Shown here: one piece after another, positions 1 to 64,000 of the stretch
Numbering within the stretch: the stretch's first letter is position 1
Layout of the letters: each line of letters begins with the position of its first letter
Source of the DNA: Eledone cirrhosa
Taxonomy: Eukaryota
Reading direction: 5' to 3'
NCBI GenBank assembly: GCA_964016885.1
Contig: OZ024747.1
Location: 54,622,001-54,686,000 of the forward strand
Length of the DNA stretch: 64,000 nt
The notes under the pieces: model-generated
What the model saw: the letters and a program-made list of their open reading frames with translations, nothing else
What the model was told of the DNA's origin: nothing
Database searches by the model: none
Made by a program: the position numbers and the translations under genes

Positions 1-470
1 ACTACCACTACCACTGCCACCACCGCCACCACAACCACCACCACAACCACCACAACACCACCACCACCACCACCACAATTACCACCACACCACCAACACC
101 ACCACCATAACCACCACAACCACCACAACCACCACCACCACAACCACCAACAACACCACCACCACCACAACCACCACAACACCACCTACACCACCACCGC
201 CACCACAACCATCGCAACACCACCACCACCACTGCCAAACCGCCACCACGACCACCACAACACCACCTACACCACCACCGCCACCACAACCACCAAGAAC
301 ACCACCACCACCACCACTGCCAAACCGCCACCACAACCACCACAACACCACCTACACCACCACCGCCACCACAACCATCGCAACACCGCCACCACCACCA
401 CCACCAACACCACCACAACCGCCACCAACACTACCACCACAACCACTACAACACCACCAACTCCACCACC
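1..470. repeat. (CAC/CAA)-rich cryptic microsatellite
   Basis: Near-continuous ACC/ACA triplets with internal duplications; overlapping ORFs are low-complexity artefacts. Confidence 0.9.
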
Positions 471-769
471 GACAGTATATATTACCACACCTTCGCTTAA
501 ACACATTAAAATAAAATCTGCCTCTCTTTTTCAACTGCACCTCCTTCTTAATCTCTCCTCCTTCTCTTCCTCCTCAATTTTCTTGAAATTTTCCTCCTCC
601 TGTCACTTCAAAATCCTTCCTCACACCACACCCCATCCCTGCCACCCTCCTGCACTCCTGTCTCTTCCTCCTCCTCCCTAGAATTCCAACCAATCATTGA
701 TGCCGCCTTTCTACTCCAATGTAAATTTTAAAATTTAAGATTTCTCTCCAAACACGCCTCGTTATTACA

Positions 770-1464
770 CACACAAGCATGCATACACACACACACGTAT
801 ATATATATATATAAATATACATATATTTATATGTATATATATTCAGAGAGAGAGAGAGAGAGAGAGGGGGGAGATACTTGTGTACACATAGACACATAGA
901 TACCGGTACACACACACACACACATACACACACAAACAAACACACACGCAAACAAATACACATAAACACACACATATTATATATATATGTTGATAGATAG
1001 AGAGACACATACACGTATAGATTCTGACACACACACACACACACACCTAGATTCTGCTACACACATACACACACATACACACATATATGTATATACATAT
1101 ATAAACATACACTTAGAAACTGGTACACAGACGCATACATACACACATGCAGAAACACATACACAGATGTAGACATACACACGCACACATACAGACGCAT
1201 ACACCCAAATACAGACACGGACAGATATAGACACACAGATATATAGTCTGGAACACACACACGCAGCCATATGGCCATATGTATGTAGACACATATAAAC
1301 ACATACATATGCATGTTCTGATACACACACGGAAACACATACAAACGCTACTAATACACACATATAGACACAAACACACGCACACACTCATACACATACA
1401 TACAGATACAAAGACACTGAAACATAGTCAAAACTTTTGTTATTTACACATGTACACACACACA

Positions 1465-1527
<63 letters not shown>

Positions 1528-2803
1528 ACACACACACACACACACTCATAAACACACCGATACGCGGAAACGCATACAAAGAAAAACACTCACAAATATA
1601 GTCACTCATTTACATACACTTACACGTACACACGAACGCACACACTGACACAAACACACACACACACACACATACACACACATACACCCACACATACACA
1701 CACACTGATACACTTATACAAAGGTACACAAACATATACATATTTATTTACATACACATACACGCACACATACACATACACTGATACACACACACATACA
1801 CACACCGATTCACACACAGATACAGACACTGACACAAACGCATACGGACAGTGTGTATGCATCTGTTTATTTATGTGTGTGTATGTGTGTATGCATATCT
1901 ATTTATCTATATATGTATGGTACATACACACACCATGTTACACACACACACATAGATACGCTCATTTGCATACACATACACGCTCACAGAGAAACATACA
2001 CTTATACACACACATACAGACACTGACATACACATTCATCACTAATAGTCATTTACATATACACACACACACAAACAGACATATATACATAAACACAGAG
2101 ATAGACGGAAACACACATACAAAGACAAGCATATATATATATACGCACATTTACGCACACATACATGCACACACAAATACACACAGAAATACACACATAC
2201 AATTACTATTATATTTATACACAGATACATACAAATACTGACAAACACACTGAAAGTTATGAACACTCACACACTGACTAATATACACACATATATACGC
2301 ACACACGAACATACACAAACACATAAGCGCATACACATATACACTCAGGAACGCACATACACACAATAAAATTATTTAAAAACTCACATATATTCATACC
2401 CACACACATACACAGACTCTCACGTAAAGATATACATACACATACACATACAGGCACACACATAAGCACATAGATACGATGGCTCTCGCACAAACACATG
2501 CACGTTCACAGGAACTCGCGCTTACACACGCACCCATATACATGCACACATACACTCATGTACATATACATACATTTAAAAAAAAGTACACACACACACA
2601 CACACACACATATAGAATCAGAAACACACTTAATATTTCACTAATATATACAGACACACAAATAAGCATACACACGCTCACTTGTGGTTACACATACACA
2701 TTTACATACACAACTATTTAATAAGAGACTCTCGTATACACACACTCTCTCTCATGGAAAGGCACACATTCACATACATACATACATACAAATATATTTA
2801 CAT

Positions 2804-2898
<95 letters not shown>

Positions 2899-3090
2899 CA
2901 GGCACTCATATGCGTACATACATATATGAATAATCAGACACACACACGCACAAGCACACACACGCACACATGATTCTTACTAACACTCACACCCTCATTT
3001 TACACACTCACACACTGACATACACAATGATACGCAGTCACATACACACGCATACACATAAGAACTGACATACACTGTCACATATTCATA

Positions 3091-3133
<43 letters not shown>

Positions 3134-3410
3134 GTCTGTTCTATCAGCACACACGCACATATATATTCTCATACACACATATTCCACACCAACAAATACA
3201 CTTACAATATAACATACACACGCACAAATTTACAGAAATATACACACGAACACACATACTTAAACAATGATACAATGTCACACAGACATGTTCACATGCA
3301 CACAGATATACAAAGACACACGCCGATACTAACATAAACACACTAACACATACTGAGACAAATACACAAACATACAAACTCTCAGACACACGCATACACA
3401 AACATATATA
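770..3410. repeat. Degenerate (CA)n/(TA)n microsatellite field
   Basis: Long imperfect CA/TA dinucleotide runs with pure (CA)n near 1455-1545 and 2810-2870. Confidence 0.9.
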
Positions 3411-3504
3411 AATCAAGAATGCGTTGTCCTCACGTGCTAGATATAGCAACTAAATCTCTTTCAAATCCCACCCTGCCATATAAATTTACATAATAGGAAA
3501 CACG

Positions 3505-3756
3505 CAGGGCCGGATTTAGACCTGCGAGTCCTCGGGGCACTTCAGGTTGTTTTTTTTTTGTTTTTTTGCAGGGTGGGGCTCAAGTATAAAAAGATTAGAA
3601 TACACAGCAAGCTCCCAATAGGAATTGAAACGTTATAAATGCAGGTATTAAATTCTAACTATTCTAAAACTAGAAACTAGAACAGCCGTCGTAGGGACCT
3701 CTCACTGCAAAGTTCAGGGGCAATTGCCCCTTTTGCCCCCATTTAATCCGGTCTTG
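3505..3756. mobile_element. MITE-like non-autonomous DNA element (~250 bp)
   Basis: Terminal inverted repeats CAGGGCCGGATTTA ... TTAATCCGGTCTTG; no coding capacity; no clear TSD. Confidence 0.55.
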
Positions 3757-3851
3757 GGCTCGTCTCTGACCATGGGTTAACCTCCTCACCAAAGATATAA
3801 ACACACACACGCATAGATACATATATACATACCCCCCCCCCACACACACAC

Positions 3852-3894
<43 letters not shown>

Positions 3895-3952
3895 TATATG
3901 TATTATTCAAAATATTAATAAATGAAAAATATTCTCATAACCAAAATATATA

Positions 3953-4011
3953 TTTTATTATACATATTTCAAAGGTAAAATGGTGTTTAAGTACGTTTTC
4001 ATCAGATAAAA
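3953..4011 (-). ncRNA. Minimal type I hammerhead ribozyme
   Basis: Minus strand: TTTTAT-CTGATGA-AAACGTAc...tTACCTTT-GAAA-TATGTAT-A-ATAAAA; stem I TTTTAT/ATAAAA, AUA cleavage triplet; same family as 61992-62044. Confidence 0.7.
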
Positions 4012-4311
4012 GAGAGATTGTATATGCGATATACCGCTACGGTTTTGATTATTCAATTCCAATAGTGGAATGTATGTATATATACATAATGTACGTATAT
4101 ATACATAAATATATATTCAATACAAACTATGAATGAAGGTGCATAACTTTTCAAATAATATTTTCTAGAGCAAATTACTCTGATATGTCTATTTCTATAA
4201 ATAATAGGTTAGTAAAAACCGTAAAATAACTAGTTATCTACCCATTGACTGTGGTTAGAATTAATTTCTGACTCTGGGATTCTTACTATATACATATAAT
4301 GTGTGTGTGTA

Positions 4312-4351
<40 letters not shown>

Positions 4352-5582
4352 TGTGTTTGTATGTGTGTGTGTGTGTATGTGTGTGTGTGTGTATGTGCGT
4401 ATATATGTGTGTGTGTGTGTATCGATGCCTGTAGCAATTTCGAACATTTTTTTTAGCGAGCTCGAAAGGAAGTCAGGTAAAGGTGACCTCGGTGGGATTT
4501 GAACGCGTAACGCAGAGATCCAGAATGAATAGCGCAAATAATTCTATTCGATTTTCTAACGATTAAGCCAATTCGTCTCCGTCATCATATATACATGCGG
4601 CAACTCGGTTCAGTCTGCGACTAATCAAGGCTCTGCTGCGTTTCGGACTGAGGAGGGTAAACTCTTCAAATATCGTTCACTTTCCGACTGGTTTGCGATT
4701 GAGCCCGTAAAAGTGGACACCAATGGTGTCCTTGGCCTTAGGACCAGGTCTCTACACCCCACAATCGGCACGGAGTTGGCTATACGCAGGTGTGAACCTC
4801 ACGAGCTGGCATGGCTCTTCTAACGTGTCTACCCCCTCTATCATGTCTCCCAGGGCATCGGGGCGGCCAGCACGTGAACCCCATTAGCTTATGATAGTGA
4901 AAGAGGGAAACAACGAGAGAGAGACGGGGGCAGGAAGTGAAAGAGAGAGAACATCAACACATATTTATTTGTATTTACCTGTATTGTCATATTTACATGC
5001 ATATGTCATAAAAGATGATTCATACCACCAACACCCCTAGAACAAAGCAAAGCTACTCAGGACTTGAAGCAAATGTAGTCCGTAAAGGCCTGACTCCCCA
5101 GACCTAATCTCTCTATATATATGGAATCAGTTTTGAGCGGTAAGTATTCCAGTTTTAAGATCAATGGATCAACTAGCTCACGAAATTGACGTGTGATTTA
5201 GCAATCTACAGACACGTGTACCCTTAAAGTAATTCTCAGGGAGATCCAGCGTGACAGGTACACTACATCCATCGGGCTGCCAAAAAGTTTCTATCTCCAC
5301 GTTTTTATCTCACAAGATTTAGCTTAATTCTAAGGTTATGACTGGAGCATCGAGAAATGTTTATGTAACCACATTGTTTTTTATATGAAAGCATATAAAC
5401 ATGGCTTATGTACCTCTACTGGGGTTGAAAAAGATGAACAACTGGACTCAAGTTTGGATCTTTATAGAGATTTCCATCAGAGGATATCTATATCCTTCTA
5501 GCTTCACAAATAAATATGCATTTATCCACCCACCCATACTTTCATTACACCAATCTCCATCTATCTATCTGTCTATCTATCT

Positions 5583-6084
5583 GGCGGTGTTTCTGTGCGT
5601 AATAGCCATGGCGAAAGAGGTTGTATGGTGGACGCGTCTGAAAGGACTGAGGTCGGGCACCTTTCTCTCTGGCCAACAACTGGTCCGTTTCTTCCGATAT
5701 CATTTCGGAAGAAGGATCAGGATGGAGAGAGAGGTGCTGCACCCCAGCCGTTTCTATGAAAGATGGGTGAAAGTGGCGAGAATGGCCCGTGTGAATGGGC
5801 CTTCACTCTACATCAGACTATAGGTGAGGAAGATGAAAGACCAAGGGAGCACCCCTTCTCTGTGCTCCTGAGGAGAAGGGTTGCACACTTTTTCCGGGGG
5901 TGTGTGCGACCCCCCAAGGCGCCTCCTCTCTATTGAGGATTTTGTTAAAAATTTTATTTTTTGTTATATCTTATTTTATTTTTATATTTTGTTATTGCCT
6001 CCTCCTTATTGAGGACGCCTTTTTGTGTAAACTCCCCCCTTTGTACTTGTCCCACTTTTGATGCCCTAGTGGCAAATAAAAGAA
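5583..6084 (+). mobile_element. 5'-truncated Tx1/L1-clade LINE 3' end in (TATC)n
   Basis: Peptide AVFLCVIAMAKEVVWWTRLKGL...ERWVKVARMARVNGPSL matches the ORF2 C-terminus at 50390-50630; ends AATAAAAGAA; (TATC)n on both sides. Confidence 0.9.
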
Positions 6085-6098
6085 ATCTATCTATCTAT

Positions 6099-6455
6099 TT
6101 AGGTACCACTTTAGAAGAAGAATCAGGGTGGAGAGAGAGGCATTGCACCCCAGTAAATTTACTGAAAGGTGTGTGAATGAAGCGAAAATGGCCCGAGTGA
6201 TTCGGCCTTCTCTGTTTATAAGCCTGTAGGTTGAAGAAGAGAGCAAAAGGAAGGACTTGCACAACACGCTCCTGAAGTTCAGGGTTGTTCTATCGACGGG
6301 GTATTAAACAACCTATTTGTGGCGCCTCCCCCCTATTGGGTATTTCGATTGTTGTAATTGTTTGTTTTTATATTTTTTACACGACTGTATGTAAAATCCC
6401 CGGCATGTCTTTGTATTGTCCCCTTTTCTTGTGCGCCCTTGTGGCTAATAAATAA
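6099..6455 (+). mobile_element. Second, more diverged 5'-truncated Tx1 3' end in (TATC)n
   Basis: Reads RYHFRRRIRVEREALHPSKFTER...MARVIRPSL; 3' end CCCTTGTGGCTAATAAATAA followed by (TATC)n; (TATC)3 at the 5' junction. Confidence 0.85.
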
Positions 6456-6487
<32 letters not shown>

Positions 6488-6810
6488 GTCTGTCTATCAT
6501 CTATCTATGTGTTCCTGAACTCATCTGTGTGTATGAATGTACGTTATTTGTATTTGTGTGCGTATGTATGAGTGTTATTATGTGAAACAAATACGCACAT
6601 ACATTTATATATATATACATATACGCGTGATATTGGTCGACACGGGATTATGTACTCAATACCAAAGCGAAATCTAACGATACATTTTATTGTGGCTCGC
6701 GAGGTAATTTGTTACTGTGGAGTTATTACTTGTGTAATAACAGGGCCATCAGACGTTTGAGAATATCTGATTACACACACATCTTTGTATTTATATATAT
6801 ATATATATGT

Positions 6811-7004
6811 ATAGGAACGAGTAGGACCCCGACGGCTGAGCTCAAGCCGTTTCGACGGCTAATTCGCGTCCAGAATTAGCCGTCGAAACGGCTTGAGCTC
6901 AGGCGTCGGAGTCCTACTCGTTCCTATTACCCACTCTACTACCCTGAGTATTGAGTACTTTGGTGTGTTATGGTCCATCTGGTTCCTTACCACATTTCCT
7001 TGGT
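6811..7004 (+). mobile_element. Fold-back short element family A, copy 1, in (TA)n
   Basis: ~55-bp inverted arms 6811-6865/6873-6927 plus unique tail; homologous to 20445-20646 and 60532-60727; TA runs on both flanks. Strand is arbitrary, taken from the tail side. Confidence 0.8.
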
Positions 7005-7035
<31 letters not shown>

Positions 7036-7226
7036 GTTTGTTGGTTCACCACTGGATAGTACTGGTCATTCCGTATAGTCAACCTCGATGTAATATTAGG
7101 GAGAGCACTCGACGTAATGCAACTCACCCGTCTTCGTTTTTGTTGTTGGTGGTGCGATACGGAGTTAATTATTATAAAATAACAGGAGGCAGGACTGGTG
7201 TAATTCCTTAAAAGGTTTATTATACT

Positions 7227-7284
7227 ATACTATGATAATTTCAGTGACCGGATTCAGTATGAATCCGGTGACATCATCAGGTAT
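7227..7284 (-). ncRNA. Minimal type I hammerhead ribozyme
   Basis: Minus: ATAC-CTGATGA-tgtcACCGGATTCAtacTGAATCCGGTcact-GAAA-TTATCAT-A-GTAT; stem I ATAC/GTAT, 10-bp perfect core of stem II, imperfect stem II base. Confidence 0.65.
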
Positions 7285-7637
7285 TCGAAATTTAACAAAG
7301 GAATATAATAGACAAAATCGATGGGGCTGAAAAGCAGAGCCAGGAAGGCGGCCGAACATTTAGCAGCTTCTATATTAAAAACCGTATATCATACACAAAA
7401 TGCCAGCGTCAACAGTTTTCTAAGAGGAGGCACTATGAATGGACCTCATTTTTGTCTAAATTTTTTATCCGATTCTGCCGTGCCCGTCCCCTCAATCTTT
7501 CTAATTTTTCATTCTTTCCTCTGATGAAGGAATAGCGTCCGAAACATTAACACACTATGCCTATTATTTCAAGCGTTAAAGTAATATATACCTTCCGTTT
7601 GTTTTGTTATATCTGTTTACTTTTTACATACATTAGT

Positions 7638-7776
<139 letters not shown>

Positions 7777-7895
7777 CACACACACATATATATATGTATA
7801 TATGTATATATATATATGCACATATACACTTACATGAATATATATCATATGTATATATATATACATAGAAATATATATGTATATATATATATTTA

Positions 7896-7985
<90 letters not shown>

Positions 7986-8037
7986 CATATATATATAGTA
8001 ATAATAATAAAATTGAAGACTAAAATCCATAGAGGGC

Positions 8038-8083
<46 letters not shown>

Positions 8084-8090
<7 letters not shown>

Positions 8091-8898
8091 ATACTTTGGG
8101 AGGGTCATGTTGCCAATAAGAAACACACGCACCAGTTGCTTTCACTTCAATTTAATTTATTATATATTTATAAATTTACAAGTTTATAAATTTCTGGTTG
8201 GTTGGTTGGTTCCACAACCAGATAGTTGTTTATATATATATAGCCATAGTTCTTTCGTCACACACTCTGTGACCTCTTCAGTGACTGGGGATTTCTTTCT
8301 TCGTTTCTGTGCCTTTCCTTTCTTCTATCCTACGCCATTTTGTTTGTGTGTGGGTTGCGTGCTCAGTTTGCGCATGCGCCACATCCGGGTGTCTGTGTGT
8401 GTTTGTGTTCATTTTTCTATTTTTCTATTTATATTTTTCTATTTGTTTATTTATTTATTTATTTATTGTTGGTTGGTTGTTTGTTCTATGTGTGTGTGTG
8501 TTTTCATTTTGTCTTGTGTGTGTTTTCATTTTGTCTTGTGTGTGTTTTCATTTTGTGTGTGTTTTCAATTGTAAGTTGTTTGTTCTATGTGTGTGTGTGT
8601 TTTCATTTTGTCCTTAATTGTAAGTTGTGATGTTGCTGTTCCACTCATATTTTCTATTTAATTTTGGTTTTAATTCTTTTATGCTTACTGCCTCTGTAAT
8701 TTGCCTAATCATTGCGTCTTTCTTGTGTGTGGAACCAACCAACCAACCAGAAATTTATAAACTTGTAAATTTATAAATATATAATAAATTAAATTGAAGT
8801 GAAAGCAACTGGTGCGTGTGTTTCTTATTGGCAACATGACCCTCCCAAAGTATAACAATATCGGTTTCAACACACGATTTCAGATAAAGAATCTTGCT
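8084..8898 (-). mobile_element. 5'-truncated Penelope-like element with inverted partial pseudo-LTR
   Basis: Minus strand ~8725-8614 reads RKDAMIRQITEAVSIKELKPKLNRKYEWNSNITTYN* (GIY-YIG C-terminus), then 3' region with a hammerhead; ~133-bp inverted repeat 8084-8216/8727-8860; (TA)n on both flanks. Confidence 0.85.
8242..8286 (-). ncRNA. Minimal type I hammerhead ribozyme in Penelope pLTR
   Basis: Minus: AGTCA-CTGAAGA-G-GTCACAgagtgTGTGAC-GAAA-GAACT-A-TGGCT; stem I AGTCA/TGGCT, 6-bp stem II, CUA triplet. Confidence 0.75.
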
Positions 8899-8915
8899 AA
8901 ACAAATTCAGAAACG

Positions 8916-9076
<161 letters not shown>

Positions 9077-9082
9077 CACACA

Positions 9083-9251
<169 letters not shown>

Positions 9252-9616
9252 GATTGTGTGTGTGTGTGTGTGTGCGTGTATGATGGGTTTATGCACATAC
9301 ATACTTTTTGTAAGTTTGTGAGTGTAACAGTTAAATACGCATGGAACAACGGACATACATCTAATAAAATAGAGACGAACACACTAACACACAAATATAT
9401 AGGTCTATATATACTGTATATATATATACATATACACCCACGTTGACGCTGGTGTGGTTATTCAATGTTATAGCGTCATAGTTAAACAATGCATGTTTAT
9501 CTCCCTTGTGACATGCTGGTAGTAGCATAGTTTAGCTGTGTTTACATGTATAGTTAAAAATGTATCGCTTTTTTTAGTAGTTGTGTATTGACAGTGGTTA
9601 CAAATATAATATAATT

Positions 9617-9775
9617 GATTCTACTTTTGGCACAAGGCCAGCAATTATCCCAGTGCATTACAGGTACTTCGTTTCATCGACCCCGTAATGATGAAAGGCA
9701 AAGTTAACCTCGGCGGGATTCGAACTCAAACCATAAAGGACCCTAACTCCATGCTGCAAAGCATGGCGCCCGATA
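9617..9775 (-). mobile_element. tRNA-derived SINE family 1 copy
   Basis: Shared body GAGTTCGAATCCCGCCGAGGTTAACTTTGCCTTTCATC...GGGGTCGA...GGCCTTGTGCC with B-box-like GTTC(G/A)AATCC; about 17 copies or fragments in the window. Confidence 0.85.
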
Positions 9776-9777
9776 TG

Positions 9778-9838
<61 letters not shown>

Positions 9839-9853
9839 TTAATATAGAAAAGC

Positions 9854-9898
9854 TTCTACAGCACTAGAACTGTTTCATTCGTGAGAAATCATCAGGAA
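9854..9898 (-). ncRNA. Hammerhead ribozyme motif as an isolated ~65-bp insert in (TA)n
   Basis: Minus: TTC-CTGATGA-tTTCtcacGAAt-GAAA-CAGttctagtgCTGT-A-GAA; short stems I and II, 4-bp stem III, GUA triplet. Confidence 0.55.
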
Positions 9899-9901
9899 TA
9901 A

Positions 9902-9972
<71 letters not shown>

Positions 9973-10103
9973 GTGAGGTTTTTTTTACAAAATGAAAAAT
10001 AACCGAGGTGTCCTACACGAGTGGAAGTATAAAGAAAAAGGGATGAAATCGAAAATGCAACTAAAGTCTTATTTTTTAAAAAAATATATATATTTATTTG
10101 GTT

Positions 10104-10141
10104 CCTTTACCGGTTTCGCAGTTCTTCTGCTTTTCAAAAGG
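10104..10141 (-). ncRNA. Hammerhead ribozyme, U3-A8 variant (mirror copy)
   Basis: Exact reverse complement of 10230-10267. Confidence 0.75.
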
Positions 10142-10229
10142 TGAGTTGAGATGGAGGGTCTGTGGTTTTTCTCACATCTGAGAAAAACCACAGATGTGAG
10201 AAAAACCACAGACCCTCCATCTCAACTCA

Positions 10230-10267
10230 CCTTTTGAAAAGCAGAAGAACTGCGAAACCGGTAAAGG
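10230..10267 (+). ncRNA. Hammerhead ribozyme, U3-A8 core variant
   Basis: CCTT-TTGAAAA-GCAGaagaaCTGC-GAAA-CCGGT-A-AAGG; stem I CCTT/AAGG, palindromic stem III ACCGGT, GUA triplet. Confidence 0.75.
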
Positions 10268-10336
10268 AACCAAATAAATATATATATTTTTAAAAAAAAT
10301 AAGACTTCAGTTGCATTTTCGATTTCATCCCTTTGT

Positions 10337-10409
<73 letters not shown>

Positions 10410-10605
10410 ACATGGTCGGGTCGACGGCGACTAAACCGGCAACCCCACCAACTTTACTTGGTGAGGAGGCTGATTTTGGACACCCTGCAGGACAAAAAGC
10501 AAAACCTGACAAAGGCCGGAAGAACTCATAAGAGTCAACGGCCATCCAAAAGTGTGTAAATATGTATATGCACATGCGTATATATATATATATCTATATA
10601 TACAT

Positions 10606-10740
<135 letters not shown>

Positions 10741-10762
10741 CAATCATATATATATATTTATA

Positions 10763-10966
10763 TATTGAACGGATAACAAGGACGATTGATTACTCCTTGA
10801 TTTCATTTATTGGTAGGTGACACGCGTTTCGCCACTGATCAGCTCAAGGTTCGATCTGTATCGTTCTTACCCGACTTAATAACGCGCAGCTCAGTGGTGA
10901 AACGCGCGTCACCTACCAATAAATGTAATGAAGGAGTAACCAATCGTCCCTGTTATCCTGTCAATA
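10763..10966. mobile_element. Fold-back element with the 3' half of a Penelope-type hammerhead in each arm
   Basis: Inverted arms ~10763-10838/10890-10966; CAGTGGT-GAAA-CGCGCGTC-ACCTAC then AATAAA; no CUGANGA half. Confidence 0.7.
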
Positions 10967-11284
10967 CGGGGTCGATAAAATAAAGTACCAGTAATGAACT
11001 GGGTAATTGCTGGCCTTGTGCCTAAAGTAGAAACAAATATATTACACTCTGTATAGCTCTACACCTCAACACAGACGTGAACCTAAACATCGAGTGCTCA
11101 CCCGGGTGAACCTACAGTAACTCCAAGTTACACTCCCTAGATATATATTTATATATATATATATACACACATATATATATATATATAATATATACATATG
11201 CAGGGGGAGATATCGATAGATACATCGATTAACAGATTGATAGTTTAACAAACAGATAGGTAGACAGATATGTATACGTATACG

Positions 11285-11373
<89 letters not shown>

Positions 11374-12124
11374 AGTCTTGTCTTTAAAAGAATAATCATA
11401 AAAATAATAATTTGTATTACGCAAATAGCCTGCAGCAGATACTGAGGCTATATCTTCGCATCTATACATTCATAATTCACAAGGACACATCCAACATACG
11501 CCAACTTACAGGTGGAAACTCCTTTCATTTAAAAAAAGAATGTATTCTTATTAGTCATAACTGAAAATATATCTAATATATAATAGAATACTTGTTTAGT
11601 ATTTAGTATCCGAGTAAGACATTAAAACATTTTTTTTCTATTACTATAGATGAGCGAAAATAGGAAATGTTTGTTTCAAAAATTAGTAATACATTTTAAA
11701 ACTTTATTTTAGAACATATTCTCATCTCACCAGATGATTGAAAATGTTACATTTCAACACACCGTAATAAGACTTAAAGTTTAATTTAAATAACCTTGTT
11801 TTACGTATGTGTTTGTGTTAATGAATAAGATTTAAATTCTTGTTTTTAAAATGAGTGAAATAGACCTTCGAACGTGTATCATCCATAACTAACTAATTTA
11901 CCCTCCACCTCTGGGTCCCTGCCGAGAGGTTCGAGAATACAGTGCCCCGGAGGATGGCAAGGGTGATGCGTTGGAACTGCTACCCCACCTCGTGTGGCAC
12001 GTATTCATCTAAGGAGATAAAGCATTTAAACCACCCCACAAACACACACATAATCCCCTCTCGCGCATATACACATGTTTCAGTGAGATCTACTTCCATC
12101 GGCTCCGGCGGCGAGTTTTTAGCG

Positions 12125-12285
12125 GAAGTAACTGCCTGCTCAGGAAATTAACGAGCAAATACATGTTTATCCCGAATGTAATTGTCAGGGAGATACAGTG
12201 TAACAATGTATGTGACAAGGCAGGCTTTTTAAATCACAGGTACACATATTTTTTTTTATCCAGCTGACTGGATAGGAGCAGCATC
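12125..12285 (-). mobile_element. SINE family 2 fragment
   Basis: Similar to 5165-5260 and 52298-52558 (GCTCxxGAAATT...CAGGGAGAT.CAG.GT...CCAGCTGA.TGGA). Confidence 0.55.
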
Positions 12286-14047
12286 ATGGACTATCTTAAA
12301 ACCACATGGCGTCAACAGCAATTGGTATCTTGATTGTTAGCTAAACACCCAATCCAGTAAGCTACAGATCTTCACTTACACTCACACACACACACATATA
12401 TATATAATATATATATACATCATTGCAATGAGACAAAAACATTAAATACTTAATCTATGCAATAGATAATTCGGCAAGTATGTCCGTTAATATCAAAAGC
12501 CCATGAAAGATGTAATAAGTAGACGAATCGTTCAATTATAAGGAAAACGTAATTTCGTACTTTAAGTTTGTCAGTGAATATTAAGGGACTGTTGGATTAT
12601 CCTAGTTACTACGATGGCTGCTAAAACCAAACTGGTGCCATCTCAACTGGGACTTGTATTCCCAATCCCATGGTTGGTGATGTCCCTTGCAACCGCTGCA
12701 CATAACCCTTTATCCTTCTTAGCCCTTTGTGGAAATTTCCTTTGTGTTGAGTCATGTCATCACAAGAACAATATTTCAGATTCTGGATTTTCGGATAAGG
12801 GATTCTTAACCCATCGAAACATTCCTATTATCAAATAAGACACAGACAATTCTATTTTCCCGGAAAGAATCCGGACCAAGAATAACATTAAAAGAAAAAA
12901 AACATCCGTGATAAGAAAGATGTAACTAAGTAAAAGCTATTAAAATAACGTGCACGGGACAGGAGAACTTGAAAAGCTAATGCAAATGACTTATGCTCGG
13001 CAGCGAGTTGAAAAGCTGAAGAAAGACCCTTTAATCTCTTACTGTTCACAGGGGATACAATTTATGACACTCACTGTATTTTACCAGAGCAGATCTGAAA
13101 GATGTGCAAACGTTTTCAGCACAAGAAAGTGCTCATTTCGATGATGGAATTGTTATAGCTTAAGGGTGTATTAACAAATCGTAATATAGTACTTAAAGAA
13201 TTGAGATATGATTGGCGCCACTATCAAGTGCTAGCAGCTACAGTAATACCAATCAAAGCATACACGACCAAAAAATCTAATGCTGGATAAAGATTTTTTT
13301 TAGAAAAAAACTATCAGAGTGTTTTGTTAAGTTCTAAAGATATCAGAAAGTAATAGTGGAAAAATGTTTTAGATCAAGCAATGGTTGACTCTAGAGATAG
13401 TCTTTACAACATAACACTTCAACCTGCTAGACACAAAAATCCATTAAAGCAGGACCCTAAAGATGGTACTTATCATCATTAAACTGCCGAACGAGAATGA
13501 GTTAATCTTTGAAAAGCACACAAGCATGAAGTAGATGTAGGACAGAGTGAGATATAGGTAGAGTGAGAGAGAGAGAGAGTGTGTGTGAGAGAGAGAGAGA
13601 GAGTGAGAGAGAGAAAGATAAAGAGAGAGAGAGAGAGAGAGAGTGTGTGCGTGTGTTAGGGAGAGAGAATGGGAGAAAGTGAGAGAGTGTGAGAAAGACA
13701 GAGTGAGAGAATAAGAAAAAGAGCTTGTTGAAGACAGCCTCTGGTACCGGATAGGGTACAAATATATAACTCTCTGGAAATATTTGTGATATTAGTATTA
13801 TTGGTGGTGTAATTGTTGTTGTTATTGCTGATGATGGGGGGGGGGGGACTCTTGTTGTTGTTGCCAATGATGGTGGTGTTGTTGCTAATGATGGTGGTGT
13901 TGGGGCGTTTCTCTATCAGTCAACCTCTCTCTGAATATATTTCACACACTGTTTTGTTATATATTAGATATGCTGTAGTCTATTAAATATTTACCCACTC
14001 AATTAGTTAATCAAATAACATATGAAACAACCTATCTATCTATCTAC

Positions 14048-14217
<170 letters not shown>

Positions 14218-14246
14218 CACATATATATATATATACATATATAGAC

Positions 14247-14403
<157 letters not shown>

Positions 14404-14408
14404 ATATA

Positions 14409-14464
<56 letters not shown>

Positions 14465-14610
14465 TGTGTATATATCTATGTGTGTATATGATGGGGGGGG
14501 GGGCGTGATTTTCGTGCTTTCTTTTTTCTCCTTCAAAATACGTATATGTAGGCGTATATGGATGAATGCATGTATTCGCATTTATGTGTGTAAATCTATG
14601 CATATTAAAT

Positions 14611-14691
<81 letters not shown>

Positions 14692-15292
14692 TACATGTGT
14701 GTGTGTATGTGTCCATTTATATATATATATATTTAATTCATAATTATATATGTGTGCTTGTTTATATACTTGATTGTACGTATACAGTTCATACGCACAC
14801 ACGCACGCACAAACACATCCATATACACATACATAAATCTATGTAACCATCCAACCATCCATCCATCTTCTCGTAACATCTGATAGATTCGCAGGGGTCT
14901 ATCCTAGTGGAGAAAATCTAACTTTATAAAGGTAATTATTTCCAAACTCTAGTAAAATATAACGCTTAATATTGTGGGACATCAGATTTATGTATTTCGG
15001 CCTACAGTAATCCATATTCTTTTATCATTAAGATAAATCCGAAATCAATTATAAATATCTCCTAAATTATAGGTTAGAAAAGCAGTTGAGAATTAGGGGT
15101 CCGCGAACCCAAGGAGGTCTGTCAGTAAATTTTTAAAAAGTACAAGTACCACTGCAGGGGACCCAGGGGTAGAGCTAGATCAAGATGGCTTGGTCCCATC
15201 CATGAGTTTGGCTGGTCTTACTTTGGGATCCAGTCAGATCATTTGGAAAAAGTTGCTTCCTGCTAGAAGGAGTGTTTGAGGACTCTGCCCTC

Positions 15293-15383
15293 AACAACAA
15301 CAAAGAAGAAGAAGAAGAAGAAGAAGAAGAAGAAGAAGAAGAAGAAGAAGAAGAAGAAGAAGAAGAAGAAGAAGAAGAAGAAG

Positions 15384-15418
<35 letters not shown>

Positions 15419-15420
15419 GA
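15293..15420. repeat. (GAA)n-(CAA)n compound microsatellite
   Basis: Pure GAA run followed by a CAA run; explains the poly-E/poly-Q ORF. Confidence 0.95.
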
Positions 15421-16861
15421 ATACTTTGCCAGATGCACACTACTATTGAGTATTCTTTCATCTCTAAATATAAACATTCTCTACTATTCTGTTAATCCCT
15501 AATTGTTTTACTAGGCGTCTGTAATCTAAATGCAAGATTTTACGTAATTTATCAAAACTAAAATATGAACTTATTGTATATTCATCTTTAAGTATAAGCA
15601 TTTCTTCCATTTGATTGTTATTGTAACAACTAGCAGAAAACCACCTAGCATGTGTCGTGTGTATATTGATATTATACGCATGTATATATGCATGTAGATA
15701 TGATACATCAAATAAAATCGTAATTGACAATATACACAGAAATTGAACGAAGTCTATGTTACACTGTCTTATGTAATCAGTAACGTACTCTATGATACAT
15801 TAAAAAAGACGATATTATATATAAACTGTATTAGCAGAAAATTAGTGACAGAAAATTAGTATGTTTATTTAGGCGATGGCCAACCGGAAGTATTGACATT
15901 TCAGAAATTTTAAAGAAGTGAATGTTTAAATAAACAAAACATATTTAATCAAGAGCTTCGAAATTTAGTAGATAAATTATGTAAAAAATATATTCTGGAC
16001 GCAATCCCGCACTCCTTTCTTTATTATAGTTAAGATGATTCAATCTGGAAAGGGAAGTGAATGTAGCAAGAGGTATGTAAGAAAATGCATTTTAGTTAAA
16101 ACAAGTCATTGTTAGAGACATTTTAGTGTAAAAAGGAATGATTGCCATAGAATTAGAACCAGAATTTTACGTCAATTTCTTCAGGTTTGCATGAATTGGA
16201 CGAGTCATTGAGTTCCTTTCTTGAGCATTAGGCGACTGGAAGTACAAGACTCTCCTTCCATCATTATTTTCAGGTATCTTGAAATGAAGGGCTATTTTCG
16301 AGGATAAAATGCATCACCCCGTCTGATAATCGAACACATAGAAATTTGATCATGAAAGGAAAAGCATAATCACTAATCTAAGAGCATTCCTGTCTAGAGT
16401 ATGGAAGATATCGTATCGTACACCTATTCAGATGATACTAAGCATATGCGTGAGGAATATACACCTGGAAAGAACAGTCTCTTGTCAGAGCTAAAATGCA
16501 TTACTATTTACTTCATACTAATGAAAGTAAGACATAAGATCAGATGTAATGTCACTACCAGCAATACAATCTATTGTCCTTATTCTTTTGAGGAAGGGGC
16601 CACACACACAAACACACACACACGCACAGACGCATACACATTCACACACACACATATATATATATACATATGTATATGTGTGTGTGTGCGTGTGTGGATG
16701 TGTACAAAATTATACACCATTTCAATAGAATCAATGAGAGAGGAATTTTCTACCATATTAGTTATGATAATGAAGTGAACTGTCAATGGAAGAAATTAAG
16801 AAAAAAATAAAGCATCAGTGAAAGAAATGTACTTCAAAGAAAAGCCACTTTTTAGCTCCTC

Positions 16862-16934
<73 letters not shown>

Positions 16935-16948
16935 TGTGTGTGTGTGTG

Positions 16949-16991
<43 letters not shown>

Positions 16992-17319
16992 GCATAAATA
17001 TACGGACGGACATTCTGACCAGGCGTTCACTTACTCAAACGCTATACAAATAAACTTCCTCACACAAATATCATCTCATACGAAATGAAGTATGGTAAGA
17101 AAGAAAGAAGAATTCTACAACTGATAAAGAATAAGTAAATATAAAGATTCATCACCGCAACATAATCACTAGAGTACCACGGTAGGAGTAAGTAAATAGT
17201 TTCAAGAAATCACAACACAATGTAAAAATTATGATAAGAAAAAATAATAAATAAATAAATATAAAATTAAAAATGGTGGAAATGAAGAATAAAAAATGAA
17301 ACCAATATTTTACGAACGT

Positions 17320-17513
<194 letters not shown>

Positions 17514-17782
17514 TATATATATGTATATATATATGTATATATATATATATATATGTGGGTATGTGTGTGAATGTATACAAGTTTCAGCTGAAGATTGGCT
17601 AATGAAAATAAACGAAAAAAAAACATGAAATAAAAAACAAGAAGAACTTTAAAAGACTCTACGACGTTCGTAAAATGTTGGTTTCATTTTTTATTCTTCA
17701 TTTCCACCATTTTCAATTTTATATTTATATATTTATTATTTTCTTCTTATCATAATTTTTACATTGTGTTATATATATATAA

Positions 17783-17893
<111 letters not shown>

Positions 17894-17909
17894 CATACAT
17901 ATATATATA

Positions 17910-17975
<66 letters not shown>

Positions 17976-17991
17976 CATACATATATATATA

Positions 17992-18050
<59 letters not shown>

Positions 18051-18199
18051 ATATATTTACACACACGAACACATATATGTGCGTGTGTTTGTGCATATAC
18101 ATATTCATATATATATAAATAAATAAATATGTATCTATATATATATGTGTGTGTGTGTATGTATAAATATATATATATATATATACATATGAATATAAG

Positions 18200-18269
<70 letters not shown>

Positions 18270-18616
18270 CTTATATTCATATGTATATATATATATATAT
18301 ATTTATACATACACACACATATATATATATATATGTAAGTACGTGATCGTGTGTGACGGTCGCTATGAATCTAATCATCATCATTAACATCATCAATACC
18401 ACAATCACTATTGTCATACTTTTGTTGGTATTATCTTTCCTTTTGTTATTTTCTCTGTTTCTTATCAATTAACATATACAAAGACACAGGAGCGTAATTG
18501 TCATTTTGGAAATGAAAACTAATTTCTACAAATAATATACCATGTCTAGATATACATACATACATACATACATACATACATACATACATACATACATACA
18601 TGCATGCATACATACA

Positions 18617-18648
<32 letters not shown>

Positions 18649-18723
18649 CATACATACATATATACATACATACATCCATACATACATATATACATACATA
18701 CATATACATACATACATATATAC

Positions 18724-18787
<64 letters not shown>

Positions 18788-18788
18788 A

Positions 18789-18819
<31 letters not shown>

Positions 18820-18836
18820 TTTTTTTTATATATATA

Positions 18837-18878
<42 letters not shown>

Positions 18879-19323
18879 CATATATATATATATAGATATA
18901 GATATATATATATAGAATATATATATATATATATATAATATTATATATATATATATACATACATATATATATATATTTATATATATATATATAAACATAT
19001 ATATATATAAAGAGTGAGAGAGAGGGGAGAGGGTGAGAGGAAGTGAGTGTGAGATATGCAAGTGTCCGCGCACACAAGTGTACACCGCCATCCATTTGTA
19101 TACAAATATATACACATTTACATAATAAATACTTACATAGATATATACATACATATATGCATACATGCATAAATATATACATACAAGGGCGGTGCTTCAG
19201 CATGGCCTCAACCGGATGGCTTGAACAGGTAAAAGCGTAAAAGAGTATACATGCATATATACGTACATAAATACATCCATACATAAATAGATACATACAT
19301 ACATAAATACATACATACATACA

Positions 19324-19357
<34 letters not shown>

Positions 19358-19659
19358 CAGTCATATATAATCAATGAAATTATCTTTTTTTACAGTCTTC
19401 TCTCGCAATCAAATGTTCATATGAATAAAATCTTCTTTGAGAAACTTTCTTCATACGAGGTAAACAAATGTTAAAATGGTTTCAGCCTAGCTTTTTACAA
19501 AATAATTTCTTTCAAGACTACACATACACAGATATACATCAACTCCCCCCCCCCCTCATACACACACACTCAAACAGACACAAACACAGACACACACGCA
19601 TACAAATACAATGACAGACACAAATATATATATAATTACTACTACTACTACTACTGCTG

Positions 19660-19724
<65 letters not shown>

Positions 19725-19740
19725 GCTGCTACTGCTGCTG

Positions 19741-19771
<31 letters not shown>

Positions 19772-19932
19772 TACTACTAGCGTTTCGTTTATTGGCCACA
19801 ATCCTCAATATTTTTTCGTTACATTCTTTATCTTCGCCTACGCATTCTTAATTTTATTCTGTATATTATTTCTCCACCTATTATATAAAAATTGCTGGAC
19901 ATATACACCATATATATATATATATATATATA

Positions 19933-20028
<96 letters not shown>

Positions 20029-20124
20029 GCTAGTGTATATATCCAGCAATTTATATATAGTAGGTGGAGGAAAGTATAGAATAAAATTATGACTGACGAG
20101 GCGAAAATAAAGAACATTAGAGAG

Positions 20125-20350
20125 TGTAGTTAGATATTTGGTTTCATAATCGTGAGTTCGATCCCGAAACGGGTGGTACATTTTGTCCCTTACAAAGACA
20201 CTATATCACGTTGTTCCAGTTCACTCAGCTATAGAAATGAGTTGCAACGTCATTTTTACCAAGCTGTAACGGTCTTTGTCTTTCCTAGGACAAAACACTT
20301 ATCGTAGAGAGGTAAGACTGGGGTGCAAAGATGGCCGCTGGTCTTCAACA
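20125..20350 (+). mobile_element. tRNA-derived SINE (family 2-related head and core)
   Basis: B-box GAGTTCGATCCC, then TGTCCCTTACAAAGACACT...CCAGTTCACTCAGCT..AAATGAG core. Confidence 0.6.
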
Positions 20351-20402
20351 AAAATGATTTGGTACAAATCCTATGTTAATTAATGACCGAAAGAGGTTTT
20401 AG

Positions 20403-20444
<42 letters not shown>

Positions 20445-20448
<4 letters not shown>

Positions 20449-20646
20449 GAAGGAGGTGTGGTAAGAAACCAGATGGAGCATAACGCACCAGAGTACTCAA
20501 TACTTAGGGTAGTAGAGTGGGCAATAGGAATATGTTAGACCCCGACGGTAGAGCTCAAGCCGTTTCGACGGCTATTTCAGCAGTGAGTCCAGAAATAGCC
20601 GTTGAAACGGCTTGAGCTCTGCCATCGGGGTCTAACATTTTCCTAT
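20445..20646 (-). mobile_element. Fold-back short element family A, copy 2, in (TA)n
   Basis: Reverse-orientation homologue of 6811-7004; arms ~20524-20578/20592-20646. Confidence 0.8.
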
Positions 20647-20698
20647 ATATGTATATATATATATATATAGTTATGTAATAAACAACATAAGGCAATTA

Positions 20699-20759
20699 TT
20701 TCATTTACCAGTGGTTTCTTAAAAGCAAAAAAAATTTGCTTTCAATCATCAGAATGAAA
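20699..20759 (-). ncRNA. Type I hammerhead ribozyme (mirror copy)
   Basis: Reverse complement of 20774-20834 with differences only near the stem II loop. Confidence 0.8.
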
Positions 20760-20773
20760 AAAATCCAGGATGT

Positions 20774-20834
20774 TTTCATTCTGATGATTGAAAGCAAAAT
20801 TATTTTGCTTTTAAGAAACCACTGGTAAATGAAA
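20774..20834 (+). ncRNA. Type I hammerhead ribozyme
   Basis: TTTCATT-CTGATGA-TTGAAAGCAAAAttaTTTTGCTTTTAA-GAAA-CCACTGGT-A-AATGAAA; 7-bp stem I, 12-bp stem II, GUA triplet at 20825-20827. Confidence 0.85.
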
Positions 20835-21218
20835 TAATTGCCTTATGTTGTTTATTACATAACTATTAAGCTCTGTTACCTACATAGAGCACTCTTCTTT
20901 CCTGGACGTTTCCGACGGAATTACTTCATTTATATATATATATAAATCTGCGGTGCCAATTCCGGGGAGAACGCAAATTCAAATTATAGCCCTGAGATTG
21001 CTTTCGAATTTGTAGCTCTCCCCTTCTCCCTCTCTTTCTCACCATCCCTCTCTCTTTCTTTCTCTCTCTCTCTCTCTTCATCTTTATCTCTCACTCTCTC
21101 TCACTTTCTCTGTACGTATAGACCACCAACATATATGCAACTGTAGAAATGAAAACCTAAGAAAGCATCCGCTATATGGTTGTATGCATATGCATGTATA
21201 TGTCTCTATGTATGTATG

Positions 21219-21249
<31 letters not shown>

Positions 21250-21429
21250 GTATGTATGTATGTATGTATGTATGTATGTATGTATGTGTGTACGTATGTA
21301 TGTATGTATGCGTATATACATATATATTTATGAATGTATGCATGTATATATATAGAAACTTATATATACATACATATATATATAAATATATATGTGTGTG
21401 TGTTAACATATAGATATTTATATATTCAA

Positions 21430-21483
<54 letters not shown>

Positions 21484-21623
21484 CATATGTGTGTGTGTGT
21501 GATTGTGTGTATAAACATACACATATATGTATATTTATCTATAAATACATATATATATATACATATATATGTATATTTATATATAAATACATATATATAT
21601 ATACATATATATATATGTGTGTG

Positions 21624-21681
<58 letters not shown>

Positions 21682-21879
21682 GGTGTGTGCGAGTTGAACG
21701 TATCTTCTAAACTGCATGAGGAAAATTATTAAAATTGACGTGATTCAGAGATTTATTCTATCATAAAAAACAGCAACAACAGAAAATTACTGAACCATAA
21801 AGGAACATGTATCTTATTTCCATTGTATTGTCGGCCATGTTAATTTCTCTTATACACCTGCACTACACCTTTTATTTCA

Positions 21880-21996
21880 ACATCATCATAATCAATATCA
21901 CCCTCGTAGTCGTCTCACTCCGCTTCATCATCATAAACATCATCACCGTCAGCATCCACATCTTCATCAAAATAAATTCATCATCAACATCATATT

Positions 21997-22034
<38 letters not shown>

Positions 22035-22076
22035 TATCATCATCTTCGCTATCATCATTAGCATCAACATCATATT

Positions 22077-22114
<38 letters not shown>

Positions 22115-22920
22115 AATCATCATCATCATCATCACCATCATCATTATCATCATCATCATCATCATAATCATCATCATCATCTTTATCATCAACATCATTA
22201 TTATCAACATCATTATCACCTTAATTATTATCATTATCATCTTCATAATTATCAGCACCATCATCACCACCATCATCATCATCATCACCAACATCATCAT
22301 CATCATTTTCATCTTCGTCATCAGCGCCATTATCGTAATAATTGACACAATCATCAACATCACCGTTTACATCATCAACATCTTCATACACCTCATCATC
22401 ATCATCATCATCATCATCATCGTCATTGTCATTGTCGAAGACTTCATCCCTATCATAGTCGATGTCATCATCAGGAGCCCCCACAACATCACCACCATCC
22501 CCGCCACAAACTCTACCAGCACTACCACCAACACTACTATCACTAACATCGACAACAACAAGAGCAACAACAACAAAACCACCTTCAACAATACCACCAT
22601 CGCCATCACAGACACAACTCCCACCACCACCACCACAATCACCACCACCACTAACAACATACACCACCATCACCATCACAACTACCACTTCCACCACCAC
22701 CACCACCGCCACCACCACAACCACCACAACCACCACCACCACTAACAACATACCCCACCACCACCATCACAACCACCACCAGCACCAACAACAACAACAA
22801 CACCACTAACAACATACCCAACATCAACAACACCACCACCACCACCACCACCACCATCACCACTTCTACCACCACTAACAACATACACCACCATCACCAC
22901 TTCCACCACCACCTCCACCC
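21880..22920. repeat. (CAT)n grading into (CAC/CAA)n low-complexity tract
   Basis: Imperfect trinucleotide runs. Confidence 0.85.
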
Positions 22921-24780
22921 CAACAACAACTAACAACATACACCATACATCACCATCACAACCACCACTTCCGGCCCCTCACCTCCACCCCAACAACAAC
23001 TAACAACATACACCATACATCACCATCACAACCACCACTTCCACCCCATCACCTCCACCCTAACAACAACTAACAACACACACCATACATCACCACCACA
23101 ACCACCACTTCCACCCCCTCACCTCCACCCCAACAACAACTAACAACATACACCATACAACACCATCACAACCACCACTTCCACCCCATCACCTCCACCC
23201 TAACAACAACTAACAACACACACCATACATCACCACCACAACCACCACTTCGACCCCCTCACCTCCACCCCAACAACATCTAACAACATACACCATACAT
23301 CACCATCACAACCACCACTTACACCCCATCACCTCCACCCTAGCAACAACTAACAACATACACCATACATCACCACCACAACCACCACTTCCACCCTATC
23401 ACCTCCACCCCAACAACAACTAACAACATACACCATACATCACCATCACAACCACCACTTCCACCCCATCACCTCCACCCTAGCAACAACTAACAACATA
23501 CACCATACATCACCATCACAACCACCACTTCCACCCCCTCACCTCCACCCCAACAACTAACAACATACACCATACATCAACATCACAACCACCACTTCCA
23601 CCTCCTCACCTCCACCCCAACAACAACTAACAACATACACCATACATCACCATCACAACCACCACTTCCACCCCATCACCTCCACCCTAACAACAACTAA
23701 CAACACACACCATACATCACCACCACAACCACCACTTCCACCCTATCACCTCCACCCCAACAACAACTAACAACATACACCATACATCACCATCACAACC
23801 ACCACTTCCACCCCATCACCTCCACCCTAGCAACAACTAACAACATACACCATACATCACCATCACAACCACCACTTCCACCCCCTCACCTCCACCCCAA
23901 CAACTAACAACATACACCATACATCAACATCAACATCACAACCACCACATCCACCCCATCACCTCCACCCTAACAACAACTAACAAAATACACCATACAT
24001 CACCATCACAACCACCACTTCCATCCCCTCACCTCCACCCCAACAACTAACAACATACACCATACATCAACATCACAACCACCACTTCCACCCCATCACC
24101 TCCACCCCAACAACAACTAACAACATACACCATACATCACCATCACAACCACCACTTCCACCCCCTCACCTCCACCCCAACAACAACTAACAACATACAC
24201 CATACATCACCATCACAACCACCACTTCCACCTCCTCACCTCCACCCCAACAACAACTAACAACATACACCATACATCACCATCACAACCACCACTTCCA
24301 CCTCCTCACCTCCACCCCAACAACAACTAACAACATACACCATACATCACCATCACAACCACCACTTCCACCTCCTCACCTCCACCCCAACAACAACTAA
24401 CAACATACACCATACATCGCCATCACAACCACCACTTCCACCTCCTCACCTCCACCCCAACAACAACTAACAACATACACCATACATCACCATCACAACC
24501 ACCACTTCCATCTCATCACCTCCACCCCAACAACAACTAACAACATACACCATACATCACCATCACAACCACCACTTCCATCTCATCACCTCCACCCCAA
24601 CAACAACTAACAACATACACCATACATCACCATCACAACCACCACTTCCATCTCATCACCTCCACCCCAACAACAACTAACAACATACACCATACATCAC
24701 CATCACAACCACCACTTCCATCTCATCACCTCCACCCCAACAACAACTAACAACATACACCATACATCACCATCACCACC
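22921..24780. repeat. 60-bp minisatellite, ~31 copies
   Basis: Unit CAACAACAACTAACAACATACACCATACATCACCATCACAACCACCACTTCCACCCCATCACCTCCACCC-like; columns recur between lines. The literal unit is closer to 70 nt and should be measured. Confidence 0.75.
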
Positions 24781-25279
24781 ACCTCCACCACCACCATCAT
24801 CATCATCATCACCATCAACAACATCAACAACAATACCCTAACAGGCCTCAGTGCCGCCATGTATCATCAGAACTTTCATATGCATCGCCACTATAACAAT
24901 CACAATATCACTATAATGTTTTCTCTAACATGTTATTTCCCTTTGGTTATGATCTTGTTGTTATTGTTGCCGTTGTTGTTAATATTGCTGTTGTAATTGT
25001 TGTTGTTGTTGTTGTTGTTGCAGTTGTTGTTGTAATTGTTGTAGTTGTTATTGTTGTGTCATCGTTCTTGATGTTGTTTCATAATGGACGGCAACTCTCC
25101 CCGCGTGTTGTTTTGCATCGCTCCCCATCTGGTGCTTATCTACCCTTGACTTGCCCATTATTTCCACCAACCCCTTATGTACACACGCCACATAAACGCA
25201 CATACACACATATGTATAAACATATATATTTAGATATTTACACACACACACACACATATATATGTACGTATACATATAC

Positions 25280-25326
<47 letters not shown>

Positions 25327-25949
25327 CACAAACATATTTATATATATTTATATATTTATGAATATATATGTATATGCATGCGTGCTCATCTGTATTTGTT
25401 GTGTAAACCTATACATACATATGCATATAGCGTATACATGTTCATTCTAGCATACTGTCCTTGGCGGCAGGCTGCTCGCTACACACTACTACTCAATACT
25501 ACAACAAAACTACACTGCACTTCACTACACTACAGTACATCATGAAGACACCCAGCTGCGTTATCTGCCCACTTTACACCCCTTAACCACCCCTTAATCA
25601 CCCGCTAGTACAGTCAGTAGATGGCACAATGAAGAGGAAGGAGCTACAACAGTCTAATGGATCATTGGATGTTGATGTTATTTTGTGCCGTTAAAATCTA
25701 TTCCCTCCCTCGCAGGACAGTTTAATATTGACAATTAACAACTGAAATAAAATAGATTAACAAGTTGATATGAAATTCAAATTGTATTAAAATCCAATGA
25801 ATATTAATAACTGATTATGTGTGCGTTCTTCGGTGTGAAAGCAGGATAGGGAAAATACACATGCACACACATACATACACACATACACACACATAATCAC
25901 AAACACCCACACATATATACATATATACATATATATATATACATATATG

Positions 25950-25999
<50 letters not shown>

Positions 26000-26740
26000 A
26001 ACACACACACATTTATATATATATAAATATATATGTATATATATACATGAATACACATATACTGAAACACACATATACATATCAACATATATATAGAAAG
26101 ATATACATACATATAAATATATATATAATTAAAAAAAATATTAAAAAAATATAAAGACCCGCAAAAACACGCACACTTACGCAATGAAAGACGCATGCGC
26201 ACACATACTCACATACACACATATATACACTCACATTTACATAAATATATATACATGAATACATACATATACATATATATATACACACACCCACAAAAAC
26301 ATATATACATAAAAATACAAAAATATGAAATAAATTCAAAATATAAAAATATAAAAATATAAAAATATAAAAATATATAAATATAAAAATATAAAAATAT
26401 AAAAATATAAAAATATATAAATATAAAAATATAAAAATATAAAAAGAGATATAAAAAAGTATAAATAAAATGTAAAAATGTATAAAGTAAAATAAAATAA
26501 ATGAAAACATTATAGACTCATCAGCCTTGGTCTAACAATAAAATATTAACAAATATAAACATCAGCATTATAAATACAAATAAAGAAAGAAACAAAGAAT
26601 AATTATAAGGGAAGATAAATGAAGAAAAGGAGGGGAAAAAGCAACAACCGAAAAATCAAGCAAACAATAAAATGCTTTCGTTTTCACACACACTCCCCCC
26701 TCCTCTCTATCTCTCTATCTCTCTCCCACCTCTCTCTCTC

Positions 26741-26827
<87 letters not shown>

Positions 26828-26861
26828 GTATATATACAACTATATATATACAAATATATGA

Positions 26862-26894
<33 letters not shown>

Positions 26895-27250
26895 CACACA
26901 TACACACATATACATATATACATACATACATACATACACGCATACATTCATACATACATATTTACACACATACATATATACACATATACAATTAATACCC
27001 GGTAGGCAAATGAAAATGATCCCTGGAGGACTATAGAAAGGTAAAGAGATGCAATAAATGAAGGGAGTAGCAAGGGGCTGGTACAATGAACTATCGAACT
27101 TTACACTCTATCGCTTCAGGCTCGAAAATAATACAAAAATCAACTACAACAACAGCAACAACAACATAAACGACTTCAACAAATACAACAACAGCAACAA
27201 CAACAGCAATAACAGCAACAAATACAACAGCAACAACAACAAAAATAATG

Positions 27251-27452
27251 GTTTCTTATTTAGGCACAAGGCCAGCAAATTTAGGGGATTAAATCGACCT
27301 CAGTGAGTGACTGGTACTTTATTTTATTGACCCCCGTAAGGATGCAAGTCAAAGTTAACCTCGGCGAGATTTGAACTCAGATCATAAAGGGCCGTAACTC
27401 TATGCTGCAAAGCATTGCGTCTGACTCTCCACCGATACTGCCAATCCACCGC
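27251..27452 (-). mobile_element. SINE family 1, near full length
   Basis: Head GGCGGTGGATTGGCAGTATCGGTGGAG (A-box-like), B-box, body and GGCCTTGTGCC tail on the minus strand. Confidence 0.85.
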
Positions 27453-27454
27453 CC

Positions 27455-30400
27455 TCAACAGCAACAAAAATAATATCAACAGCAACAACAACAACAACTC
27501 CAAAAGCAACAACAACAGCAACACCTACAACAATAACAACAGCAACAAAATGAAAAACAACAACGAAATTAACAACACCAACAGCTACAACAACAACTAC
27601 AATAGAAATAACAGTAGCACCACCACCACCACAAACAACAAAAACAACAATAAAAATAACAACGGCAACAACAACTACAACAATAACAACAATAACAACA
27701 AGAGTAACAACAAGAAAACTATCAACATCAACAACAACAACACCAACAATAACACCAACAACAACACCAACAACAACGATAACACCAACAACAACTACAA
27801 CAATAACACCCACAACAACACCAACAACAACACAAACAACAACACCAACAACAACATCAACACCAACAACAACAACACCAACAACAACACCAACAACAAC
27901 AACAACAACAACACCAACACCAACAACAACAACACCAACAACAACAACAACACAAACAACAACACCAACAACAACACCAACAACAACACCACCAACAACA
28001 ACAACAACAACACCAACAACAACACCAACAACAACACCAACAACAACACCAAAAATAACACCAACAATAACAACAACAACACCAACAATACACCAACAAC
28101 AACACCAACAATAACACCAACAATAACACCAACAACAACAACACACCAACAACAACACCAACACTAACACCAACAATAACAACAACACCAACAACACACC
28201 AACAACAACACCAACAATGACACCAACAACAACGCCAACAATAACACCAACAATAACAACAACAACACCAACAATAACAACAACAACACCAACAATGACA
28301 CCAACAACAACGTCAACAATAACACCAACAATAACAACAACACCAACAACACACCAACAACAACACCAACAATAACACCAACAATGACACCAACAACAAC
28401 GCCAACAACAACACCAACAATAACACCAACAATAACAACAACAACAACACACCAACAACAACACCAACAATAACACCAACAATAACAACAACACCAACAA
28501 CACACCAACAACAACACCAACAATGACACCAACAACAACGCCAACAATAACACCAACAATAACAACAACAACACCAACAACACACCAACAACAACACCAA
28601 CAATGACACCAACAACAACGCCAACAACAACACCAACAATAACACCAACAATAACAACAACAACAACACACCAACAACAACACCAACAATAACACCAACA
28701 ATAACAACAACACCAACAACACACCAACAACAACACCAACAATGACACCAACAACAACGCCAACAACACACCAACAACAACACAAACAATGACACCAACA
28801 ACAACGCCAACAATAACACCAACAATAACAACAACAACACCAACAACACACCAACAATAACACCAACAATGACACCAACAACAACGCCAACAATAACACC
28901 AACAATAACAACAACACCAACAACACACCAACAACAACACCAACAATGCCACCAACAACAACGCCAACAATAACACCAACAATAACAACAACACCAACAA
29001 CACACCAACAACAACACCAACAACAACACCAACACCAACACCAACACCAACTACACACCAACAACAACACCAACAATGACACCAATAACAACAACAACAA
29101 CAACACCAACAACACACCAACAACAACACCAACAATGACACCAACAACAACACCAACAATAACACCAACAATAACAACAACAACACCAACAACACACCCA
29201 CAACAACACCAACAATAACACCAACAATAACAACAACAACAACACACCAACAACAACACCAACAATAACACCAACAATAACAACAACAACACCAACAACA
29301 CACCACCAACAACACCAACAATGACACCAACAACAACACCAACAATAACACACTCAACAACACCAACAACAACACCAACAACAACAACACCAACAATAAC
29401 ACCAACAACAACAACACCAACAATAACACCAACAACAACAACACCAACAACAACACCAACACCAACAATAACACCAACAACACCAACAATAACACCCTCA
29501 ACAACACCAACAACAACACCAACAACAACACCAACAATAACAAAAACAACACCAACAACACACCAACAACAACACCAACAATGACACCAACAACAACACC
29601 AACGATAACAACCTCAACAACACCAACAACAACACCAACAACAATACCAACAACACCAACACCACCAACAACAACACCAACAACACACCAACAACAACAC
29701 CAACAATAACACCAACAATGACACCAACAACAACACCAACAACACACCAACAACAACACCAACAATGACACCAACAACAACACCAACAATAACACCCTCA
29801 ACAACACCAACAACAACACCAACAACAACACCAACAACACACCAACAACAACACCAACAATGACACCAACAACAACACCAACGATAACAACCTCAACAAC
29901 ACCAACAACAACACCAACAACAATACCAACAACAACACCAACACCACCAACAACAACACCAACACCAACACCAACAACAACAACAACAACAATAACACCA
30001 ACAACAACAACACCAACAATAACACCAACAACAACAACACCAACAACAACACCAACACCAACAATAACACCAACAACAACACCAACAATAACACCCTCAA
30101 CAACACCAACAACAACACCAACAACAACAACACCAACAATAACACCAACAACAACAACACCAACAATAACACCAACAACAACAACACCAACAACAACACC
30201 AACACCAACAATAACACCAACAACACCAACAATAACACCCTCAACAACACCAACAACAACACCAACAACAACACCAACAATAACAACAACAACACCAACA
30301 ACACACCAACAACAACACCAACAATGACACCAACAACAACACCAACGATAACAACCTCAACACCAACAACAACACCAACAACAATACCAACAACAACACC

Positions 30401-30488
30401 AACACCACCAACAACAACACCAACAACACACCAACAACAACACCAACAATGACACCAACAACAACGCCGACAATAACACCAACAACAA
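27455..30488. repeat. (CAA/CAC) cryptic satellite with higher-order duplications
   Basis: AACAACACC-based units with recurring AATGACACC, AACGCC and ACCCTC variants; the 633-aa and 558-aa ORFs are artefacts. Confidence 0.9.
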
Positions 30489-30615
30489 CTTTATTTTTAT
30501 CGATCCTGTGAGGGGGAAAGGCAAAGCTAACCTCGGCGGGATTTGAACTCAGATCATAAAGGGCCGTAACTCTATGTTACAAAGCATGGTGTCCGACGCT
30601 CTACTGATGCTGCCA
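30489..30615 (-). mobile_element. SINE family 1, 3'-truncated
   Basis: SINE head and body on minus; left arm of a larger inverted duplication. Confidence 0.8.
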
Positions 30616-30841
30616 TTCGATTCGTTTTCAAGCAAACAGCCTCATTGCGGTATGTTTTTTAGGTGACCATCACCATACCTTTGTTCTACAGAAGAGAGAT
30701 ACACTCTCTTGACAAGGGTCAATAACCCCAACACAATATTATTCTCTATTGTTTCTCTCTGTCACTGCTAGAACACAAGGCTGGCGATGGTCATCTAAAA
30801 AACAATTCGTAGTGAGTCTGTTTGCTTGAAAACGAATCGAA

Positions 30842-31050
30842 TGGCAGTATCAGTAGAGCGTCGGACACTATGCTTTGCAACATAGAGTTACTGCTCTTTA
30901 CCTTCTAAGTTCAAATCTGGCCGGGGTTAACTTTGCCTTTCATCCTTACGGAGTCGATAAAATAGAGTACCAGTCACGCACTGGGGTCGATTTAATCGAC
31001 TTTCTCCTCCCCCAAATCACTGGCATTGTGCCTTATAAGAAACAATTATT
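30842..31050 (+). mobile_element. SINE family 1 copy
   Basis: TGGCAGTATCAGTAGAG...GTTCAAATC...GGCATTGTGCC..AGAAACAATTATTATT. Confidence 0.85.
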
Positions 31051-31054
31051 ATTC

Positions 31055-31247
31055 GCGGTGAATTGGCAGTATAGGTAGAGGGTTAGCCGCCATGTTTTCC
31101 TGCATAGTTACATCCCTTTACGATCTGAGTTCAAATCCCGCCGAGGTTAACTTTGCCTTTCATCCTTACGGGATCGATAAAATAAAGTACCAGTAATGTA
31201 CTGGGTAATTTGCTGGCCTTGTGCCTAAAGTAGAAACAATGATTATT
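31055..31247 (+). mobile_element. SINE family 1 copy, tandem behind the previous copy's ATT tail
   Basis: GCGGTGAATTGGCAGTATAGG...GAGTTCAAATCCCGCCGAGG...GGCCTTGTGCCTAAAGTAGAAACAATGATTATT. Confidence 0.85.
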
Positions 31248-31907
31248 CGATATAACACGCATACTCTATGTCAGAGCAAGAAACCAAATTCTAATTTTGT
31301 TTTTAAATAAAAATAATTTAAAAAAATAAAATAGAAGAAAATGTATAAACTTGTTAAAATGTTTTTATTATCTGCTACCAGGTTTTTTTAAAGTGTTTAG
31401 GGATTTTTGCTTTGTTGGTTTTGTCACATTTAATTTCAAGTACTATTGTGAGAGACATGAAATTGTGGGACCTTTCTGAAATATAATGATGTTACGATAA
31501 ACTCTGATGGCTACAGTTGATACTGATGTAGTAAGGTGGCGGTGGAAGTAGTGATGGTGGTGGTTGTGGTTTTGTTGGTGGTGGATTTGTTGTCGGGAGA
31601 TGCTACGGTTGTAGTAGTGGTTTTGGTTATAGTGGTGGTGGTGGTATCAATGAAGGTGGTGTAGTTCGTGGTGATGGTGGTATTAGTTATGGTGGTTGTG
31701 CTGGTGGTTGTGGTGGTGGTATCAATGAAGGTGGTGTAGTTCGTGGTGATGGTGGTATTAGTTATGGTGGTTGTGCTGGTGGTTGTGGTGGTGTAGTTTT
31801 GGTGGTGCTGGTGTTTGTGGTGGTGGTAGCTGTGGTGGTGATGGCTGTGGTGGTTGAATTAGTGTAGGTTATAGTAGTGTTAGTGGTTGTTTTAATGATG
31901 TTTATGT

Positions 31908-32096
31908 AATAATTGTTTCTACTTTTGGCAGAAGGCCTGCAATTAACCCAGTGTATTACTGGTACTTTATTATATCGACCCTGTAAGGATGAAATGCAAA
32001 GTTAACGTCGGCGGGATTTGAACTCAGATCATAAGGGTCCGTAACTCTTTACTGCAAAGCATGGCGTACGAACTTCTACCGATACTGCCAATCCAC
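31908..32096 (-). mobile_element. SINE family 1 copy
   Basis: Same consensus on the minus strand. Confidence 0.85.
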
Positions 32097-32889
32097 TTAT
32101 GTAATAATGTTGTTGGTGTTGTTAGGGTCAGATGGTTTTGTAAGTACTAAAGGTTTTGTTGCAGTTGATTTTAAGATGCTGATAATGGTGGGTTGTGAGA
32201 TCACCGTTTCTGTATTTTGATTAGCGAGATGTCCAGGTTATTCTGCCACAAACGTCAGAAACGGAAACGACGAAGTGTCATATCAACCAGAACAGCAACG
32301 ACATCAATACATAAACAGTTTTATCATCATCATTGTTAATATCATCATTGTCATCATCATCATCATCCTTATCATACCACAGGGATACCACACAATGGTA
32401 CAGTCTCATATCTTAGATCATCAAACCATTATGGCACACAACACCACATTATGGAAACGGTACATCGTACTATACAACAGCGACACCACACAACCACACG
32501 GTCCCAGATACCTGATCATTAAATCTCTATGCCACACTTCACCACACTCTGACCGCGGCACATTCCACAATACAAGAGAAACACTACATCACATCATGGT
32601 GTCCCATATCACAACAAAACACCATTGTGAACATTACACCTCAATATGATAGCGGCACAACCCAGCATAAAACAGCCCCCGAAACCCTCCAACACGAATC
32701 CAAATCACACGTGATATAATAACTGTTTCTACTTTAGGCACAAGGCCAGCAATTACCCAGTGCATTACTGGTACTTTATTTTATCGACACCTGATATAAT
32801 AACGATACTCCCTATTATGCAACAATGACATGACCTAACAGGCCACTACAGCAAACTACACAGCATTACAGCACCGCGCACACCACGTC

Positions 32890-33715
32890 ATACTACAACA
32901 CAACACATCCAAGGTAGCAAACAACACACACCACACACCATACACTACACACCACACACAGACACCACAAACTACACACCACACACCACACACCACACAT
33001 CACACACCAAACTCCATACACTACACACCATACACCACACACAACACACCACACACCACACACCACACACCACACACTACACACAACACCAGACACCACA
33101 CACTACACACCACACACCACAGCACACATCACACACTACCCACCACACATCACACACCACACACGACAAACTACACACTACACACCACACCAGACACTAC
33201 CCACCACACATCACACACCACACACGACAAACTACACACTACACACCACACCAGACACCACACACTACACACCACACACCACAGCACACATCACACACTA
33301 CCCACCACACATCACACACCACACACGACAAACTACACACTACACACCACACCAGACACTACCCACCACACATCACACACCACACACGACAAACTACACA
33401 CTACACACCACACCAGACACCACACACTACACACCACACACCACAGCACACATGACACACTACCCACAACACACTACACACACCACACACTACACACAAC
33501 ACACCACACACTACACACAACACACCACACACCACACACCACACACTACACACAACACACCACACAACACACCATACACCATACACCAAACCCAACATAC
33601 CACACCACACACCACACCATACACCATACACCAAACTCAACACACCACACCACACACCACACACCATACACCACACACCACACACCATACACCAAACACA
33701 CCACACCACAACCAC
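32890..33715. repeat. (CACAC/CACACAC) cryptic repeat with ~52-bp higher-order units
   Basis: CTACCCACCACACATCACACACCACACACGACAAACTACACAC recurs 4 times between 33137 and 33400. Confidence 0.85.
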
Positions 33716-33970
33716 TCACAGAATACCACACAGAGAACACTGACACAAATGACAAGCCAGCCACACCGTAATGACCTCCACCAGTATCTCATCATGACAC
33801 AACCCACAACACCGCCATGTCACAGTCACATCACACCCTCCAATAATTCATTCTTCATGTTAATTAGTTTCAAAATGAAATGATTTTTATGTAAAATCAT
33901 GAACACACATTTTTTTATACTAATATCATTGTTATTGTTGTTGTTGTTGTTGTTGTTGTTGCTGTTGTTT

Positions 33971-34032
<62 letters not shown>

Positions 34033-34149
34033 CCTGCTGCTACTGCTGCTGGTAGTAGTAGTAGTAGCGGTGGCGATGTAGGTGTCATTGACTTCGTCGT
34101 CAGTGTTGTCATTGTGTGGTTGCTGTTTAGTTGTGTCTATTATTGTTGT

Positions 34150-36990
34150 AACATCATCATCATCATCATCGTCATCATCATCATAATCGTCATCATCATC
34201 ATCATCGTCATCATCATCATCATCCTCGTCATCATCATCACCTTCATTGCCATCATAGCCATTATCATAATCATCATCATCATCACCATCACCATCACCA
34301 TCACCACCACCATCACCATTATCACCATCACCATTACCATCACCACCATCACCATCACCATCACCATCACCATCATCGCCATCACCATCATCATCATCAC
34401 CATCACCATTACCACCATCACCATCACCATCATCGCCATCACCATCATCACCATCACCATCACCATCACCACCACCATCTTCGCCATCACCATCATCATC
34501 ACCCTCACATCACCATCATCGCCATCATCATCATCATCATCACCATCACCATTACCACCGACCCCATCATCACTATCATCACCATCGCCATCACCATCAC
34601 CACCACCATCACCATCACCATCATCCCCATCACCATCACCATCATCATCATCACCATCACCACCATCACCATCACCATCACCATCATCACCATCACCATG
34701 ACCATCATCACCATCACCATCACCACCATCATCATCACCATCACCATCACCATCATAGCCATCATCATCATCACTGTCATCATTACCATCATCACCATCA
34801 CCATCAATATCATCGCCATCATCATAATCATCATCACCATCACCATCACGACCGCCCCCATCATCACCATCATCACCATCGCCATCATCATCATCATCAC
34901 CATCACCATCACCGCCACCCCATCACCACCATCATCATCACCATCACCATCACCACCACCACCATCACCACCATCACCACCACCATCACCACCACCATCA
35001 CCATCACCACCACCACCACCATCACCACCATCACCACCACCATCACCACCACCATCACCATCACCATCACCATCACCATCACCACCACCATCAACACCAC
35101 CATCACCATCACCACCACCACCACCATCACCATCACCACCACCATCACCATCACCACCACCATCACCATCACCACCACCATCACTATCACCATCACCATC
35201 ACCACCACCATCACCACCACCACCACCATCACCATCACCACCACCATAACCGCCACCCCATCACCACCATCATCATCACCATCGCCATCATCATCATCAT
35301 CACCATCACCATCACCGCCACCCCATCACCACCATCATCATCACCATCACCATCACCACCACCACCATCACCACCATCACCACCACCATCACCACCACCG
35401 TCACCATCACCACCACCACCACCACCACCATCACCACCATCACCACCACCATCACCACCACCATCACATTCACCATCACCATCACCATCTCCATCACCAC
35501 CACCATCACCACCACCATCACCATCACCACTACCATCACCATCACCACCACCATCACCACCACCATCACCATCACCATCACTATCACCATCACCATCACC
35601 ACCACCATCACCATCACCATCACCACCACCATCACTATCACCATCACCACCACCATCACCACCACCATCACCATCACCACCACCACCACCATCACCATCA
35701 CCATCACCATCACCATCACCACCACCATCAACACCACCACCACCATCACCATCACCACCACCATCACCATCACCACCACCATCACCACCACCATCACCAT
35801 CACCATCACCATCACCACCACCATCACCATCACCACCACCATCACCATCACCACCAGCATCACCACCACCACCATCATCACCATCACCACCACCATCACC
35901 GTCACCATCATCACCATCACCACCACCATCACCATCACCATCACTATCACCATCACCATCACCACCACCATCACCATCACCATCACCACCACCATCACTA
36001 TCACCATCACCACCACCATCACCACCACCATCACCATCACCACCACCACCACCATCACCATCACCATCACCATCACCATCACCACCACCATCAACACCAC
36101 CACCACCATCACCATCACCACCACCATCACCATCACCACCACCATCACCACCACCATCACCATCACCATCACCATCACCACCACCATCACCATCACCACC
36201 ACCATCACCATCACCACCACCATCACCACCACCACCATCATCACCATCACCACCACCATCACCATCACCATCATCACCATCACCACCACCATCACCATCA
36301 CCATCACCATCACCACCATCATCATCACCACCCCCATCACCACCACCACCATCACCACCACCACCACCACCACCATCACCATCACCATCACCACCATCAC
36401 CGTCACCACCACCATCACCACCACCACCACCACCACCACCATCACCACCACCATCACCATCACCACCACCATCACCATCACCATCACCATCACCACCACC
36501 ATCACCATCACCATCACCATCACCATCACCATCACCATCACCATCACCATCACCACCACCACCACCACCACCACCACCATCACCATCACCACCACCATCA
36601 CCATCACCATCACCATCACCACCACCATCACCACCACCATCACCACCACCACCACCATCACAACCATCACCATCACACCATCACCACCACCATCACCACC
36701 ACCATCAGCACCATCATCACATCACCATCACCACCATCACCATCACACCATCACCACCACCATCACCACCACCATCACCATCACCACCACCATCACCATC
36801 ACCATCACCATCACCACCACCATCACCACCACCATCACCACCACCACCATCACAACCATCACCATCACACCATCACCACCACCATCACCACCACCATCAC
36901 CATCAGCACCATCATCACATCACCATCACCACCATCACCATCACACCATCACCACCACCATCACCACCACCATCACCATCATCACCGTCG
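34150..36990. repeat. (CAT/CAC)n 2.8-kb cryptic microsatellite
   Basis: In-phase CAT/CAC triplets; an internal ~363-bp duplication (35580 vs 35944). Confidence 0.9.
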
Positions 36991-37256
36991 TTGCCATTCT
37001 CCTTGTTTTTTGTTTTTTTCTTCCTTATCGTTGTTGTTGATATGTAACATTTGTAATATTTTATATGATATATTGTCTTGTTGTTCCATCTCATCATGCA
37101 ATGAATACAATTGTATTTGTCAGGTGCAGTGACGCTCCTCTCAAAGTCAACAGATAAAATGCAAATTTATAGACAAGGTCGGTGAGGTTTTGTGTGTTCA
37201 GTGTAGTTGAATTATGTTGTTGCAGTTGATGTTAATGTTCCTGTAGTAGTAGTAGC

Positions 37257-37308
<52 letters not shown>

Positions 37309-37396
37309 GGTGGTGGTGTTGTTGTTGTTGCTGTTGTTGTTGTTGTTGCTGTCAAGTTTCTTTGTTTTTTTGTTGAAGATTTGTTGTTGTTTGTCA

Positions 37397-37436
<40 letters not shown>

Positions 37437-37470
37437 TATTATTATTACTATCATTATTATTATTATTATT

Positions 37471-37985
37471 CGTGAGGATTGCCCCGCCCTCTTCCTTTAG
37501 CCGGGAAGGGCAGGCAGTTTTTATCTGTCTGGTGGCCATGGCGAAAGAGATAGTATGGTGGACACGTTTGAAAGGGCTGAAGACGAGCACTTACCTGTTC
37601 GGTGATGCCCTGATTAACTTTTTCAAATTTCATTTGAAAAGGAAAATCAGGGTAGAGGGGGAAGTGCTCTCTTCCCAGCATTTTGTTGAAAGATGGGTGA
37701 GAGAAGCAAGTATGTCTCTGAGTATGTGTCTGTAATTTAAAGGTGGAAAACTAGGAGAGGGCACTTGCCCTGGTGGTCAGGGTCACTGTGGCTTTTTAAT
37801 GGGCTTTCTCCACGAATGTCCCTCGGAAGTCTCCCCCCTATTGGGGAATATTTTCATTGTTCTATTATTACATCCTCTGTTTCTTGTTTTTTTTACACGC
37901 AGAAAAGTCTATTTATACCGCCCTGTATTGTCCTGTACTGTCCTTAATGTCTACTTTATGTGAACCCTTGTGGTTAATAAAGAAA

Positions 37986-37987
<2 letters not shown>
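37471..37987 (+). mobile_element. 5'-truncated copy of the Tx1 element at 44972-50873, in (TTA)n
   Basis: Highly similar to 50348-50873 with a short internal deletion; (TTA)n on both sides. Confidence 0.95.
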
Positions 37988-38054
<67 letters not shown>

Positions 38055-38055
<1 letters not shown>

Positions 38056-40009
38056 AGCTGCATTTATCTTGCTTTATGTTCATACGAGTTATCACCAAGT
38101 CACAACCAGTGACCTCAAGAGACAACAAGGTCCGCCATGTTCAAAAAAGAACATACATACTCACACATGCATCTTTAGGTGTTTAGACTTGTGATGTACT
38201 TATATTGACAGAATCTTCCTTAGTATATGGGCAGTTCCCATTAGTACTATCTTTTGTATTTCTCCTATACGCGGGTTTCCTGGGACTTGCGATAAGTAAT
38301 CATTAGACCCCTTAGGTATCATTCCTAGAGCGCCTACAACCACTGGTATTGTTTTAGTTCTCAATTTCCACATTTTTCCAATTTCTATCTCCAGGTCCTT
38401 ATACTTGCTCAATTTTTCAAATGTTTTTATAGATACATTCTTGTCTATTGGAACGGACATATCAATTAGCAGGCATACCCTCTTTTTAAAGTCCTTCAAT
38501 ATTATATCAGGTCTATTTGCATCTATTTTTCGGTCTGATTGGATGCTAAAGTTCCACAAGATTGAGATGTGATCTTTTTCAAGTATGGGAGGTGGTTGAT
38601 GCTCCCACCAATTCTTTTGATGGGGCAGGTCAAAATGCTTACACATTATCCAATGTATGTATTGTGCAGCTCTGTCATGCCTGTTTAGGTATTCGGTTGG
38701 AGCTATAGGACTGCACATTGAAATTATATGGTCAATGGTCTCTGGTTGTTTTTTGCATACACGGCATAATGGGCTGCATCCATTTTTTATTATGTTGGCT
38801 TGGTAATTTTTTGTTGGCAGACACTGATCTTGTGCTGATATAATCAATCCTTCAGTCTCCGATTTCAGTCCAGAGGATGCCAACCACTGATGGGTTAAAG
38901 TTTTGTCAACATCAAGATTGTTAGCTCGCTCTGGGTATTTTCCATACAGAGGCTTTTCTTGCCATTTCTTAGCCAGTTTCTGTAGCAGTTCTTTCTTTGC
39001 AGTTACTTTTACCTGTTTTGCTTTTTCTGTGTTTTCCATTTCAGCAGTAAATGGGACTTCTGAAATTTGTAGTCCATTACTGTATCTTTGTGCATCTTTT
39101 GTAATGGAATATGATCTTTTGATGCTTTCGTGTTTCAAAACGAGTTTGATCATCCAATCATGTGATTCCCTTAGATATGTAGATAATCCAATTGTTACAG
39201 TTTTCAACGCAATGTCTAACTGGATTAACCCACGTCCTCCTTCTTTCGTAGGGAGATATATTCTATCTATATCTGCCTTAGGATGATGCATTCTGTGCAT
39301 GGTTAAGGATTTTCGAATTTTTGTATCGAGCCTACGGATCTCTGTGCTTGACCAGTTGATGACATTGTAACTGTAGGTTACTACTGGTATGGCAAGCGTG
39401 TTTATGGCATTGATCCTATTCCTTACATTCAATTCCGTTCTTAAGATTGCTCTTACTCTGCGGTAACATTCCTTCCTTATCCTTTCCCTCATTGTCGAGT
39501 GCTTGATTCCGTCTCCTTCACAAACACCTAGATATTTGTAAGTTTTTTCTTGATCAAGTTCTCTTATCACGTTCCCCCGATCAAGATTAATGTCTGAACT
39601 CTTCAGCAGCTTTCCTCTGGTGAACGTTGCTTTGGCGCATTTATCTAGTCCAAACTCCATGTTAATGTCATCACTGAACTGCTCCACAGTGGATAATAGC
39701 CCTTGCAATTGTTCATCATTTTTTGCAAATAGTTTCAGGTCATCCATGTAGAACAGGTGATTAATGGTTTTGTCATAGACTTTATATCCATGTTTTGTTT
39801 CATTGAGCATTTTACTTAATGGTATAAGTGCGATGCAGAATAAAAGCGGTGATAAAGAGTCACCCTGAAAAATTCCACAATTAATATTAGCTTCTCCAGC
39901 TTCCAGTGATTTTGTTTCACTATTCAAAAGGAGTGTCGTTTTCCATGTCTTCATACTGAATGACAAAAACCTCCTGACAACGGGGGATATTTTGAAAATC
40001 TCTAAACAA

Positions 40010-40012
<3 letters not shown>
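38055..40012 (-). mobile_element. 5'-truncated Dong/R4-clade non-LTR retrotransposon (family B)
   Basis: Begins mid-RT directly after (TAA)n; ~145-bp 3' UTR ends in (TAA)n. Confidence 0.9.
38200..39966 (-). CDS. Partial RT plus CCHC zinc knuckle plus restriction-like endonuclease (Dong/R4)
   Basis: GIFQGDSLSPLLF, YMDDLKL, CRVC-x8-H-x4-C, RHD, NRPDI...IDMSVP...KYKDL; frame stays open upstream to the truncation at ~40012, so there is no true start codon. Confidence 0.92.
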   Translation of the reverse strand: MSFSMKTWKTTLLLNSETKSLEAGEANINCGIFQGDSLSPLLFCIALIPLSKMLNETKHGYKVYDKTINHLFYMDDLKLFAKNDEQLQGLLSTVEQFSDDINMEFGLDKCAKATFTRGKLLKSSDINLDRGNVIRELDQEKTYKYLGVCEGDGIKHSTMRERIRKECYRRVRAILRTELNVRNRINAINTLAIPVVTYSYNVINWSSTEIRRLDTKIRKSLTMHRMHHPKADIDRIYLPTKEGGRGLIQLDIALKTVTIGLSTYLRESHDWMIKLVLKHESIKRSYSITKDAQRYSNGLQISEVPFTAEMENTEKAKQVKVTAKKELLQKLAKKWQEKPLYGKYPERANNLDVDKTLTHQWLASSGLKSETEGLIISAQDQCLPTKNYQANIIKNGCSPLCRVCKKQPETIDHIISMCSPIAPTEYLNRHDRAAQYIHWIMCKHFDLPHQKNWWEHQPPPILEKDHISILWNFSIQSDRKIDANRPDIILKDFKKRVCLLIDMSVPIDKNVSIKTFEKLSKYKDLEIEIGKMWKLRTKTIPVVVGALGMIPKGSNDYLSQVPGNPRIGEIQKIVLMGTAHILRKILSI

Positions 40013-40061
<49 letters not shown>

Positions 40062-40147
40062 GTTATTGTTATTCCTTGAATCTCAGTCATTGATGTTGGT
40101 TAACTGGAAAGTCCGTTGGATTGAATATCAAGCCACTACCTGCAGCC

Positions 40148-43100
40148 TCAGATATTCAGGACGTATCGGAGGGTTCTTGCCGTTCCAAGCAAGCATGCCT
40201 TTTGAAGCGTTCCAAAAAGCGTGAAGGGGCCGATTTTCTTTAACCATCCCTGGAAACCTTTGGAGATAGTCCCCAGTGCGCCTATGACAATCGGGATCAC
40301 TTTGACTTCATGGCAGTTCCAAATCCTTTTCACCTCCCACTTTAGGTCCTGGTATCGGTTAATTTTCTCCCTCTCCTTCTCTTGCACTCTCGTGTCGAAC
40401 GGGCAGGCCACATCCACAATCAGGCACGATCTTTTTTCTTTGTCCACAACCACCAGGTCAGGTCTATTGTGTTCCAGTTTTTTGTCCGTCTGTATCCTAA
40501 AATCCCACAGCACCTTCACCTGACTGTTCTCCATCACCGCCTCTGGCCTATGCTCATACCATTTCTCAGAATGTGGTAGATTGTTTACTTTGCACAGGTG
40601 CCAGTGGATCACCCTGCCCATCACATCGTGTCTCCAGCCCTTATAGTGGGTCTGGGCTAGGTGTTTACACTCGGACACAATGTGAGCCACAGTCTCCTCT
40701 CTCTCTCCACAGATCCTGCACAGTGGGCTAGCCTCCTCCTTGTAGATATGGTGCTTCAACCACTTCGTTTTGAGGGCCTGCTCCTGCGCAGCCATTAGCA
40801 TTCCTTCTGTAGCCTTTTTGAGGTCTCCTCTTCTCAACCAGTTCCATGTCTGTGGATCTCTAAATTCAGTTTTCTCAAAGAAGGTACTATGAAGGGATTT
40901 TCCCTTAAGGCTGCTCTTCCTCCTTGATGTTATTTCCTCCTTGGGTATCCCCTGGCCTACTGTCCCCTCCTTCAGTACAGCTCTGAGCATTGGCTCCTTA
41001 CTATAGGTCATGTATTTGTATAGGTTGTTTTTCTCCATCTGAACACAGTCCTCTATGCTGATAAGACCTCTTCCACCCTCAGATCTCCTTAGGTAGAGTC
41101 TATCGACATCACTCCTCTTGTGGAACATGTTGTAGATAGTCAATAGCTTCCTAGTCTTCCTATCCATTTCTTTTTGTTCAGCAACATTCCATCTCAGAAT
41201 TCCCGCACTGTACCTAATAATAGACACAGCTCGGGAATTTACTGCGCTTATGGCATTTCTGCTGTTCAGATGTGACTTCAATACGCTCCTTACTCTCCGA
41301 ATGTATTCAGTTCTTAACAATTCCTTCATTTTTTTGTTCTTTATGCCATCAGCCTCCAGAACGCCCAAATACTTGTATCCTTCCTCAGAGTCAATTTCCT
41401 TTATCATCTCACCTGTTGGTATCTGGATCCCGTTACTTCTGCTCAACCTACCCCTCCTCATCACAATGACTCCACATTTACCAATACCAAACTGCATACA
41501 TATATCACTGCTGAAAATACGGACAGTGTCAACAAGCACATCCAACTCCTTCTCACTTTTCCCGAAGAGCTTAAGATCGTCCATGAAGAGGAGGTGATTG
41601 ATGGTAAGCTCTCCCCTTCCCAACTTGTATCCTGCTCTCACTTTTCGCAGCATAATGGTCAAGGGCATCAGGGCAAGGACAAACAACAGAGGGGACAGGC
41701 TATCTCCCTGGAAGATACCTCTCTTGATCTTCACGCTTCCCAAGGATACTCCAGTTGATGTCAACTCTGTCTCCCAGGACCCCATACTCCTGCCCAGCAA
41801 CTGTCTGATGTTATCTGCCACCCTGAAGATCTCCAGGCTTTTGGTGATCCAGGAATGAGGCACCATGTCAAATGCCTTTCTGTAGTCTATCCATCCCATG
41901 GCAAGATCAGTGTGTCTCCTCCTGCAATTCCCCATTACCATCTTATCAATAAGCAACTGGTCCTTTGTACCACGTGACTTCTTTCGGCATCCTTTCTGTT
42001 CGTCCGGCAACAAGTTGTTTGTGTGGAGGTGATGGTAGATTTCCTCAGACACAATGCTCGTCAACAGTTTCCACATTACGGGCAGACATGTGATAGGTCT
42101 ATAGTTGGTAACATCATTACCCTTGATTCGGTCTTTCATTATCAGAACTGTAGTACCTTTTGTCAACCACTCTGGCACCTCACCCGACACCAAGCAGTCA
42201 TTGAACATGGCCGTCAGCTTCGGGTGGAGGGATGTTAAATGTTTAATCCAATACCCCTGCACACCATCTGGGCCTGGTGATTTCCAGTTGGTTAGTTTTT
42301 TGGCTTGCCCCTTAAGAGTTTCAACTGTGATACTCAAATCAGTCTGTTGCTGTGCCTGCTCACCGATCTCCCTCTGTACTGTCTCAATCCACCCTGCCTG
42401 GGCATTGTGTCTAACATCCTGCTCCCATATTCCTCTCCATAATGTTTTAGCTTGTTCCGCCCCAGGGATCAAGTCGTTGCCTCTTTCTTTCCCCTCAAGC
42501 TGTCCAAACAGCATCTTCTGGTTGTTGTCGAACATGCGGTTCTGTTTATACTGACTGACTTTGTTCTCGTATCGCCTGATTTTGGCACTCTTTGCTACAA
42601 TGCGTTGCTTCAATTCCTCTATGATAATATTTAGCTTTTTACTCCTAGTTTTGTATTTTATTTCCAGTCTATTTTTAGTGCCTATGTTTTTTAGTGTCCC
42701 ATTCAGTAGTGACTCAAGCTTTCCTATGTCATTTCTCATTTCCCCGATTTGCCCACTCAGTCGCTTCTTCCACCACGGCTCTGCTCTTTCTTGTCTGTTG
42801 TTTCCTCTCGCTTTTATACCAAGTAGTTTCCTCACCGTATTTGCTGTTGCTTTGAGGATATTGTTGCACTGGTGAAGACTCCTCGCCTCAAGGTATGGGA
42901 TGACTTTGTTTACCTTAGCTGTTGTTTCTTTTAACTTTTTCCTGTCTACAAATCTTAGGTTCATAGGTCTCCCACTATCATTGTTCAACTCATCTACCAC
43001 TAAATTTAGGATGTCAACCGAATCTTGTCCTAGCCCGTCAGCATTCATCTCCTCAGTGGCCGTATCTCTGTTCCAGGTATTATTTATCTCAGTATTCAGA

Positions 43101-43540
43101 TCATTGTCGGCTTCGGGTGGTTCCTCCGTTCTCAGGACCTCCTCACCTTCATTTCCCGCCGGCTCGCTTGTCTGGCATACTACACCCGCCATCTCCAAGC
43201 CATTCTCTCTGCTCAGTTCCTCCAGTTCCAGCTCGCTTATCCACCCATTAGTTCTTATTACCCGAGCCTGCCCGGCCAATTTTTGTTCATCTAATTTAAA
43301 TAAACCAATCTCGTTCCAGATGTTATGCATCCGTCTCCTGTAGCCCCTCTCCTTGGGGTTACTTTTCAGGTAGCATTGCATAACAGTTCTATTCAATTCT
43401 TTCGTCCAGTTGGTTCTGGCCCCTTTCCTTCTTCTTCTTCCTCCAACATCAGCAGTATTTGGTTGACAGTCAGGTTCCTGCTGCTGAGCCAGGGGGCACC
43501 TGTTGGGTGAGAGTCTGTCACATGACGTTCTAGTCTCCAT
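40148..43540 (-). CDS. 1130-aa RT / restriction-like endonuclease polyprotein (Dong/R4)
   Basis: N-terminal WTKELN..VM.CY...GYRRRM..IW; KSPGPDG, NYRPITCL, GIFQGDSLSP, FMDDLKL; CRICGEREETVAHIVSEC; RHD; NRPDLV...VDVACP...KINRYQDL; no stops. Confidence 0.95.
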   Translation of the reverse strand: METRTSCDRLSPNRCPLAQQQEPDCQPNTADVGGRRRRKGARTNWTKELNRTVMQCYLKSNPKERGYRRRMHNIWNEIGLFKLDEQKLAGQARVIRTNGWISELELEELSRENGLEMAGVVCQTSEPAGNEGEEVLRTEEPPEADNDLNTEINNTWNRDTATEEMNADGLGQDSVDILNLVVDELNNDSGRPMNLRFVDRKKLKETTAKVNKVIPYLEARSLHQCNNILKATANTVRKLLGIKARGNNRQERAEPWWKKRLSGQIGEMRNDIGKLESLLNGTLKNIGTKNRLEIKYKTRSKKLNIIIEELKQRIVAKSAKIRRYENKVSQYKQNRMFDNNQKMLFGQLEGKERGNDLIPGAEQAKTLWRGIWEQDVRHNAQAGWIETVQREIGEQAQQQTDLSITVETLKGQAKKLTNWKSPGPDGVQGYWIKHLTSLHPKLTAMFNDCLVSGEVPEWLTKGTTVLIMKDRIKGNDVTNYRPITCLPVMWKLLTSIVSEEIYHHLHTNNLLPDEQKGCRKKSRGTKDQLLIDKMVMGNCRRRHTDLAMGWIDYRKAFDMVPHSWITKSLEIFRVADNIRQLLGRSMGSWETELTSTGVSLGSVKIKRGIFQGDSLSPLLFVLALMPLTIMLRKVRAGYKLGRGELTINHLLFMDDLKLFGKSEKELDVLVDTVRIFSSDICMQFGIGKCGVIVMRRGRLSRSNGIQIPTGEMIKEIDSEEGYKYLGVLEADGIKNKKMKELLRTEYIRRVRSVLKSHLNSRNAISAVNSRAVSIIRYSAGILRWNVAEQKEMDRKTRKLLTIYNMFHKRSDVDRLYLRRSEGGRGLISIEDCVQMEKNNLYKYMTYSKEPMLRAVLKEGTVGQGIPKEEITSRRKSSLKGKSLHSTFFEKTEFRDPQTWNWLRRGDLKKATEGMLMAAQEQALKTKWLKHHIYKEEASPLCRICGEREETVAHIVSECKHLAQTHYKGWRHDVMGRVIHWHLCKVNNLPHSEKWYEHRPEAVMENSQVKVLWDFRIQTDKKLEHNRPDLVVVDKEKRSCLIVDVACPFDTRVQEKEREKINRYQDLKWEVKRIWNCHEVKVIPIVIGALGTISKGFQGWLKKIGPFTLFGTLQKACLLGTARTLRYVLNI

Positions 43541-44112
43541 TTCACCGTTATTCGAACTGTTTATGTTCGATATTTAAACACTCTTATCGAGGATTGGCGA
43601 ATGTATGTTTACATAGCCATCTGTGGATCCGCCATCCCACTTGGCCCTTGTGTGGCATTATCACCACGCTGTATACGGACACACATAAACAAACAAACAC
43701 ACGGGCAGAAAGGGCCCCAAAAATGAATAAGCATAAGTTTCATTGTAATGTAGTATTCGAATGTCTGACTTAGTTTTTGTTTTTTAAGTTTTACTTTTTC
43801 CCCCCTCTTCTCTGTCCGTCCGCCTGCTTCTCTCTTCATTCTTATTTTCTTTACGTTTTTGGGGTTTCTTTTTTTGTTTTTGTTTTTCTCTGTTTTTCTC
43901 GTTTTTTACTGTTGTTGCTGTGCTGCTTTTGTTGTTTGTTTTTTCTTTTTTCTTTTGAGTCTATCTATATATTTTGATGCCTTCCTCTTTGTTAGTAGTA
44001 GGAATTCTATAATGTGGAAGTGGTAGCCAGCAGAGACTGGCGGCGTTGGCGATACTGAGACAGTGGTGGTGGTGATGTCGATACCGAGGCAGTGGTGGCG
44101 GTGATGCGACCG

Positions 44113-44752
44113 TATTACTGTAGTGATGGTGCTGTAGCGGTGGCAGCAGCAGTGAAGGAGTCAGGGGGTGGTGGCGGCGGTGATGGGATAGTGGTGGTAA
44201 TGATGGCCGTAGTGAGCGGTGGCGGTGAAGGTGAAAATGCTGTTGTGTTTAGTGTACACAGATGATGGGGTGGGTGGTGTATCTAGTTTCTGGTGTTGGT
44301 GAGTTTCGCTGTCCTATATAGTGTAGCCAGAGGAGAGGAGGGGGAGGGGGGTTCTTCTTCTTCCATTTATAGCCATTTTATTTTTTTTTTGGATATACAG
44401 TGTACAATACAAAGTTGAATATTTGAATATTTGAGCCATATTACTGTAGTGATGGTGCTGTAGCGGTGGCAGCAGCAGTGAAGGAGTCAAGGGTGGTGGC
44501 GGCGGTGATGGGATAGTGGTGGTAATGATGGCCGTAGTGAGCGGTGGCGGTGAAGGTGAAAATGCTGTTGTGTTTAGTGTACACAGATGATGGGGTGGGT
44601 GGTGTATCTAGTTTCTGGTGTTGGTGAGTTTAGCTGTCCTATATAGTGTAGCCAGAGGAGAGGAGGGGGGGGGGGTTCTTCTTCCATTTATAGCCATTTT
44701 TTTTTGGATATACAGTGTACAATACAAAGTTGAATATTTGAATATTTGAGCC
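44113..44752. repeat. ~320-bp tandem duplication in the putative Dong 5' leader
   Basis: 44113-44437 and 44439-44752 are nearly identical, differing mostly in homopolymer and short-repeat lengths. Confidence 0.9.
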
Positions 44753-44918
44753 TTATAACAATATATTTTGGGTCCGAATTTTTTTGGGGCTCAAGCCGGG
44801 TGCTTTACGTAGCATTTGTACTAAGAGTTGTTATTTCACAAATGATTTAAATATGTTAAAAATTCAAAACTTACGGGAGCGATTTCATGACCTCCGTCAC
44901 CTCGTGCGTCTTCTTCCC

Positions 44919-44971
<53 letters not shown>

Positions 44972-45180
44972 GGCGACCTACTAAGTAAATCGTATCATCG
45001 TGAGTTCCGCAAAGGTTTGTTATTTCCGTTTGTTAAAAATTGTCATTTATGGAAAATTTCATTGTTAACTGTTTATAAGCGCACATACATTGTTTTCCGA
45101 AAAGGACACCCAAAAAGATTGGGGCCTTGTGCCCAAAATTTTAACTTTTATTATTATCCAAAAATTTCTTTGAGAAAAAA

Positions 45181-47175
45181 ATGGCTAATTCCCCTCTGCA
45201 CGAAGCAGCTGAAAGCCTTCCTCACAAAATAACACCTCACACCGACACCACCATTGTAAATGTTACTACGTTTGCCAACACAAAAAAAAATATAAGCAGT
45301 AGCAATATTTTTAATTTGTCTCAGGCAGACATTCATTTCCCGCCATTACCAATGACTACAGGTGTTAAAGCCTCCACCACCACCACCACCGCGACAACCA
45401 CCACCCCCACCACCACCGCGACAACAGAAACAAAAGAAGAAAAAAATAAATTAACTCGTGATGTCGAAATGAAATCAAGCAAAATGGACTCTTCCGCACC
45501 AAAGACGAATGACGTCACCACCACCACAACTGAAACAAAAATTAAGATTAACACAAATAACGATAGCAACAACAACAACAGTGACATTATAAAACCGACC
45601 CTCAGTTTCGCCATCGTAGCAAAACAATTCGAAGCGTTCACGGTAACTCAAGAAGATTTAGAAAATGCCAAACAAATGGTAAAGAAAGATGGGTACAGGG
45701 TCAGCCTCACTACCCCACCTAATAAAATGGAGCATCGGCGCCTGTGCACCGTGTCGTATAGAACAATAAATGTAAAATCGCGCCGAGTGGAACGGGCATC
45801 CGAGTCCCAAATCCAAAACGCTTTGGGACATGTGTGGGCAAGAAAAACCCACATCAGACGTGGGCAAAAGTATGGAACCGTGGATATGTTCTTTGAAACA
45901 CCAGAGGAGGCTAGAGAACACTCCATGGCCCCATTAAAAAGTGACGACCTCACACTCGTCCCAAGCTATTGTGGCCAGAGACTCGTAAAGATCAGGGTGA
46001 CCCACGTTCCACCGGCCATCGAAATTCCCTGGCTAATAGCGGCTGTCCTCGCCGGCATCGAGGCCAACACGAAAATAATAGCAATAGCAAAAGAAAAGCA
46101 GGAAAACTGGTCCGGATCTGGGATGGAGCTCCTGATCCAAGCGGACCAAAAAAGCATTGAGGAGATCCCAGAGGTAATAGACCTCAACGACGGCAGCCAC
46201 CTCACGGTAATTGTCGAGGGCAGAAGACCTAGGTGTGTCGTTTGTGGTGAAGGAACCCACCTAAGGGCTTTCTGCCCTCAGGCTAAAAGGTTGAGGCCAC
46301 CTCTCCTACCCACCCCAGTGACACAACCATCAACACCACCAGTAGCAGAGATGGCAGCAACAACTGTAGCAGCAACAACAGAAGCAACTATAACAGCAAC
46401 AACCCCAGCAACAGTAGCAAAACCAACACCACTACCACCACCAGCAAAACCAACACCACCACCACCCAACGCTTCAGAGCTAGCACCAGCGCCTACACCA
46501 TCCACCACACCACAACCAAAACTAACGGCTGTGGAGGATTTTCCACTCCCCGGCCTATCACAACTGGAGACAGATTGTGACGACGAGGAGTGGGAAACGA
46601 TATCCGGAAAAAAAAAAAGAAACCAAAAAAGAAAAAATTCTCTTCCTTCCCCCTCCAAAAACAAAATACAGAGGGAAACAAATAAACTAAGAAACAAAAA
46701 AGTTAGGACAGATATGCCACCATCCACACCAGCATCACCAACCCCATCAACCCAAACACCAACACCATTACCATCATTAACTCCAACACCACCATCACCT
46801 ACACCACAAAAGTCACCAAAATGCGAAACAGAAACAAACCCACAACAAACGCAAACAAAACAAAACAACCAAAACGATACACACTACACAGCATTAAATT
46901 TGAACAACAAGCAATTATTACACTACATCCAACACAACACCAGCATCACAGAAAAAGACTACACAACAACCCCAAAATTCACACCACCTCCACACATACA
47001 AATCACTCGCATCACACAGAAAACGTACATGACACTAAAACAAAAATTCCCCAAAGACATCGGACACTTCCGACAAGCACTCTCCAGGAGGATTTATAAG
47101 GACATCCTTCCTGAGGAGGCCACAAGCAGTGAAAAGGATGGAAAAACCGTCCTTCCCCTACGAGAAGTAAGGTAA
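45181..47175 (+). CDS. ORF1 gag-like nucleic-acid-binding protein
   Basis: 664-aa ORF with CCHC knuckle CVVCGEGTHLRAFC, Pro/Thr-rich linkers and basic patch WETISGKKKR. Confidence 0.88.
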   Translation: MANSPLHEAAESLPHKITPHTDTTIVNVTTFANTKKNISSSNIFNLSQADIHFPPLPMTTGVKASTTTTTATTTTPTTTATTETKEEKNKLTRDVEMKSSKMDSSAPKTNDVTTTTTETKIKINTNNDSNNNNSDIIKPTLSFAIVAKQFEAFTVTQEDLENAKQMVKKDGYRVSLTTPPNKMEHRRLCTVSYRTINVKSRRVERASESQIQNALGHVWARKTHIRRGQKYGTVDMFFETPEEAREHSMAPLKSDDLTLVPSYCGQRLVKIRVTHVPPAIEIPWLIAAVLAGIEANTKIIAIAKEKQENWSGSGMELLIQADQKSIEEIPEVIDLNDGSHLTVIVEGRRPRCVVCGEGTHLRAFCPQAKRLRPPLLPTPVTQPSTPPVAEMAATTVAATTEATITATTPATVAKPTPLPPPAKPTPPPPNASELAPAPTPSTTPQPKLTAVEDFPLPGLSQLETDCDDEEWETISGKKKRNQKRKNSLPSPSKNKIQRETNKLRNKKVRTDMPPSTPASPTPSTQTPTPLPSLTPTPPSPTPQKSPKCETETNPQQTQTKQNNQNDTHYTALNLNNKQLLHYIQHNTSITEKDYTTTPKFTPPPHIQITRITQKTYMTLKQKFPKDIGHFRQALSRRIYKDILPEEATSSEKDGKTVLPLREVR

Positions 47176-47209
47176 GTGGTCTTTCCCATCTTTTCCACTC
47201 CTTTTCAAC

Positions 47210-50200
47210 ATGACCTCACTCAGAATAGGCAGCATAAATGCGCGTGGCTTGGGGTCGTCATGGAAGCAGGGCCACCTGCTCAACGACCTAAGGTCACTAA
47301 ACATAGATGTAGTGGCCATCAGCGAGACAAGAATCTCCGAAGCACAGGCTTTCGCACCGATCTTCGGCGGCTACGATGTGTACGCATCTCCCAGCCGTCC
47401 GGGATCGGGGGGAGGAGTAGCTGTGCTTTTTCGGAGAGGGTTGGATCTTGCCATACGGGCCATCTTCCTGGACCCAGAAGGTAAGTTGGTGGTGCTGGAC
47501 GTGACCAGCGGAGACGGGCAAGCTTTCAGGTTAGTGGCCGTCTATGCCCCGACAGGAGCAGGGCGGCATGATTTCTTCCGGCGTCTGGAGACTTTTCTTG
47601 GAACGTCCCGCTCTTTAGTGTTGGTAGGCGACTGGAACGGGATCTTAGATACACGCTGGGATTGTGTGGGATTAGTGGATAGGGAAGGAGGGTGCAAGAG
47701 TCTCACCAACCTGCTCAGACGTTTTGAACTGTCTGACAGGTACCGAATGGATTTCCCGAATGTACCAATGTGGACTTGGACAAATCGCATAGGGTCATCC
47801 AGATCATATCTAGATAGAGTATTTTGTATGGAAATAGATAAGTCTAGCATAGGCTGTCCACAATTCAAGATAGTCAGCTACACGGACCACAAATTCGTGA
47901 TCTGTGTACTTGACTTAGATAGGCTTCATAGGCGAGGACCCGGCTACTGCAAGCTAAATGCGTCCTTACCAGCGCGCAAGGCCTACAGAGACCGGATTAG
48001 CGAACTAGTTAAGCGGGCGCTGACGGGGGCCATCGTCAACAACAAGTGGTGGTTTGCTCTGAAAAGAGCAATTAGAATAGAGTCCATTAGGTTTAGTAAG
48101 ACTTTAGCAATAGAGAAAAATAGAGCAGAGGGAGAACTAGTTAGAAAATTAGATGAGGCGCTTAGCAAGGGCATCGCGACCGACGTGCTTGCGGCGAAAT
48201 TGGCCCTTGACCAATTCTTCAATGCAAAGCACGAAGTCTGCGTTGTCAGAGCTAGGGTGCGTGCTCTCAGACACGAGGGGACGAAAGCCGTTCAATGGGC
48301 TCGAGTGGCGGAGGCGCGTCGTGGCAATAAAGCCACGATCCGGTCTTTGGTGGACCACGACGGGCGCATGCTACTCGATCCCGGTCAAATGTGTGAAGCT
48401 TTTCAGCGACACTTCGCTCAACTGTTCGGGGGCAGTGGCGGGCCGGATCGAGGGATGGACTTCAGTGTCTACCTCGACGGACTGCCGCGGCTTTCGGCCA
48501 CTGAGGCCGAGTGTTGCGAAAAGCCGATAACAACCGCTGAAGTACGGGATGCAATAACTAGTTGCACAAGGGGTAAATCGCCTGGTTTGGATGGTCTGCC
48601 CTATGAACTTTACGTACAAATGCCAAACTTTTTCGGAGGCCTCTTGGCGGACGTCTACTACAACTGGCAACAGAACGGGAGAATTCCCAGCTCTGTGAGC
48701 CGAGGAGCGGTGGCGCTGCTGAGAAAGGATCCGAACAAGGGGGATAACATAGATAATTTTAGGCCCATAACTCTGCTAAACACAGAGTTCAAGATTTTGG
48801 CCAAGGTGCTAGCAAAGAGGTTGGCGCTTGTCGTTGGTGGTCTGGTGGGAGAGACACAGACATGCGCCATTCCCGACAGATCCATCCACGACAACCTCCA
48901 CCTCATGCGATACATCGTAGAGAGGGTAGCTAGGGAACCTGGCAAGGGTGGGTCTTTGATCAATTTAGATCAATCGAAAGCCTTCGATAGGGTCGACCAT
49001 CGTTACCTAGCGGCAGTCCTGAGGGCGGCTGGCTTTGGGCCCGTCTTCAGAGGCTGGATCGCTGCCATGCACAGCGACATCTGCTCTGTAGTGAGAGTGA
49101 ACGGTCACCTTTCGGAACCGTTCAACATCATGCGCTCGGTCCGCCAAGGATGTCCCCTCTCGTCCCTATTGTACGTATTGACTCTCGAGCCATTACTGCA
49201 CAAACTGGAGACGTTGAGGGGGGGTCCCGCGCGAACTAGGATGCGGAAGATCCGTGTCAGCATATGCCGACGATGTCACCGTAGTGGTGTCGAACGCCAA
49301 ACACATCGAGGCGATCGGCACTACACTAAGAGAATACGAAGCGGTGACAGGAGCAATGATCAACCAGGAAAAGTCAGTGGGCCTGCAGCTCGGCACATGG
49401 AGAGGCAGGTCCATGCCGTCCAACAGCGTCGTCGGGCGCTGGACGGACGGACCGGTTAAATTGCTAGGGGTCTGGTTCGGTCCAGACCTCCAGACGGACA
49501 AAAACTGGGACGAGGTGACGAGCAGGGTGGCTTCTCTCACCCAGAAATGGGCCGAGAGGAAGCTATCCCTGAAAGGTCGAGCGGAGGTGGCGAATGCGTA
49601 CATCGCATCCGTCATCTACTACCGCCTGACCGTCGTACCTTGTCCTAAGCCCCGCCTGACTGCGCTGGAGCGTTTGCTCTTTCGCTTCTTGTGGAAGGGA
49701 CGCGCTCCGATGGTCAGGCGGTCCATCTGCTGTCAACACCCGCTACGTGGAGGGCTGGGCATGCCGTGGCTGATGATGCGTAGACTCGCGCTCAGGCTAC
49801 GACATCTCCACCTCTTCCTCGACGGTGATCAGGTGTGGTCGCCGTTTGCAAGACACGTTTTTCCCCAGCTCGTCTCCTTGACGGAGCTGCAGTCCTGGGT
49901 CAAGCGAAGACCGAGAGGGAGCGCTTGGAGACTGGAATGTCTTCAGGCGCTCACAGCCCTCGACCAATCGGGCAATGTGATCGGTGGAAACTCCACCTTG
50001 GCGTTCTATAGGGGATTAGTGGAGGGGAAGAGCGACGACGTACTTGGAGAAACTCTAGGCGTCGACGAAAATCAACTAGCCAATCTCTTCGGAAGGACTT
50101 TCGGGCCGGGGCCTATGGACAACTTCCAGAAATCCCTGGCCTGGCAGTGCTACCGAGGAGCTTTGCCAGTTCGGGATAAACTCTACAGGCATGGAGGTGC

Positions 50201-50630
50201 CGTCAGGCGGGCATGTCCGAGATGCGCACAGGGCGACGAAACCGTCCTGCACGCACTCGTCCAGTGTCCGAGCATTGCTGACTTGTGGGTTTATGTCGAA
50301 CACCTGCTGTCACGTGTAGGACGGATCCAGCTATCAGCTGAGTCCATCGTGAGGATTACCCCGCCCCCTTCCTTTAGCCTGGAAGGGCAGGCAGTTTTTA
50401 TCTGTCTGGTGGCCATGGCGAAAGAGATAGTATGGTGGACACGTTTGAAAGGGCTGAAGACGAGCACTTACCTCTTCGGTGATGCCCTGATTGACATTTT
50501 CAAATTTCATTTGAAAAGGAAAATCAGGGTAGAGAGGGAAGTGCTCTCTTCCCAGCATTTTGTTGAAAGATGGGTGAGAGAAGCAAGTATGGCCCGAATG
50601 AATGGGCCTTCTCTGAGTATGTGTCTGTAA
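47210..50630 (+). CDS. ORF2 AP-endonuclease / reverse transcriptase / C-terminal zinc finger, one +1 frameshift at G7 49218-49224
   Basis: APE motifs SINARGL, AISET, VYAP, GDWN, YLDRV, TDH; RT motifs KSPGLDG, FRPITLLN, DQSKAFDRV, QGCPLS, then YADD in the next frame; CPRC-x7-H-x4-C-like finger. Removing one G gives LRGVPRELGCGRSVSAYADD. Confidence 0.92.
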
Positions 50631-50872
50631 ATTAAAGGTGGAAAACTGGGAGAGGGCACTTGCCCTGGTGGTCAGGGCCACTGTGGTCTTTTAATGGGCT
50701 TTCTCCACAAATGTCCCTTGGAAGTCTCCCCCCTATTGGGGAATTTTTCTTTGTTATTTTATTTCAACCTCTGTTTTTTTACACGCAGAAATGCTCATTT
50801 GTACCGTCCTGTATTGTCCTGTACTGTCCTTAATGTCTACTTTATGTGAACCCTTGTGGTTAATAAAGAAAA

Positions 50873-50915
<43 letters not shown>

Positions 50916-51051
50916 TAAAAAATCCAATTTAAAGTTTTCCACGGAGGTTTGTTACAATCGTGATGTGGATAACCACAAAGACGACACTCTGCAGCGGAAA
51001 ATCAACATGAACATTAAAGTAAAGAAATTGAATGAAGCAGAAACAATTCAA

Positions 51052-51347
51052 ATGATGATGATGATGATGATGATGATGATGGTGATGTTGATGGTGATGG
51101 TGATGGTGATGATGAGGTGGATGGTGATGGTGATGGTGATGGTGATGGTGATGGTGATGGTGATGGTGGTGATGGTGATGGTGAGGGTGATGATGAAGAT
51201 GATGATGATGTTGATGATGATGATGATGATGATGGTGATGATGAAGATGATGATGATGATGATGATGTTGGTGATGATGATCATGGTGATGGTGATGGTA
51301 ATGATGATGATGAAGATAATGATGATGACAGTGATGGTGATGATGAA

Positions 51348-51381
<34 letters not shown>

Positions 51382-51406
51382 GTGATGATGGTGATGGTGA
51401 TGATGA

Positions 51407-51439
<33 letters not shown>

Positions 51440-51520
51440 GTGGTGGTGTTTAAGATACTGATTAAGATGATGATGGTGATGATAATCGTTATGATAATGA
51501 TGATGATGTTGATGATGTTA
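51052..51520. repeat. (GAT/GGT)n microsatellite
   Basis: Imperfect GAT/GGT triplets. Confidence 0.9.
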
Positions 51521-51959
51521 CTAATCAACTATTTTTATCCACAAAGAACCAATACTTCCAAGAAAATAATTAAACAAGGAAATATATAGAATATGGCTAA
51601 TAAAACACAACAGAATTTACGTTGAGTAAAATCGGGTTAGTTTGAGCAATATGGATTTTGTTACTGCTAAATATTAACTAATCTTAGGTATTGATAAATA
51701 GAACTAACAGTACATGACATATTAATTCTTTCTATTACTGGCACAAGGACAGCAATTTGGGTGAAAGGAGAAATTCAATGATACAGACCCAAGTATTTAA
51801 CTGGTATTTTGTTTTATCAACCCGGAAAGACGAAAAGGAAAGTTGTCCTCAGCGGGATTTTATCTCAGAACGTAGTAATTCGTGACTAAATAGTGCCACG
51901 GAACAAAGTAATAACAACAATAATATTTTCTTTATTAGCCGGAAGTGTCATACATTAAA

Positions 51960-52146
51960 TAATTGTTTCTATTTTAGGCTCAAGGCCAGCAAATTACCCA
52001 GTACATTACTGGTACTTTATTTTATCCACCCTGTATGGATGAAAGGCAAAGTTAACCTCGGCGGGATTTGAACTCACATCGTAAAGGGACGTAACTCTAT
52101 TCTGGAAAGCATGTCCGACCCTCTACCGATACTGCCAATTCACCAC
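51960..52146 (-). mobile_element. SINE family 1 copy (older copy at ~51725-51880)
   Basis: Same consensus on the minus strand. Confidence 0.85.
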
Positions 52147-52297
52147 CAGTATAATAATGCAGATGATTACCACTACTACTTACCTTAGATTGAGCTCAGT
52201 TGTTTATATATTTTCTGTGTAATATAGCGTGAGGATCTCACGGATATCTTGGACCTCCGTCAGTTCCTAGGTGAGTGTACAAGTTGTTCGAACAACG

Positions 52298-52558
52298 GAA
52301 CAGGCTGCTCGTGAAATTGACTTGTAAGTGGCTGAGCTTTTCACATGCACGTACACTGCTAGTGTAATAGTCAGAAATATTCAGCGTGGCACAGTTCGTT
52401 AGGAGGATGTCCACTTAAATTACATGTACAATTCGTTCTTGCCAGCTGAGTGGATGCCACATAAAATACTGTATCGTGCTGAAGCACACTTCACTTCAGC
52501 GGGAATAAAACTCTGGACATGACGTTTGTAAGCGGAACAACCTAAACACTAGGTCACG
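52298..52558 (-). mobile_element. SINE family 2, decayed
   Basis: Shares blocks with 12125-12285 and 5165-5260; tRNA-like head near 52550 on minus. Confidence 0.55.
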
Positions 52559-53489
52559 TGTCCTTTACTCTTTGCTACTAAGGATCTAGCTGACATTAAT
52601 CTCTTATGTTCTTATGTGCTTCTGAGTTACACTACTCATGACAAAATGTAACATTTTCTGTGACACGTTGACTAATGATTGTATTTGTCCATTTAACAGT
52701 GTTAGGGATAGGATATTGGCGTCTTTCCTCAGCACCTACACAACGCTACAGCTATCACGATTTCTGACGAACATCTGCCAAGAGAAAAGTGCTTATAAAA
52801 GTCGATCAAATTTAGAGGATCTTCTTTTTGTTGTCGGTTAACAGCGCACCACCATCACCATTTCAATTACCCGGGTGGTGTGTTCGCAACTCTTCATTTG
52901 TGTATTCATTTGTTGCAGTAATCTTTCAACAAAGACAGCAAAGTCTAACATTCGTACTCCACCGCTTATCCTGACCAGTTGAGCAAATTACGGTTGGAAG
53001 ACCACACACATTCGACAGAATTCAAACATAGCAATCGGTCATCATGTTCCGTTAAACATCTAATTGTTATTTTATTATGATATCGTATCGCTTCTATTCA
53101 GGACCAAGGAATGGCTTTATGTTCTGATATGTGAGAATCCCCGCAACAGCTCTAACATTCGTTCATCGCTTCGAAGAAGTAGATCAAGCGGTATTTTCAC
53201 TATTTATATGTACGGCGTGATGGCCACATTTTCCAATAGCTTAACTCTCACTCCACATTGAATCAGACCTTCAATATTGCTACCCATAGTTAATTAAAAC
53301 AGAAATTCAAGCAGACACTTTGTATTACTCATCAGAATAAGGAGGTGACTCCAGAAACTTGCTACTTACACAATTAGCTTCAGAAACCTTCACTCGTTCT
53401 GAGAATGTGTTCAATGTCATTTACCTAGTATGCCACGCAGTGAGATCGAACGCGGAGCATTATGATTGTGCTCATATATTATATATAAC

Positions 53490-53701
53490 GATTTCTGACT
53501 TAGGCACAAAGCCAACCATTTGAGAAGGGTATGTCAATTAAATCGAACCCAATTTATTAGTGGTACTTTATTATATAGACCCAAAAAGGATGAAAGAAAA
53601 AAGCTAACCTCGAGGAATTTGAACACAGAATGTAGAGAATCGTAACCAAATGTCAGAGAGCATTTTGTTCGACGCTCTACCAATATTGCCATTCCATCGC
53701 C
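53490..53701 (-). mobile_element. SINE family 1, older diverged copy
   Basis: Recognisable head, B-box, body and tail. Confidence 0.75.
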
Positions 53702-54289
53702 CTTCTAAATTATATATAACAATCTAATGTGTCTAGCATCAAACCTTATGTCAACGACTACCATAACGTTTCTATTGCCGCTACTGAAAATAGCACCAGT
53801 CCCTGTCACACACACCTACCATTAACACAGCTTCATGGCTACCATCCACTCTAACATTATCACTAGAACAACAAAAGCAGCAACAACAACTAAATATATT
53901 ATGTCTCCTATCAACAGAACCGATAGTAGATATTAGCACCAACACCACTACCGCAACTAGCACAACTAGCACCCCCACAACAACAACCAATAACAAAAAC
54001 AGCAACAATTTGTGAATTACAAAAGCAGTTAAACTATCTATTTTAGCCATTGCTGTTTTGAATTACTTTCAAAAGTTCAGTATGATAAGCTCCCTGGCTG
54101 CTCAGCAATATAAGTATATATACACTATGCTACATACATGCATACTTATATATATATATATATATATATATATTTTTTTTATATATACACACAAAAACAC
54201 ATATATATATGTCATGTAACTTTTGATAAATAATAAAACATGCAGAATTTTACCCGAAAAACGTTGGTATACACACGCACATGAAAATG

Positions 54290-54338
<49 letters not shown>

Positions 54339-54799
54339 GTATATACGTACGTACATATGTATATACATATGTACATTCATATTCACATACAACTGTACAT
54401 ATCTAATACTAGCTTACATACGTATTTCCGTGGATATATATATATACACACATACATACCTACATGCTACATACATGCCTACATACATTACATACGTACA
54501 TACAAACATACATACACATATACATATATACATACACACATACATGTTCCAATTTTGAAGAGATCCAGCTGGCTGCGAAGAACAACAAAGAATTCTTAGC
54601 CATATAAAATGATGAACGAGCAGCTGCAGAAAGGAAAATATAAATAAATTCACAAGAAATAATCAACTTAGAACATGAAACAGCAGGTTTGTTCAGCCTC
54701 TCTGTATCATGTGGAACATTTCCGGCAGAAAATCGGCCACCATCGACGCCTTTATCAAATGGAGCGTGACGTCATATATTGTGTCTAAGGGAGATAATT

Positions 54800-55620
54800 C
54801 ACTTCTGCTATGTTCAGAATGCTGTGGGGTTGGCGAAATCGTTGAAATGTCTCACAAAAAAGGTAGTGCATTTTCTTCCGGCTCTTCACATTCTGAAATC
54901 AAGATCCGTCTGTCATCCGGAAGGGATCGATAAGAAAATGTATCAGCACCGCTCGGACACTGGGCGACTGCGTGTAGCACAGTTACGAAGTCTGTGGGCC
55001 ATTCGGTCTGATCCGTCTGACAGCATTTCCGTGATTGTAGAATTTATGAATAAGAATCAGTGCTCCCTGGTAAGCACTACCAGTGCAGAAATTTCTTGAA
55101 ATTATTCATAGACTCCGAACGAAAGTCCCCCGATATAGACTCAGTAGTTCTCTCTCTGTCCAAAAATAGTCGGATTGTGGTTTTGTTGCCAGGCTCTGAT
55201 TCAGCCACTCGGATCCATGGAACAGCTTTACTTCTTTCATGGCTTAAAGCACACTCTTTAGCTTTGAAAATGCAACCTTCATATTTCGAAATAAAGAATT
55301 GATCCAGTGTGGCTTTGTTTGGGCTAAACGTGTTCTGATGTTTGTTGTGTTGTCAGTTAGTGGTTGCAGATGTGGCGTTGTTTCAAATGCGTTTGCGTTT
55401 CGTGTGGGTATGTGTTTTGTGTTTTCTGGAGTGGGTGTTTGTGTCTGGAAAACGTGACCCCTGTCGTATTTGCATTCCGGACGTAAAGAACAAGAACGAA
55501 TAACACATGGCATTTTGTCCGATGTTCTATTGATACTGCCATTTTCATGCCCATTTTGGAAGAAAAATAGACAAGTGTTTTACCAACATATGTAAAATCT
55601 CCCCCAGATTCCATCAAATA
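54800..55620 (-). pseudogene. Decayed, internally deleted Tx1 ORF2 relic
   Basis: Minus from 55307: LDQFFISKYEGCIFKAKECALSHERSKAVPWIRVAESEPGNKTTIR vs ORF2 LDQFFNAKHEVCVVRARVRALRHEGTKAVQWARVAEARRGNKATIR; near 54980 TVLHAVAQCPSGAD vs TVLHALVQCPSIAD. Outer limits uncertain. Confidence 0.75.
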
Positions 55621-56348
55621 GATTCCCTTACTTTAATGACAGTGACGATTAACGCAAACGAGAGAATCTAGCCATATACATAATATTTTTATTGCATTTT
55701 TATTCGTTTATATTCTAATCTGAGATCCAGCTCCAGTCACATTCAAGTAAATTCCTTCGGGGCTCGATGAATGAAGTTCTACTAAATTATTGGGTGCTGC
55801 TTTAATATTCTTCTAAGCATTCCATGTTATGTATAGAAATATAATAAGGGGCATACTGGCACATATTTTAAGTAAAACTGTCAGAAATTCGACCCTCTAA
55901 CAAATCAGAACATCTTACTGAATAGGTAGACATTCGTGTAATATCTTAACCTCAAAGTCATTACAATCTCCATCATCATATAGCACAGATAGTACAGAGT
56001 AATATAACATGCAATGATGTTCAGACAAGACATTATGATAACCGCACGAGAAAATACGATAAAATACGATAAAATATAAAATTACGTTACGTAATAAAGA
56101 AAGTGGATGTGGAATACGACACAAAACATATGTTAGTTTCTATTTTATTTATTTAGGTTTCTTTATTTCTGTATTTTGTCTGTCTTCAAATTTCGTTTTG
56201 ACTTTCTTTACACTCCATTTTCTTTGAAACTAAGTTTCTTTATACATGAAGATGTATGTATGTATGTATGTATGTATGTATGTATGTATGTATGTATGTA
56301 TGTATGTATGTATGTATGTATGTATGTATGTATGTATTTAAGTATGTA

Positions 56349-56411
<63 letters not shown>

Positions 56412-56475
56412 GTATGCATATATATATATACATGTATATATATATATACATATATGTACACACACACATAAAAAC

Positions 56476-56554
<79 letters not shown>

Positions 56555-56577
56555 TACATATGTATATATATATATAT

Positions 56578-56620
<43 letters not shown>

Positions 56621-56621
56621 C

Positions 56622-56652
<31 letters not shown>

Positions 56653-56669
56653 CATATATACATACATAT

Positions 56670-56745
<76 letters not shown>

Positions 56746-56815
56746 ATATGTATATATGTATGTATAATGTATATATGTATATATAAATATATATATGTAT
56801 GTATATGTATGTATG

Positions 56816-56884
<69 letters not shown>

Positions 56885-56957
56885 ATATATATATATGTTT
56901 TTATGTGTGTGTGTACATATATGTATATATATATATATACATGTATATATATATATG

Positions 56958-56999
<42 letters not shown>

Positions 57000-57168
57000 G
57001 TAGTAGTTTAAAGGACTTGACATGTTTACTTAAGTTCTAATGTTGTTTTCTTTTAGCTATATATTTATTTGTGTTGGTTTATGTTGTTATATTTCTCTAC
57101 ATCTGCTGAGATATAGTTTCTAAGAGAAAAATATAAATGAAAGAATACACATATCCAACCGTAATCTA

Positions 57169-57203
<35 letters not shown>

Positions 57204-57693
57204 AAAAGGGAGTAAGATTCTATACAAAACAGGGGTTATAGAGAAAAGTTGAAATTGGAAATAGCACGGAAAATAAATTTGAGGAACTGTTTTTCATTTT
57301 TACTTCTCTGATTCGTCAAAGTGACATTATTGAAAAAAAGAGATGAACAGTTCTTTCGTAATGTATATAAAATCTATAAAATCTAACGGGTTTCGATGTA
57401 TCAGTGTGAACCATGTTATTAAATGTGAAACCATGTTATTAAATGTGGAATATTACAATTAAAAAGAATTAAACACAATCAAAAATCTTTAATTTAAAAT
57501 TAAGTGTTGAGAAGGACTGTTGTTTGTTATGTGTTGTCTGCATAGTTTTGCCTGCGTTACATCCGGTTGTGTGCGTGTTTATTCATCTATTTACGTGTTC
57601 ATTTAATTTTCACTAGTTGAGTGTTCTATCTGTGTGTCTGATCTCTTTTGTTAGTTTGGTTTTTGTGCGTGTCTGTATGTCTTCATTTTGTCC

Positions 57694-58027
57694 TTAATTA
57701 CTAGTTGTGATGTTGCTATTCCACTCATTTTTTCTATTTAATTTTGTTTGCAATTCGTTTATGTTTGTTGCCTCCATGATTTGTCTGAGCATTGCATCTA
57801 TTCTGTGTTGATATAATGTTTATCACTATGTTATCTAATGTGCCCCTATCATCTATTTTCGGATGTTGATGGAGTATTGATAAGTTTTTCCCATCGTGGA
57901 GGTCTCGCCAGTGTTCACTTATCCCTTCTACTGTGCTACGGACTGTTTCACTATGTATGTTATATTCTTATTCCTACACTTTCACTCAGTACATTTTATG
58001 CTATATACTACGTTCCTAGGTTTTGCA
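57694..58027 (-). pseudogene. Penelope-like GIY-YIG endonuclease remnant
   Basis: With one stop and two frameshifts: NVVYSIKCTE*KCRNKNITYI(G)ETVRSTVEGISEHWRD...SILHQH...DAMLRQIMEATNINELQTKLNRKNEW; same family as 8084-8898. Confidence 0.85.
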
Positions 58028-58029
58028 AT

Positions 58030-58428
58030 TAGTTTTGGGGCTTATCTTGAATATTATGAATTTCCTACCAACACAGGGGAACTTTTAAATGCGTATGACT
58101 TACCCCTGAGCAATCTAAGCACACAGCACACAAAAACAAGATGGTGTAGAACAGAACAAAGGAGGGACAAAAAATAAAGACCTACTCATTGAGGAGGTCA
58201 CATAATGTGTGACGAAAGATCTTTGACAATATATAAACAACATTACGGTTATAGAAACAACCAACAAAACGAAAATGTATAATAAACTGAAGTGAAATCA
58301 ACAGGTGTGTCTGTTTTTTATTGAACGCATGACACCGACCCTCCCCCCTCTCAAATGTATAGCAATATCTGTTTCAACACACGTTTTCAGATCAGAAATC
58401 TTGCAAAAAAATGCAAAAACGAAGTTCA
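58030..58428 (+). mobile_element. Inverted Penelope pLTR with a degenerate hammerhead (58186-58226)
   Basis: TCA-TTGAGGA-G-GTCACAtaatgTGTGAC-GAAA-GATCT-T-TGA; 58280-58425 is homologous to 8790-8898. Confidence 0.75.
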
Positions 58429-58429
58429 T

Positions 58430-58542
<113 letters not shown>

Positions 58543-58656
58543 CATATATATATATATTTCGTATCTCCAAAGAAATACGGTTTTAGGAAGCTGTGGCTAT
58601 GCAAACACCGGGGAGCTAACGCCCTCTTGTGATGTCCAGCAGAAGCAAGGGGGACA

Positions 58657-58700
58657 ACCGTCTATGCATTTCAGGCTTAACTGGCCTTCGTCAGAACGGT
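58657..58700 (-). ncRNA. Canonical minimal type I hammerhead ribozyme
   Basis: Minus: ACCGTT-CTGACGA-AGGCcagttaaGCCT-GAAA-TGCAT-A-GACGGT; palindromic stem III ATGCAT, AUA triplet; distal pairing TGTCCAGCAG/CTGCTGGACA extends stem I. Confidence 0.88.
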
Positions 58701-58744
58701 CCCTCCCACCGCTTGCGACTGCTGGACAAGAAGACAGGCGAGAA

Positions 58745-58793
58745 TATATAGTTTTCTCGTCTGTGTAAATGAGGTGATTAATCTCATTTGCAT
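58745..58793 (-). promoter_or_regulatory. Putative snRNA-type promoter (octamer, PSE-like, TATA)
   Basis: Minus: ATGCAAAT-8 nt-TCACCTCATTTACACAG...(27 nt)-TATATA, 44 nt upstream of the hammerhead; repeated on + at 58973-59021. Confidence 0.5.
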
Positions 58794-59089
58794 ATGAAGC
58801 TGCATAAGTTGGCTCAACTTATAATAAAAAAGAAATAGGATTTCGCTTCAAGCATAGCTTTATACAATATGTATAAATATTTCGTATCTCCAAAGGAATA
58901 CGGTTTTAGGAAGCCGTAGCTATGCAAGCGTCTCTTTTTTATTATAAGTTGAGCCAGCTTATGCAGCTTCATATGCAAATGAGATGAATCACCTCATTTA
59001 CACAGGCCAGAAAAGTATATATTCTGTTGAAGCTATGCTTGAAGCGAAATCCTATTTCTTCATATATATACATATATAAATATTTATAA

Positions 59090-59239
59090 CAATGAGGGTG
59101 TGGTAAGATACCAGATGGACCATAACGCACCAGAGTACTCAAAACTAAGAGTCAGGGCCCGACGGATGAGATCCGGCCGTTTCGGCAGCTAGATTCCGAA
59201 CTACCTGTCGGAGCGCAGCTGTCGAGATCCTGCTTCTTT

Positions 59240-59243
<4 letters not shown>
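59090..59243 (-). mobile_element. Divergent relative of fold-back family A
   Basis: Tail TTGAGTACTCTGGTGCGTTATGGTCCATCTGG..TCTTACCACACC shared with family A; GCCGAAACGGCC core; only a short fold-back. Confidence 0.7.
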
Positions 59244-59296
<53 letters not shown>

Positions 59297-59372
59297 GAAA
59301 AATGAAATGAAATTTCGTTTCATTTTTTCCGTTTATCGTTTTCGGTGCACCCGGCCGATTAACCCACTCGAT

Positions 59373-59420
59373 ATGCAAATTGGGCTACTCAGCCGTTAAT
59401 ATGCATAAGGTAAGTATATA
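59373..59420 (+). promoter_or_regulatory. Putative snRNA-type promoter (octamer, PSE-like, TATA)
   Basis: ATGCAAAT-8 nt-TCAGCCGTTAAT...(26 nt)-TATATA, 26 nt upstream of hammerhead stem I. Confidence 0.5.
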
Positions 59421-59446
59421 CGTTCAACAATCTGGCAGGAAGGTAT

Positions 59447-59489
59447 ACGTTGCTGACGATAGCTAATAAGCTTGAAACTACTACAGCGT
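59447..59489 (+). ncRNA. Minimal type I hammerhead ribozyme
   Basis: ACGTTG-CTGACGA-tAGCTaataAGCTt-GAAA-CTACT-A-CAGCGT; stem I extended by AAGG/CCTT, CTGGCA/TGTCAG and GTTCAACA/TGTTGAAC. Confidence 0.8.
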
Positions 59490-59759
59490 TCCTTTGTCAG
59501 TGTTGAACAAACGAGCAACGATGGTTGCTCGACACTACGGCTTAATACGGGATGTTTGTTTTTTTACAAACACACCGAGCATTATAATAAATGTTCGGTG
59601 AATCCATACGTGCATATATATATGTGTGTATGTATGTATATATATATATACATACTACTGTACGTCTGTATACATATATGTATGTACGTGTACATACTTA
59701 TATTTAAGTAACAGCCGTACTAAGAGTGGGAAATGAAATTTCGTTTCATTTTTTCCGTT

Positions 59760-59859
<100 letters not shown>

Positions 59860-60085
59860 GAGGTGTGACACATGAGTTGTGATATATCAGTAAAAAAAGA
59901 AAAGAATATGCTGACAAATTTTTTCCAGTGAAAAGTAGTTTAATTAGTAATAAAAAAGTAGTATAAATTAGTAATAAGTATTGGTTAGTATTCAGTTTTA
60001 GTTTTAAGTGTTTACCGGTTGCGCATTTCTAATGCTTTTCAAAAATAATTTTGAGATAGAGCGCTCGTGATGTTTGCTCTAATCA
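59860..60085 (-). mobile_element. Decayed relative of the 9967-10340 element with a broken U3-A8 hammerhead (~60011-60045)
   Basis: Minus: TT-TTGAAAA-GCATtagaaATGC-GCAA-CCGGT-A-AA (GAAA mutated to GCAA); shares GAGGTGT..CA..GAGT block with ~10005. Confidence 0.6.
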
Positions 60086-60247
60086 TGGCAAATACCCAGA
60101 GCATTACTGGTACTTTATTTTATCGACCCCATAAGGATGAAAGCCAAAGTTAACCTCGGCGGGATTTGAACTCAGAATGGCAAGGGCCGTAACTCTGTAC
60201 GTCAAAGCATGGCGACCGACCCTCTACCGATACTGCCAAGCCACCGC
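60086..60247 (-). mobile_element. SINE family 1 copy
   Basis: Same consensus on minus, tail truncated. Confidence 0.85.
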
Positions 60248-60409
60248 CCTCACGAAGAGTCTCAATTAATGCTAGCCAGATTTAACAGTCCTAGCATTGG
60301 TCGTTTATTGTTACCGCATGAAATGTTTTGCATACACATGTATATATATTTATATACATACATAACTACACACACGTACACAAAGACACCCACACACATA
60401 TGTATATAC

Positions 60410-60451
<42 letters not shown>

Positions 60452-60454
60452 CTA

Positions 60455-60825
<371 letters not shown>

Positions 60826-60989
60826 ATATTTATTTATGGACGTATATAAATTACCATCATATATTAATAGATGATAATTTACAGCCTGTATCTTCCACCC
60901 GGGTCCAACCATAAGTCTTTACTGCAGATAGGATGTCTGCCTATTGACAGCTGTTATCTGATAAAATACAGATATGAATAAATAAACTC

Positions 60990-61126
<137 letters not shown>

Positions 61127-61661
61127 GTATATATATGTATATATATATGTATATAAATATATATATATATATGTGTGTCTGTGTATGTGTATGTGTAATG
61201 TGAGTTTATTTGTCTTTTTATGTGCGCTCCTGTGTGTGTTTGTGTACATTTAACTGTATGTCTCTCTATATGTGAGTTTTTGTGTATGTTTATTTTTATT
61301 TACTCTCATCATACTTCAGGTTTTTTTTTTTATTTAAGTCCAGTATCATCAAAGTCACCTTGGAAAAACAAAACTAAAACACAGAAAAATGTATTAAAAA
61401 AATCTTGAGATAACTATAAAAATAAATAAAGGAAGGGTAGTAAATGGAGGAAGGAAGTAAGGAAGGCGAGAAGAAAGAACAGATGTAATGAATTGTTTGA
61501 AATATTTGTACTGTTAAATCTTACTTCTCACTTTTGTTCAGAGATACACGTGTATACAACTGATACATACAAATATACATACACATATACGTATATTTAT
61601 ATAAGTATGTATGTATATATATATGTATATTTACATGCACATGCGTGTATATATATTTATA

Positions 61662-61764
<103 letters not shown>

Positions 61765-61769
61765 GTATA

Positions 61770-61860
<91 letters not shown>

Positions 61861-61991
61861 GAGTTAAACAACATCTCAGGGTATGTTATGTATCATTAAC
61901 TTTGCCTTTCATCCTTACGGGGTCGATAAAATAAAGTACCAGTAATACACTGGGTAATTGCTGGCCTTGTGACTAACGTAGAAACAATTAT

Positions 61992-62044
61992 ATTTTGTCT
62001 GATGAGGACGTACTGTTGTACCTCTGAAATATGTATAATAAAAT
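61992..62044 (+). ncRNA. Minimal type I hammerhead ribozyme
   Basis: ATTTTGT-CTGATGA-GGACGTACtgttGTACCTCT-GAAA-TATGTAT-A-ATAAAAT; 7-bp stem I; short tail then (TA)n. Confidence 0.78.
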
Positions 62045-62083
62045 TTAATTGATCAAAAGAACATCTATCTTATTAATATTTGT

Positions 62084-62145
<62 letters not shown>

Positions 62146-62186
62146 GTATACATATATTTGTGCCTGTGTGTATATCAGAATTCTAA

Positions 62187-62366
62187 ATAATTGTTTCTAC
62201 TTTTGACACAACGCCAGCAATTATCCCAGTGTATTACTGGTACTTTATTTTATCGACCCCGCAAGGATGAAAGGCAAAGTTAACCTCGGCAGGATTTGAA
62301 CTCAGACAATACAGGACCGTAGCTCTATGCTGCAAAGCATGGCGTCCCTCCCTCTACCAATACTGC
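62187..62366 (-). mobile_element. SINE family 1 copy
   Basis: Same consensus on minus. Confidence 0.85.
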
Positions 62367-63258
62367 ATTTATGCTTACAATTCTATCAGTCTCAGTGTTT
62401 AAGCCACAACGCTACTAACATTTTCCTACATGTCTATCTGTTATTTCTTAATCCACTACAGTGATAGGAATTGGATATTCCTGATGAACTGGCAATAACA
62501 GGGTTGCTATCTTCTTCGATTCGTTCTGCTGAGAGTGGCCCATGATTTCATTACTGTTCTGATCGGGCAGAATGAAAATAACATGTAATCTAATTGCTTT
62601 ATTCATCTCGCCCTTTTATAGAATCAGGGTGTCTCACTCTCTAATATATCTTTTGTATCTTCTTTGAGATTGCATGTTTTACTTTGAAAAACGTAGCTGC
62701 TATTTCTAGCAGAAAGTTCTGCTATATAGATACCGCTTTTCCACTCCCACAAAAATAAGATTCATTTAATCGTCTTTTTTAAATATATAAATTGAATGCT
62801 GTTCTTCTTTGAAACAACGGGAAAGAAGTGTAGCAATGGTGAATATAACAAAGACATTTTGATTAAGGTGTCAAGTTAGATATATGTGAATGTCTTATCA
62901 AAATTGATTCTTATATATCTCTCTTTATGTATGTGCGTTGGTGGAGGTGGGAGTGGTATTCATTTAACCATTGCTTTCTGCCCTTTACAGATCACTCAAA
63001 AGGAACTATTTTTAATCCAAGTGATTATTGAGGATGTCTGTATTGCGATGTGTTAAATAAATATACACCAGAGTCCGAACACAATGGAACCAAACTCCGA
63101 CTGTTACTGCCTCCGTCTCTCCCGCTCAGATGTTTGTTACGTCCAATTTTACCGACAATAAAAATAGAATTTATACCTGCATTATTAATAACTAAGAATT
63201 CAACTTCGTATTTCAGAAGTTGATATTTCTTTCAAATCCTACTGAAATATGATTCATT

Positions 63259-63446
63259 GTGGATTGGCAGTATCGGTAGAGTGTCGGAAACCATGCTTTT
63301 GCGCATAGAGTTACGGCCCTTGCCATTATGTGTTCAAATCTCGCCGAGGTTAACTTTGCATTTCATCCTTACGGGGTCGATAAAATAAAGTACCAGTAAT
63401 GTACTGGTTAATTTGCTGGCCTTTTGCCAATAGTAGAAACAATTAT
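63259..63446 (+). mobile_element. SINE family 1 copy
   Basis: GTGGATTGGCAGTATCGGTAGAG...GTTCAAATCTCGCCGAGG...AGAAACAATTATT. Confidence 0.88.
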
Positions 63447-63774
63447 TTTACTAACGTTTGATTAAAAATAACTCAAAGAAATATACTGAGAAATCTGAAA
63501 CAAACACAACGCCAGGTCCAAATTTTTTACCTACAGACCAACTGATAAAAATCATATTATTATGTGATAAAGGAATCAATGGACCCATTTTTCAACGCAA
63601 ACATTTCTAAGAGGAATATGAGTAGAGATATGAAGGAAATGTGGTTATTTCTTGCAGTTCAAGTAAATAACAACGTAGGATGCAGATTTTCATGGAGCCT
63701 GGTGTTGTATTAAAACTGCGTTTCAAACTCTTCTGGAAAAAAGACGACAAAGTTGTTTTATTATTGGACGTGTA

Positions 63775-63973
63775 ATAGCTGTATCTGTGGAGTATTGACC
63801 AATATGTTTTGTGCCATGTAGTTATGGGCTTTTACGCACAGAGTTTAAATCCGCCGAGGTTAACATTGTCTTTCCTCCTTACGGTATCGTTAAAATAAAG
63901 TACTAGACACGCAGTGGACTCGATTTTCCTCTTCTCAAGCTTTGGCCTTGCGCCTCAATCAGAAATAATTATT
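63775..63973 (+). mobile_element. SINE family 1, older copy
   Basis: GAGTTTAAATCCGCCGAGGTTAAC...GGCCTTGCGCC...AGAAATAATTATT. Confidence 0.75.
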
Positions 63974-64000
63974 ATACCTATATCAAATGATCTGTCACAT

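Follow-up and report, generated by a model that had tools for sequence, protein, structure and literature searches.

Dong/R4-like and L1/Tx1-like LINEs lie side by side and in opposite orientations in one (TAA/TTA)n microsatellite

The window, by which we mean the whole analysed stretch of 64,000 nucleotides, contains a 13.5-kb stack (positions 37397–50915) in which five TTA-class tracts alternate with four LINE copies. From left to right, the tracts are (i) an impure (TTA)n tract (tract 1, 37397–37470), regarded as the left remnant of the target; (ii) a (TTA)22 tract (tract 2, 37988–38054) flanked by two 3′ ends; (iii) a (TTA)n tract (tract 3, 40012–40073) with the 5′ end of one minus-strand element (B) on one side and the 3′ end of another (A) on the other; (iv) a (TTA)17 tract (tract 4, 44919–44971) flanked by two 5′ ends, those of A and of a full-length plus-strand copy; and (v) a (TTA)13 tract (tract 5, 50874–50915) at the right end of the stack. 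All 8 element junctions in the stack end on a TTA-class tract, and no LINE end was found upstream of tract 1. The individual tracts are 40–75 bp long. Outside the stack, TTA/TAA tracts of at least 4 units occupy 12 of 50,481 bp (about 2e-4), the sole representative being a (TAA)4 at 7999–8010. The original prediction of four LINEs of two clades placed side by side in a TTA repeat was thus borne out by the five tracts and their 8 junctions. Its wording that the elements are never nested holds for the coding regions, none of which is split by another element, and is qualified by a leader on A (described below), which could be a fused fifth piece. Likewise, the predicted clade-specific orientation is found within the stack, where the two RLE copies are on the minus strand and the two APE copies on the plus strand; as a family-wide property of the plus-strand family it has a sample of two copies.

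Element A has a core at 40074–43745 (minus strand) with a single frame (40148–43573) of 1141 amino acids, and element B (38055–40011, minus strand) is 5′-truncated inside the RT, with a frame (38200–40011) of 603 amino acids that retains the YMDD motif. In both elements, the RT (RVT_1 match) is followed by a CCHC knuckle, an RHD motif, and an RPD..D..K motif. The single ORF, in which the RT precedes a CCHC knuckle and a PD-(D/E)xK endonuclease, places A and B among the RLE-type LINEs. The RPD..D..K stretch of A aligns to an R2 structure, and the best PDB matches of A are R2 proteins (E 4e-30). Since A and B share 39% amino acid identity, we treat them as different families. Homologues of 1125–1160 amino acids start at the same point as A, and the frame of A is therefore taken to be complete. 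Dong elements (R4 clade) are not known to have N-terminal zinc fingers, unlike R2, and no C2H2 or CCHC pattern was found in residues 1–420 of A.

The sense-strand repeat (TAA)n adjoins A and B at all 4 of their junctions. TAA repeats are described as the target of Dong (PMC3812793), and a primer given for Dong places (TAA)n on the sense strand at the 5′ junction (PMC3774820). A and B thus resemble the Dong elements of the R4 clade known from B. mori, Anopheles, and Biomphalaria in having a single ORF, an RT, a CCHC knuckle, an RLE domain, and a TAA target. They differ from Dong in that two families, 39% identical, occupy one tract, and in that A carries a leader and yielded no HDV-like ribozyme, whereas B. 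mori Dong has one (PMC3774820). The search at the 5′ junction of A used Rfam and our own unvalidated descriptor, methods whose negative outcome carries little weight. Folding revealed no unusual RNA structure at the 5′ ends (z of −0.14 and 0.81), and the idea of a ribozyme or other structured RNA at these ends was dropped after Rfam, the descriptor, folding, and a three-way leader alignment had given nothing meaningful.

The leader of A is a non-coding region of approximately 1.2–1.3 kb on the minus strand (43746–44918, left boundary approximate), separated from the A frame by approximately 170 bp of UTR-like sequence. It contains a 325-bp tandem duplication (44110–44444 and 44436–44759, 95% identical). 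Superficially, the leader resembles a decayed Tx1-like 5′ end; a Tx1-like copy on the minus strand would be an exception to the orientation rule. Two tests of likeness, neither of them significant, gave this origin no support, and it stays a weaker candidate. The DNA likeness of the leader to the Tx1-like 5′ UTR was equalled by 16 of 500 shuffles and by 13 of 858 window segments, and its protein likeness to ORF1, judged in each of the three minus frames, by 123–190 of 200 local shuffles. Relatives of A at three loci in other records (L001, L008, and L014) also have leaders, which begin at a TAA tract and range in length from approximately 220 to over 400 bp. The heads of these leaders presumably resemble tRNA or 5S SINE heads; neither ARAGORN nor Rfam found anything in L001 and L014. 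The simplest reading is that the leader of A is a captured sequence. It could also be a one-off fusion and, as such, a possible fifth piece of the stack.

A search of genome contigs with a 30-row alignment revealed 27 loci holding relatives of A. These loci contain microsatellites, LINEs, and rRNA of eukaryotic type and are therefore probably eukaryotic contigs inside bacterial records. Across the 27 loci, all 20 TAA-class tracts had TAA on the sense strand of the element (0 antisense), with tracts within one record not being independent. The lineages of A and B contributed 16 3′ ends, of which 2 were too short to score. Among the 14 scored ends, 9 had at least 3 TAA units within 200 bp and 5 did not, and 2 had 3 TTA units within the same distance; none of 12 sister-group 3′ ends had either. 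At the 5′ end, TAA adjoined or just preceded 8 copies as judged by eye (L001, the second copy of L005, L007, L008, L012, L014, L015, and L021) and was missing in 5 (L003, the first copy of L005, L010, L013, and L026). Because 5 of the 14 ends are without TAA and 2 have TTA, the RLE lineage is not strictly TAA-specific. In a quick tree of 49 rows, A and B fall into two deep lineages, each with TAA-flanked members, beside a third group; an open fork connects all three. The third group includes three elements (L017, L019, and L022) inserted in LSU rDNA, and we take it to be R4-like. The tree, which is without named Dong, R4, or Rex6 references, fits a position of Dong within the R4 clade, and A and B fit a Dong/R4-like assignment. 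None of the 27 loci gave a match to the ORF1, the APE region, or the C-terminal ORF2 frame of the plus-strand family, and the evidence for opposite polarity is thus confined to this window.

The plus-strand copies of the stack belong to one APE-type family, designated here the TTA family. The full-length copy (44972–50874) comprises a 5′ UTR, an ORF1 (ATG at 45181) with a CCHC knuckle, an ORF2 (ATG at 47210, end at 50630) with APE, RT, and CCHC domains, and a 3′ UTR with AATAAA at 50862. Its ORF2 has one frameshift, located at a G7 run (49218–49224). This anatomy, that is to say, an ORF1 together with an ORF2 that has an N-terminal APE, an RT, and a C-terminal CCHC knuckle, is that of the L1 group. 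The best PDB match of ORF2 is human LINE-1 ORF2p (residues 13–673, E 4e-39). The catalytic motifs of the APE domain are in place, and its hairpin loop aligns without gaps to that of L1 and with 2 gaps to that of the Tx1L-graft structure; no loop signature of target specificity was seen in the domain. Among named relatives, a protein of Argonauta hians is closest (57%), which makes an octopod host probable, and none of the homologue matches is named as a Tx1-clade element. Membership in the Tx1 clade proper is plausible and compatible with the anatomy. Old Tx1-like internal fragments also lie on the minus strand at 52628–53196 and 54930–55316, without a TTA or TCTA flank and with ends that cannot be placed.

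The second copy of the TTA family is a 5′-truncated 3′ fragment of 519 bp (37471–37988, plus strand) consisting of the end of ORF2 and the 3′ UTR, with the terminus AATAAAGAAATCA. It is 90% identical to positions 50347–50874, with an 18-bp deletion, and its truncation point adjoins tract 1 with a 1-nt overlap. The substitutions that separate it from the full copy number 7 of 266 positions in the ORF and 19 of 244 in the UTR (p=0.009). This contrast between UTR and ORF favours separate source copies and disfavours local duplication as the origin of the fragment.

A second stack, which lay outside the original prediction, was found approximately 32 kb from the first (5559–6508, plus strand). It consists of (TCTA)n and two Tx1-like 3′ fragments in tandem, one at 5584–6087 and the other at about 6099–6458, each with (TCTA)n on both sides; a tract at 6085–6098 separates the fragments and another at 6456–6508 forms the right end. 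The fragments are 59% and 52% identical in amino acids to the C-terminus of the TTA-family ORF2, and approximately 70% identical to the TTA family in nucleotides; no APE domain of the TCTA families is present in the window. Of the 4 TCTA-class tracts in the window, 3 are inside this stack; the fourth (14032–14046) was considered as a Tx1-like site and discarded, being without a Tx1-like neighbour. All four Tx1-like 3′ ends, those of the two TTA and the two TCTA copies, share AATAAA(A/G/T)AAA(T/A)C and then pass directly into their own repeat, 6–7 nt past the poly(A) signal. In the 4 Tx1-like copies with visible ends (2 TTA and 2 TCTA), the 5′ and 3′ junctions carry the same repeat, with the T-rich strand as the sense strand. 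A target preference in the sense of Kojima calls for more than 20% of the flanks of a family; here the repeat flanks 2 of 2 TTA copies and 2 of 2 TCTA copies, which are few.

The position of tract 4 between two 5′ ends identifies this repeat as target rather than 3′ tail, and TTA is present at the 5′ junction of both plus-strand copies. The claim that TTA is the target of the APE family, and not only its tail, is upheld by these two observations. The specificity of the TTA family is read from only two copies, both in one tract. Under TPRT, the primer strand is the complement of the sense 3′ flank of the element. By this rule, A and B would be primed by (TTA)n, the TTA family by (TAA)n, and the TCTA families by (TAGA)n. 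It had been predicted that the two enzymes make the first nick on opposite strands; the opposite-strand priming follows from the TPRT rule, whereas a choice of strand by the endonucleases themselves goes beyond it. The junction phases of the Tx1-like copies, which are ambiguous inside the repeat, are compatible with cuts at T-A steps.

We infer from these observations that one (TAA/TTA)n microsatellite may have taken four independent TPRT insertions. The two distinct Dong-like RLE families would prime on the (TTA)n strand, which would give them TAA as sense flanks, and the L1/Tx1-like APE family would prime in its two insertions on the (TAA)n strand, which would give it TTA. Each insertion would split the tract and leave repeat on both sides, so that later copies would come to lie beside, not inside, the earlier ones. 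Such regeneration of the target is consistent with the sum of the five tracts (approximately 99 units), since the longest perfect run of a trinucleotide in the window reaches 27, although long imperfect arrays also occur. The APE family may be part of a local radiation of families (TTA and TCTA) that target microsatellites and keep the T-rich strand as sense, and the endonuclease of each element is most likely the main determinant of target and strand. We estimate the probability of this explanation as a whole, that is, four TPRT insertions on opposite strands with a target set by the endonuclease, at roughly 0.55.

The TCTA families bear on how the TTA family may have come to its target. They share the T-rich sense polarity, and for this reason the polarity looks inherited within a lineage that hops among microsatellites. 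The prediction that the APE family had converged on the target of Dong is correct insofar as the same repeat is used and incomplete insofar as these sister families have the same polarity in another repeat. The Tx1-like lineage appears to drift among T-rich repeats, as Kibi and Koshi do, and not to have converged on Dong specifically.

A serious alternative, to which we give a smaller share of belief, is that the RNA tail picks the target: a relaxed APE would nick T-A steps on either strand, and only the nick in the (TAA)n strand would provide a 3′ end able to pair with a (UUA)n tail, so that the tail would determine repeat and polarity alike. A switch from TCTA to TTA would then need no more than a different tail, acquired by read-through into the flank. 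Transcription of the repeat is likely, since all four 3′ ends run into it so shortly after AATAAA; T-A steps occur on both strands of the TTA and TCTA repeats; and in length the APE loop resembles that of L1. Annealing of the RNA to the target has been proposed for SART1 and R1, but the same source describes the endonuclease as the primary determinant in SART1 and TRAS1, between which endonuclease swaps move the specificity (PMC7265360). It is a doubtful, still more far-reaching conjecture that the Tx1-like LINEs form a young octopod radiation that has switched its target (TTA, TCTA, and perhaps more) through the 3′ repeat of the RNA, always with priming on the purine-rich strand, and in which the TTA family shares the duplex with Dong strand by strand.

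It is improbable that the TTA repeat is only a tail, made by slippage, of a Tx1-like family without a target, and that the Dong-like elements then targeted this tail, with the second Tx1-like copy owed to chance, to tolerance of insertions in a gene-free region, or to recombination between tracts. The I and UnaL2 elements do end in TAA and TGTAA repeats as tails (PMC3747384), and a repeat-rich window with no host gene identified near the stack might tolerate such insertions. Against this, the family would have had to land twice by chance on a class of sequence that makes up about 2e-4 of the window outside the stack, and twice more in the TCTA stack, and the 5′ cut of the fragment adjoins tract 1 directly. 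An assembly chimera that joins repeat consensus sequences through identical TTA tracts is highly improbable: every join does lie in an identical simple repeat, and the ORF2 frameshift in a G7 run is at a typical site of sequencing error, but the tracts measure only 40–75 bp, truncation points and substitutions of their own distinguish the fragment and B, and the unrelated record L005 likewise has tandem copies with TAA between them.

Returning to the proposed four TPRT insertions into one microsatellite, each part of this arrangement has a counterpart among known LINEs. The APE-type families Kibi and Koshi and the crocodilian Tx1 families are found in (TC)n, (TTC)n, (TTCC)n, and (TTTC)n (PMC4494074). 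Their units are T-rich as written, like TTA and TCTA, on the assumption that the units are written on the sense strand; they differ from the targets found here, which contain A and belong to a host that is probably a mollusc. The TTA family works like Kibi and Koshi and is not filed under either, since its target and that of its sister families are TTA and TCTA rather than TC, TTC, TTCC, or TTTC. TRAS1 and SART1, both of the R1 clade, insert in the telomeric repeat TTAGG in opposite directions (PMC7265360). They provide a precedent for two LINE families in one simple repeat with opposite directions; both are APE elements at telomeres, whereas the microsatellite described here is interstitial and is shared by one APE-type and one RLE-type group. 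The APE element Keno, of the Tx1 clade, and the RLE element Utopia have evolved in parallel to one U2 snRNA gene target (PMC4640811) and, as in the stack, combine APE and RLE elements at the same target. In contrast to the opposite polarity and the microsatellite found here, Keno and Utopia have identical 3′ flanks, the same polarity, and a gene as their target.

TAA targeting by Dong, microsatellite insertion by Tx1, opposite polarity, and APE/RLE convergence have each been published singly. We consider the stack a real feature, new in the TTA and TCTA targets of a Tx1-like lineage and in the combination of two known phenomena, with the key family represented by two copies. The available parts of five papers (PMC5678591, PMC8967140, PMC10294476, PMC3747384, and PMC9115989) describe no target sites of cephalopod Tx1 elements. 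In literature listings, the openings of abstracts, and the papers cited here, no Tx1-type family was reported from TTA or TCTA repeats, and no microsatellite was described as shared by an APE and an RLE element of opposite polarity. Such a record may exist in Repbase, in subscription papers, or in PMC4494074, whose supplement or Fig. 3, which gives the known Tx1 targets, may already include TTA or TCTA. Microsatellite targeting by APE-type LINEs was described in 2013 as poorly understood (PMC3812793). Sister families that are approximately 70% identical at the 3′ end and occupy different repeats, together with an unrelated RLE enzyme on the other strand of the TTA repeat, offer a test of endonuclease specificity against RNA-tail pairing. 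If the tail does pick the target, the TTA family would be a natural integrator programmed by its RNA tail. The arrangement would also help explain how LINEs pile up at harmless sites in repeat-rich cephalopod genomes; a table in PMC13282606 gives Dong-R4 and L1-Tx1 families as recently active in Octopus vulgaris.

Within the stack, the impure tract 1 and the deletion in the adjacent fragment suggest that the left end is the oldest part.

The leader of A, the non-coding stretch adjoining the core of this minus-strand Dong/R4-like RLE element (window 43746–44918), contains a 325-bp tandem duplication, and its minus-strand reading passes from Pro/Thr-rich to Lys-rich and is interrupted by stops. 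In three full-length Dong-like relatives, the leaders (L001, 131–350; L014, 551–970; L008, from 3352 onward) start directly 3′ of (TAA)n. We take the heads of these leaders to resemble tRNA or 5S, a likeness that neither ARAGORN nor Rfam detected in L001 and L014; the three relatives are possibly LINEs with a captured Pol III promoter.

The eukaryotic-type LINEs in all 27 loci (L001–L027) were drawn from bacterial genome records and most likely represent host contamination of bacterial assemblies. Three of these loci (L017, L019, and L022) hold RLE elements that sit in eukaryotic LSU rDNA and are distant kin of A (25–28%); the insertion position of L022 differs from that of L017 and L019.

Outside the main stack of LINEs, a second stack at 5559–6508 of the window consists of two Tx1-like 3′ fragments set in (TCTA)n; the fragments have a T-rich sense strand, the same polarity as in the TTA-family copies. 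Two degraded minus-strand Tx1-like internal fragments are located at 52628–53196 and 54930–55316 (the latter with an internal deletion), and no flanking repeat was identified at either in the window.

A repeat of 150–210 bp, probably a SINE family, is scattered over the window in approximately 10 copies with 72–88% identity (9604–9773, 27239–27457, 30836–31258, 31908–32096, 51948–52147, 53485–53703, 60088–60252, 62185–62366, and 63245–63451). Another repeat of ~250 bp (6788–7035, 20405–20677, and 60501–60768) has a long internal inverted repeat, lies between (TA)n tracts and resembles a TA-targeting MITE. The window also includes a minisatellite with a 70-bp unit (22598–24799; 31.5 copies, 88% match), embedded in an extended C/A-rich stretch, and additional long CAA and CAT/CAC arrays at 27456–30489 and 34152–36984.

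What the first reader, a model, noticed from the sequence alone, without database searches (positions are those of the whole stretch)
58554..59061. 323-nt ribozyme monomer with circular-permutation redundancy and a rearranged inverted copy of its promoter segment
Seen: ~50 bp repeats after exactly 323 nt (58554 and 58877). It is followed by an inverted copy of 58742-58832 (the octamer-TATA block) and then an inverted copy of 58830-58860, out of order. The hammerhead has all core nucleotides and a palindromic stem III (ATGCAT). Known: such minimal hammerheads cleave efficiently as dimers. Inference: more-than-unit-length copying of a circular or tandem RNA with template jumps at the 5' junction. 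The repeats differ at several sites, so the insertion is not very recent.
Basis: partly seen in the sequence, partly recalled or inferred. Interest (0 to 1): 0.75.

Follow-up and report, generated by a model that had tools for sequence, protein, structure and literature searches.

The report
Retrozyme carrying the host's U6-type promoter
This is one copy of a 323-base jumping repeat, present over a thousand times in this animal genome, that holds a hammerhead ribozyme fold and the same promoter boxes as the host's U6 genes, and whose copies are likely pasted in by Penelope-type retrotransposons; transcription and cutting were not tested.

Summary
The sequence features are real, but the locus is one ordinary, dead-end copy of a large family (1,041 exact hits of a 20-mer). 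RNA sense is the minus strand. The hammerhead fold is backed by four compensatory pairs between two subfamilies. Across 77 loci not chosen for their ends, 5' ends are spread round the unit and 47 of 143 arms exceed one unit, but 3' ends are fixed at two sites about 45 nt apart. Most insertions are two inverted arms pointing outward into (TA)n, one with and one without the tail (34 of 38): the anatomy of Penelope-like elements, also shown by an abundant autonomous element here. The 'out of order' piece is that second arm with a 203-nt skip. No pile-up of 5' ends at the cut or start site fits a circular or multimeric template. The octamer-TATA block matches this genome's U6, U6atac and RNase MRP promoters, not U2, and heads hammerheads in several other families. 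No RNA data. Known kind (retrozyme; newt satellite 2 is the precedent); the scan noted the promoter cassette before on other DNA of this genome (e1-8804837).

The parts
58554..58927 (-). Left arm, 374 nt = 1.16 units; RNA 3' ('short') end at about 58554, 5' truncation at 58927
58554..58876 (-). One 323-nt unit of the family
58877..58927 (-). 51 nt of the next unit upstream (the 'redundancy'); where copying stopped
58651..58707 (-). Type I hammerhead: stem I 58701-58695/58662-58656, core 58694-58688, stem II 58687-58673, palindromic stem III 58669-58664; predicted cut between 58663 and 58662
58783..58794 (-). Octamer-containing 12-nt box, identical to the box at -77/-78 of a host U6 gene and of RNase MRP
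58743..58750 (-). TATA box, 44 nt after the start of the box (host genes 47-49); predicted +1 at about 58720
   Evidence: +1 is inferred from U6 spacing
58826..58831 (-). Run of six T, the only run of four or more on the RNA strand of the unit; site of the second ('tail') 3' end; Pol III terminator-like
58554..58566 (-). 13-nt end motif, 12 of 13 identical to the outer 3' end of an abundant autonomous Penelope-like element
   Evidence: blastn E 0.03, weak
58928..58932 (.). 5 extra bases at the joint between the two arms
58933..59025 (+). Right (inverted) arm, promoter block (box 58972-58983, TATA 59016-59023)
59030..59060 (+). Right arm, tail and 3' end; joined to the promoter block across a 203-nt skip by 4 extra bases (59026-59029)
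58544..58553 (.). (TA)n target remnant, left; a similar run lies at 59062-59077

Best explanation
This is a truncated copy of a non-coding hammerhead repeat (retrozyme) whose unit carries the host's U6-type promoter boxes and which is likely copied into (TA)n by the RT and GIY-YIG nuclease of a Penelope-like element from a likely circular or multimeric RNA. Shown: family size, two fixed 3' ends, inverted two-arm insertions with the tail on one end, arms longer than one unit, ribozyme covariation, match to host type-3 promoters. Inferred: in a source locus with promoter plus two ribozymes, Pol III starts about 30 nt after TATA, sometimes reads through the U-run, and the two hammerheads (pairing through the palindrome) cut out a unit-length RNA that contains the promoter boxes and may be ligated to a circle; the Penelope protein primes at the two fixed sites on opposite target strands, copies for a mean of about 137 nt past the entry point, and the two cDNAs join by short overlaps. 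More-than-unit copying rebuilds promoter plus two ribozymes, so a promoter that lies outside the primary transcript is inherited. The window copy has one ribozyme and cannot make a unit-length RNA by itself.
For: 1,041 exact 20-mer hits, control 0. 77 loci unselected for ends: 116 of 143 3' ends in two 20-nt bins, 5' ends spread. 52 of 79 insertions tail-out inverted; of 38 with both ends classed, 34 have one tail and one short end, P 6e-7. The same anatomy is described for Penelope-like elements (Craig 2021, passages) and seen in an RT/GIY-like element of this genome with 1,200-aa frames, 150 of 150 scored hits at 96-100%. Arms of one locus share rare variants at 2.6 per 1,000 nt against 0.37 between loci. 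212 arms: 5' ends at cut site 4 vs 5.0 expected, at start site 13 vs 15.8. Four pairs change on both sides between subfamilies, 92% of cells paired, slid controls 27-54%. Box at -76 to -78 plus TATA at -30 in 17 of 25 U6 loci, the top U6atac locus (1 of 8) and RNase MRP (1 of 1), in 0 of 12 U2 loci. Promoter block 78 of 81 sites kept between subfamilies against 189 of 228 elsewhere, p 0.002. Six distinct fetched loci hold promoter plus two intact cores.
Against: No RNA evidence of any kind. Box-to-TATA spacing is 44 here against 47-49 in host genes. The internal U-run is six long in 64 of 104 units and should stop Pol III before the promoter is transcribed, so the model needs read-through or Pol II host transcripts. 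The older subfamily has the same tail end without a U-run, so the terminator does not set that end. The young subfamily has A-U at the base of stem II where G-C is the conserved pair; only 1 of 9 Xenopus retrozyme dimers cut in vitro (Li 2026). No homology to the terminal repeat of any Penelope-like element sampled beyond a 13-nt motif, so the partner is not identified. One array of about 10 units exists and could supply linear multimers. The covariation is one event per pair between two subfamilies; 'pairs with a change on both sides' did not beat the shuffle (446 of 500).
Confidence: 0.72

Rival explanations
1. Same element and same Penelope-type insertion, but the template is a linear multimer read by Pol II from host genes or from a tandem array; the ribozyme rarely cuts and no circle is needed.
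For: An array of about 10 units with the promoter at its 5' edge exists; the U-run would not stop Pol II; fixed 3' ends do not lie at the ribozyme cut; U2 genes here also have a TATA-like run near -31.
Against: Among 60 exact two-ribozyme tandems no two are consecutive, so long arrays are rare; array units are only 84-90% alike and older than most dispersed copies; ribozyme pairs and promoter block are selectively kept; the box is found at Pol III genes, not U2.
Confidence: 0.2
2. The repeat is just the terminal repeat (pLTR) of an autonomous Penelope-like element, left as 5'-truncated stubs.
For: Li 2026 reports such homology for 24 of 57 Xenopus families; neighbouring family B in this window is exactly such a stub.
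Against: In the mapped loci the unit runs on into itself, up to 868 nt and 10 units; no coding frame was noticed joined to its 5' side, though flanks were not screened systematically; no match to 46 GIY-YIG loci or to family B beyond AT-rich words and the 13-nt end. Only part of 10,596 GIY-YIG candidates was sampled.
Confidence: 0.05
3. Local DNA rearrangement (slippage, fold-back) of a one-off insertion produced the direct and inverted repeats.
For: The locus lies among microsatellites; the 203-nt skip could be a later deletion between inverted arms.
Against: Hundreds of loci repeat the same two ends and inverted layout.
Confidence: 0.03

Closest known systems
Metazoan non-LTR retrozymes (Cervera and de la Pena 2020, PMC7229834; passages and Discussion read)
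   Same: About 300-350 nt unit, type I hammerhead with one-pair palindromic helix III, tandem tendency, no coding frame, Penelope-like elements proposed as helpers.
   Different: Mostly dispersed, truncated, inverted two-arm insertions with two fixed 3' ends; promoter boxes inside the unit (a search of that paper for 'promoter' gave only T7 constructs); circles not shown here.
Newt satellite 2 (Coats 1994; paper not held; known here from a citing passage in PMC2220036)
   Same: About 330-nt hammerhead repeat with an internal snRNA-type promoter.
   Different: Cited as Pol II; here the boxes match the host's Pol III genes (U6, U6atac, MRP) and not U2; here copies are dispersed with Penelope-type ends rather than satellite arrays.
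Penelope-like elements, EN+ (Craig 2021, bioRxiv 2021.04.23.441226, passages; Schostak 2008, PMC2377424, abstract and Discussion)
   Same: 5' truncation, partial tandems, inverted 5'-truncated second copy, tail on one end only, (TA)n targets, upstream copy supplying the promoter.
   Different: No RT or nuclease; promoter is TATA-containing and U6-like, whereas Penelope's is TATA-less; tail about 45 nt.
Xenopus retrozymes derived from pLTRs (Li 2026, bioRxiv 2026.07.22.740005, parts 1-3 of 5 read; supplements not open)
   Same: Non-autonomous hammerhead repeats linked to Penelope-like elements.
   Different: Link here rests on insertion anatomy, not pLTR homology, which was not found in the sampled elements.

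Membership tests
Type I hammerhead ribozyme | Conserved core with three stems, NUH cut site | tested here: met
   core pattern intact in 180 of 240 mapped units
Type I hammerhead ribozyme | Self-cleavage (monomer or dimer) | not testable with these tools
   needs in vitro assay; MFE fold of a natural dimer did not show the paired form, uninformative
Non-LTR retrozyme | Short non-coding unit with type I hammerhead, in tandem in at least some loci | tested here: met
   60 exact two-ribozyme tandems, one array of about 10 units
Non-LTR retrozyme | Expressed as unit-length linear and circular RNA | not testable with these tools
   no RNA run listed
Penelope-like insertion | Fixed 3' end, variable 5' truncation, partial tandems | tested here: met
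Penelope-like insertion | Inverted second copy and tail on one end only | tested here: met
   52 of 79 inverted; 34 of 38 one tail and one short end
Penelope-like element (autonomous) | RT and GIY-YIG reading frame | tested here: not met
   323-nt unit runs into itself; coding frames belong to other families
pLTR-derived retrozyme | Homology to the terminal repeat of an autonomous element | tested here: inconclusive
   only a 13-nt end motif shared; 46 GIY-YIG loci plus family B sampled
Type 3 Pol III promoter | Host upstream box plus TATA at U6-like positions | tested here: met
   box identical, TATA present; spacing 3-5 nt shorter than host genes
Type 3 Pol III promoter | Drives Pol III initiation about 30 nt after TATA | not testable with these tools
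   no RNA or ChIP data

The most novel reading that the evidence does not exclude
This genome holds a superfamily of retrozymes that solved the problem of inheriting an upstream (type 3) Pol III promoter: the ribozyme-cut unit circle carries the promoter, and a Penelope-like protein primes twice on that same circle at two fixed sites to write inverted, more-than-unit copies. The 323-nt unit would be a minimal substrate for the still unexplained tail and inversion steps of Penelope retrotransposition.
Probability: 0.4. Interest if true: 0.7.

Novelty: new variant of a known kind. Interest (0 to 1): 0.48.

Why it matters
Short retroelements normally need a promoter inside the transcript (established knowledge); a U6-type promoter lies upstream and is lost on copying. 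This family appears to keep one through more-than-unit copying. It also gives direct anatomical evidence that a retrozyme is moved by Penelope-type machinery without sharing its terminal repeat, and offers a small defined substrate for the tail and inversion steps that Craig 2021 lists as undefined. The pieces (retrozyme, snRNA-type promoter in newt, Penelope link) each have precedent.

Tried and rejected
Rfam gathering search: 0 hits. Sequencing runs: no RNA holder listed; the four runs laid were contigs of unrecorded kind and say nothing on expression; they only pointed to an older subfamily. Idea that 5' ends mark the cut site or start site: rejected. Idea that the Pol III U-run sets the tail end: weakened, the older subfamily has the end without the run; a slight excess of 5' ends at both AT-rich end sites was not significant (P 0.06). 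Satellite-array origin for most copies: no consecutive matches among 60 tandems. Search for a parent element by homology: none in 30 + 16 GIY-YIG loci or family B. Family B protein: no Pfam hit, Atlas gave no answer, PDB only a weak GIY-YIG hit at E 0.23; it is classed by blastp to Pfam-confirmed RT-GIY frames (E 4e-20) and motifs. Coats 1994 not held. Six paper searches (listings only unless stated) showed no description of this family or of a U6-type promoter in retrozymes; subscription papers, repeat databases and bioRxiv supplements were not seen. The shuffle test of the promoter score (0 of 1,000) uses a model from only five host genes and is rough.

Full report
Observation. The direct repeat (58554-58604 and 58877-58927, spacing 323) and the two inverted pieces (58933-59025; 59030-59060) are as described. 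A type I hammerhead lies on the minus strand at 58707-58651; the unit folds far better than shuffles (z -6.2). Rfam has no match at gathering score. The host is an animal genome of 3.0 Gb; that it is a cephalopod is my guess from recalled repeats and was not tested.

Family. A 20-mer from the ribozyme occurs 1,041 times exactly, control 0. I mapped fetched loci on a circular map of the unit. The first 30 loci were selected for covering the query, so the counts use 77 loci picked only by the 20-mer, the first listed places on one contig after removing duplicates. Of 143 arms, 116 have their RNA 3' end in two bins (261-280 and 301-320 of 323); 5' ends fall all round the unit; 47 arms exceed one unit, the longest 631 nt. 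Of 79 insertions, 52 are two inverted arms with 3' ends outward, 26 single, 1 other; of 38 inverted pairs with both ends classed, 34 have one tail end and one short end (P 6e-7). Flanks are mostly (TA)n. Joints between arms show 1-4 nt overlaps in 53 of 108 and are blunt in 15. The window copy fits: left arm with the short end, right arm with the tail end. Its right arm lacks 203 nt between TATA and tail; 13 jumps between co-oriented pieces were seen in 137 loci. Whether this skip arose during copying or later is open.

Who moves it. Craig 2021 (passages) lists 5' truncation, partial tandems, an inverted truncated copy, a 30-40 bp tail on one end and microsatellite targets as Penelope-like traits. 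The genome has RT-GIY frames confirmed by Pfam. One family (B), whose decayed stub lies just left of the finding, is young and abundant (150 of 150 scored hits 96-100% identical), has frames of about 1,200 aa with YVDD, a CxxxxCxxC finger and a GIY-like end, a hammerhead in its 3' part, seamless partial tandems and one short plus one tail end in the inverted pairs examined (3 of 3). Its outer end shares 12 of 13 bases with our short end (E 0.03), and similar words sit near the ends of family C; this is a lead for the helper, no more. No other homology was found.

Template. Arms and tandem units of one locus share rare variants seven times more often than copies at different loci, also within one diagnostic type (2.6 against 0.37 and 0.32 per 1,000 nt): one molecule or one source. 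Correcting for how loci were picked, 212 arms show no excess of 5' ends at the ribozyme cut (4 against 5.0) or the predicted start (13 against 15.8), so the template has no preferred 5' end: a circle or a long multimer. Sixty exact two-ribozyme tandems exist, none consecutive; arms reach 868 nt; one array of about 10 units, 84-90% alike, exists. Circles are proposed for retrozymes and Penelope elements in print but are not shown here.

Ribozyme. An older subfamily differs by four compensatory pairs, three in stem II and one in stem I; 92% of cells pair, slid controls 27-54% (38 hand-picked sequences with an intact core). These are single events between two lineages, and one shuffle measure was not exceeded. 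The young subfamily has A-U at the base of stem II, where G-C is the usual pair.

Promoter. The 12-nt box at 58794-58783 is exact in 93 of 111 copies. The same box lies at -76 to -78, with TATA at -30, in 17 of 25 U6 loci (three independent places; 6 more are displaced by an insertion, 2 lack it), the best U6atac locus (1 of 8) and RNase MRP; it is absent within 300 nt of 12 U2 loci. Spacing to TATA is 44 here, 47-49 in the host genes. The block is better kept between subfamilies than the rest of the unit (78 of 81 against 189 of 228, 12 older copies). A genome pattern for box plus TATA gave 769 matches against 58 control, overlaps included; of 28 distinct loci read, 8 have an exact hammerhead core about 90-110 nt downstream, in five sequence groups, two with host spacing of 48-49. 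The unit's only T-run of four or more on the RNA strand lies just upstream of the block, at the tail end. This fits Pol III but also means read-through is needed for the promoter to enter the RNA, and the older subfamily has the end without the run.

Mechanism and limits. Best model: source loci with promoter plus two ribozymes (six distinct ones among fetched loci) give a unit-length RNA that includes the boxes; a Penelope-type protein primes at two fixed sites and copies past one unit often enough to rebuild a source, much as the upstream copy supplies the promoter in Penelope (Schostak 2008, Discussion). Transcription, polymerase, cutting, circles and helper identity are all inferred. No RNA run was listed.

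Standing. A retrozyme with Penelope-type insertion anatomy and a U6-type promoter: a new variant of a known kind. Newt satellite 2 is the precedent for an snRNA-type promoter (citing passage only); Li 2026 argues the Penelope link by homology. Six searches showed no paper on this family.

Noticed in passing
window 59296-59762 (+): Family C: a second hammerhead repeat with the same box-TATA-ribozyme order (box 59372, spacing 43, core near 59452) and a T-run before the promoter; tandem units in L186.
   Followed up: partly
window 57649-58423; also 8083-8341 and 8577-8938: Decayed inverted stubs of family B, an abundant autonomous Penelope-like element with about 1,200-aa frames (L300, L302, L304) and a hammerhead in its 3' part.
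   Followed up: partly
window 59076-59240; related pieces at 6941-7017, 20434-20510, 60669-60739: Family D, a very common (TA)n-flanked repeat with hammerhead-like words in unusual order; may be the scrambled hammerhead family of earlier notes.
   Followed up: no
window about 4005 (-), 20752 (-) and 20781 (+), 61999 (+): Further type I hammerhead-like motifs; the pair near 20750-20780 forms a head-to-head inverted insertion.
   Followed up: no
L310, L315, L318 and L321 (match near 1500): Other repeat groups with the box and TATA at host spacing (48-49), a hammerhead about 106-109 nt after the box and a T-run soon after it.
   Followed up: partly
L222:4631-7960: Array of about 10 units starting exactly at the octamer box and ending at the short end; one deletion variant occurs twice, hinting at local duplication.
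   Followed up: partly
L037, L038, L040-L043: U6 genes of a tandem cluster whose upstream box is pushed to -270 by an insertion of about 190 nt at the TATA box.
   Followed up: no
L179, L180, L183, L188: Another RT-GIY family with a hammerhead about 380 nt after its stop codon and inverted double insertions.
   Followed up: partly
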